A DNA stretch of 64,000 nucleotides. It comes from Thalia democratica (lineage: Eukaryota). The translations under genes were made by a program, and so were the position numbers. Below the pieces are notes generated by a model, which had not been told where the DNA came from, did no database searches, and saw only the letters and a list, made by a program, of their open reading frames with translations. Of the stretch, positions 1-64,000 are shown piece by piece. The first letter of the stretch is position 1. Every line of letters begins with the position of its first letter. The stretch lies in contig OZ241826.1 of assembly GCA_965202585.1 (NCBI GenBank), positions 80,042,001 through 80,106,000 of the forward strand, written 5' to 3'.

Positions 1-1869
1 AATCAAACTTTGTTATACAAAAAGTTTTTTTTTTGTGAATTTTGCACAAAAACAAATTCAAACTATAAAACGACCGACTTAAAACACCCCAAAAAAACAA
101 ATTAAAACTTAGAAGTTATAAATTATTGAAGTAATAATAAATTACCATTTTGGTTTAAGACTGTTTTTACCGTGGGTTTGTAAAAAGAAAAGCCGAAAAT
201 TAGCGATGTGTCAACATTGTAAGTGAAAAACCACAAAAAAGCTGACTTGCCTCGAAAGCTGTTTATTAATCAGCAAACAGCTCTTTAGCAGAGAAATTAG
301 TTTGTAATGCGTAGTGGCATAAAACGACTGTAGTGAAAATTTATGTTTGATATTTTTCAGATATAAAAGCGAGCTTGAATCATTCAACGTCGTTAAAAGA
401 TAGGTTTAATAAGAGAAAAAAAGATATATATTTATATCTGTTGTTTCTTGTTTTTTTGTATGTTGTTTGAAACAAAAGTAATTTAAAACTGTTTTTTCAA
501 TCTTGACACAGTTAAACACTAGGGTTTTAAAGGTTTTTAAAAGCTTAGAGCTGTAAAAAGTATGTGGTTTTTAAAGGTTTACGGTTTTTTTCAGACAGTT
601 TGTTAGTATACATTCTATGAAAAGGGCAAAAAGGCAATTAAAGAAAGTCGAAGTAAGACCATTGGTTCAAACACATCAAAAAACATTCCATGTCTATAAA
701 GTTCAAAGAAAATTTTTCTTTAAAAAACTTAAATAATTTTAAAACTTTTGCTTCTTGCTCAAATACAAAGCTTAACTTAATACAAAGTTATTTTATATAG
801 CAACATTTCGAAAAAAAGTCATTTTTAAACATTACCACCATTCAAACACACGAAGTCCTAACAACCCTTAATCAATCTGGTCTTTTTTGCAATTGTATCA
901 AACTTCAAACTTTTGTTTGTTAGCAAGCTGACTATTTACAAAACAGATAAAAGTATTGGGATTCGAGAAAGAAGTTTCAATGCAAAGGGGAAACTTATTA
1001 GTTTTTGTTTTACCGCATCAATAAAAAATTTGTTGGTGTTTTTTATTGGTGTTGCGAAAGATAATTGATTTTCGCTGCTCGTTGAAACGCCAACGTCTTA
1101 GAAATTAGTTATGCTAGAAGCTGCAGTAAATTAAAAATAAATTTAGATATGAAAAATTTGCTATGATATTATTGGTTTTTAAATATTTTGAAATGGCTAT
1201 TTTGTAAACTCATTTAACTTCTTTTCTAAACAACTTAACTTTTTTATTTCTTTAAACGAAGCTAAATACGCAACATGAGCCTAAAGCTTCAATTGTTTTG
1301 TTTCAATAATTAATGGCCTTAAAGTTTTATGAACCAAGTTTTTCATTTTTTATCTAATAATTATCTTTAGATTTGCTTATTTCAAAAAGAAAACAAATCC
1401 TGATATGAATTAGTTAATAAGTATAGTATAATTTTTTTAAAGTTAAAGCTTTAAAAAAATACACAATCTTTTACCACAAAAGCAGTTAAACAAAACTTTT
1501 TCAATAATTAACTGTCTGTGGACTTGAAATTTTTATTAGAATAATTTAACATTTAGTTTGATAAAAGTGCATTGAACTTTTGTACTAACAAAGAATTTTT
1601 GGCACCGTGAAAATAATTCAAATTTTAGCAAACACTTCAACTACAAAAATTTAAAATTGAATGCAGCCGAGTATGAAAAAATGTCATTTTTTAACTTTAA
1701 AAACTATTGTTTGGTATGTTAACAAAGTTTTAATGTTTTATTTAAGAATTTTTATTTAGATTAGTTTTAAATAATTTGCTGCTTTGACTTTAGTAGTTTA
1801 ATTACACAATATAGAAATTTAAGTAAATTTATATTTATTAGAGTAAAAAAATAATTAAAAATCCTCGCC

Positions 1870-2130
1870 CAAACAAGCTGCAATAGCGTCAGTTAGCAAA
1901 CATATTGATGGCTTTCTACAATGAGGGCAACTAAAAAATTCGAGGGTCAATAATGCAGCGTTATTTGTGACGGCAGGAAATGGTGGTGTCAAGCAAAAAG
2001 AAAAGATAATTTTCCTTTCACTTCGACATCAACTACAAAAGGATGTGAAGTTTTTTTTATCTGTGGTGGAAGTTGGTGGTATGTTATTATTGATAAATTA
2101 AACAATATTTTTTTTGTTAAAGTTGGTATT
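1870..2130. promoter_or_regulatory. Conserved non-coding element downstream of the gene
   Basis: ttttcctttcacttcgacatcaactacaaaaggatgtgaagtttt..atctgtggtggaagttggtggtatgttattattgataaat is nearly identical at ~2010-2098 and ~33825-33912. Confidence 0.4.
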
Positions 2131-3818
2131 TATGTAACCACGTTTAATAAGCTTGTTTATAAATTCTTTTGTAATTTTTAACGTTAATTTAGCTACTACT
2201 TTTGATTTGCGTGCAGTAAAAACAATATTTTTTCAAATAAAATTAGCCAGGTGTAATGAAATCAGCCTCCCGGGAATTTGTAGTATAATTATTATTTTGA
2301 GGAGAAATTTATTCAAAGATGAACCGTCCGCTTATATTAGTATAAATATATATAATAAAAACGTTCTTTTAAAGCTTAAGAGCTTTACACAAAAACCTTG
2401 TAAATAGTTTAATTTAGATTTCTTAGATGAGCCAAGTTATAGTTAAACCGCAAACATATAACAGAAAGGCCATTAGTAGAATAGAATACAATACCCAAAA
2501 GATTGTTGGTTTACTTTGTTTAAAGTTTACTTCGGTTTAAATTTCAAATTACTGCCTTATAAGTATCTGTGCTCATTAAGCAGTTCGACTTTGTTTAACA
2601 ATTTTTTAAAATTTGCTTCGTTGTAAGATTATATTTGTACATAAATAGTAATTGATTTCTGCACTACCGTTGTCATCATTACTTTCTCCATTAAATTTAA
2701 CTTTAAGGTCTAAGTAGATTGAACTATCTTTAAACTTCACTATAGTAAACAAAATATAAATTTTTATTTTTTAGAAGGTTTATATAAAGAAAGTTAAACA
2801 AATAAATATTTCTTTTGTTTATTTAAAACTTTGAAATTAAAAAAAAGGAATACGAACTATATAAAACTAGAAAGAAGCAAGATGTAAATTTTTGTAATTA
2901 AAATAATATCAATAAAGTTTGCTTTATAACAAAATTTGAAGTGGTTCACCTAATCTTAGATAAAACAGAAACAAAGGAACACTCTTAAACTATAATTTTA
3001 TGCAAATTTTACTTTTAAATAATTTATTGTTTTAATAGTGTTTAACTTTTCTTTCTTAAGTTTTAAAGACTTTTATTAGACGTTTCTACTGCAAACAACT
3101 GTTGTGTATTGCAATTTATTTATTGTATCTAAACACAAAAAACACATAAACTTTTTTGTAAATTCTAATCATACCCATAATTTTTCTTCAAAAATTAGAA
3201 AAACAGTTTTAGTAGTACATAAACTTTTAAGGCCAAAAAATGTAAAATTTAACTAAAGGCTTTAACAGAATTTATTCGTAAAAGACTGTTTTGTTTTCAA
3301 TATTATAAGCTTATTAAATTAAAATATTAACTTAAGGTAATTATCTATTAATATATCATTTTATAATTGAAGAAAAAAAAAATTGTATGAAATTATGTTA
3401 TTGCAAATCTTAGCTAATGTTTGAAAATCAGTCATTAGTACAAAAATAAAGTTTTTTTAGTCTGTTAAAATAAAACCTCATACTAACTTTAGACTTATAA
3501 ATTAATTTTTGACACATAGAATAACTAAAAGTTGTCGATCTGGTAATAAAAAAAGTCTATAAACTTTTGTATTTTTTTACAAACATGCTTTTACTCAGAA
3601 AAAATAGAACAAAGAGCACACAAGGTAACTGCTTTTAAAACAACAGAAAAAGGACTTTCAGTCAAAAATATTCTTCTGCTAATTTGAGATGTGACAAAAA
3701 GTTACTGTAAAATGTTTTTTTTAAACCTCAAAAAAAAGGTAAACTTTAGAAGCGCCGTGTGAGAAAATAGAGACGTTATATTAAAATTTGGACACTAATC
3801 AAGTTTCATTGCTGGGTT

Positions 3819-4010
3819 TTACCCTGAATTGTTAAATGGTGAGGAAGGTGAATGTTGAGATTCGAGGATGAAGAAGTACGACCCCAAGTGACGGTGAACG
3901 GAGGAAATGAGGGTGTGAGCGTGACCCAGTTTCATTTGCAACATGCCCAAGCAAGATTCTTCGGTAACTAACGGGAGTGAATAGCCATTGATGCCATTGT
4001 CAAGGAAGAT
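3819..4010 (-). CDS. Copy A terminal exon: C-terminal half of SAM domain (missed by ORF track)
   Basis: Acceptor aacAG at 4011-4012, then IFLDNGINGYSLPLVTEESCLGMLQMKLGHAHTLISSVHRHLGSYFFILESQHSPSSPFNNSG*; 192 nt and open in all three copies. Confidence 0.92.
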   Translation of the reverse strand: MFLDNGINGYSLPLVTEESCLGMLQMKLGHAHTLISSVHRHLGSYFFILESQHSPSSPFNNSG

Positions 4011-7000
4011 CTGTTGTTATGGATACAATTGCATAACTTTGTTTCGGGTTGTAAAACAAACAACAGCTTTAAACTTTTAATTTCAACAAGATTAAAGTCT
4101 TTTTACTTTTAAAGTTTTAATTTTAAGTAAAAACCTTTTTGAATACGTTAAAATTTAATTTTACATACTGTTAAGAAGTTTTAAAGCAAAATGGTGAATT
4201 TAAAAAAAATGTTTTCAACTTACTTGTTTATATTGCCCCAAATCAATTTCGTCTAAATACTGACCAACTCTTTCACAACTCCATTTGCTCATTTCATCGG
4301 ATTTTTTCAATATTGTTCCTATAATAACTTTGTCAGCAGACATGAAGGATGTCCTGTTGTTAGTTTCACCCAACAATGAAGCGTTTTTTGTTGAAGTTTG
4401 AGACACGGGTTCAGTTTTATGCATTGTTTTATCGGTTTGAAGGTTACAGTTCTTAAAAGAAGCGCCTTCTAAAGTGGAATTTCTGTATAACAAAACAATT
4501 TTAGTTCATTTAAAAATATAAAAAATATATCTAACGTACTATAAACTTACAAGTCAAAGAGTGAACAAGAAATTCTTGGTTTTTTTGTCTCTTCTTTAAG
4601 TTTTCTGAAAATAAAAATTGTAGAGTTTTGTATCACAAAAACAATTTTTTTACACATTACTGCAGATGAAAACTTTTTTTACCTCATCAGCTTTACAAAC
4701 CTAAGATTTTATAACATTTTTTAACTAAGTGATACGCTTTATGCATTTTTATTTTATTAAACTATATCTTTAATAATATTTAAGTATAAACCTAACTTAA
4801 TTGTACAAAAAATACTTACATAGGAACGCTACTTGGTCTTATTACGTTCTTCTGGATTGATTTTTTAACTACACCATCATTAATCTCGCTTGATTTTCTA
4901 GAAAAATGTAAAAAATTAAACCTGAAAATCATTACGTTGTATGCTTTAAGAGCTATCAAGTTAACTTTAAAAGATAAATTTGAGTATATTTTTTCAATGT
5001 TTATAAAAGCTAAGTATTTTTTTAATTATAATCAATTTTTGCAGCTTTTTAAGTTTATTATCTTAAAAAAAAGATTAAATTAAGCTGAAAATAAAGTTTT
5101 TATAGCTACAAAACTGCTTACTTTTCTGAAATGTCAGCATGGTCTTTAACATCATTTGAGTTATTTTTCAGATTTAGTTCAAAGGATTTTAGTTCTTCTG
5201 ATTGGTAAATTTCTTCTTCTACTTTAGGCTTGCCGTTTACTTCAATATTTTCAAGTAAATTTGGTGTAAATTGTCCGAATGCAGCTGCCATGTTCTTTAC
5301 AAGATTAGACTGATCTAGCACCAATCTGTAAGTAAGAAGTTAATCGAAGAAAACATTTTAAGTATGAAAAAATACTTGATGGTTAAACAAAGCATATAGT
5401 TGTTAAAGTTTATGACTTAATCATTTTTTAATTGAAATTGTAACTATAAGTATATATGCATAAACAATTATTTTTAGGTTCATAATGCTTTTCTATTAAA
5501 AAACTTAAATGATTACAAAATCTTATGACAATATCTATTTGAATTTAGTAAATAAGTAAGTTAAAACTTTCAAAATATTTATTCAACAGTATATTTAGAC
5601 AACATATGTGTAACTAAAATAAAAAACATTTTTATAAAATTTTAAATATAATTGTTAGTTTTACTTAAGTAACTTAAAACTTTTTTTTTCAGTATAAATA
5701 TAAGTATCTGCAAATTGACTACATAATTTTACAGTATTACAAACAATCTGTCTATTTTTGACCATTTCAAAATATCGACTTATTTTTTTTGAAAACATTT
5801 TAGAACCTACTTTTTTATAATAGCTTTTTGCAGAGCAAATTAAGTTGGCTTGAATAAAAACATAAACAGAGTTATTGAGTAATAAGTCTACTTCTACAGA
5901 TTAAGAAAACAAATAAAAATGATTCAAAAATAAAACAACTATTTAAAAAAAAAAATTATCTGCGCTTAGATGTTGACGGAAAATTTACATTGAAAAGTTT
6001 GCTGTTTTTTTTAAAGGGCAACTGTGAACAAATTTACAAATAACAAAATTAAAATAAATTACTTACTTTTTATAGTCGAAGTTGATTGATTTTTCGTGTG
6101 AATTCGGAAGAAAGTCTAAAAAATCTATACTTTAATATTGTAAATTCGTTATGCAGTTAAAGTTGGGTAAGAGCTTTAATTTTAATGTAAAGCAAAAATG
6201 TAAGCAGGTTTCAAAATTATTCACTATTTATTTTGTGTGGTCAAATACTTTAAAAACAAACCTTTTTCAATTTTTGATTTCTTGTTAACAGTTGGATGTG
6301 CTTCGTTTCCTTCTTCATTTAATTGATTCTGCATAAAAAGAGTTATAACTTGGTAAAAATAAATATATATTTGTTTTCTCTATCTGACAAACTCCCAACC
6401 TGATTTTGTTCAACGTTGTGTGATCTTTTTCTAGAAGCTGTATCTCCGTTTGTTTCAGGACTTTTATCTTTTTTATCAGTCGAACATGGAGATTTTCGTT
6501 GCATTTGCGACGGAGAAGCTCTGATTAAAAACTCTAATATTAGAACATACCCCTCAACTTCAAAAACGTAAAACTTTAACTACATTATTTTGTTGTTCAT
6601 CTTTTAAAATTATAATTATTTTTAATGCATTTATTTCATAGAAAATAGACATAACAAATGTATAAATTGAATTAGACAAAAATAAAAAAGGTATATAGAT
6701 TGGAAAGTTCAAAAAAATTTATTTAAATGAAAAAATGAACAACAAACATTTTTCTAGACGGCAGAACGCAAGTGAAAGCGGAATTTCTCGTCGCTGATTC
6801 GCTAATTTTGGCTAGCAACGACGATTTGTCGAAACCCATCAGAGAAGAGCTGGGCAGGTTGCTTGGCAACGAAACCAACGGTTGGCATGTACTGACGTCA
6901 TCATGATCTTCCCGCTGGTTGTTGATGGTGGAAGGAAAAATATGGCTGATTTTATTTGGCACTTCATCCTCAGCAGAACTTGTCTGTTTGATATTTTTGC

Positions 7001-10000
7001 TTACTTTTAAAAATTTAGAAAACAAATCTAAACTGAGTATTGAGTAATTCGAAAGTTTAAATTCTTAATCATTCTTGTTTGACCCTTGGTGCTGCTTTTT
7101 TCTTTATTTCTTTATTTATTTTAAAAAGTAGAATCCTTATTTTTTTAATTTTTATTTTATTTGTATGGAAAACATCGTCGTTTTGTTACTTTTTTATAAG
7201 ACAAAATTTATGTTAATAAACATTTATTATACTATGTTAAAATGAATAAAAGATATTGCAATTTGAGATTGCTACCAAGTAAATAGTCTCACCCTATTTT
7301 GTTGAGCGAAGACAGCAATGTTCTTCAGACACCATTCACATTCGCACTCGTTCTGATGATGAATGATCACCGATTTTGACATGAGAGCTTTCAGACTCTT
7401 CCCATGATGTCTGATGCTCCTCTTCCAATCCTTTGCAGTCTCCCTCCCGCTTATTGCTTGGAACTCGTTGGGGTGCATCCAGCTCTGCTTTCCCCCCAGC
7501 TCATACAAAATTGATTTGCCTGAGAAGTTATAAATGTTTAGTATAAATGTTTGTTTTAGCAAAAATTGTGTACTATTGAATAAATCTGAGATTGTTGTTT
7601 CTTTAAGTTTTGAATTTTACATTATTAAACGCACTGATAACGAAGTGAATTTAAGTTTCTACGATAAAAATTAAGACCAAAACAAAATTCTGTGTTTCTT
7701 AAAACAAGCAGCTCACAATACTGTTGTACTAAAAATTCCAGAGAAACACGACAGACTGCTGATTATTATATTAAACGAAAAGCGTAACTCGTTGTATAAG
7801 TTTGTAGTTTTCCCTATTCAAACTCGCACCAAGCTGGTTTTAATTATTTAATTAACTGTAAAATATCCACATATTCAAAGATTTCAAATTTTTTTACATA
7901 TTTACAGCATTTTAATTAAGTGAGCGGTTACAAATAAGTTTTTAAATTTTTAATTTTTTCTCAATGTTTTATTGTGCCACCCATTATAATCACGAATTCT
8001 ATAGGCTTATTGTTTGCTAACAAAGTAAAAATTGTCAATTTTGTGAGTTTATAGATTTTAATAATGCTAAAAGTTAATAAATTGTTAAAGTAACCTAAAA
8101 ATAAAATAAAGTTTTAAATTTTTTAATGCTTTTATGTAAGAAAGACACTAAGTAATAAACAAAGAAACTTGATTTGTCTGTCAAGTTTAGGTCGGTTGAG
8201 TTCAAAATTAAATGTTGAATAATATCTTAAAGTACTTGTTTTCTTAATTTTTCTTTATAAAAAAGCATATAAAACTTTTTCAAAACTTTTCTTTTCATCA
8301 AATCATTTTGTCTTAGCATATAAAAATAGAATAAATATAAATACAATAATACCATTAAACTTCACTCTGCTTTGTTTTACGCAAAAAGCTAATACAATTT
8401 ACAGATAGAGACGGCGCTCCGAGTAAAAACCGACTTAAACATGAAATGAAAACTTCTTTAAAAATACACAAGCTGCGGGTCCGAATGGAATTTCACGTTC
8501 TGGTTAAACAAACTAAAAATAATTAAGGCGAAGCATAAGGAACAGTCTGCGTTGCGAGAAGGTAATTAAATTGCAACTAAATACTTTTGCGCGCAAGCAG
8601 CTAGTGATGCTCGTGCTTTTGAGTTGCAATCTTCTTTGCAGCCTTTTTAAGTGTGAGCTGTTACATTTTTTAGTTTTAAAGTTTTTATAGGTTTTGTTTA
8701 AAACGGACCTTGACTTTTGTTATTTACTGTTCTTGATAATGTTTGTGTAAAACTAAGGACATTTTTATAATAAAATGTGAAAAAAAGCATTGACACAATG
8801 TTTATGCATATATAAGACAAATAGATATAACAGCTATTACAAAGAGCACAAATGCATTATTATTGACATATATTTTACATACATTTAATTAAATTTAAAA
8901 AGTTATTACGGTTTTGTTTGAAAGACAATTTAAGTATCTATAAAGATTCTCTAAAAATCTTTTTGATTAAATTATTTTTATAAACTTTACAAACAGCACA
9001 AATTCGTAAATGACAAAAAAAAGCTTGAGTGTTATATACTTTTAAAACAAATTACTCATTTATTTGAACAAAAGTATAAATTGCTTTTATGAAGCAAGGA
9101 AGTAAACTAAAAAAGAAAACAATATTTTATCAAAATCAGTATTTAGCAGCTTTAAACATTGCATATTTATAAAACACTAAACAAAAGTAATTTTAATAAA
9201 AATGCTCTGACAAACTTGTCTTTTAACTTTAAATAATAATTTCATTAAGTTTTTTATAACTCTTCTATTTTATAATATATTAATTATATTCATATCTGCA
9301 TCAAGTAGATATACTTATAAATATCATATAAATATATACAATATAATACATAAGCTGAACAAACATTTATTAACATAAACCCACCTTTGCTACCCTGGCT
9401 GAGTCTAGCGATGTAGAGGAGGGCATTGTTGTCGCCGCAAGTCACCTCCAAAAACTCCTCTCCTCCTTCGTCCTTCTTCACTTCTACCTCCGAGCTGCTC
9501 ACGTGACCTTTTGGCAGGTTCACCGTCCACCTGCAACCCTCCGTTGCCACGTGGTGATGGCAGGTTGCCCCTAACAACCGGTTTTGAAGTCTCATTTTGC
9601 TCACTGAACTTTTCATTGAATCTGCGGATGTTTTTAACTTGCATTTAAACAGATTTCAGTTTTAAATTTTAATAAGTTTATACATTGTAATTTTATCGTT
9701 TTATAAATAAACTTATGTATTATGTCAGATCAAAATCTTCTTTCTTAAGCTTTATTGCCTGTTTTGGTTAACATTTTGTTATCAGACTCTCTTGTAATAA
9801 TATTAGAAAATGAAAACCTTGAACTATTAATTTTTTGAGTGAGCAGCTAAAAGTAATTACAAGCAATGTATGATTATAAATACTCACCGACGACAGTTGC
9901 CTTTCAGTTTCAATTAGCTTTCTGAGATAAAAAATACAAAGTGAAAAGGCAATCACTCGCAGGTTGCGATTTTAAATGAAGCTGGAACGGAAAGGAAGGT

Positions 10001-13000
10001 CGTCAATCGATAAATTAGACTCGCAGCAAATGGTGACCACTAGCAACGCTTCTATCGACGAAGGTTGCTATTGGCAACACACAACAACGCAAAGAAAAAG
10101 CCGAATAGATAAGCTGCAATGATGTGACAAAGAATTAAAAGCGGCGATAAAAATAAGCAGCGACAGCAGCAGATAATCTCGAGCAGAAGGAAGCGAATAA
10201 CCGTGACTAGTTTTCAATGTTTGTAATTCGATGCTGCCTGTACAAACGAAATCGAATATTTGCGGTGTTAACGCGGGTGCAATATACAAACGTTGACGGC
10301 ACTTTGCGAAAAAAAAGAGAACGCCGTTCGACGCTTTGTGCCAATCAAAACGTTTTTACCTGCCGATCGTTCGCAAAAACAACGTTTGCTGTTACGTCAT
10401 AACGGTCTCTGTGTCAAAAATGCTCGCTCTCTTGTCACACAACAGGCTTTCCAGCTTTCTTCGGTACAAAGCGCCGCCCGACAGCTGACGATCGAACGAC
10501 GAGAAGCTTTTATTCATTATTTATCGCCGCTCCACATTTATATTCGCCTTTTTACGCTGCGGCCGTTTGAAACTATCTCTCTATTGAGACGTGTGAGGTG
10601 AGTGGTGCGAGAATAATTGCCGCCGAAATTCGCTGAATGATTGAACGGCAGATAAAAAGCCGACTGAGCTCTCCGCGACACTCAGAGCTTTTAGCCGATT
10701 TCAGAGGCGTGTTCCGTGATTTAATGCTTTTCAAAAACACATCGCGCGAGACAAGTCGACCTTTCAGTGTTTTAAAAATCTTAGCGAGGTGCAGCTTAAT
10801 TAGTAAGGCAGTAGGTAGAGGGTTTTGCAAAACCTTTTAGCAGAGAAAAACTTTTGATATTTTTATGCAGGCTTTTTTGCTTACTCGCAAACTTTTTTGT
10901 CATTAATTTTTGTTGTAAGCTTTCTCATTTTACACATCTAAAAACGTTAAATAGTAAAATTAAGATTTATTAGAGGCAAAAGAACTTCTGACTAGATCAA
11001 TATATTTAATTATGCTTTACATGTTTTGCATTAAAAATCAAATCAAACAAATAATGATTTAAAAAACAAACAAAAAAGGCACATCCTTAATCCTCAAAAA
11101 CACGAAAAAGTCATCAACATGTTGGCAGTCGTCTGCATTGACCTGTGTGCGAATATCGCAAGCAGCTTTTTGTTTGAAAACCGCAAACAACAAAACAACA
11201 AGAAGCTTTCTCATTTTTTCTCAAAGAAAAATAAATAATCACGTTCTCTATACATCAGCGTTGCGCAGGGTAGGGTTTTATAGCGCTGAAGATTGATTGA
11301 AACAAAAGGTAAGGTCAACGCTAATCCGCGGTGTCAGGACTTGGCACCGAAGCTACTGAAATCAGCTTTATATAGCAATAAAATCTACTTTGAGCCGCGT
11401 AGCACCTAAGCACGTGCGAGTTTGTAGGATTGATAAGTTGAATTTAAATTAGTTGAAACATCAATGCGCTAGTTAAAACCTCGCGAACCCGTAAAGCTTT
11501 GACGAGTGTAAGTTAATATGTGTAAACTTCGTTTATATATTCAGGCGCATAGTGACATTTATATAAATTAAAAAACTGATATATTTTCACTATACAGTTC
11601 AACAAAAACTTACTGTTGTTGTTAGGAGTAACGACTCTTTTTCCGTTGCTACTAACAGCAGTCGGGGACTGCTGACATTCGGCAACGGAAGTCGGGGATG
11701 ACAGTTCTGGTGATGACGTCATAGCGGAAGTTGATCTCTGTTGCGTGGAAACCAGCTGATGATGATTGAGCTGGTTGTTGCTGTGTAAAAGATGAGAATC
11801 AGGAAGAAAATAAAATAATAAAAAAAATCCAAAACGGTGTTATAGTTAATTATTAAACTTAGTTGTTAAAAAACTGCAAATTCTTTATTTTGAAGAAAAA
11901 AAAAATTAATAATAAATAATTTTTTTATTGTTATTAAGTAAAAAATCAAGTTAAGTTAATGCAAGTGACAGTTAGTTTTTTGTATTAAAAGCTGATAAAA
12001 ACACGCTTTATTCTAATTATAGTTCTAGTAATTTATAATTTTACCGTAAAAACTTTGTGTTGTCGAACATTGGCATATTAGGAAATGGCAACAAATTTTC
12101 TTGCTTCTTGTTCAAGTTCATCAGGTTTAAAACTTGTAACCTGAAAGTTTTCAGTTTTAGGCAATAACAAACTTAAAATCTGCTTGTGAAATGTTGTAAA
12201 CTTTCATTTATGATAAAATCAGTTCATTGGAAAGGTTGGAAAAGAACAAAAATAAAATTTATTGTTTTAAAGATATTTTCGCTTGCAAAATATTCAAATA
12301 CTAAGCAACAACAGATAGAAACAAATTAAATAGAGATAATTTTTTGACACTGTTTTGAGTACGTAAATTAAACGAAAGGGAACTTTGTTTTGCAAACAGC
12401 GTACCGTGCAATCTTATTTTACATTCAATATTTTTGCTGTTACAACTCAACAAGTCAGCAGTTGTCATAGCAACCAGCCACACACGCGGCAGTAAAAACA
12501 CATCCGACGAGCCCACCACGTCGCCATGTAAATAAGCTCCTTAGCAACGGTTGCCAAGTTGCGAGCTGCAATGAAGCCGATAAACACTTGAGGTCTCTCG
12601 CTTGGCAACCAAGGTGGCATGGTTGCTTGGAAACCGGGTCGTCCCGCTTTCAGCACTTCCGCACTTTTATTAAACAACTTCAACGAAAATCACCGACGTC
12701 TGCGAAGGCGGTATTAAGCTCCCTCCAGACGCGGTAAAGTAACCATATGTCTATAGTTAAAACTTTTTTCTCAATGAAAAGCTTTTTGATGTAAATGTTT
12801 TAGAGGATTAGTTTTCTATAGTCTTTAGCAATTTTTATTTGGAAGACACAACTTTATCAGTTAGTGTTACTTTGAAGTTAATAAGTTTATTATTGTCTAA
12901 AAAAAGTTCAATTACATTTACTAGTACTTTATAATATCTTTTAAATAAAATTTTGTGCGCGATTGAGTTAAATAATTTATTTTTTTCCAGCTAAGTTTAA

Positions 13001-13544
13001 ACGCCTGTAGTAAATTTTATGGTTGTTAATAAGTTCATATGTTTGTCTTTTGACCTGTAATATCAGAGTATAAAAATATTTAAAGAACTACCACAAAACA
13101 AAGCTAAATAATAAAACTTATTTTAAAGCAAACACTTCTTAAAAAAAAATTAGTAAAAATTTTCGAAATTTTAAAGGATTACAAACAACGTATTTTTTAA
13201 TCGGTTTTTCAAAAGTTGATAAAAAGATATTTTAGCTTTTGTTAAAGAACAATTTGTTTAAATACTCACCAATTAACCTGATTTTGGCCTCCAAATAGTA
13301 GCGGGTCGAACCCGGAAAATTCATCACCTTTTTGCTGCTTAGCTCCATTTATCCCACCAAAACTAGAGGGAGTTTGCGGAAATCCCCCAGGAAACGGGTT
13401 ACCAGGCAACATGGCTGCCGGGTTGTTAAGCATCCACATACTGGCAAGGTCAGGTTGAGAAAAAATGTCCCCGAACTCGGCACCTGATTGGCTTAAAATT
13501 GTCGATAAATCAGGAGAAATACCCGGAACTGCTGAAGAACCCAT
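3819..13544 (-). CDS. SAMD11: SAMD11/SAMD7-family SAND + SAM domain protein, copy A (12 coding exons, 703 aa)
   Basis: Manually spliced exons (GT-AG, phases compatible): 13270-13544, 11614-11780, 9385-9621, 7293-7519, 6748-6983, 6400-6520, 6262-6328, 6067-6115, 5122-5325, 4820-4897, 4224-4482, 3819-4010; total 2112 nt = 703 aa + TAA. SAND: EFLEVTCGDNNALLYIARLSQGSKG|KSILYELGGKQSWMHPNEFQAISGRETAKDWKRSIRHHGKSLKALMSK..HQNECECEWC, closely matching the recalled long human SAMD11 isoform (EVECGANRALLY..QGSKG..PNEFQFVSGRETAKDWKRSIRHKGKSLKTLMSK). SAM: SKWSCERVGQYLDEIDLGQYKQ|IFLDNGINGYSLPLVTEESCLGMLQMKLGHAHTLISSV. The start codon and the exon 3 and exon 5 acceptors are inferred. Confidence 0.88.
7293..7519 (-). 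CDS. Copy A exon 4: core of SAND domain (KDWK motif) with H-x3-C-x-C-x2-C tail
   Basis: Acceptor ctcAG at 7520-7521, donor AGG|GTGAGA; translation GKSILYELGGKQSWMHPNEFQAISGRETAKDWKRSIRHHGKSLKALMSKSVIIHHQNECECEWC is unchanged in copy B over this stretch despite nucleotide changes. Confidence 0.93.
8400..8645. promoter_or_regulatory. Conserved intron-3 element with homeodomain-type TAATTA core
   Basis: gtctgcgttgcgagaaggtaattaaattgcaactaaatacttttg is identical in A (~8546-8590) and B (~39752-39796), in an otherwise indel-rich intron. Confidence 0.45.
9888..10850 (-). promoter_or_regulatory. Putative internal promoter / alternative non-coding first exon in intron 2
   Basis: CpG-rich block conserved in B (41134-42070); ends at a strong conserved donor TCG|GTGAGT (9888; B 41134); CRE-like TTACGTCA in A, TGACGTCA in B; first in-frame ATG of exon 3 is conserved (9616; B 40879). 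Confidence 0.45.
12455..12725. promoter_or_regulatory. Intron-1 RFX X-box cluster (copy A; B counterpart ~43930-44200)
   Basis: GTTGTCATAGCAAC 12461-12474 (canonical GTTGCCATAGCAAC in B at 43938-43951), GTTGCTTGGAAAC 12622-12634, several half-sites (TAGCAAC, GGCAAC, GTTGCC) and an Ets-like ACTTCCG. Confidence 0.65.
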
Positions 13545-14329
13545 ATTTAGAATATTTTTGTTTTAATTAAAAGTTTTAGTTTTTACTGGATACCTGTATA
13601 ATACCTGTATAATGTATACCTGTTTTATTTAAACTAAAAGTGTATTTTGTCATTTAATACTTGTAAGTGATTAGTAAATGTTTGTAATTTAAAAAAGTAT
13701 ACTTCGCAAGATAAACTTTTTTTCTTAATAATAGATTTTAAAGCTTCCTAAAAACCAATCTGTTTAAAATTAAACGTTTTAACAATCTTTATTATGATTC
13801 TCAGTTTTATGCTGCTGTTATCAGAAACAAAAGTACTAATGACTAACTTACATATAAGTATTAATTACCAAGAAATTAAATTAATATAAAGTAGCTATTG
13901 TTTTAAATTTACCTAGTGTAATTCATAAAAAATAGTAGTTTTTAAAATATAATAAATAAAAATAATTTTAAAACTATGTTAAAAAAAAATTGAAAATTTT
14001 AATTAATTAATAACAAAATTAATAACCAAAGATATTTCTTTTCAATGTATTATTCTTAACACCTTAAACCTAAACAACAACTTATTCAAGTTTTTGAAAT
14101 TTTGAACACTACACTTTCGCGCTTATTGATTATCTAAAAAGGATATATAAGAAGTTATACAGTAAAAAGGGTTTTACATTTTTGATTTATCAAAAAAAAA
14201 AGCACTGTAAATGTTTAATTAAAGTTAATTAAGCTTCTGGTACCCAAGACATTTTTAAAAACAATATCTAGTCGCATCCAAACACTTTTAAAACAGAAAA
14301 AAATCTTTGGAGAATTAATAATAAATAAG

Positions 14330-14960
14330 ACAATCTCGCTCCTCTTAGCATCTCGTTACCACGGCAACCGACTACGACCGTGGCGACGACCGATGAGGAA
14401 GACAGATTGCGAGATTATGTCGCGGTGACGGACCTCGGCGAAACGAGGCGAAATCGTGTTAGCAGAAGCGCGCTGTGTAAACAGCGAAAGCCTTGCGGCG
14501 CGTTATGCGAAATACCGCAATCACTTTTCATCGTTTGTGTTTGCGGTGAAACACGCAACGAAAAACACACCGAGCGAAAATCATTGCCCCTTTGCTTTTC
14601 AACAGCTTTTTCTTCTTTAAAACAAAAAAAAAAACAGCGACGGCCTCTAACGAGTTGACAATTAGCGAGAGAAGAAATTAGCGGCGCGTTGTGTGTGGTA
14701 GCTGAAAGCAAATTTGAAATCGCGTGTCTTGAGGCTAGCGGAAAAAGAAGCGAGGTGAAATTAGCGATGTCGGCGACAGATTTGCTTTTTTGTTCGGAAA
14801 CTGAAGTGAAGGCGACAGTTTTCGACATACCACTTGTCTGTCTCGTTTTTTTTGTTCGCTTCTCCAAGTAATTTCGACATGCTGATTGTTTGTTAAATGA
14901 TTTCTGATGGAATACCAGGTATGGAAAGTGAAAGAAATGCTTGACACTAGCTAACAAGAA
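14330..14960 (-). promoter_or_regulatory. Putative main promoter of copy A: CpG-rich island with RFX X-box
   Basis: GC/CpG-rich block ~0.8 kb upstream of the ATG, conserved in B (45700-46390); GTTACCACGGCAAC at 14355-14368 matches the X-box consensus GTNRCC-N0-3-RGYAAC. Confidence 0.6.
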
Positions 14961-16399
14961 CTTTATTGTTTGTTTAAAAAATTAAAGTTTTTATAAATAG
15001 ACTATTTAATATTGTATTAGGTAGAATTAAAACAGTTAAAAGTTAAGCAAAATAAGAATCTGTATATGAGCATTTTTAAAAGCTTTTACAAAGCGCAGAG
15101 AAAAAATAATTCACCAAAGAAATCCGTATGGCTTCTGCTAGCATGCAAGTGGCCATCGGAGACTATGACTTTATGTAAGCTAACTTCTAAACGCAAAACA
15201 AAGTTTCTATGCTGCCAGAAAAATGAGCTTTCTTTACGCCTGATAATTCGGCGCCTTTAATTAGCGGCATGTGAGAAGCTGACTTCACTTGGAAGCCATA
15301 AAGAGAAGCCTCGAGTTCAAATGATTCTTATAACTTGCCCTCACCTAATTTCGCTGCTTCTTATCTTTCTGAGATTATTACTTCGTTTCGTTCACTAGCA
15401 AGCTGCTGTCACTCGTGAAATTAAAGAAAAGGCAGCTAGCTGCTGAGATAATTTTGCTTTGCTCGACGGCACAGCGCTTTAAAAAGGGGTTGGTAGTTTT
15501 GAAGGGTGTCTAATAAAATCTCGCTGGTGTTCTGCATGTGTTGTGTAATTTCGTTGAGATTTTTGAAGAGCCCGCAGTTAAACAATCCTTTAAATATTTT
15601 TACGGCGTCGCTAAAAAAGGCAACTTTTTTCTTCCTTGATTTTTACGCATACTTTTGTTAATTCAGTCTAGTTGTTCGCTACTAAGTTTATTCGATGCAT
15701 AGTTAGTTTACAATCTTTGTTTGTCTACCAATGACTATTGCTTCACTCAAGTAATAGAATAAAAATGACAAAATGTTATAGAACTGTTAGTTCAGGCTTT
15801 CAAAACTATTCAAAACATTTAATTTATTAAACTTTTAGAATTAATTCTAAAAATATGTAAACGTAAAGGTGTCAATTAATTTTGTTGTTAATAAAATTAA
15901 ATTTTTTAAATTTATCAAAAAATTGTTTGCTACATAAAGTCTAGTTGTTTACTGTTATAGTATTATTTGCTTCTAACAGTTTAAAAAAAAAGCATTTATT
16001 TTGTAGATAAGAGTAGCTAGTATCTATATTTTGGATGTATGGATTATTAATAGCTTATTGTATAGTTTTAATCTAAAACAATTTTAGTATAAAAAACAAT
16101 TGTTTACAATCAATAAAAAAAACCTGTTTTAAATCAAATTATTTGTTAAGTTTTCGTTAAACTGATGTTGAAAAATATTCTAAAAGTTTCAAGTCTCGTT
16201 TTTTAAAGTAGTTACCAAAACTGTAAAAAAATATCAAATAACTTCAACTACTTATTTTAAGTTTTTGTTCATACCATCTTTAAAATAAAAAGTATAGTTG
16301 ATCGAATTAACTTTAAAAATCTAAACCTGAACTTTTAAAAAACAATATACATATAACAAAAGTAACTAAATAGTGTGTTTCAAATAAAAACTTTTCAAA

Positions 16400-16930
16400 C
16401 CAGCAAACAGCTTATTAACCACTTACGAAAACAGAATCTCGATATTCAAAACTTCGACAAGCTTCCAAAGCTGCCGTCTCGCTTTGCTTCTGCTACAAAA
16501 TAAAAAGCTTCTGCTCGTCGGCTTGCCGTCGAATGCACTTCTTTCCGCCGCTCGCCTCTCTCCGTGTCGCCGCTCAGCAAACTTTTAATCGCCGCCGCTG
16601 TTGCTCGAAAGTGAAAAAAGAGAGAGGAGACGAAGCATCAGATCACACACGACCCTTAAACAAAGCCGCCACCCCTCAAAATTTCGCCCGTGCGACTGAA
16701 AAGCTGCTGTCGGGCTACGAGGGGTCGTAATTGTGAGGGCATAGAAGGCAATAGCCTTGCTGTGCGGTTTGCGAGGAGAAAACACCGCGCTTGTGTTAGG
16801 AGAATGTGAGCTTATATTAGCTTCGTTGTTGTGCTTTCGGCCGACGTCGCTGGTTTTTGGTGAGTGATTTTTCTTGGTAAGTGGATATTTTATCGGTAAG
16901 CAAAAAAGTTTTCTGTAAAATTTTTAGTTT
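16400..16930 (+). promoter_or_regulatory. Conserved CpG-rich island upstream of the gene; possible divergent first exon
   Basis: High identity to 47820-48370; conserved plus-strand donor TTG|GTAAGT at 16877-16882 (B 48326-48331); no credible protein. Confidence 0.4.
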
Positions 16931-19900
16931 TTACAGTTTTTTAGTAATACAAATATCATCGAAAAAATAAATTGCTCAAATTGTTAACGAACAAGAAACA
17001 GCGTTTCGAAAAATTTCACTGCTTTCACCGTTCAGCCACCTGCTTGTGACGTCATAATTCTCACAGAGTTCTAACTTTTTTCGGTGAAAGTAACAACCAA
17101 TCTAGCGCTCGTGGAAAAACATCATAAATCAAACAGAAGGGATTTCGCGTTCAAATTTGTAAAATGTTTCCCATGGGAGAAGGATAAACCGCTAATTTGC
17201 AGTGCATTCAGTTACATGCTGATATGTAACTTGTTATTAGCGCTTTAAAGTATGCGAGTTTGAATATTATTTCGCAAAGTTCGGTGGTAATTAAACCGCG
17301 AGGTCGTTCGGTTAGTCGATAAATCGAACTGAAATTCGCGTTTAAATGAAGAATGTAATATATAGAGTAGCGGTTTATGAAGGCCATTGGGAAAATCGAG
17401 TTACGATTCCCTCACGGCCGTTCTGGTTAGTAAATGTTTTAAAGCGCGCTTCAGTTCCAAGATACTTCATTTTTGATATTTTATTAGCTGCTTGAAGCGG
17501 CTTGATTTTGCTGAAATTAAATTTTGCTTTTATTCGTTTTACATATTTTATAAAACTTGTATCTCGCAACTGAATCCTTTATTAGCAAAACTAAATTTTT
17601 GCAAATGTTTTGATGAGTAACTCATAAGTTGTGTTGTAGAGGTTATTTTATTAGCTTTTTCAAAATTTAAGTGATGGTACTGTGCTACATTGATAATTAA
17701 TAGGGATTTTTTATCAGGTTGATCTTACTGAAGTTGTTTAAGATTTCCAAGAAAATATATACTTGCAATAATGAAAAAAAAAAACTTTAGTTTTAGTATA
17801 GATAGTACAAGTTTTAGTTTTTGAGCCTTTAAAAGTGAGGTTGTTTTATAATTAATGTTTAGTAATAACTTTGTATAAAACAATAACAATTAGTAACAAA
17901 ATATGAAAAATACTTTTTTGCATAGCTATGAAAAGCATTACTTATTTGAAAAATATTTTAGCAAAGTAAAATCTTTTTGTAATGTTTTATAGTTATCGAG
18001 TTTAACAAACAAATAGTATTTATAGATTGAGTTTGTTTTGCCATATTACAGTGCATTTTAGATATAAAACTTTCTAAAGCAAACGTTTTTGATCGCTTGA
18101 ACTCAGTTTTACAGTTAGTAATTAAATTTTTCATTTCTTTATTTTAAACCGTGGAGGGCAGTTAAAATTAAACTTACTAAAATATCGCAAAACTTATCTA
18201 TTACCAATACAAAACATTTTGCTTAAAACTAGTGTATAAATTTTTATTTTCACTAAAACTACTACTACTATTGATAAACAGTATTTACACTAGTTGAACA
18301 GTTGAGATTTGACAAAAAATGTCTTTAAATTAATATAAATACAACATTAACCTATCTATAACAAAAAAATTTTCGAAGACTGTATGTCAAGTAAATTTGT
18401 TCATTGAAAAAAGAAACAATCAGACGAACTATATAAACTTTCATTCTACTAAGACTTCATTCATACTAATATAAATTAAATTATAGTTTGTAAATGTTTT
18501 GTTTACATTGTTTTTAATAATCTGATTTATTTTTAAAAGTTATTTTCATTTAAAGTTATCTACTTTAAATCAAAGCAAAGATAAAAAAGATAAACTTTAA
18601 CAATCAGACTTTTTTAAAAGTTTTTTTCCATTGAAACTTATCTACTTAAACTTTCAAGCAAAAACAAAAACTCCTTAATAAAGTTCCTGAAACATAAGAG
18701 ACAATTTTCTTTTTGTAGTAAGTTAGGTTATATTCGCATACAATAAAAAAATAGACCAATTTACACTGATTTTGTAACTGTAGTTTTATACTAGTAAATG
18801 GCAGAATGGAAACAAAAAACCTATTATTTTGTATTTTACTCCCCACATTTCAAATGCATCATTGATGTTCAGTTAAAACTCCCTACATTTGAAACATAAT
18901 AAACTATAATTTTTTTATCTGTAAGTTTAAACAAGATACACTGCACAAAACTAAAGTTTTTATGAACCTTATTTGGTGAAAAAGATATTTTTTTCGCGAA
19001 ACTAAGCTAGTATAGTTGTTTATGTTAATTTCTAGAGCACACTATGACATTAAAAAGCATCAGTCATTTTAATTTAATTTAAAGGAAACTTCACTAGACT
19101 ATTGTTTTTTAAGTTTTTAAAATAAATGTAAAAACATTATCTTGAAAATTTAATGCGCATTACTTATACATTTCTTAGAAAATAGTATTTTATTGAATTG
19201 TATAGCTAAGTTTGCAATAAAAATCTTTAACTATCAAACTTATCTTCAAAAAACGTTTTGCAAAAAACACCTTATTTCAAAAAGAAAATTTTATAAAAGA
19301 CTTACGTATTTAATATATTAATGATATAACATTTTGTTTTAATATTTAAATTTAAGTTTTAGTACAATTATTTTTATTTAGCTTAGTATGAATTCCATAC
19401 GTAAGCTAATCTTACATTTTGACTTAAATGCACACTAACTATTTTTTTACAAGAGTATCACTATATATTTAGTAAAGCAATCAGTAATACGTTTCCTAGT
19501 AGATTTAATGTATTTTACTCGATGACCTTTTATTTTATACGTAAGAATGGTATTATAATTAATTTAAACGATATTTGATTATTTACAAAAGTTTTGTTTA
19601 TATTACAAATTTTAGTATAATTATCGTGACTTAAATTTTATTTAGTGGACTTTTACAACTTGCTGAGATCGTCATTACAAGCATATCACACACAAAATTT
19701 GTAATAATAATGGTTTTTAATACTTTTTAATAATTTATAGTTTGTGTTTATCAATCATTGCTGAATTAGCGTAAGGGTAATAAATGTTTTAATGTTTTAT
19801 TTGTTTTTTGAACTATTGTATTCTCTTTTTCTTTAGTCAATTTTTATTTTCTTCGTACTTTTCAAAGTATTTAAACTTAATATTTTAATGACTAACAATG

Positions 19901-22529
19901 GTGAATTTTAAGATTAAAATACCTCATAGTCTAATAGTTTATTTAATAATCTTGTAGTTTTGTTTTTGTTGTTTAATTATTATTTTTAGTATATTTAATA
20001 AAAAGTAATGTCAAAATAAATGCCTTAGTTTTTTATAAACAGTTTGTTTATAAGTTCTTCTAAGTACTAGTATGAAAACTTAATAACATAATATCTATAC
20101 AGCATGTTAAAACTAAATAAAGTAAAAACTTGATTTTTATAATTGTTGTGTTAAGTTCAAGTACTAATAGTTTATATTACTGTAATCAATAACAAAATCA
20201 AAGTTAAATAAAATAATTTTTACAGTAAACTATGAACATTTTTACTAATTTCATATACTAAAGTTTATCCAGTTTAATAATAACTTGTGGTTAATATTTT
20301 ACGTTTATTTGTTAAACAATTATACATTTTACGTATTTTACGTAAATACTTTATTTTTCAAACGATTTTTTTCATTTAATGTGTCCTGCAAAGTGCTTTT
20401 GTTTTAGTAGATCTTGCCATTCCTCTAAAAATGCTGCCGACCTCTGACTTATGTAAAAGTTTATATTGATAGATCGGCTTTTAAAGTATTTTCATGAACA
20501 ATTTTGGTTCACATTTGTTATAAACTACCTACTGAACGCAAAATTTTAACACTTTAGTTTTAAAGGTAACGGTTTAGTTTTCATAGGTATAATTTACTTA
20601 TTATAAATAACAATCAACATGTTTTTGAAGAAAAAAAAACTAACAACACACACTTATCCAGCACCTGCTTATCAAGACCAGTAAGAAGGCAACGTCGTTG
20701 GCAAAGTGGCAATAAAAGCAAAAAAAGAAAAGCTTTTGTTGTCATCATTTTAGTACTGTTCAACCACATCTCATCTCTTTCATTCCCCGTTGACTTGTAA
20801 ATGCCCCTTATTACGCATGACAGCCCCTTTACAGATAAGAAGCAGCGACACGACACACAAGTTGCACTTCTTTTTCTCTCGTCAGCAGAAGACACACACA
20901 ACAGTGAATTAGAAAGGCGACAAAAGAAGCGGCTTCTGACGTCACAAACAAAAAATTCGTCGTTTAAGTTTTTTCTTTTTGTTCGAAACTCGCGTCCTCA
21001 TTAGTTGTATTTGCTCCGCTCGATACGAGATTGTTTTCGAGATTCCACCGTCGAGTAATTGGCTCAAACAACGTTTTTGTTTCGATGAGTTTCATTTATT
21101 GCATAATAATATTTATAGTTTATTTTATCATATAGCTTTTCTAAGTACTTCGATCGTAATTTTAAGTGCACTTTGTAAAGCATAAATATCCTGTAAACCG
21201 AACTTATTTTACATAACAGTTTCTACAATCAATCATCAGGCAATAAAAAAATAAAAATTTTTTTATATACTGAAATTATAACTTTTTTTATTCCATGTAA
21301 AACTATCATAGCACGCAATTTCAAATAAGAACGAGCTACGCCTGATAAAATTAATTTTATACAAACTGTTCAAACTACAATGTACGGTAATAATTAAGTT
21401 GCTATTGACAAAAATGTTTTAAGACTCTTTAGGATATGAAGTTATGTTTTACCACCAACAAAACAATTGTTTATTGTAAACAGTTATTGTTTTCCAGTTT
21501 TTAAAACAACTATTATTAAGAAAAACTTTATTACAAAATTGATATCTAAATTTTGGAAAACTCAAAGATTAAACACCAAAAATCAATTTAAGTTATAAAA
21601 AATTTACAGGTAGATAAACTTAGTTATGATGAAACTATAAGGAGCTTACCTAATACTAATAAATATTATCTTTATAAAAATATTCTAACGTTTAGTAAAA
21701 TTGAAAGGTTTTAATTAAACTGTAGTCGTTTTAAAAGTGTAAATAAAACACAGATATTGAAAGTATACAAAAAAAATCAGAACTTTAAAGACCTAACACA
21801 AGTTTATCAGCTTAAGTTTCTTAGCGTAAACTAGTAAAGTTATAAAACTATGAAAAAAAAGTAGTTTGTTAAACTAAAAAAAACTTAACTCCTAAAATTT
21901 TGATATAAAAAAGTATTTAAAACTAATCTTTGAGTTTAGTTTTTAATTTATCTTTATAAAAAAGCAATATATTATTTTTATAACAGAATAAGATTATCCT
22001 AGCAATGAAACGTTCAACAAATAACGTTGAACTTCGAATATGTGATTAATGGGTGCACAATAAACTTAGTTTTAAACTTTCTCTAACTTTCCTTCTAACT
22101 AGGGTTCTTATGTTACTTAATTAGAGTCTTAAATTAGCAATGGAATTTTTGTGGTATTCATAAAAATCTATTAATGTTACTATACAAACTAAAAACCTAA
22201 GCAAAATATAAAATTTAATCAAAAAAAAAAAAAAACATCGACTAAGCATAACTTCAAAATACGTAACTGTTAAATTTTAATAAAAAGTTATTAATATTTT
22301 AATTAGTAAAATACAAACAGCTCTCAAAATTTTCCTAAAAAAATTAGAAGATCGAAATTTAAAAAGTTGAATTACTTTTTAATTAAAAGCTTATTCTTGC
22401 TTAATAAAATAATTCAGTTTAAGCAGGAGTTTTCTTTTAATAAACAGTTTAAGTTAACAGTTGTAAAAATACAATTTTAAATAAAGATTTTCTTAATCAA
22501 TCGTTATAATATATTTTCAAACAAAATTA

Positions 22530-25500
22530 ATACCTGCTTGTTCCGGCAACCCACTGCAACACTTCAATCTTTTATAAACTACGGAAGTGCTGACTAACCA
22601 ACCTTGTTGCTAAGCAACCATGCCACCTTTGTTGCTACGTGAGATGCGATCAGCGCTTATCTGCTTAATTTGATTACAGATATGCTCGTCTGTTGTTTAG
22701 TAACCATTGTCAGCGAAAAAGTTGTTTGAACAGAGACAGTTTTGTCAGTTTAGCTTGTATGCTGTGTAATTCCGCTTGTTACCAGACTTTTATGTTGTTT
22801 ATTAGTAACAACGTAGACATACTAAGTAGATCCTCCCTGTTTCTAACACAATTTGTTTTATGTTTTATGTTGACGGTTTAGTAGGTATAATAACAAATAA
22901 GCAGTTTGGTATCTGTAAAGCTAAAGTAATCTAGTTTGATTTGTTTTTCTATCTTGTTTACTGTTGTGTAACCAAAACTCTACTGTTTACACTTCACAAT
23001 ATTTATTTAAGTTTTAATTTATGATCTTAAAATGATGTCCTTAAGTACATATACATAAGCAAAAACTTAGAACCAAATTAATCGGGCATAAACTTAATTA
23101 AATGTTTTAAAACCTGTACGTTTTTTATTAGGAGTCAATTATTGCAATAAAAATTAATAACAACTTTCGAAAATGATTTAGATAATATTTAATATTTTAA
23201 AAGTACAATAAGTCAAGTATCTGTATAATTTGTTTTTTGGTAAAATATAGTTTTTTTTTTAATTTTCCACAGCAACTCAATCATGATCAGCTGGTTTCCA
23301 CGCAACGAAGGTTCACTTCCAATGTGACGTCATAAAAGTAAAATAAATTTAATCGACATATGCTTTGGTGGCCATCGTTAATATAAGCAATTAAGCGAGG
23401 GTCAATGCCCGTAACAACGAAAATTGATTTTTTTTAACGAATGAAATTTTTTTGAAAAGTTAACTTTCTACTAATTTATAACTTTTTCTTTTGTTTTATG
23501 AGCTGTTTTGTTAAATCTTAAAGTTTGTTAAATACTTACAAAATAATATTATAGTAACAAGTTTGTTTTTACACATCGGTGCCATAAAATTAATAGAAAC
23601 CAGAAAAAAAACTTTTAGTTAATTGTGTTTTTACTTATATAACTTGAAATTTTTACACTACACATTCTGAACCTGTCACTTCCGAATGCTTAAAACCCTT
23701 CAAAATTGTCACCCTGGTCGACAAAGTTGGAAAGAATGACTTTCGTTACCAGTGCGACGTGTCAACGTGTTTACGGTTCAAGTTTGCATATAAACCCACC
23801 TAACACCAAATTAAAAGAGCAAACGAATGTCACTTTCGTCCCTTTTGTGTTGCTTCTAAAAGATTTATGTGATTTTGAAAAGCAAAGGTTCGTAAAAAAA
23901 AACGAAGTTTTTGAAGTTGCTTCAAAAACGCATTTTTTTCAAGTGTCGAAAAAATTTGTTATAAATCTTTTGAACTATTAATTCTGCTCGTCTCATAGTT
24001 AAATATTTCTGTAAAACCTGCAATGTGTGCTTCATCAGCTACAAACCAGTTTAAAAAAGATCAACTTGCCGTAACTGCTAATCTTGAAGCTGAGGTAGAA
24101 AGCCAAAAACCGTGAAATGGTAATGACCTATCGTTAAAACCTTCTGCGTGGAGATAATTAGAGTAAAAAAAAAACCGATGTTGAGAACTCAGAAGGGATT
24201 TTGATTGACTATTTTAGAAGAGAAATAGCGAGAGGGCTTCTTGTTGTTTTGTTGTTGGCGGTTTTCAAACAAAAAGCTGCTTGCGATATTCGCACACAGG
24301 TCAATGCAGACGACTGCCAACATATTGATTTTAGAGTTGTGAAATTTTATCACATTAGTTGTCTATTTTTAAATTTGTCGTGTTTTAATGTCTGCTATAA
24401 TATTGTAGACTTAATTATAACTTCTGATGTAAATAGTAACGCGAAAAGAAGTAAAAACACTAGTTAAAAAATTATTAATTACCAATATTTAAAAATAGTT
24501 TGTTATAGGTTAAATTTAATTAAAGACAGTTAGCGAATATGAGCTTCACTGAAAAAAATAACATAATTTTTTAGTAGAAGCTAATTATGATTTCATTATT
24601 TTTGACACAGATCAGTTTTAGTTTTTAATTAAAGTTTATAAGTGTATGGTTGTTGTATGATTGTTTCATTATATATTTTATTATAAAAGCTGCCTTTAAT
24701 TAACATAAGAAAATAAAAGTTTCAAAAAACATAAGCTGTGAAATAGTTGCTGGTTGAAAGTAGTTATCGAGACAATCGAACGTTAACTTTATTCCTATGG
24801 TTCTAGTTAAGCAGCAAAACCTTTAAAGCTAAATATATCTAGTTTTTTTAAGGGATATAGACGTTAAAGTACTCAAGTTCAATGTATTCCTGTCGACTGA
24901 TTTAAGTCAGTAAGGAATGTACGAATAATTTGTTATTTAAGTTCTAGAATGTACTTATACAATAGATAAAATTACAAATGCATTTCATACATTTTATTGG
25001 TTTACAAAGCTCTCAGTTACTTTTTAGTTAGTAATGTTATTTAAAAATTACAAAAATGATAATTCTAGGGATATTTATAAAATTAGTAGTTGTAAAACAC
25101 CTTAGGTAAAATGAAAAAACTTAATTACTTTTCTGGTACAAAACTTTTTAAAAGGTTTTGATTAATAGTTTAAAATGTGTTTTCAAAGGGCGTACAACAA
25201 AATGTGGTTTTAGTAGCAAAAGGAAATTTAAAACATACTAAAAAAAACTTAACAACTATCGATATTCGCATTTCAAATATTTATCTGTAAGCAAAGCTCA
25301 GCCGTTAAGTTATTTTTTTTTAGAAAATGACAAAATTAGAAAGCCCGTTTCTAAAAGCAATAAAATATCACGACTGAATTGTTGTAAACACAAAAGACGA
25401 ATATAATCGACACGACATGCATTGTTTTAGTTTTGCAAACAACTTTAATGTTCGCCACACGCGTTTACATTTGCAAACTCTCGATTTTGCTCGAACAAGC

Positions 25501-25830
25501 AGAAGAACCAAAAATAAAACTGTCGAGAATGCTTACTGAAACTTATTTTTGTATCACAAAAGTCACAACTTTTATACGGCTGCTTTTTATTGACAATCTC
25601 CGTCGTTGGATATTTTCTGCAATTTATCGATTGACGAGAGCTTTCTCGTTTTGTCCAAGTTTCCTTTTAAACCTTCGGCCTGTCGTTTACTATCACGGCT
25701 TTTTTTTGCGAAGCTAATGCGAAGTCGAACAAATGGCTTGCGAGAGTAAAGGTTTTCCTTATCTAAATTTTCAGCAGCAGTAAAGTAAGAAGTGCGTTTT
25801 ATTGATTTAGACAACGAGTGACAAAAGTAG
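22530..25830 (+). pseudogene. Inverted non-coding relic of SAMD11-like intron 1 - exon 2 - intron 2 (B counterpart ~50650-53850)
   Basis: 22570-22640 is the reverse complement of the 12600-12690 RFX cluster; 23273-23332 is a plus-strand exon-2 copy with acceptor ccacAG and a 7-nt deletion; 24236-24328 is the reverse complement of 11114-11206; weaker match of ~25340 to ~10720. Confidence 0.75.
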
Positions 25831-27559
25831 ATGTAAAGTTTTTATAATTATTAATCATAAAAGTTAAAAAAAAAGCATTTGTACTAATATTTTGTGTTAA
25901 AAATGTTTAAATTTAAGCTAACCTAAAAACTATCTGTAAGCTGAATTTTTTTAAATTTTAAATTAATTTGTAGATTTAAATGGTTCCGAATACTTTAGTA
26001 CGACATATCAAACTACAAAAATTTAAATTTTGAAATCGAAAGTCAGACTTAAATTCTATCAACTAAAATTCCAAATTCCTAATTTCCAAAAATTCAAATT
26101 TATTATTAGAAGTTTTGACATTTAAAATACAACAGCTCTATATATAACAATTCTAAGTAGTTTAAACTTCAAGTAACTTTAAAGAATTAATTGTTTTGAA
26201 CGTTAAGTTAGTATATATTTATTTGTTTGTTTTGATATCTTATAAACTAAAAATTTATTTAAAAAAGTTTAACTATAAAACTTAAATTACGTTAATTGAA
26301 ACTATAAAAATTTCATTCACGAAAATTCTAATTTGATAAATGTAAAATGTTTGTAATTCTATTTGGTTTGTCCAAACAAGGACTTTATAAAACCTAAAGC
26401 TAAAATATTTAAATTTGTACTTAAATAAAAAAAATATTGAATTAGTCAATATAAAGTTTTTTTGTAAGAAAAAGACTATGCATTAAAAAAGTCATTGACG
26501 ATTTTAACAAAGTTTAAAGTCATGATAGGTAGATTTTAAGAAGCTTTAAATTACCGATGGCTGATAACAACTATTTTAAATAATTATCTTTACAAGAATA
26601 TTTAAGAAGCTTTAGGTATCTGGTTTAAACATCAACAAACATAATAGTACCTTTACATAATAATAACTAAAAGCTGTCAAGTTTAATGTTAAAGAATTAA
26701 ATTATTTTTAAAGAATTATGTAACAGAAAAAAACTAGAAGTTGTTAAGAATAAAATGTATCGTTTTATTAAAAAGCTTCCAGCTTTTATACATGTGCTTA
26801 GTTCTTAAAATAAAAGCTATCTTTTAGTTTTTATGAGTTTTTTTGTCTTAAGAATTTAACATATGTAAAAACTGCATACTAAAACCAATGCCTTTCGAAT
26901 AGACAAATTTAAACTTACAATAGAAACACAAAAGTAATATCTTCCGCTCCAACTAAACTTTTTGATATTTCAGCAAAAATTTCTCGCTAAAAAAGCCTGT
27001 TTTATAAATCTGATTTTATTTTTACTCTCAGCTAAGCTAAATGACCGCTTAAATCATTCGATTACATAAATCTTGAGTGCACACAAGATGTTATGATCGA
27101 TTTATTTTTACATGAACTTTTGGAAATGAGACCTTGTGCCAAAGTTCTATTTTAGTTGCACACAACTTTAAGTTTTAGAAGCGTATTAAAAGATAAGTTT
27201 ACTCTTTAAATAATAATCATAAAAAAGTTTAAAGATCATTAAACAAAGTAAAGTAAATCTAACAACTGCATAATTATCATCTAGAGCTAACTCATAACAC
27301 TAATAACAAAAAAAGCTTGTTTGGTGAGAATTTTTTTGTTAATTTTCGTTTACAAATATATATTTCTTTTTTTCGATTTTCAAGTTAGTAAAACTAACAA
27401 GAATTAATTATAAACATGCTATTTTGTAATATGCAAAACAAAAAGTTTTACAAAAAGTTCATGAAAAATTGACAAATATTACATTTACAATTCCTGACAA
27501 GCGAGTGAACTTTTAAAATAATTTCAAAAGTTCGATGAAAATTCAGCAGCCGAATATCG

Positions 27560-28650
27560 ACAAGCTGCGAGCTGCGCAAATTTAAACGAAACAACAAAAC
27601 AACCAGAAATTTTCTACGAAGAACTTCATTTCCCCCCTTTCAAAGCGACACCACAACAATAAAATCTCGAATCCCGGTTACATAAGGGAAATTAGGTGAG
27701 GGCAAGTTATATGAGAATAATGATGGGCATAGATTTTGTTTTGAACTCACTTCAGATTTTCTTCTAAGCAAAAGCTCCTCACATGCCGTTAATTAGAGAT
27801 GCAGCGAATTAGCAGCGGATTTTTACTGGCAGCGGCGGTTTACTTTTTGCACGATCGCCATAAAAAGCTCTCAGGTGTATTTCGTGCGCTTTAGTAACCT
27901 TCTCTAACGTCTTATAAAAGTTTTTTACTTTTGCTTCTTGTCCCCGAGATAAAGTATGTTGCTGATAAATGTTTTGCGTTCACATTTTTTTAAAAGACAG
28001 TAAATGAAAGGTAGTTGAAAAAACAAAAATCAATGCTTCAAAGAGAAAATTAAGAGTGTTTACAAATCATTTTTAAAGCGTTTGCTTTTTTTGCTAAAAG
28101 AACTACAAAACTGCTTAAAAACTACTTAGTGCATAAAGAAAAAAACTTGAAACAATTTCTAATGAAATGAAAATAAAATACAGACAAAAAGCTTCATATT
28201 AATTTCCGAACACAAAGCTCGAAACGTCACCGACCTCGCAGGCTTTCACCTCGCTTTTTTATCTGCCTATAAACGCATCAAGTTTTCATTGAGAGGTGCT
28301 ACCACACACCACGCGTTAATTACCCCTTTCCGCCAATCGAGCGCTCGTTAAATAGGCTTAAATAGGCTCGTTAAAAACGAGCAAAAAAACAGATTATTAG
28401 ACTTTTGTGAATTTATGCTCGATTTTTTTTTGCATTGAAAATTGTAGGCACAGCGTCGTACCAATCATTCATTGCTTAAACTGCGCTTGCTGATGTGAGG
28501 TCAAATTTTCTACTCTTCACTGATGACTGCTGTCAGTAGAAAATTATCTCGCAAATTTCGTCACCGCTTCTAATGCCCGGTTGTGATTGGTCGTGACCGT
28601 CGTCGGTTGTCGCCGCGGTTGGCATCGGTTGCCGTGGAAACCACATCAGG
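27560..28650 (+). promoter_or_regulatory. Inverted paralogous copy of the gene's promoter/upstream region, with no gene behind it (B counterpart ~55740-56800)
   Basis: The reverse complement matches 14340-15560: gtttccacggcaaccgatgccaaccgcggcgacaaccg vs gttaccacggcaaccgactacgaccgtggcgacgaccg; aagcgaggtgaaa..gtcgg(t/c)gac..ttcggaa; ataacttgccctcacctaattt. X-box GTTGCCGTGGAAAC at 28628-28641. Confidence 0.7.
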
Positions 28651-30109
28651 TCTTGTGGTTTGGCTTGAGCTATTTTATAATTTTTTGTTTTCACTTTTTA
28701 TTTATTTAGATGTGTTGTAGTTTGCTTATGATAACAAATTTAAATAAATTTGAAAATAATGTTTCAAAGTCTAAAAAGGTTTTTAGTTTTTATTCATATT
28801 GTATTTGTTTAAATCTTCTCCTGAAAAAATTTAAGTTTGTTTATACTTGTATGATATATTTTTATTAAACTTAGGTATTAATATGTATTCAAAAGTTAAT
28901 TCAAATTTTTAGTCAAATTAAGGTTGACAATATAAAAGTTTAAAATTTTGCTTTTAATTTTACTAATTGTATTTAATTAAAAATAATTTAAATGAATTTT
29001 TATATTTCTATTGATATTACGTAAATTATCTAATAAGTAACCATACAAAAAAAATTTTAAGTAAATTAAATTTATTAAAGTTTAATACTTAAAGCAAAAA
29101 AAGTAATAAACAAGTTTTTAGTTTATGCTTTTTGTTTTTGTTTCCTACAATCTGTATATTGCTATTAATAAAATTAATTTATTGAAAATATAAAATGTTG
29201 TATTTTAGGTTGTAGGCACAAATTTTACAGAAATATTTAACAGAAATATTTGATAGATTAAAATAAAAAAGTTAATAATCTTTAGTTCTTTTTACTATTA
29301 AGAAATGATACAAAAACAAGTTTCAAATTTATTTCGTTACTGGTTTTGGTAGCCTAAACACCGACCTCGTCAAAGAACATAACAGTAAATATCATTTGAA
29401 AAATGGCAGTTGTATAAATGTATACTTGAAAACGTGAAACAAAAATAAATTTATTTGTAGAAGTTGCCTTTTAAATCATTGTAAATTTATAATTACAAAA
29501 TTAAACAAAGTTTAAAGTCATAGAATCAAAATAATTAAATTAAAATGTAAAAATTAGAACACACAATAGTGACTATACCTTTCTAACAAAACTTGATATA
29601 AATAAAGATTTATACTGTTGTTAATATATTTTATATTTTTTTAAGCTTAAAATAAATGAAAAAAATGTAGACAACGCAGCAATAGTCTTTTTACTTGATT
29701 ATAAAAAGTTTTTAATAGTTATTTCTACAAAAGAAATGCTACGTAACAGTTTAGTTTAATTGTTTGAATCTTTATAATGATGTTAGTTTTTAACTATATA
29801 AACTTAAATGAAAAAGTCACATAAAAAGCAGCAAAACAGAAAACAAAATACATGTAGTTTAATTTCTTAATAGCTTATAGAATAAAGCAGAAGTCACAAA
29901 GCAAGCTTAATTAAATGTTTCGAATTCTGTATAAATTAAAAAAAAGTTTAACTATCTTAACTGCGTACATAACAGAGCAAATAACTTATATAATGAGCAA
30001 ACAGTAATTGATTTTGTGTTTTAAGTAAGCTGTGTAAGCCAGTAGAAAGAAAAACAAGGAAAAAGGAATAGAAAAAAAAAGTTATTGTTCAGTTTTGATC
30101 TCGATGAGA

Positions 30110-31400
30110 AGTAACTTTAGAAGAGATGTGTAAGCAAAAAAAGACGTAAAATTAAAATTTGCACAGTAATCCAGTTTTGATTTCGGATTTTACCCTGAAT
30201 CATTCAAAAGTGGCGTAATAAAATTTTAAACAAACTTCAGATTTATAAGTTCATTTTTGCATAAAGAAAAATCAAAATTTGTCGACCTGGTAATAGACAT
30301 AAAAGAACTGTTAAAAAAAACATTTTATTTTTACAAATATAGTTTAAGATTAGTTTAAATAACTTCGATCGAAAAGATAGTAGTTTCAAATCAATAAATA
30401 ACTAACATTATAATTGGTATGATTATCAGTTTAATAAATATTAAATACCTTTAAACGAAATAGTAGCAACTACCTAACATGTAACAATCTATATGTCGTG
30501 AATCGATTGAGAACAGCTGACAAATGCTAATTGCAGCCAGTAACTCTTACAAACTTTTTACAAAAAAAAAATTCTTAGCAATTAGCTTTTGATTTTAAGA
30601 GGTAAGTTTAATATTTTACGCATTTCACCAACGAGAAAGAATTGCTCGGTTTTTAATTTAGTTGCGTTGAAACCAGATGATGATTGAGTTGGTTGTTGCT
30701 ACGACAATAAATAGTCTAACATGCAATTATGTGAAAAAAAGAAAAATACTTTATGTGAAAAAAGTACTATATTTAATAAAACACATTTTAATTTTTTCTA
30801 TTATACTTTTACTCCAATTAATAAATGAATTCTTAAGCTAAAATTTAATGTGATAACTTAGAGCTTTATTATAAAATCAATGGTAGAGTAAAAATTATCA
30901 AATAATTAAACTTAAGTAAAAAAGTAAAAATCCTACTCGAAAAAAAAAACAAACAGATTATTACTGTTTTAGTTAAAAAATTGTAAAATATTAAGCAATA
31001 ATTTTTAGTTTAATCAAATAGCTCGCATTAAAAATACGTACAAAAGTCTGTTTCATTTTCAGTTCGTTTAAAAACCAATAAAAAAAATTCTTAGAAAACC
31101 CGCGACAGTAATTGATATAACATATTTAATATATATTATAAAACTGTTTAATATATTTACGCTTGTGCAAGCTATTAACTTAGCAACAAGTCGTATTACA
31201 TTTTTTAATACCGCTGCTGATTAGTTTCTGTCGCCATGGTTACGAGCTACGGACCAGTTAATCTCCAATCAAATTAAGCTGATAAGCGATGATGATCTTT
31301 ACCATGGCAACAAGGTTGTCAAGCATTTTCGTAGAAGTTAATTGGATGAATTACCGGAAAGTTACCGACGTCTGCGAGCGGTGACTGATGTCTGAAAATT
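30110..31400 (-). pseudogene. Collapsed remnant of a C-type SAMD11-like copy: 3' end, exon-2 fragment and intron-1 RFX cluster
   Basis: 30110-30300 matches the stop codon/3'UTR region (ttaccctgaat; cf. 3740-3830 and 58260-58450); 30661-30700 matches the 5' part of exon 2 (11740-11782); 31220-31390 matches the 12480-12720 cluster (accgacgtctgcga) with X-boxes at 31230-31243 and 31298-31311. Order and strand are those of an intact gene. Confidence 0.7.
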
Positions 31401-34400
31401 ACTGCTAAATCGTAGGAGGGGCGAAAATTTTTGTAAAGATTTAACCAAATTATTAATTTTTAATTTTGACAAAATTTATTGAATTTTAAATCAAAGTTTA
31501 AAACCTGTGAAAAGCTTTAAATATTTGTCTTAAAAAACACTTCGGCAAAATATTAAGCAAACAGTTTGCTTTTGCTGTTAATACAACCAATAGTGCTAAA
31601 TATATTTTACTTATATCACATTTGTATGAAATATTTTGGAATATCCTAAGGTATTCAAACTTTTTAATGAGAGATTAGAAAAGTTAAAGAGAATTACATT
31701 CTAGTTTTTGATACAATTTTTAAACAGAAACTACAAATAAAACTGTGATTACAAGTATTTCAATAATGTTTGCAATTAAAAATAAGATAATTTACTGTAA
31801 AAGATAAAAAGCGTTTAAAATTCAAAAAAAATAATATATTTGCAATAAATCTAAATTAAAAAACTGAGATTAATCCAAATCTGTAAAATATTTTTTTTTT
31901 GTGAATTTAGCACAAAAACCATTACAAATTATAAAACGACGGACTTAAAGCATCTCAAAAAACACGAATTAAAACTTAGGAGTTATAAATTATTAAAGTA
32001 ATAATAAATTACAATTTTGGTTTAAGACTGTTTTTAGCGTGGATTCTTAAAATGAAAAGCCGAAAATTAGCGTTTTGTCATTATTAGAAGCTGAAAACCA
32101 CAAAAAAGCTGACTTGCCTCGAAAACTGTTTATTAATCAGCAAACAGCTCTTTGGCAGGAGAAACTTGCTTATAATGCGTAGTGGCATAAAACGACTGCG
32201 GTGAAAATTTGTGTTTGATATTTTTCAGATTTAAAAGCGAGCAGAAGCATTCAAAGTCGTCAATAGATAGGTTTAATTAGAGAAAAAGGATATATGTATT
32301 TTTTTTATATATTGTTTGAAACAAATATACTTCTAAAAATGTGTTGTTTTTAAATCTTGACATAGTTCAACACTAAGGTTTTAAAAGTTTTCAAAAGTTT
32401 CGGACTTTAGAAAATATGTGGTTTTTTTAAAGTTTGCGTTTTTTTTTAGACAATTTGTTAGCACACATTCTATTAAAGTGGCAAAGAGATAATTAAAAAA
32501 AGTCGAAGAAAGACTATGTGGTTCAAATACATCAAAAAAAGTTCTTGTGTATAAAGTTCAAAGAATTATTTTTTTTAAATCTTAAATAATTTTAAAACTT
32601 TTTTTAATCAATCAATACGAAACTTAACTAGTTTTTTACATACCAAAGTTTTGTAAACAGTCAATTCTTTACATTTCCATCATTCAAACACACGAAGTCC
32701 TAACAACCCTTATCAATCTGGTCTATTTTTGCATTTATATTAAACTTCAACCTTTTTGTTTGTTAGCAAGCTGATTATTGACTAAGCAGAGAAAAGTATC
32801 GAGATTTGATAAAGAAGTTTAAATGCAAAGGGGAAACTTATTACGTTTTTGTTTTACCGCCTCAATAAAAAAGTCGTTGGTATTTCTTATTGGTGTCGCA
32901 TGAGATAATTGACTTTCGCTGCTTGTTGAAACGCTAGCGTCTTAGAAATTAGTCATGCTAGAAGCTGCAATAAATTAAAGAATAAATTTAGAAAATTAAA
33001 AGTAGCTTCAATACTATTGATTAGTTAAACATTTAAAATGTCTATTTTTTAATTTATTTAGCTTCTTTTTTAGGCAACTTAACTTATTTGTTTGTTTAAC
33101 TTTAAACGAAGCTAAATTCGTAACATGAGCCAAAAATTTTAATTGTTATTTAACTAATGGCTTTAAAGTTAATTGAAGCAATTTTTAATTTTTTATCTAA
33201 TAACTAAATTTAGATTTCCTTATTTTCAAAAAAACAAATCCTGATATTATTTAGTTGATAAGTATAATATATGTTTTTTTAAAGTTAAGTCTTTAGACAA
33301 ATACACAGTTTTTTACCTTAAAAGCAGCAAAACAAAAATTTATCAGTTTTAAACTATTAGTGAATTTAAAATTTTTATTAGAATAATTTAACATTTAGTT
33401 TGATAGAAGTGCATCGGATTTTTATACTAACAAAATATTTTGGGTACCATGAAAATAATTCAAATTTTGCAAATTTTAGCAAACACTTCAACTACAAAGC
33501 ATCAAACTTGAAAGTAGCCGAGTATAAAAAAATCGCATACTTTAACTTCAAAAATATTGTTTGGTAGTTAATGTTTTATTTATGAGTTTATTTTTAGATT
33601 AATTTTAAATATTTTGTTTCTTTGACTTTAGTTGTTAAATTACACAATATACAAACTTTTTAGAGAGTTTATATTTATTGGTGAACGAGCTGCAAAAGCG
33701 TCAGTTTGTAAGCATATTAAGGGCTTCCTACAATGAGGGCAAGTGACAAAATTCGAGGTTTAATAGTGCAGCGTTACTTGCGACAAGACAGGAAATGTCG
33801 GTGTTAAACAAAAAACGAAGAACATTTTCCTTTCACTTCGACATCAACTACAAAAGGATGTGAAGTTTTTATTATCTGTGGTGGAAGTTGGTGGTATGTT
33901 ATTATTGATAAATAAACAATAAGTTTTTTTTGTTAAAGTTGGAATTAATTTGACCCTTTTAAACCCCGTTTAATAAGCTTGTTTATAAATTCTTTTGTAT
34001 TTTTCAAAGTTAATTTACCTACAACTTTCTGTTTGCGAACAGTAAAAACAAATCACTGGCAAAATAAAATTAGCCAGGTGTAATGAAATCAGCCTGGAGG
34101 GAATTTATATTATATTAATTTTCTGAGAAGAAATTTATTCTAAGATAAACCGACCGCTTATATTAAATATTTCAAAAACTTGTGAAAAAAAGTTTAAGAG
34201 CTTTACTCAATAACTTTGTCAATAGTTTAGTATAAATTTTAAGAGCAAAGTTTATAATTAAACCGCAAACATATAACAGAAAGGCTATTAGTAGAATGAA
34301 CTATAATTCCCAAAAGATTGTTGGTTTACTTTGTTTAAAGTTTGCTTCGGTTTAAGTTTCAAACTACTGCCTTATAAGTATCCGTGCTCATTAAGCAGTT

Positions 34401-35633
34401 TGACTTTGTTCAACAACTTTTTAAAATTTGTTTCTTTGGAAGATGATTTTGTTTATAAACTGTTTTTATTTATTCACTACCGTTGACATCATTACTTTCT
34501 CCAGTAAATTTATATTTAAGGTCCAAGTAGATTGAAAAATCTTTAAACTTCACTAGCATAGAAATTTTTTTAATTTAAATTTTTTAGAAGTTTTATTTCA
34601 AGCATAGTTAAACAAACAAATATTTTTTTTATTTGTTTTAAAACTTTTAAGTTTAAAATGTAAAAGGAGTACAAACTGTATAACACATCAAAAATGCGAG
34701 ATGTAAATTTTTGTTTTAAAAATAATATAAATAAAGTTTGCTTTAAAACAAAATTTAAAATTGTTCACCTAATCTTAGGTTAAACAGAAATAAAAGAACA
34801 CTATTACACTTATTATTTTACGTAAATTTTACTTAAAAATAATTTGTTGTAACAGTAATATTTTAAAACAATGTTTCAAGTTCTAAAGAAACTTTAGAGT
34901 TTTATTGCAAACAATTGTTGTGTTTTGCAATTTATTTATTGTATCTAAACACAAAAAACGCATTAACATCAAAAAGAAATTCAATCATACCAAAATTTTT
35001 TCTTCAAAAAGTAGAAGAATAGTTTTAGTAGTACATAAATTTTTAAGGCCTAAAAAAATGTAAAATTTAAGTATAGTTCTTAAGAAGATTTATTCGTAAA
35101 AACTGATTTGTTTTCAAATTTTAAAACCATAACAAATTAAAAGTATATTAAGTTAAGGTAATTATCTATTAATGTATTATTCCTTAAATGTAGAGTACTT
35201 TTGTATGAATTTATTTTACTGCAAAATTTTAACTAACGTTTAAAAATCAGCCATTAGTACAAAAATATTTTTTTTTTAGTCTGTTGAAATAAAACCTCAT
35301 ACAAACTTTAGACTTATAAATTTGTTGCACATAGAAAAACCAAAAATTTTCGATCTGGTAATAAAAAAAGTTATTAAGATTATGTATTTTTTTTACAAAT
35401 ATATTTTTACTCAGAAAAAATAGAACAAGGAGCACAAAAAGTAACTGCTTTTAAAAACAACAGAAAAAAGACTGTCGGTCAAAAAATTCTTCTGATAATT
35501 TGAGATGTGACGAAAATTACTGTAAAATGTTTTATTAAACTAAAATAAAAAAAAGTAAACTTTAGAAGCGCCGTGTAAGCAAATAGAGACGTTATATTAA
35601 AATTTGGACAGTAATCAGGTTTCAATGTCGGGT

Positions 35634-38600
35634 TTACCCTGAATCGTTAAGAGGTGAGGAGGGTGAGTGGTGAGCTTCGAGAATGAAGAAGTACGACCCT
35701 AAGTGACGGTGAACGGAGGAAATGAGGGTGTGAGCGTGACCCAGTTTCATTTGCAACCTGCTCAAGCAAGAGTCTTCGGTGACTAACGGGAGTGAATGTC
35801 CATTGATGCCGTTGTCAAGGAAGATCTGTTGTTATTGTTACTATTGCATAATTTTATTTTTGTTTCTTGTTGTAAAACAAACAAAAGCTTTAAAATTTTA
35901 ATTAAAAAAGATAAAAGTCTTCTTACTATTAAATTTTTAATTTTAAGTAAAAATCTTTGTGACTACAATAAAATTTAATTTTACATACTGTTAAGAAGTT
36001 TTAAAGTAAAATGGTGTATTTAGAAATAAATGTTTTCAACTTACTTGTTTATATTGCCCCAAATTGATTTCGTCCAAATACTGACCAATTCTTTCACAAC
36101 TCCATTTGCTCATTTCATCGGAATTTTTCGATATCGTTTCCATGGTAGCTTTGTCAGCAGACATAAAAGATATCCTGTTATTAGTTTCACTCGGCAGTGA
36201 AGCGTTTTTTGCAGAAGTGTGAGACACGGGTTCAGTTTTAAGCAATGTTTTAGCGGTCTGAAGGTTAAAGTTCTTAAAAGAAGCGCATTCTAAAGAGGAA
36301 TTTCTGTATAATAAAACAAGATTAGTTCATTTATAAATACAAAAATTTATATCTAACTTACTATAAACTTACAAGTCAATGAGCGAACGAGAAGTTCTTG
36401 GTTTTTTTGTTTCTTTTTTAAGTTTTCTGAAAATAAAAGTTGTAGAATTTTGTATTAAAAAAAACAATTTTTTACACATTACTGCAGAAGAAATTATTCT
36501 TACCACATAAGCTTTAAAAACTGAAAGTTTCATAAATGTTTTTTATCTAAGTGATACGAAGTAAGCATTTTTATTTTGTTGAACTATATCTGTATTAATA
36601 TATAACTATTTATTTACTAAATACATTGTACAAAAAGTACTTACATAGGAACACTACTTGGTCTTTTTACGTTCTTTTGTATTGTTTTTTTAACACCACC
36701 CTCATTTTTCTCGTTTGATATGCTAAAATAAAAGTTGAAAAAATAAATCTGTCAAGTGTTATGTTAGATGCTTTAACAGATATCAAGTTAGCTATAACAA
36801 CTATATTAAAAATAAAATTGAGTATATATTTTTTTAGCTTGATAGTTAAATTTTAACCCGTATCAGTTGATACTAACCATGCTTCTAACATATGTACTTT
36901 TTTGTTTTTTATAAAAACTAAAATAATTTTCATTTAAAATCAATCATTGCAGCTTCTTAGTTTTCTTTTATGTTTAAAAAAGGATTAAATTACGCTGAAA
37001 ATAAAGTTTTTATAACTACAAAACTGCTTACTTTTCTGAAGTTTCAGCATGGTCTTTAACATCATTTGAGTTATTTTTCAGATTTAGTTCAAAAGATTTT
37101 AGTTCTTCTGATTGGTTAACTTCTTGTTCTACTTGAGACTTGCAGTTTATTTTAATATTTTCAAGTAAATTTGGCGCCAATTGTCCGAATGCAGCTGCCA
37201 TGTTCTTTACAAGATTTGACTGATCCAGCATCAATCTGTAAGTAAGTAGTTAATTGAAAAAAACATTATAAGTATGAAAAAATACTTGATGGTTAAACAA
37301 AGCATCTTGTTTTTAGAGAACATGACTTAATTATTTTTTAACTAAAATTGTAACTATAAGTATATATGCATAAACAACTGTTTTTTAGGTTTATAATGCT
37401 TTTCCATTAAAAACTTAAATGACTACAAAATAACATTAAATTGAAATTTTTTTTTATTACAAAATATTATGATAATATCTATTTGAATTTAGTAGTTTAG
37501 TAAATTGAAGTTTTCAAAATATTTATTTAATAGTATATTTGGTCAATATATGTGTAACTAAAATAAAAAATCTTTTTATAAAATGTAAAACATAATTAAT
37601 AGTTTTACTTAGGTAACTTAAATTTTTTTTTTCAGTATAAATCTAAGTATCACAAATTTGACTACTTAATTTTATAGTATTACAGACAGTCTGTCTATTT
37701 TTGATTATTTCAAAAAGATCGACCTATACTTTTTTGAAATAATTTTAAAACTTACTTTTTAGTAACAGCTTTTCGCAGAGCAAACTAAATTGACTTGAAT
37801 AAAAACATAAACAGAGTTATTGAGTAATAAGCCTAATTCTACAGATTAAGAAAAAAAAGAAAATTGTTTTAAAAATAAACCAACTATTTGTTAAAAAAAC
37901 GAAAGTTATCTGCTAATTGAATAATTTGCTACCTTTTTAAAGGGCAACTGTAAGTAATTTTATAAATAATAAAATGATGATAAATTACTTACTTTTTATA
38001 GTCGAAATTGATTGAATCTTCGTGTGAATTCGGCAGAAAGTCTAAAAAATGTTAATATCGTTCATTCGTTATTCTATTATAGTTGGTAATTTTTTTTTCA
38101 ATGTAGTGCTAAAATATATGCAGGCTTTAAAATTACTTATTACTTATTTTTTAAGTTGAAATATTTAAAAATAAACCGTTTTCAATTTTTGATTTCTTGT
38201 TAACAGTTGGATGTAATTCGTTTGCTTCTTCATCTAACTGATTCTGCAAGATAAAGAGTTATACTTTAATAAAACAACTTACTTATATATTTTTTCTCTA
38301 TCTAACAAACTCCCGACCTGATTTTGTTCAACGTTGTGTGATCTTTTTCTAGAAGCTGTATCTTCGTCTGCTGCAGGGCTTTGAACTTTTTTATCAGTCG
38401 AACATGGAGGTTTTCCTCGCATTTGCGACGGAGAATCTCTGATAAAAAACTCTATTGTTAAAGACATACCTCTAAACTTCAAAAACGTGAAACTTTAGCT
38501 TTCAAAAATATAGGTAATTTTATAACATTTATTCCATAGAAAAAAGACATACAAAAATGTATAATTTGAATTACACAGTGATAAAAAAGGTATATAGATT

Positions 38601-41600
38601 GGAAAGATCAAAATATTGTTTAAATGAAAAAAATAACAAAAAACATTTTTCTAGACGGCAGAACGCAAGTGAAAGCGGAATTTCTCGTCTCTGATTCGCT
38701 GATTTTGGCCAGCAATGGCGATTTGTCGAAACCCATCAGAGAAGAGCTGGGCAGGTTGCTTGGCAACGAAACCAACGGTTGCCATGCTGTGACGTTACCG
38801 AGATCTTCCCGCTGGTTGTTGATGGTGGAAGGAAAAATATGGCTGATTTTATTTGGCACGTCATCCTCAGCAGAACTTGTCTGTTTGATGTTTTTGCTTA
38901 CTTTTAAAAACTTATAAAAAAAACCTAGACCAAATATAGATTTAATCGAAAGTTTAAAATCTTAATCAGTCTTATTTGACCCTAGCTGCTGTTAAGTAAA
39001 TTCTTCACTTTTTTGATTATTCTTTTTATTTTTTACTATTCGTATGGAAAGCATTGTTTATTTCTTACTTTTTTATAAAACAAAATTTATGTTAGTAACC
39101 ATTTTTTGTACTATATGAAAACAAAAATCATTGCAGTTTGAGATTGCTACCAAGTAAATGGTCTCACCACATAATGCTGAGAGAAGAAAGCAATGTTCTT
39201 CAGACACCATTCACATTCGCATTCGTTCTGATGATGAATGATCACCGATTTTGACATGAGAGCTTTCAGACTCTTCCCGTGATGTCTAATGCTTCTTTTC
39301 CAATCTTTTGCAGTCTCCCTCCCGCTTATCGCTTGGAACTCGTTGGGATGCATCCAGCTTTGCTTGCCCCCAAGCTCGTACAAAATTGACTTGCCTGTAA
39401 AGTAAAGATCCGTAAAGTTCAAAATGAAACGTTGAAAAAATTCTTGAGCTGCTTATTTTCTTTGTAAAAAAACATTTTAAGAATTTAGGTTAAATCTTTT
39501 CTTTTAATTAAATCATTTAAATTAAACGTATAAAACATAAAACAAATAAATACAGTAATACTATTAAAGTTCGCTCTGCTTTGCTAAATCTAAAAAGCTA
39601 AAGCAGTTTACAGATAAAGACGGCACATCGAGCAAAAATCGACTTAAACATGAAAAGAAAACTTCTCTAAAAAATCACGAGCGGCCGGATTGAATGGTAT
39701 TTCACGTTCTGGTCCAACAAACGAAAAAAACGAGGCGAAACATAAGGAATAGTCTGCGTTGCGAGAAGGTAATTAAATTGCAACTAAATACTTTTGTGCG
39801 TTAGCAGCTAGTGTGTTTTTTTGCGCTCGTGATTTTGAATTGCAATCTTCTTTGCAGAACTTTTAACTGTGTGTCAATTACAACATATTTTAAGCCAAAC
39901 ATGCTGTTCTTTTAAGTTTTTTACTTTCAGAATTTTTATAGGTTTTGTTTAAAAGGTCTTTGGCTTTTATTATTTGCTGTTATTGATAGTGTTTTTCTAA
40001 AACTACGAATATTTTATACTAAGTATATGAAAAAAATATTGACACAATGTTTATGTATACTTAAGACAAATAGATATAACATTTATTACAAAGATTTCGC
40101 ACAGTGCATTATTAATTTTAAAGTATATTTTACTTACGCTTAGGTAAGTTCTAAAAGTTATTACACTTAGGTTTTATTAGAAAGAGAATTTAGGTAACTA
40201 TAAAGATTCTTAAATATTTTTATTTATAAAATTATTTTAATAGACTTTACAAGCAGCACAGTTTCGTAAAGGACAAAAACAAAACAATAAAAAATCTTGA
40301 ATGTTGTATACTTTTTAAATAAATTACTTTTTATTTGAACAAACATATAATTTTCTATTATGTAGCAAGAGATTTAACTATAATAAGAAAAGAGTATCCT
40401 ATCTAAATCAATAATTAAATTTGCATATTTATAAAACACTAGACAAAAATAATTTTATTCCGAATTAGTTTTATTTTAATATAGATGTACTGACAAACCT
40501 ATCTTCAAACTTTAAATAATAACTTCAAAAAAACAAAAGCTTGTTTAAACTATTCGAATTTATAATTTATTACTAATTCATATCTGCATCAAGTAAAAAA
40601 ATCAAAATAATACATAAGCTGAACAAACATTTATTAACATAACCCACCTTTGCTACCCTGGCTGAGTCTTGCGATCTAGAGGAGGGCATTGTTGTCGCCG
40701 CAAGTCACCTCCAAAAACTCCTCTCCTCCTTCGTCCTTCTTCACTTCCACCTCCGAGCTGCTCACGTGACCTTTCGGCAGGTTCACCGTCCACCTGCAAC
40801 CCTCTGTTGCCACGTGGTGATGGCTGGTTGCCCCTGGAAACCGGTTTTGAAGTCTCATTTTGCTCACTGAACTTTCCATCAAATCTGCGGATGTTTTTAA
40901 CTTGCATTTAAACAGATTTTAATTTTAAGGTTAAATAAATTTGAGCATTGTAATTTTATCTTTCTACAAATGAAATTATCTATCAAATTTTTTTTGTTAC
41001 AGCTTTATAGCTTGTTTTGGTTACCAGGAGACTCACTTGTAATGATAGTAGAAAATGAAAAGCTTGTTAATTAAAAATTAATTAAAATAAGTTAAAAGTA
41101 ATTACATTGAAACTTATGTTTTCAAATACTCACCGACGACAGTTGTCTTTCAGTTTCATTTTGCTTTCCGAAATAAAAAAAAAAAAGTGAAAAGGCAAAA
41201 CACTCGCAGGTTGCTATTTCAAAGGAAGCTGGAAAGAAAAGGAAGCTCGTCAATCGATAAATTAGACACGCAACCAATGGTGACTCTCAGCAACGCTTCT
41301 ATCGACGAAGGTCGCCATTGTCAACACACAACAACGCAAAGAAAAAGCCGAATAGGTGAGCTGCAATGATGTGACAAAGAATTAAGAGCGGCGATAAAAA
41401 GAAGCTGCGACGGCAGCAGATAATCTTGAGCAGAAGGAAGCGAATAACCGTGACCAGTTTTCAGTGTTTGTATTTCGTAGCTGCATGTACAAACGAAATC
41501 GAATTTTTGCGGTGTCAACGGAGCGATATACAAACATTGATGGCGTTTTGAGAATAAAAAAAAAGAGAACGCCGTTCGACGCATCGTGCCAATTAAAAAA

Positions 41601-44600
41601 CTTTAATCTGCCGCTCGCACACCAAACAACGCTAGCTGTGACGTCATAATGATCTCTGTGTAAAAAGTGATTGCATTCGTCACACAACAGGCTTTTCAGT
41701 TTTCTTTGGTATAAAGCGCCGCTCCACAGCTGAGGATCGAACGACGAGAAGCCTTTATTCGCTATTTATCTCCGCGCCACATTTTTAACTTCTTTTTTTC
41801 GATGCGGCCGTTTGAAACTTTCTATCTATCTTTCTTTCTAATAAAACGTGTGAGACGGTTGAAGTGAAAATACTTTCTGCCGAAATTTGCTAAATGATTG
41901 AACGGCAGATAAAAAGCCAGCTTAACTCGCCGCGCTACTCAGAGCTTTTACTTGATTTAAGAGGCGTGTTCCGTGATTTAATGCTTTTCAAAAACGCATC
42001 GCGCGAGGCAAGTCGACCTTTCAGTGTTTTAAAAATCTTAGCGAGGTGCAGCTTAATTAGTAAGGCAGAAAGTTAAAAGTTTTGCAAAATTTTTTAGCAA
42101 TGAAAAAACTTAGAATTTTTTTCATACCTTTCTGTCAATTCATTTTTTTGCTAGCTTTCTTACTTTAGATGTCAAAAAACGTAAAATATTACAAATAATG
42201 TTTATTAGAGGCACAAGAACTTTCTGACTAGATCAATAAAACTAATTAAGCGTTACATGTTTTATATCAAAAAAAAAATTAACAAATACGAGAATAAAAA
42301 AAAAAACAAGAAAGGCATATCCATTATCTTAAACCACACAAAAAGTCATCAATATGTTGGAAGTCGTCTACATTGACCTGTGTGCGAATTTCGCAAGCAG
42401 TTTTTTGTTTGGTAACCGCCAACAACAAAACAACAAGAATCTCTCTCCCTTTTCCTAACTGAAATAATTAATCACCTTTTCTATACACATGCGTTGAGCA
42501 ATTTCGGGTTTTACAGCTGAAGATTGATTGGAACAAAGGGGAAGGTCAACGCTAATCCGCGGTGGCAGGACTTGGCACCGAAGTTACTGAAATCAGCTTT
42601 TTTAGCTATCAAATCTACTTTGAACCGCGAAGCACCTAAACACGCGCGAGTTTCTACGGTTAATAATTCGAATTTAAATTTCTTGAAAAATAATTGCGGT
42701 TGTTAAAAGCTTTGACGAGTGTAAGTTAATATGTATAAACTTCGTTTATATATTCAAGTGCTCAGTTACATTTATAAATATTAAAAAACTGATATACTTT
42801 CTGCAGTCATTAATGTCACAATAAAATTCAAGCTGGGAATGTTAAAACCATTGCTCGCTTAATTTTTTTTTTAAATAATATAAATCAATTTATCAGCTGC
42901 AAAACTTGTTCAACATATGCAAGGTTAATTGCCGTTTAACATTTTTTTTAATAAAATCCAAAACAGATTTAAACATTTTTTTAATAACCGGAATATTTAG
43001 AAAACATTTTAGCAAATATAAATGAAAACTTTAATTTTGTATTGACTTTTTCATTGTGTCACACTATACAGTTCAACAAAAACTAACTGTTGTCGTTAGG
43101 AGTAACGTTTCTTTTTCCGTTGTTACTAACAGCAGTAGGGGACTGCTGACATTCGGCAATGGAAGTCGTGGATGACAGATCTGGTGATGACGTCATAGCG
43201 GAAGTTGATCTCTGTTGCGTGGAAACCAGTTTGAGCTGGTTGTTGCTGTGTAAAAGATGAGAATCAGTAACAAAATAAAAATAATAAAAAAAAATCTAAA
43301 ACGGTGTTATAGTTAATTATTAAACTTAGTTGTAAAAAAACTGCAAACTCTTTATTTTGAAGAAAAAAAAAAAATAATAAATAACTTTTTCCTTTATCAG
43401 GTAATAAATCAAGTTTAGTTACTGGAAGTGAAAGTTAGTTTTTGTTTTAAAAGACAAAAATCTTTTTAAAACACGCTTTATTCTAATTATAATTTTAGTA
43501 ATTTATAATTTTACCGTAAAAACGTTGAGTTCTCGAACATTGGCATATTATAAAAAGGCAACAAACTTTCTTGCTTCTTGTTTAAGTTCATCAGGTTTAA
43601 AACTTGTAACCTGAAAGTATTTTGTTTCAAGCAATAGCAAACTTAAAGTCTGTTTTTGAAAGCTTATAAGCTTTCATTTATGATAAAATAAATTCACTGG
43701 AAAGATTGAAAAGGGACAAAGACAAATTTTATTGTTTTAAAGATGTTTTCGCCTGCAAAATATTCAAATACTAAGCGACCACAAATAAAAACACAAATTA
43801 AATAAAGAGAAGTTTTTGATTAGTAAATTGAGTACATAAATTAAACGAAAGCGAACTTTGTTTTGCAAACAGCGTACCGGTGCTAAAATCTTGTTTTACA
43901 TTCAATATTTTTGTTGTTACAACTCAACAAGTCAGCAGTTGCCATAGCAACCAGCCACACACGCGGCAGTAAAAACACATCCGACGAGCCAACGACGTCG
44001 CTATGTAAACATCTCTTTAGCAACGGTTGCCAAGTTGCGAGCTGCAATGAAGCCGATAAACAGCTGCAATGGTCTCTGGCATGGCAACCGAGGTGGCATG
44101 GTTGCTTGACAACCGGGTCGTACCGCTTTCAGCACTTCCGCACTCTTAATTAACCAGCTTCGACGAAAATCACCGACGTCTGCGAAGGCGGTTTTAAGTT
44201 TCCTCCAGATGCGGTAAAGTAAACCATATGTCTAAAGTTTCGAGTTTTTTCTCAAGAAAATTTTTTTTGATGTAAATGTTTTCCAGAATTAGTTTTCTAT
44301 AGTCTTTAGCTGTGTTACTTTGAACGACACAACTTTACCAGTTAGTAATACTTGAAGTTAATAAGTTTATTATTGTCCAAAAAAAGTTCAAGTACATTTA
44401 CTAGTACTTTATACTATCCTTTAAATAAATGCGAGATTGAGTTAATTAATATTAATTCTTTCCTACTAAGTATAAACGCCTGTAGTAAATTTTATTGTTT
44501 TTTATAAGGTTATTTGTTTGTATTTCGACCTGCAATATCATAGTAAAAATATATTCAAAAACCTACCACACAAAAAAGCTAAACAATAAAACTTAATTTA

Positions 44601-45028
44601 AAGCAAAAATTTCTTTCTTTAAAAAATTAGTACAATTTTTGTAAGTTTTAAAAGATTACAAACAACGTAATTTTTAATAGGTATTTTTGTTGATAAAAAG
44701 ATATTTTAGTTTTTGTTTTACTAAGTTAAAGAATAGTTTGTTTAAAAACTCACCAATTAACCTGATTTGGGCCTCCTAATTGTAGCGGGTCGAACCCGGA
44801 AAATTCATCACCTTTTTGCTGTTTAGCCCTATTTATCCAACCGAAACTAGAGGAAGTTTGCGGAAATCCCACAGGAAACGGGTTACCAGGCAACATGGCT
44901 GCCGGGTTGTTAAGCATCCACATACTGGCAAGGTCGGGTTGAGAAATAAAATCCCCGAAATCGGTACCTGATTGGCTTAAAACTGTCGATAAATCGGGAG
45001 AAATATCCGGAACTGCTGAAGAACCCAT
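35634..45028 (-). pseudogene. SAMD11: SAMD11-like copy B: full 12-exon structure with one nonsense codon in SAND exon 3 (recent pseudogene or SAND-defective isoform)
   Basis: Exons 44754-45028, 43088-43245 (9-nt in-frame deletion vs A), 40648-40884, 39168-39394, 38645-38880, 38318-38438, 38177-38243, 37993-38041, 37032-37235, 36645-36722, 36045-36303, 35634-35825 all have GT-AG ends. In-frame TAG at 40676-40678 replaces the Tyr (TAC) of ALLY. No other lesion found. Confidence 0.65.
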
Positions 45029-48000
45029 ATTTAGAATATTTTTTTTTATACTAAAAGTGTTATTTTGGTATTTAGTACCTGTAAGTGATTAGTAAATGTT
45101 TTTAATTTGAAAAAGTATTCTTCGCAAAAACAAAGTAATCTGCATAAAATTAAATTTTTTTAACAATTTTTATTATGATTCTCAGTTTTATGCTGTTTCT
45201 ATCAGGAACAAAAGTAGTAATGACTAACTTACAAATAAGTAATATTTACCAAGAATTTAAATTAATATAAAGTAGCTGTTGTTTTGAATTTACTTAGAGT
45301 AATTCATAATAAATAGTAAATCGTAAAATGTTAACCAAAAATTGCTTTAAAAATATGTGAGAAAGATTTTGGTAAGTCTTACATTAATAACAAAAATATT
45401 TCTTTTCAATGTATTATTCTTAATACCTCTAACTTAAACACTACCTAAACAAAAACTTATTCAAAAATTTTAAATTGTAAACACTATACTCACGCTTATT
45501 GATTAATTAACAAGGATATATAAGAAATTCTAATATAATACGTAGCATTACATTTTTATTTATTAAAAACACAAAATACTGTAATATAAAATTAAAGTTA
45601 ATTAAGCTTAAGACACCTCAGAAACTTTTAATTATAATATCTATTCGCATCCAACCTCTTAAAAAATTTTTTTTTTGGAAAAATTCTAGCCCTAAAACTT
45701 GAGGCAAACGCGCTCCTCTCAGCATCTCGTTACCACGGCAATCAATTTTGACCGTGGCGACGACCGGGGAGGAGGCACCAAGGAAGACAGATTGCGATCA
45801 GCTCCGTTGCCTGGCAACTGATTACTGTGATGAGCGATATTTAATTTTATCAGCTTCGCGGTAACGGACCGCGGCGAAAGGAGGCGAAATCGTGTTAGCA
45901 AAAGCGCGCTGTGCAAACTCTGAAAGCCGAGCGGCGCGTTGTGCGAAAAACCGCAGCTCTCTTCATTGCTTGTGTTTGCGATAAAAACACGCAACCGAAA
46001 ACACACCGAGCGAAAATCACCGCCCCTCTGCTTTTAAAGCTTTTTCTTCTTTAAAACGAAAAAAAAAACAGCGACGGGAGCCTCTAACGAGCTGGCAATT
46101 AGCGAGAGAAGAAATCAACAGCGCGTTGTGTGTGGCAGCTGTCTGTTAAAGCGATTTTAAAATCCCTTGTCTTGAGGTTAGCGGATAAAGAAGCGAGGTG
46201 AAATTAGCGATGTCGGCGACAGATTTGCTTTTTGTTCGGAAACTGAATAAAGGCGACAGTTTTCGGCATACCACTTGTCTGTCTCGAATTTTTTTGTTCG
46301 CCTTCCCAAGTAATTTCGACACGCTGATTGAATGTTAAATGATTTCTGATGGAATACCGCGTGTAAAAAGTGAAAGAAATGCTTGCAACCAGCAAATAGG
46401 AACTCAAAAACTTTATCGTTTGTTTGAAAATATAGTTGTTATAAATAGACTATTCAATAATGTATTAGTTAGAATTAAAACAATTAAAAAATAAGCAAAA
46501 ATAAGAAGCTGCTTGCTTTATGAGCTTTTTAAAAGCATTTACAAAGCGCAAGGAAAAAATAAGTTATCAAAGAAATCCGTATGGCTTCTCCTAGCATGCA
46601 AGTGCCCATCAGAGATTATGACTTTATGTTAGCCAACTTCCAAACGCAAAATAAAATAACAAAGTTTCTATGCTGCTTTTTAAAAGGTTGATAATTCGGC
46701 GTCTCTAATTAGCGGCATGTGGGAGCATTCACTTGGAAGCCATAAAGAGAAGATTTCAAACAATTCTTCGCCAATCATTCACATACAACTTGCCCTCACC
46801 TAATTTCGCTGCTTCTTATCTCGCTGCGATTATCCCCTTCGTTTCGTTCTCTCGCAAACTGCTGTCACTCATAAAAATAAGGAAAAGGCATCTAGCTGCT
46901 GAGATAACTTCACTTCGTGCGACGGCACAACGCTTTAAAAGGGGGCGGTTTTGAAGGGTCTCTAATGAAATCTCGCTGGTGTTCTGGATGTGTTGTGTAA
47001 TTTCGTTGAAATTTTTGAAGAGCCCGTAGTTCAACAATCCTTTAAATGTTTTTACGGCGTCGCGAAAGAAAGCAACTTTTTTCTTCCTTTGTTTTTACTC
47101 ATACTTTTGTTTATTAAGTCTATTTATTCGCTACTAAGTTTGTTCGACGCATAATTAATTTAATACTTTTGTTTGTCTACAAGTCAAAATTGCTGTATTC
47201 AAGTTGTAGAAAATAAATGACAACACATTATAAAGTTGTTAGTTGAGGCTTTCAAAGTAAAACTATTCTAATTATTCAATTTCTTAAACAGTTAGAGTTA
47301 ATTCTAAAAATATATATGCATAAAGATGTCATTTAATTTTGTTGTTAATAAAATAAGACTTTTTTTTAAAATTATCAAAAAACTGTTTGGTACAAAGTGT
47401 CTAATTGTTTACTATTTTAGTATTTTTTGCTCTTAACAATTAAAACAATTATTTTGTAACTACTTATTTTGTAGATAAGAGTAGCTTGTATTTATATTTC
47501 GGATACATCGATTATTAATAGTTTACTGTAAAGTTTTAAATTTAAAACAATTTATGTATAAAAAGACTTTTCCAATTCAAATTAGTTGTTTAGTTTTCAT
47601 ATAACTGATGTTTAAAAATAGTTTAATAATTTTAATTCTCGTTCTTTAAAGTACTTATAAAAACTGTAAAAACAATAACAAAAAACTTTAACTACTTATT
47701 TTAAGTTTCTGTTCATACCATCTACAAAAAAATGTATACTTGATCGAATTAACATTACAAATGTAAACCTAAACTTTTAAACAACAATAATCATATAATA
47801 AAAATAACTAAACTATGTGTTTCAAATAAAAACTTTTCAAACCAGCAAACGGCTCAATAGCCGCCAACGACGGCATAAACTCGATTTTCAAAACTTCGAA
47901 AAGCTTCCAAAGCTGCCGTCTCGCTTTGCTTCTGCCTACAAAATAAAAAGCTTCTGCTCGTCGATGGCCGTCGAATGCACTTCTTTCCGCCGCCTCTCTC

Positions 48001-51000
48001 CACGTCGTCGCCGCTTTTTACAGCGCAAATTTTTAACCGCAGCCGCTGTTGCTCGAAAGTGAAAAGAGAGAGAAAGGCGACGAAGCATCAGATCACACAC
48101 GACCCTCAAACAAAGCCGCCACCCCTCAAAATTTCGCCCGTGCGACTGAAAAGCTGCTGTCGGGCTACGAGGGATCGTAATTGTGAGGGCATAGGAAGCA
48201 ATAACCTCGCTGTGCGCTGTGCGAGGAAAAACACCGCGCTTGTGTGGGGAGAATTTGAACTTTTATTGGCTTCGTTGTTGTGCTTTCGGCCGACGTCGCT
48301 GGTTTTTGGTAATTGCTTTTGCTTGGTAAGTGGATATTTTTCGGAAAGTGAAAAAGTCTGCTGTAAAATTTTTGGTTTTATATCTTAAAAATATTATGAT
48401 GGATCTTTAATTCAAAGGGATTGATATTATACATTTAAGTATTATCTTGTGTTTTTTCTTTTTCGTTCAATTTTTTCTAAATGGGCTTGTTAAAGTTATA
48501 CATAGTAATACCAAAGTCATCGAAAAATAACAGCTAAAATTGTAAACGAACAAAAAGCAGTGTGGCAAGACGTTTCACTACTTTCACTGTTCAGCCATCT
48601 GCTTGTGAGGTCACAATACTCACCGAGTTCTATTTTTTTCGGTGGAAAACAACGACGATTGCGCACTCGTGGAAAAACATTATAAATCAAACTAAAGTTT
48701 CACTGGGATTATGAATTTTGAGAAGAAAATATTTCCACTGGGAGATAAACCGCTAACCTGCAGTGCATTCAGTTACATGCTGATGTGCTGATTGTTATCG
48801 GCGCTTCAAAGTTCGCTGAATATAATTTTGCAAAGCTCGGTGGTAATTAATTAATAGAGAGAGTAGCGGTGTAAGAAAGCCACTAGGAAAATCGAGTTAC
48901 GATTCCCTAACGGCCGCTCTGGTTAGTAAATGTTTTAAAGCGCGCTGCAGTGCTAACATATTTCAGTTGTGATATTTTATTAGCTGCTTGAAGCAGCTTT
49001 ATTTTGTTGAAATGATTTTACTTCTTATATGAATTTTGTATCTCGCAACTGACTCCTTTATCAGCTGACTGAAATTTTCACAAATGTTTGGATGAGTAAC
49101 TTATAAGCTGTGTTGTAAAGGTTTTTAAATAATTTTTTTTTAAATTTAAGTGATGTTATTAAGCTACATTGATAGTTAACAGAGCATTTTTATCAGGTTT
49201 AGCTTATATTAGCTTTTTAAAGTTTCCAAGAAAATATATACTTGCGAAAGTGTTGAAAAATTGAATTTTAGTATAAATAGTATCAGTTTTAGTAGTTTAG
49301 CCTTTAAAAGTGATGTTGTTTTATTATAAATATTCAGTAATAACTCAAAAGTAACAATTAGTAACAAATTACTTTAAAAAATGCTTTTTTGCATAGCTGT
49401 GAAAAGTTTTTATTTTATTGAAAATATAATATATTTTAGCAAAGAAGACATTTTTGTAACTTTTTATAGTTGTCGAGTTTCAAAAACAAATAGTATTTAC
49501 AAGTTTTTTTCCGTATTAAAGTTCATTTTTAAAAGAAAACTTTTAAAGAAAATTTATGTAATTGCTTGAACTCAGTTTTACAGTAAGTAATTTAATAATG
49601 CACGTTTTTTGTTTTTAACTAAAGAGGGCAGTAATTATCAAACTTATAAAAAAATTCGTAAAACTTGTTACAAAAATATAGCATTTTGCTTAAAACTAGC
49701 ATACAGTTTTTTTTTTCACTAAAATTACTACTATTATTGATAAATAGTGTTTATACTTGTTAAACAGTTGAGATTTAATAACAACATATTTTAAATTGAA
49801 ATAAATAAAATATTAAATTATCTTAGACTAAAATATTCTTGAAAGCTGTATATCAAGTACATTTTTTCATTAAAAAAACACTCAGACGATCTATATAAAC
49901 TTTCATTCTACTAAGATTTCATTCATAGTAATATAATTCAAAATATACAATTATAAACATGCTTATAGTTTGTAATTATTTTGTTTACATTATTTTTTAT
50001 AATCTAATATAGATCAATGTTACTTTTATTGAAAGTTATCTACTCAATTTTCTTTTTGTAATAATTTAGGTTATACAAGCATACAATAAAAAATTTGAAT
50101 AATTTACACTGATTTTGTAACTTTAGTTTCTACTTTAGTAACTGGCAGAATGGATACCAAAAAAATATTATTTCGTATTTTTCTCACCACATTTCAAATG
50201 CATCATTGATGTTCTGTTAAACTTCCCTACATTTGAAATATCATACACTACAAATATTTTTTACTGTAAATTTTAACAAGATAAACTGCACAAAACTAAA
50301 GTTTTTATCAACCTAATTTGGTAAAACAACTTTGTTTTATTTTTGTTGTTTAAATCTCATTTTTAGTAAATAGAAAACAAGCTTGGTTTTTTATAAACAG
50401 TTTGCTTATAAGTCGTTCTAAATACTAGTTTAAAAACTTGATAACATAGTATAATTATACACAGTATGTTAAAAGTAAATAAAGTAATAACTTGTTTTTC
50501 ATAATTGTTGTGTTAAGTTTAATTACTTAGTCTATATACTGTAATTAATAACAAAATATACGTTAAAAATTATTTCTACAGTAAACTATGAATATTTTTA
50601 CTTATTTTATATACTAACATTTCTCCATTTTTTTTTCTTGCGAATAATTTGCTCTTATCGGCTTAAATTGGTTACAAATTTTCTCATCCGTTGCTTAGCA
50701 ACAATTGCCAGTAAACAAGTTATTTGAATAGGGACATTTTTGTCAGTTTAGCTTGTATGCTGTGTGATTCCGCTGGTTACTAGACACTTATCTTGTTTAT
50801 TAGTCTCAAGTAAAACATACTTAGTAGATTCTCCCTGTTTCAAACACAACTTGTTTTATGTCTTATTTAGACGGTTTAGTAGGTATAATAATAAATAAGC
50901 AGTTTGGTATCTGTACACCTAAAGTGATCTAGTTTGATTTGTTTTTTTTATCTTGCTTACTGTTGTGTAACCAAAACTCTTCTGTTTAGAGCTCACAAAG

Positions 51001-53290
51001 TTTATTTAAGTTTAAAATTTGATAGTATTAATTTAATAGAATAATGTGTTTTAGTACATAAACAAAAACGAAAATTCAAAACTAAACTAGTATAAAATAA
51101 ATTAAATGTTTTAAAAGTTGTACAATTCTTATTAAGAGTCAATTATTTTAATCAAAAATAGTAACAAACTTTGAAAAATATTTTGAAAATTTAAAAAATA
51201 CAATAAGTCAAGTATTACTAAAACTTTAGTTTTGGAGAAATTTATGTTTTTAATTTTCAACAACAACTCAATCATCATCAGCTGGTTTCCACAAAACGAA
51301 AGTTAACTTCCTGTGTGACGTCATAAAAGTAACATAATTTGAATCGACATATGCTTTAGTGACCATCGTTAGGCGAAGTCTAATGCCGTAACAACAAAAA
51401 TTTATTTTTTTAACGAGTGAAAACTTTTAAAATAGTTAACTTTCTACTAATCTCTTTTTTTTTTAATAAATGCTTTTCTAAATTTTAAAGTTTACTAAAA
51501 TAATTACAAAATAATATTAAAGTAACAGGTTTTTGACATCAGTGTCATAAAAGTAATAGAAATGAGAAAAAAACATTTAGTTAGTTGGGTTTTAACTTAT
51601 ACAACTTGAAATTTAAATGAACCAACGAATGTCACTTCTGTCCCTGTTGAGTTGCTTCTAAAAAAATTATGTGAATTTGAAAAGCAACGGTTCGTAAAAA
51701 AAACGAGGTTCTTGAAGTTGCTTCAAAAACGCATCTTTCTTAAGTGTCGAGAAAAGTTGTTAAAAATATTTTAAACTTTTAAACCTGTTCGTCTCATAAG
51801 TATTTCTGTAAAATCTTCAGTGTGTGTTTCAACAGCTACAAACCAGATTAAAAAAGATCAACTTGCCGTAACTGCTCATCCTGAAGCTGAGGTAGAAAGC
51901 TAAAAACCGTGAAATGGTAATGACCTATCGTTAAAACCTTCTGCGTGGAGATAATTAGAGTAAAAAAAAACCGATGTAGAGAACTCAGAAGGGATTTTGA
52001 TTGACTATTTTAGACGAGAAATAGCGAGAGGGCTTCTTGTTGTTTTGTTGTTGGCGGTTTTCAAACAAAAAGCTGCTTGCGATATTCGCACACAGGTCAA
52101 TGCAGACGACTGCCAACATATTGATTTTAGAGTTGTGAAATTTTACCACATTTGTTGTATATTTTTACATTTGTCGTGTTTTCATGTCTGCTATAACATT
52201 GTAGACTTAATTATAACTTCTGATGTAAATAGTAACGCGAAAATAAGTGAAAACACAAATTAAAAATAAGTAATTGAGATTATTCAAAAATAGTTTGTTA
52301 TTGGTTCAATTAAATTGAAAACAGTTAGCTAATGTGAGTTTTACTTAAAGAAATAACAAAATATTTTAGTAGAAGTTAGTTATGTTTCGTTCTTTTTGAC
52401 ATAGAATAATTTTAATTTTCACTTAATGTTTTTAGTTGTATGGTTGTTTTAAGTTAAGTTTTAATTTTTTTTAAAGCAGTTTTCAATTAACAAAAGTAAA
52501 TAAAAGCTTTAAAAAACATAAGTTATGAGGTAATTGCTGGTTGAAAGTAGTTATCGAGATAATCGAACATTCATTTTATTCTAGTGGTTTTAAATTAGCA
52601 GCACGACAAGTAAAGCTAAATACATCTAGTTTTTTAAGGCATATAAATGTTAAAGTAGTTAAGTTGAAAGTATTTTTTTCGACAGTTTTAAGTCGTCAAG
52701 AAATGTACGAATACATTTTTCTTTATTTTCTAGAACGGAATAATACAACAAGTGTCTTTTATAAACTTTATTGGTTCACAAAGCTCTCAATTACTTTTTA
52801 GTTATTAATGTTATTGAAAAGTTATAAAAATTTGATAATTCTAGGGATATTTATAAAATTAGTAGTTGTAAAACACCAAAGGTGAAACAAAAAAACTTAA
52901 CTATTTTTATTTCGACAAAACTATTTAATAAGTTTTAATTAATAGTTAAAATAGTGTTTTCAAAGGGCGTACAACAAAATGTCGTTTTAGTACCAAAAAG
53001 AGATTTATAAAATACTAAAATGACTTAACAATTGTCGATTTTCGCATTTCAAAACTTTCTCAGTGAGCAAAGCTCAGATGTTAAGTTGTTATTTTTTATA
53101 TAATGACAAAGTTATAAAGCCCGTATGTGAAAGCAATAAAATATCACGACTGAATTGTTGTGAACACAAAATACGAATATAATCGACACGACATGCAATG
53201 TTGTAGTTTTGCAAACAACTTGAATGTTTGTCACACGCGTTTTACATTTGCAAACACTCGATTTCGCTCGAATAAGCAGAAGAACAAAAA

Positions 53291-53845
53291 AAAAAAACTG
53301 TTAAAAATACTTACTGAAGCTTGTTTTTATTTCACAAAAGTTACTACTTTTTTATACGGATGTTTTCCACTGACAATCTCCGTCGTAAGAATTCTTTACG
53401 AATCAATTTATCGATCGTCAATAGCTTTCTCGTTTTGTCCAAGTTTCCTTTTAAAACTTCGGCATATTGCTTACTTTCACGACGATAATTTTTTTGCGAA
53501 GCTAATGCGAAATCGAACAAATGGTTGCGAGAGTAAAATTTTTCCGATCAAAATGCAGCAGTATAGTAAAAAAACTGTCGAAGATGCTTACTGAAGCTTA
53601 TTTTTATTTAACAAAAGTCACAACTTTTATACGGCTGTTTTCTATTGACAATCTCCGTCGTTGGATATTTTTGAAGTTTATCGATCGACAACAACTTTCT
53701 CGTTTTGTCCAAGTTTCCTTTTAAACCTTCGGCCTGTCGTTTACTATCACAGTTTTTTTTTGCGAAGCTAATGCGAAGTTGAACGAACGGCTTGCGAGAG
53801 TAAAAGTTTTCCTGGTATATTTAAATATTCAGCAGCAGTAATGTA
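53291..53845. repeat. 277-bp tandem duplication specific to unit 2
   Basis: aaaactg..cttactgaagctt..gacaatctccgtcg..tttctcgttttgtccaagtttcctttt..gcgaagctaatgcgaa occurs twice (53294, 53571); single copy in unit 1 (~25515-25790). Confidence 0.9.
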
Positions 53846-56800
53846 AGAAGTGGGTTTTATTGATTTAGACAACGATTGACAAACGTAGATGTAAAGTTTT
53901 TATAAGTTTTAATCATAAAACTTAAAAAAGTATTTATAGTAGTATTTTGTGTTGAAAATGTTAAAGTTTAAGCTAAATTTAAAACTATCTGTAGGCTGAT
54001 GTTTATTAGATTTTTGATTAATTTGTAGGTTTAAATAATTCCGAAAACTTTAGTACGACAAATTAAACTACAAAGATTTAAATTATGAAATCAAAAGTCA
54101 GACTTAAAACTCTATCAACTAAAGTTCCAAATTTCTAGTTTTTAACAATTTAAATCTAACATTAAAAGTTTTGAAATTTAAAATACAACAATTTTATATA
54201 CGGCATTTCAAAATAGTTAAAATTTCAAAACTTCAAAGTTATAGTTATTTTGATTTTCAAGTCAGTATATCTTTATTTATTTATATATTTTATAAACTGA
54301 GAGCTTATTTAAAAAGTTTAACTTTAAAGTTTAAATTACGTTAGTTCACATTACAAAAGTTTCATTCACGAAAATTCTAATTTGATAAATTTAAAAGTTT
54401 GTAATTCTATTTGGTTTGTCCAAACAACGAATTCATAAAACGTTTATAATTCGTTTATAATTCAAAAATGCTTATATATATTTTTTGTTCTTAAATAGAA
54501 AAATATTAAAGTTAGTTAATATAAAATTTTTTATGTAAAAAGACAATGCATTAACAATTTATTGAAAATTTTAATAAAGTTTAAAGTCATATTAGGTAGA
54601 TTTTAAGAAGCTTTAAAACACCAATGGCTAATATTAACCATTTTAAATAGTTTTGTTCACAAGAATATTTAACAAGATTTAGGTTTTTGGTTTAAATGTT
54701 AACAAACATAATAATAAGTTCCAGCTGTTCAAGTTTAATGTCAAAGAAATTGGAATTTTTTTAAGAGTTATGTGAAATAACAAAACTAGAAGTTGTTAAG
54801 AATTGTAAGCATCATTTTAAAAGAAAAGCTTCGAGTTTTTATATATGTGCTTAATTCTTAAAATAAAAGTTATCTAGTTTTAATATGGATTATCTATCTT
54901 AAAATTAGTTTTATTAGATAGTCAAATTAAAACATATTCTTAAATAAATCTTTACGATTGTCAGCTAGAACTTGGTCCGTTAGTAACCCAAAACACTTTG
55001 TTTTATTAAAAGAATTAAACAAACGTTAAAACTGAATACTAAAACCAATGCCTTTCAAATAGCCAAACTTAACCATACCATAGAAACACAAAAGCAGTAT
55101 CTTTCGCTCCAACTAAACTTTTTATTATTTCAGCAAAAAGTTCATGCTATATAAACCTGTTTTATATATCTGGATTTATTTTTACTGTTATCTAAGCTGA
55201 ATAACCGCTTACATCATTTGATTACATAAATCTCGTGTGCACGTAAGGTGTTATAATCAATTTATTTTCACAAAAACTTCTAAAAATGAGACCTTGTGAC
55301 AAAGTACTATTTTAATTGCAAAAAGTTTAAAATCTTAAAAGCGTATCAAAAGTTAAGTTTATTCTTAAAAATATTAATCATAAAAACGCTTATAGAACTT
55401 TAAACAAAATAAAGTAACTCTAACAACTGCATAATTTTCATCTAGAGTTAACTAACCACAATTAAAAATAAAAAAGATTGTTTGACGAGAAATCTTTTGT
55501 TAATTTTCGTTTAAAAATTAATATGCTTTTCAATCGATTTTCAAATTTGTAAAACTAATAAGAATAAATTTTAAATATGCTAGTTAGTTTAAAAGTATGC
55601 AAAAAAATTTTTTAGAAAAGATTATCAAAAAATTGACAACTATTTCAATAGTAAGTCCTGACAACAGACTGAACTTTTAAAATAATTTCATCGAAAATTC
55701 AAAGAAAATTCAACATTTGAATATCGACGAGCAATAGGCGGCATTCTGACGAGCTGCGCAAATTTCAACTCAACAACAAAACAACCAGCAATTTTCTACG
55801 ACGAACTTCATTTCCCCCTTTCAAAGCGATGTCTCAACAATAAAATCTCAAATTCCGGATAAACGAGTAACAAAGCAGCTCGCGAGTGAACAAAACGAAT
55901 GATATTGTCTCAGTAAGATAAGAAGGTGTGTATGTGAATGATGGGCTCGACTTTGAATTGAACTCACTTCAGCTTTTCTTGTAAAAGCTCCTTATGCCGT
56001 TAATTAGAGAGGCAGCAAATTAGCAGCGGATTTTTGCTGGAAGCGGCGGTTTACTGTTGGCATGATTGCCATAAGAAGCTCTCAGGTGTATTTTGTGCGC
56101 GTTAGTAACCTTAAACACACATGTCTTTCAAAGTTTTCAATTTTGATTCTTGTCTCCGAGATAAGGTATGTTGCTGATAAATTTTTTGCGTTCACATTTG
56201 TTTGAATGACAGTAAATGAAAGGTAGTTGAAAAATAAAAACAAATGCTTCAAAGAGATATTTTGCGTATTTACAAATCAGTTTTAAAGCGTTTGCTTGTT
56301 TTATGTTAAAAGAGCAACTAAACTACTTAAAAATTACTTAGTGCATGAAAGCTCGAAACGTCGCCGACCTCGCAGGCTTTCACCTCGCATTTTTATCTGC
56401 TTCTAAACGCATCAAGTTTTCAACACGAGGTGCTACCACACACAACGCGTTAATTGCCCCATTCCGCCTATCGAGCGCTCGTTAGATAGGCTTATTGGTG
56501 GCAAAAGAAAAATAACAGACAAAATAACAGATAGTTAGAATTTAGTGAGTTTACGTTTCGCCTGTTTATTTTGCATTGAAGTTGTTCGCACCGCTCCGTG
56601 CGAATTTTTCACTGTTTTTATACTGCGCTTGCTGATGTGAGGTCAAATTTAGTTCTTTTCGCTGTGTGCGGTGATTGCCGTTAGCAGAAAGTTATCGCTC
56701 AAATTTCGTCACCGCTTCTAATCCGCGGTCGTGATTGGTCGTGATCGTCGTCGTTTGTCGCCGCGGTGAGCATCGGTTGCCGTGGAAACCACATCAAGTC

Positions 56801-58254
56801 TTGTGGTTTGATTTGAGCTTTTTATTTTTATTTTATGTTTTCACTTTTTATTTATTTAAATTTGTTGTAGTTTGGTTATAATATCAAATTTTAAATAAAG
56901 TTTTAAATAATGTTTTTAAGTTTAAAAAGGTTTCTAATTTTCATTCATATTGTATTTGTTTAAATCTTATTTGAAAAAATTTCATTTCTTTTATACTTAT
57001 TTGGTATATTTATATTAAACTTAGGTATTTATATTCAAAGTTTATCTCAAAAATTTAGTCAACTAAAGGTTGACATTCAAAAGGCTTTAACTGTGAATTT
57101 AATTTTACTTATGGCTTTTAATACAAAAATATTTTATTAAATAATATAAACATTACGTAAACTGTCTAATAAGTAAACTTAAAAAAAAAAGTATTTAAGT
57201 AAATTTAATTTAGTAAAGTTTAATACTTAAAGTAAAATAAGTAATAAACAAATTTTTGGTTATGCTTTTATTATCTTTTCTGCAATCTGTAAATTGCTTA
57301 TTTAAGATAAAATTTATTGAAACTGAAAAATGTTTTATTTTACGTTGTATGCACAAATGTTGATTATATAACAGAAATGCTTAGTATTTTACTTTAAAAA
57401 CACGGTAGTAATCCTGAGTGTTTTTTGCTTCTAATTTATTTTATTTTACTATTAAATAATGATACATCAGCAAATTTTAACTTTTATTTCGTTACCAGCT
57501 TTGGTAGTTTAAACACCGAACTTTTCAAATAACAAAACAGAAAAAATAAAATAAAAAAATGGCAGTTATATGACTTTAGACGTAGGAAGCTCGAAAACAA
57601 AAATAACACTTTTAGAAATTGCCTTTTGAAGGCTTGTAAACTTATTGCAAAGTTGGACAAAATTAAAAGTTATAGAATCAGTAAAAATAATTTAAAAATT
57701 AAAGAATTAAAGCACACAATAGAAACTATACCTTACTAACACATTTTGATATAAATAAATATTTATACTGTTGTAAACATATTTTATCTTTTATTAAGCT
57801 TAATATAAATGAAAAAATGTAGACAACGCTGCAACATTCTTTTTATTTGATTATAAAAAGTTTTAAATAATTATATCTACCAAAGAAATAATACGTACAT
57901 TTTTGTTGAATTGTTTAAATCTTTATAACGATGTTAGTTTTCAACTATACAAACTAAAATGAAAAAGTCACATAAAAACGCAGCAAAACAGAAAACAAGA
58001 TACATGTAGTTTAATTTTTTAACAAGTTATAGAATAAAGCAGATGTCGCAAAGAAAGCTAAATTATTTGTTAAGAATTCCGTATAAGTTTAATTAAGTAA
58101 AACTAACTTAAGTGCGTACATAACAGAGCTAACAACTTATATCATGAGCAAACAGTAATTCAGTTTTAAGTAAGCTGTATAATAGAGTGAAGAGAAAAAC
58201 CAGGAAAAAAATAATAGAAGCAAAAATAAAATATAGTTTAGTTTTGATCTCGAT

Positions 58255-58770
58255 GAGAAGTAACTTTAGAAGCGCTGTGTAAGCGAATAGAAACATAAAA
58301 TTAAAATATAAATTTGCCCATTAATCTAGTTTAAACCTCGGGATAACCCTGAATCGTTAATTAGTGACGTAATACAATTAAAAACAAAATTCAGATTTAC
58401 AAGTTTATTTTTGCGTATAGAAAAACCAAAAGTAGTCGATCTGGTATCAGGCAAAATAGTTAATACCTAGTTGAAAAAGAAAATTATTAATAAACTAATG
58501 CTTATTTTTACAATTGTATTTAAACTAAGAAAAAATGAATAAAAAGCACAAAATAAAACTGCTTTTAAAAACAACCGATAAAAGATAGCTGATCAAAAAT
58601 ATTTATCTGCTTAACTGAAACATGACACAAAGATATTGTAAAAAAGTAATACATTTATACTTCAAACGACAGAAGGTAAAGTTAGAAGCGCTGTGTTAGT
58701 GAATAGAGACATAAAACTAAAATATAAAACTTTCACAGTATTAAATTTTCAATCTCCGGTTTTACCCTGA
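58255..58770. repeat. ~420-bp tandem duplication of the last codons and 3'UTR of copy C
   Basis: tagaagcgctgtgt..gaataga(a/g)acataaaa(t/c)taaaatata..accctgaatcgttaa occurs at ~58265-58360 and ~58683-58778. Confidence 0.75.
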
Positions 58771-61700
58771 ATCGTTAAGAAATGGGGAGGGTGAATGGTG
58801 AGCTTCGAGGATGAACAAGTACGACCCCAAGTGACGGTGAACGGAGGAAATGAGGGTGTGAGCGTGACCCAGTTTCATTTGCAACATGTTCAAGCAAGAG
58901 TCTTCGGTAATTAACGGTAGTGAATAGCCATTGATGCCATTGTCAAGGAAGATCTGTTGTTATGGTTACAATTGAAGAAATTTTTATGTTATGTTGCAAA
59001 ATAATAAACTTATACCAAAATGCATTTTTTTTTATTTATAAGATTTTATTCTAAGTAAACATCTTTTTTAGTAGTACACTGTGCTAAAATATATTTTTAT
59101 ATACTGTTAAGAAGTGTCTAAACAAATTGGTGTACTTATAATTAAAGATTTAAACCAACTTGTTTATATTGCCCCAAATCAATTTCGTCCAAATACTGAC
59201 CGACTCTTTTACAACTCCATTTGTTCATTTCATCGGAATTTTTCAATATTTTTTCTATGGTATCTTTGTCAGCAGACATGAAAAATGTCCTGTTGTTAGT
59301 CTCATCCAACAGTGAAGCAATTTTTGTTGAAGTGTGAGACACGGGTTCAGTTTTAAGCTGCGTTTTATCGGTCAGAAGATTAGAATCGTTAAAAGAAGTT
59401 CCTTTTGAAGAGGAGTTTCTGCAAATACAAAAAAAAAATTAACTTTTATTTATGGGGTATATGTTTAACTCATATATTTCTTAAAGACTTACAAATTAAA
59501 AAGTGAATGAAAAATTCTTGACTTCTTTGTTCCCTCTTTAAGTTCTCTGAAAACAAAAAAAAAAAAAAACACGTTGTTTTTGTTTCACAAAAGATTACTT
59601 ACTTACTACGATATTACTGCAGTAGAAATGTTTTTTTCTACAACTGTCAGTTTAAAAAGCTAAAATTAAAGAAAATATCCGCTACAAAGTGTACATTTTT
59701 GTTTGATTAAATGTATCTAATGTACTTTTTGATTATATCCATATAAGAGCAGTATAAAAAAGTATTAAAACTTACATAGGAACGCTACTTGATCTTCTTA
59801 CGTTTTTCTGTATTGACATTATAACAAAACTTTCATTTTTCTTGTTATTTGTTTTGCTAAAATAAAGTTTAAATAGTTTATTTTGAAAAGTATGAAGTTT
59901 GTACTTTGAAGCTATCAAACTTATAAAAAAATCGATTATATTTTTTTTGCTTTATAATAAAGTTTTAAGTACGGGTAGTTGATATTAAACATGCTTTTAA
60001 CTTATTTAAGTTTTTGTTGTTAATATAAGATAAAAACACTTATGAAAAAAATATTATCAAATTTTATCAAATTTATTGATTTGAAAATATGCTTTGCAGC
60101 TTCTTTTTATCGTTTAAAAAAAGATTAAACAAAGTTGAACATAAAGTTTTATATAAATATAAAACTGCTTACTTTTCTACGATTTCAGCATGGTCTTTAG
60201 CATCATTTAAGTTAATTTGTTGATTTATTTCACTAGATTCTAATTTTTCTGATTGGCTAACTTCTTCTTCTAATTGAGACTTGCAATTTATTTTAATATT
60301 TTCAAGCAAATTTGGCGCCAATTGTTCGAATGCAGCTGCCATGTTCTTTACAATGTTCGACTGATCCAGCATCAATCTGTAAATAAATAGTTAATTAAAG
60401 AAAACATTTAAAAATTTAAAAAGTAACTATTTGTTTAATGTAGGAACTTTGTGTTGGGTTTCATGATTCAAACTTTTTAGTTTAAACAAAACTATAATTT
60501 TATTCTACATTTAAATATGTGCACCAATAATTGTTTTTGGATATAAAAAACTTTTTTTTACTATACAAATTAATGTAATCATACATTAAACAAATAAAAA
60601 TAAATTTAAAATTTTGACAAGTGGTTCAACTTTTGATTGTAATGACTTTAGTAAACTAAAATTTTAAAATATGATAATGATAGTATAGTAAATACCAATA
60701 AATAACTTATATTAGAAATTGAAACTTGATTTATATATTAATGTGTTATAGTTAATTTATCAATTAAGTCCGAGGTTTTTTAGGTGTTAACTTATGTAAA
60801 TCTATACTAGTGATGTACCGGACTCACTATCCGGGTCCGGGTCCGGCCGGATATTGCCATTTTTGTCTGATATCCGGATCCGGCCGGACTCTAACTTGAA
60901 AAAAAAGTCCGGATCCGGTTCCGGCCGGATTCTAATTTGAAAAAAAAGTCCGGATCCGGTTCCGGCCGGATCCTAACAGAGATCCGGCCGGACCCGGATC
61001 TAGTTAGTAAAAAAAAGCATACTGAAAAGTATTTTTTCAAAAACAAACCTTGTGTAAATTAATAAGGGTCATTTTCGTCAAATAAAATTAAACACCTACC
61101 GTGATTGGCTCATTTTGTACACGTGACTAATTTACATTTGTTTATATTTAAATTATGAAATGAACATTTTAGAAATGCAACTCTTTACATATGTTGTAAA
61201 ATTGAAAACTTTGGAATGAATACTTGCATTGTCTATTGTTTAAAGCTGAGCTCAGAGAATATTTAGAGTTACTACGGTTGAATGTACGAGCCAATGAGAA
61301 TCATATGACGAAATGTTTCAAACTAAATACTGATGCAATAAAACATCAGAACATGACAGGCAGTTTATATGTAAGCAGTTAGTTAGTTTGGTGTGCAGCT
61401 TGAAGCAACAAAATATCTTGAACTTTTTTGTTAATGCTTATTGTAAGTAGTGTTTTATTTTAAAAATGAATATTTCAACTGGTGTTTAATTGTTTGCATA
61501 TTTAAGCCAGGTTTATAGTTTATTAAAAATTTTACAGTTTCTTCTTTACTAAAAGTTTTATTTAATTTTTAGTTAATTGTTTTAAGTCTTTTTATATAGA
61601 TTTAAATAGCTTCCAGTTTTTAAAGTGTTACCAAAGTAATTAATAATTTTGAATATGCTAGTATTTCTTGTTGTGTTTTGTATAAAAGCTTCATCACTCA

Positions 61701-63878
61701 AAACTGTCGTGTCTGATTATAGAAAGTAGTCTCAGTTAGAATTTAGTATTTGTTAGATATTAATTAAATTAGGTAGGATTTAATTATGATGGGTAGTACT
61801 AATAAGTTAAGTGTACCACAATCAGTCCACAACTTTACTACCAAATTGTCAACCTTTGCTAGCTGTTCTACTGATTATTAGATTAAAGTAATTTTTTCAG
61901 TTTTTAAAAACCTCATTCTGACTCAGGCTTGTTTATACTCACTCTATCTAGTTTTATTGACTTAAACAGTGGCAACCCTGCTAGTTTCAAAATTTTTGGG
62001 AACTTTAGAAAAACTTGGATGCTTCAGGCTAGTTAAGTTTTTTATAAAAACTCAGGCTAATTTTCTTTTAAATTTTGAATGAATTTGAGCTGATCCAGTT
62101 TTCAATATTTGGTAATTTTCTAGTGTATTTTGTTCAAGAACTTGATTTCAGATTTTTAATTGTAAATAACACCTAAATTTGTAAACCTTGTGGCTAGCTG
62201 TTTTACTTATTATTAGATTAAAGTTCTTTTTTTTCAGTTTTTAAAAACCTCATTCTGACTCAGGCTAGTTTATACTAGTGATGTAGCAGACTCACTATCC
62301 GGGTCCGGCCGGATATTGCCATTTTTGTCTGATATCCGGATCCGGCCGGATTCTAATTTGAAAAAAAAGTCCGGATCCGGTTCCGGCCGGATTCTAATTT
62401 GAAAAAAAAGTCCGGGTCCGGTTCCGGCCGGATTCTAGTTTGAAAAAAAAGTCCGGGTCCGGTTCCGGCCGGATTCTAACTTGAAAAAAAAGTCCGGATC
62501 CGGGTCCGGCCGGACCCGAAATTTTGGGTCCGGTACATCACTAATCTATACTAATACTGTATACTGGCTTGCGGTATCACATGCAGTAAGCTCGGTTTAA
62601 ATTATTAAACAACATTCAAAAAAACTCTTATTATTGATAAAAAATATTTTACAAAAACTATCACTTTATTAAAAGCTTTAAGCAGAGCAAAATAGTTTGA
62701 CTTAAATAAAAACTTTAGTAGAGTTATCGAGTAATATGTCTACTTTGGTATGCTTAAAAAATTTGTTTAAAGAAGAAATCGATTATTTGTTGAATAAAAA
62801 GATAAATTATCTTTGCTCTTATGTTGACGGAAAAATTTACTTTAAACGATTAGTTGCTATTATTTTAAAGGGCATCTGTTAGCGATTTTCTTTTTAGTAT
62901 AATAAAAACAAATTACTCACTTTTTATGGTCGAAGTTGATTGAATTTTCGTATAAGTTCGGCAGTAAGTCTAAAAAGTATTTATTTCAACATCTAGATTT
63001 TGTTATGTATTATTTGTAGATAGAAATTAAAACGCAGTTGTAGTGCTAATATGCCTACAGGTTTTAAAACTTTTAATAACTGAGTTTGCGTGTTAAAATA
63101 CTTTAAAAGCTATTAACTATAAAAACAAACCGTTGTCAATTTTTGATTTCTTGTTAGCAGTTGGATGTATTTCGTTTGCTTCTTCGATTAGCTGATTCTG
63201 CAAGAAAAAATAGTTGTAGATTGGTAAATAAAAAATATATTTTTTTTCTCTATATAACAAATTTCCAACCTGATTTTCTTCAAGGTTGTGTGATCTTTTT
63301 CGGGAAGCTGTATCTTCGCTTGCTGTATTATTTTGTACTTTGTTATTCTCTAAAGATGGAGATTGTTGTATTTGCGACGGAAAAGCTCTGAATTTTTTTA
63401 AATTCTAGCAACAAACTTCTCAAAATTTAGTAACCAAAAGACATGTGTTTGTTGTTGTATTGTTTTAATTTTATCAATATCTTGCTGATTTTGTAACATG
63501 ACAATTGCTTTAAACTTATTTATTTCAAGGAGAAACATTTAAATATTGATATGATAAGTTAACTTATATGGTGAATAATAAATACAAGTTTTTAAAGCTT
63601 AAATATTAATTGAAACATAAAGTTAATTATTTTACAACAAACATTTTTCTAGAAGGCAGGACGCAAGTGAAAGCGGAATTTTTCGTCGCTGATTCGATCA
63701 TATTAGTTTGCAACGGCGAGTTGTCAAAACCCATCAGATAAGTGCTGGGTAGGTTGCTTGGAAACGAAACCAACGGTTGCCATGCAGTGACGTCATCATG
63801 ATCTTCCTGCTGGTTGTTCATGGTTGAAGGGAAAATATGGCTGATTTTATTCGTGACATCATCTTCAGAAGAACTTGC
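58762..63878 (-). CDS. SAMD11: SAMD11-like copy C, partial (exons 5-12; SAND exons expected beyond the window end)
   Basis: Exons 63643-63878, 63270-63387, 63131-63197, 62921-62969, 60173-60376, 59776-59856, 59160-59418, 58762-58953: all open, same phases as A and B, only in-frame 3-nt indels. More diverged from A and B in linker exons and introns. Confidence 0.85.
60830..61000. repeat. CCGG-rich subterminal repeats of the hAT left end
   Basis: Same 41-bp unit (about 2-3 copies) and same leader (gactcactatccgggtccggccggatattgccatttttgtctgatatccggatccgg) as 62276-62543. Confidence 0.85.
62276..62543. mobile_element. 268-bp MITE-like hAT unit (second left end plus right TIR) with 4 x 41-bp CCGG-rich subterminal repeats
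   Basis: Left end TAGTGATGTAGCAGAC (2 mismatches to the TIR); unit ccggccggattctaatttgaaaaaaaagtccggatccggtt repeated four times. Confidence 0.8.
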
Positions 63879-64000
63879 CTATTTGATATTTTTTGTTTTG
63901 TTACAAAAATTTTACAAAAACTATCTGCAATGCTCAAAAAACATAGTTAAAAACCAAACTAACCAAGAATTAATTTCTAAATGTTGAAAGAAATTGAATT

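Follow-up and report, generated by a model that had tools for sequence, protein, structure and literature searches.

A non-coding block of about 100 bases lies in the first long intron of a duplicated SAND-SAM gene and recurs, nearly unchanged, in truncated and inverted copies of the front of that gene. We read it as a conserved non-coding module (about 95-135 nt) of the 5' cassette in a tandemly amplified SAND-SAM family, a candidate cis-acting element kept alike by selection and gene conversion together. The probability that we assign to this reading is about 40%.

Copies of the block in the window and in the genome

The window, the 64-kb stretch of DNA analysed here, holds copies of the block in genes A and B and in two relics (Table 1). 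The near-identity described in the initial annotation was confirmed: 11114-11206 on the forward strand and the reverse complement of 24236-24328 differ at two sites, 11118 (C versus T) and 11185 (A versus C). An exact 48-mer is common to 11119-11166, 24276-24323 and 52072-52119, a match given by none of 100 shuffles, and a repeat search returned 110-nt arms pairing 11113-11222 with 24220-24329 and with 52016-52125 at 94%. The two relic copies had been called identical, and they are so over a 130-nt run of relic1 (24220-24349). The gene B element differs from that of gene A at 9 of 94 core sites, as had been counted before, and the flanking DNA barely aligns, gene A and the relic being alignable in three islands only. 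On its upstream side in gene sense, the gene A element is a mosaic with the paralog L006g. Sub-blocks of the core were found to recur nowhere else in the window.

Table 1. Coordinates of the block, its host features and related zones in the 64-kb window
Feature	Position	Strand	Description
Element core, relic1	24236-24329	+	Gene-sense orientation; equals the consensus of all ~20 genomic copies
Element copy, relic2	52016-52125	+	Repeat arms, shared 48-mer, 130-nt identity
Intronic element copy, gene A	11113-11222	-	~400 nt 3' of the exon 2 donor; 2 changes from consensus
Intronic element copy, gene B	42348-42456	-	9 differences from A, 7 from consensus
Exon 2, gene A (predicted from sequence)	11614-11780	-	Acceptor ttttacacag, donor GTAAGT; one frame open throughout
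Relic island 1'	22576-22670	+	Promoter-like block; homologous to gene A 12570-12667
Relic island 2'	23263-23337	+	Acceptor-like CAG, first ~60 nt of exon 2, GTGACGTCATAA
Near-identity zone, relic1 versus relic2	24041-24440		94-100%; partner ~51837-52236; ~80% background outside
Zone conserved between relic1/relic2 and L022	24202-24369	+	91-92% over 168 nt; core 92/94, next 31 aligned nt 29/31
Candidate antisense small ORF, relic1	24192-24323	-	44 codons, MLAVVCIDLCANIASSFLFENRQQQNNKK...; doubtful, part of a rival reading only

A census of the genome gave about 20 copies of the element, and each occupies the equivalent place in a SAND-SAM paralog or a relic-type 5' cassette. This is not the pattern of many dispersed hits that would mark a young repeat, and a dispersed repeat or transposable element was ruled out by the lack of copies at unrelated genomic places. 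Ten copies belong to a gene-type class in which the whole intron can be aligned. The relic-type class has at least eight copies, which have only three collinear islands in common with the gene, and its cassettes are arranged head-to-head, 10-25 kb upstream of gene copies. Exact-pattern scans of viral contigs and of JGI metagenome contigs, the latter scanned twice, gave no match to the element.

The relic had been described as having outlived its host gene copy. The phrase is apt because the relic is not a single decayed copy but one of at least eight recurrent truncated 5' cassettes. The islands retained alongside the element carry promoter-type motifs, with an ETS-like ACGGAAGTG and an X-box GTTGCTAAGCAAC in island 1', and in island 2' the gene homology ends sharply at a TGACGTCA palindrome. 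In the scenario that we propose, the front of the gene would have been duplicated in inverted orientation at a time that preceded both the expansion of the cluster and the divergence from a related marine species. The duplicated front would have comprised the promoter-like island, the start of exon 2 with the TGACGTCA palindrome and the intronic block. The remaining coding part would have been lost, and the truncated cassette would have been co-amplified with the gene. Such co-amplification would account for the head-to-head cassette upstream of most gene copies, and retention of ancestral sequence plus conversion would account for the 98% identity.

Purifying selection and gene conversion on the same block

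The cores of relic1 and relic2 are the exact family consensus; other copies carry 2-12 changes. Comparison with a related species came from Tara Oceans contigs, two of which were found by protein search with spurious ORFs over the element. Three such contigs come from another species, because none has a near-identical match in this genome. In one of them, L022, which is possibly a chimeric metagenome contig joined across the repeat, the core agrees at 92 of 94 sites and the aligned flanks at 94 of 174 (Fisher p = 2e-16). These flanks are 52-58% identical as aligned here, and the best flank matches in the genome reach 82-83%. At 17-18% divergence, the probability of two or fewer core differences is below 2e-5. 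The initial annotation had made the idea of a selected module depend on conservation in sister species, and in L022, from a related species, the core is conserved.

Within the genome, older gene-type pairs have a core/flank divergence ratio of 0.23-0.7, similar to that of exon 2. In the young clade of A, L004 and L007, the intronic core diverges 1.45-1.8 times faster than the flanks. Constraint is not general, because the core of this clade is no slower than its flanks, and the intronic element in young gene copies now evolves about neutrally. CpG-based inference is uninformative here because the genome lacks CpG depletion (CpG observed/expected 1.15). The proposal of a selected module is supported by a core that has changed much less than its flanks, both among old paralogs and in the related-species contig. 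As judged by these sequence comparisons, the block is shown to be under strong purifying selection in the relic1/relic2 cassette lineage.

Conversion has left its own traces. The relic-relic zone of 94-100% identity, about 400 bp long, is wider than the zone conserved between species and is best read as a recent gene-conversion tract. A tree of the flanks groups A, L004 and L007 with support of 100/100, whereas the element-region tree rejects this group (AU p = 0.023) as well as a five-copy clade of the flank tree (AU p = 0.006). At two sites L004, L007 and B share derived states, at one of them together with L014, L006 and L010, but gene A has the ancestral or relic state at both. Tree incongruence, the homogenised relic tract and the reversal of gene-type states in A lend support to gene conversion between inverted repeats, which had been offered earlier as one explanation of the identity. 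The alignments and trees show short-tract conversion to have copied the block between both relics, and a relic-type copy was probably the source of conversion into gene A. Logan contigs of two runs, built from raw reads, break at 24102 and 24418, as expected if 24.1-24.4 kb is a true near-exact repeat in the reads.

Rival readings of the block

The block could be functionless; its similarity would then be due to nothing more than repeated gene conversion between paralogs, a local mutational cold spot, or homogenisation toward consensus in assembly or polishing. Conversion is demonstrably active at the locus, a consensus-identical sequence would also be expected from polishing with multi-mapped reads, and the young gene copies are without constraint. 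However, conversion within one genome does not explain why an independently assembled contig from another species agrees with the core at 92 of 94 sites when its flanks are 17-48% diverged. In addition, the raw-read contigs end just where the near-identical zone does, as would be expected of a real repeat, and the core/flank ratio of older paralog pairs points to slower change in the core. A lack of function is doubtful. The same holds, to a similar degree, for the reading in which a non-coding cassette transcript would include the block as an exon, alone or with its splicing regulator, and the gene would have it as an alternative 'poison' exon. The putative exon would run from an acceptor TTTCAG or TTTTAG at about 24220 to CACAG/GTCAAT at 24299/24300, and the conserved 30-70 nt downstream would pair back and hide the weak donor. 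Most copies have AG and GT dinucleotides at the putative splice sites, preceded by a branch-like TTAAC, and four of five relic-type copies retain an AG on the exon-2' acceptor or only a few nt away from it; the GT of the putative donor lies inside the predicted hairpin, and the 77-nt segment in A would shift the reading frame. Yet GTCAAT is a poor donor with half of the conserved block beyond it, conservation is lower (76%) over the first 15 nt of the putative exon, and the pairing is without covariation. As weak negative evidence, none of the indexed RNA runs contains even 5% of the words of 23200-24500; the three runs that did match were DNA-like and gave depth peaks of multi-copy sequence and contig breaks only.

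The hairpin itself had prompted the suggestion of an intronic structured or small RNA, that is, a miRNA-like or snoRNA-like gene processed from the intron and the relic transcript. The described stems are present in relic1, namely the 11-bp outer stem of 24253-24263 with 24312-24322, the CTGC/GCAG stem and the TGCGA-TAT-TCGCA hairpin. Conservation is uniform over about 95 nt, and the consensus copy forms a hairpin of about 70 nt with z from -2.8 to -3.3 on either strand (relic copy against shuffles, -2.8 sense and -2.95 antisense; 141-nt cross-species block, -3.3 antisense, with -1.5 sense). The gene A copy folds no better than shuffled sequence (z -0.24 and -0.75), the values for gene B are -1.3 and -1.8, and no compensatory changes separate the species. 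Across 19 copies, where low variation limits the power of the test, paired cells stand at the shuffled level (sense 91.9% versus 92.0%, antisense 89.8% versus 90.1%) with one compensatory cell only, and RNAalifold did not recover the hairpin. Rfam 15 gave no matches in the whole window at gathering score; at E up to 10, the best over the element was a bacterial wcaG motif (22 bits, E 0.35), and nothing relevant was found. The suggested RNA is not supported by the covariation, RNAalifold and Rfam results, nor by the fold of the intronic A copy. The stem is also interrupted, unlike that of a miRNA precursor, and a C/D-box reading was rejected on the deletion of the TGATGA box in relic1, relic2 and the Tara copy, which are the best-conserved copies. 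An snRNA-type promoter motif, GTGACGTCAYAA, was derived from 12 U6 and 10 U1 loci of this genome, where it lies at about -84 in U6 and -76 in U1. Some 900 nt upstream of the element, the relic cassette has GTGACGTCATAA and, 43 nt further on, TAATATAA, a spacing similar to that in U6; with the U1/U6 upstream profile the palindrome alone scores (E 0.04-0.09). Unlike the snRNA-type promoters of this genome, the element has no such PSE within 150 nt on either strand; with no TGACGTCA in that interval and no profile match at the element, an snRNA-type mini-gene was rejected. A small-RNA gene is on balance quite improbable.

In an equally remote reading, a micropeptide ORF would begin within the block on the strand opposite that of the gene, with 44 codons in relic1 and 34-58 in other copies. 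A coding signal is absent in five of six frames, and the sixth, antisense frame 0, has a weak surplus of synonymous changes. Its pN/pS is the lowest of all frames (0.32), and its distinct changes are 27 synonymous and 56 non-synonymous, against an expected synonymous share of 21% (p = 0.011 uncorrected for six frames, about 0.07 after correction). The two changes that separate the relic1 core from the related-species contig are synonymous in this frame, 17 of 19 copies retain the antisense ATG, and about nine have an open ORF. Against this, 9 of the 19 copies carry frame-breaking indels, the peptide tail is 76% conserved, below the 94% of the 31 nt upstream of the ATG, and a search among 5.8 billion proteins found no homologues. 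In a protein atlas, language-model recognition of the ORF was 1827, short of the 2300 that is typical for real families, and its top match scored 0.76; protein searches that used the antisense ORF or P0153 as query brought nothing further. The gene-sense coding frames (pN/pS 0.67-1.5) were rejected, as was a signal-peptide-like ORF, MRKLLVVLLFAVF, in A, whose ATG is present in A and L006g only. We infer that what is constrained is the sequence as such, not a fold or a protein product.

The module is most likely a candidate cluster of cis-acting protein-binding sites, an intronic or 'shadow' regulatory element of the cassette, and it may act as DNA or as a sequence-specific site in the cassette RNA. 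It may be an enhancer, as the initial annotation had suggested. Several observations count against this cis-regulatory reading or give it no help. A cluster of short binding sites would not usually be conserved almost evenly over about 95 nt, and in relic2 the promoter-like island 1' is partly decayed though the element is perfect. No transcription-factor motif was identified in the block, and it contains no RFX X-box, though the locus holds 10. An unlikely variant is that the 'relic' is a live, selected transcription unit, a promoter-only SAND-SAM derivative kept head-to-head upstream of its parent, with the block as its functional product or key site. The block could then be a new small non-coding RNA, an antisense micropeptide of 44-58 residues, or a docking site used by the cassette to regulate the neighbouring gene copy.

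Relation to known systems

The block illustrates how a short non-coding module can persist after the coding part of a gene duplicate has gone, and how purifying selection together with short-tract conversion can yield near identity between otherwise unalignable sequences. For annotation, inverted 'dead' SAND-SAM gene fronts should be treated as candidate regulatory or non-coding units, not as junk, and the hairpin should not be entered as an RNA gene. The intronic position of the block and the hairpin of its consensus copy recall intronic miRNAs and snoRNAs, from which the block differs in the interrupted stem, the shuffle-like fold of the host-gene copy, and the lack of an Rfam match and of compensatory change.

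Interlocus conversion between inverted or tandem segmental duplicates is known from the palindrome arms of sex chromosomes and from globin and opsin clusters. The SAND-SAM locus resembles these systems in its sharp-edged near-identity tracts (about 400 bp), in the incongruence between tract and flank trees and in the reversal of lineage-specific substitutions. Unlike in those systems, the tracts are very short and centred on one element, and conversion alone does not explain the conservation across species. Duplicated conserved non-coding elements and shadow enhancers can persist near paralogs. The block departs from them in that its copies lie in truncated, inverted gene fronts co-amplified with the gene and are constrained in some cases only. 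The likeness in sequence is that a non-coding block of about 100 nt has been kept beyond its neutral flanks in old paralogs and across species, retained together with promoter-type islands, either upstream of its source gene or in the first intron of that gene.

Copies of the element and their genomic setting

The AT-rich window (29% GC) is a tandem segmental duplication whose unit measures ~31 kb. Its CpG observed/expected ratio of ~1.15 (CpG is not depleted) suggests that germline CpG methylation is low or absent in the region. The element lies ~400 nt into the 2-kb intron after exon 2 of gene A, a SAND-SAM gene whose paralogs include gene B. A search of the 800-Mb assembly found ~20 copies, the majority within C1:79.9-80.19 Mb and the remainder on C96 and at C2:22.45 Mb, C1:82.06 Mb and C1:90.1 Mb. 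A young dispersed repeat, named beforehand as an outcome that would count against the element, was rejected, as the copies are gene-type or relic-type.

The gene-type copies (n=10) can be aligned to gene A along the entire intron at 72-92%. The relic-type copies, truncated inverted copies of the gene front, number at least eight: relic1, relic2, L005r, L008r (with a partial second copy), L011r, L012r, L013r and L019r. They align with one another across several kb, whereas only three collinear islands align with the genes. Homology of island 2 ends abruptly at a TGACGTCA palindrome. Coordinates place a relic-type cassette 10-25 kb upstream of six gene copies, head-to-head. Judged from this three-island class, the relic belongs to an old type of truncated 5' cassette that recurs in the genome.

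Other features of the locus were also observed. The window contains 9 occurrences of TGACGTCA, where 0.45 are expected. It also has ten full RFX X-box palindromes, GTTRCY(N0-3)RGYAAC (0.1 expected from shuffles), some of them inside the promoter-like islands of relic1 and relic2. A GC-rich block in gene A intron 2 (10450-10800, 42% GC) has a mean pairwise identity of 0.80-0.85 among 11 paralogs, equal to the conservation of the element; it gave no Rfam match and is not present in relic-type cassettes. Another conserved island of the relic-type cassette, 25540-25870, is likewise family-limited; its 12 genomic copies are confined to the same cluster and C96 and include sites without the element (C1:79954781, C1:80174101 and C96:6378). 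Relic2 is missing ~200 nt of relic1 (23641-23840) and has an insertion at the position corresponding to 25512.

Features of gene A, the islands and related sites (window coordinates)
Feature	Position	Strand	Remarks
Gene A		minus	SAND-SAM gene
Gene A SAM exon	4215-4493	minus	
Gene A SAND exons	7272-7562 and about 9400-9616	minus	Pfam SAND; 490 relatives at E up to 0.001
Gene A exon 2	11780-11614	minus	CAG acceptor, GTAAGT donor
Island 1, promoter-like	A 12570-12667		ACGGAAGTG + RFX X-boxes
Island 2	A 11713-11790		first ~60 nt of exon 2
Island 3			the element itself
Signal-peptide-like ORF	11059-11214	minus	also at the homologous place in L006
RFX X-boxes	6858, 10064, 13398, 14355, 22606, 38755, 43938, 44882, 45806, 50690		pattern scan of window

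Near identity and gene conversion

The matches described in the initial annotation hold. The sequence 11114-11206 is the reverse complement of 24236-24328 with mismatches at 11118 and 11185 only, relic1 and relic2 are identical across 130 nt (24220-24349), and 9 of the 94 core positions distinguish gene B from A. An exact 48-mer is common to 11119-11166, 24276-24323 and 52072-52119 (0 matches in 100 shuffles), and a repeat search of the window gave arms of 110 nt at 94% identity.

Gene conversion, which the same annotation had offered beside selection, is borne out by the relic tract, the element tree and ancestral states in A. Relic1 and relic2 share ~80% identity overall and 94-100% over 24041-24440. 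This zone exceeds the cross-species conserved part (24202-24369), and a recent conversion tract best accounts for the identity beyond that part. Given such conversion, identity between the relics does not count as separate evidence for selection. In two runs, contigs built from raw reads break at 24102 and at 24418, the behavior expected of a true repeat. The flank tree (2880 columns) groups A with the genomic copies L004 and L007 (100/100), then B (96/96) and then L014 (93/97). In the element-region tree A joins the gene-type copy L006g (91/93), and this region rejects both the (A,L004,L007) flank clade (AU p 0.023) and the 5-copy clade (AU p 0.006). A and L006g have in common a 35-nt segment adjoining the core. 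At two sites A keeps the ancestral or relic state, in contrast to derived states shared by its relatives: T stands at the AGC/AGT site in all six other cluster gene copies and at the AAG/AAT site in four copies. A donor of relic-type or ancestral-like sequence probably converted a short tract of A. The 98% match between A and relic1 therefore reflects ancestral sequence retained in the relic, together with this probable conversion.

Through the converted A/L006g segment an ATG arises on the gene-sense strand, and with it a signal-peptide-like ORF (MRKLLVVLLFAVFKQKAAC...). This ORF was rejected: the ATG is missing in other copies, and pN/pS in the frame is ~1.5.

Constraint on the core and its possible cause

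In relic1 and relic2 the 94-nt core matches exactly the majority consensus taken over all copies; each of the others has 2-12 substitutions or indels, mostly private. A spurious ORF spanning the element, used as query against a protein collection, led to two Tara Oceans metagenome contigs, L022 and L023. L022 is relic-type and shows two features peculiar to relic1/relic2, the 17-nt deletion and the downstream flank; the gene-type L023 is nearest the C2 copy (82%). The Thalia democratica genome has no near-identical match to these two or to a third contig, which carries a SAND exon (best flank identities 82-83% and 76%), so by sequence comparison their source is a related species, present in marine plankton metagenomes (L021, L022, L023; SAND exon 91-95% nt identity). 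In that species the element is present both as a gene-type copy in an intron and as a relic-type copy in a cassette, which indicates that both cassette types are older than the species split.

Between L022 and relic1, 92 of 94 core positions and 29 of 31 in the next aligned stretch agree, against 52-58% identity in the adjoining aligned flanks (core vs flanks, Fisher p 2e-16). Assuming 17-18% divergence, the probability of two or fewer core differences is <2e-5. Among the older gene-type pairs, core divergence relative to the flanks is 0.23-0.7, near the ratio for exon 2. In the young clade A/L004/L007, divergence is 9.6-12.8% in the core, 6-7% in the flanks and 0.6-1.8% in exon 2; since the core exceeds the flanks, its intronic copies are under no detectable constraint at present. 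The proposal of a selected module therefore stands for the core across species and old paralogs, but not for these intronic copies. That the element has no function is improbable.

The best-supported account of the block is evolutionary: it would be a constrained non-coding module of the truncated 5' cassette, co-amplified. As to mechanism, we tentatively favor a cis-acting protein-binding module (probability about 0.4), because the constraint appears to bear on the sequence itself, not on base pairing or codons, and because promoter-type islands were retained along with the block. No X-box lies inside the element, and its sub-motifs do not recur elsewhere in the window.

A small or structured RNA is quite unlikely. 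The stems named in the initial annotation are present, but its hairpin gained no support: paired cells amounted to 91.9% on the sense strand (92.0% in shuffles) and 89.8% on the antisense strand (90.1%) with one compensatory cell only, RNAalifold on the copies did not recover the hairpin, and the gene A copy folds like shuffled sequence. The Rfam search gave no match for the element. Gene-sense reading frames hold no coding signal. The element is hardly likely to be a gene-sense exon running from TTTCAG| to CACAG|GTCAAT; the dinucleotides agree, but GTCAAT is a poor donor, with half of the conserved block downstream of it. A micropeptide from an antisense ORF (conserved ATG, 34-58 codons, 44 in relic1) is very doubtful, even though pN/pS is lowest in this frame (0.32) and its 83 distinct changes include 27 synonymous ones where 21% would be expected (p 0.011, uncorrected for six frames). 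Half of the copies carry frameshifts, conservation is higher in the 31 nt preceding the ATG than in the ORF tail, no homologues were found, and protein-language features do not recognize it. The protein-binding module remains our preferred reading.

Comparison with snRNA promoters

An snRNA promoter signature was derived from 22 U6 and U1 loci of the Thalia democratica genome (L032-L053). All sampled genes carry GTGACGTCAYAA, at about -84 in U6 and -76 in U1, and the U6 genes have an additional TATATATA at -31. An snRNA-type mini-gene was rejected for the element, as GTGACGTCAYAA does not occur within 150 nt of it. Elsewhere in the relic-type cassette, 23324-23435 (and 51315-51430) contains GTGACGTCATAA and, 43 nt on, TAATATAA (41 nt in U6), with a T8 run ~40 nt beyond. 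The stretch 23273-23420 is 82-88% conserved across five relic-type copies and may be a U6-like small-RNA promoter.
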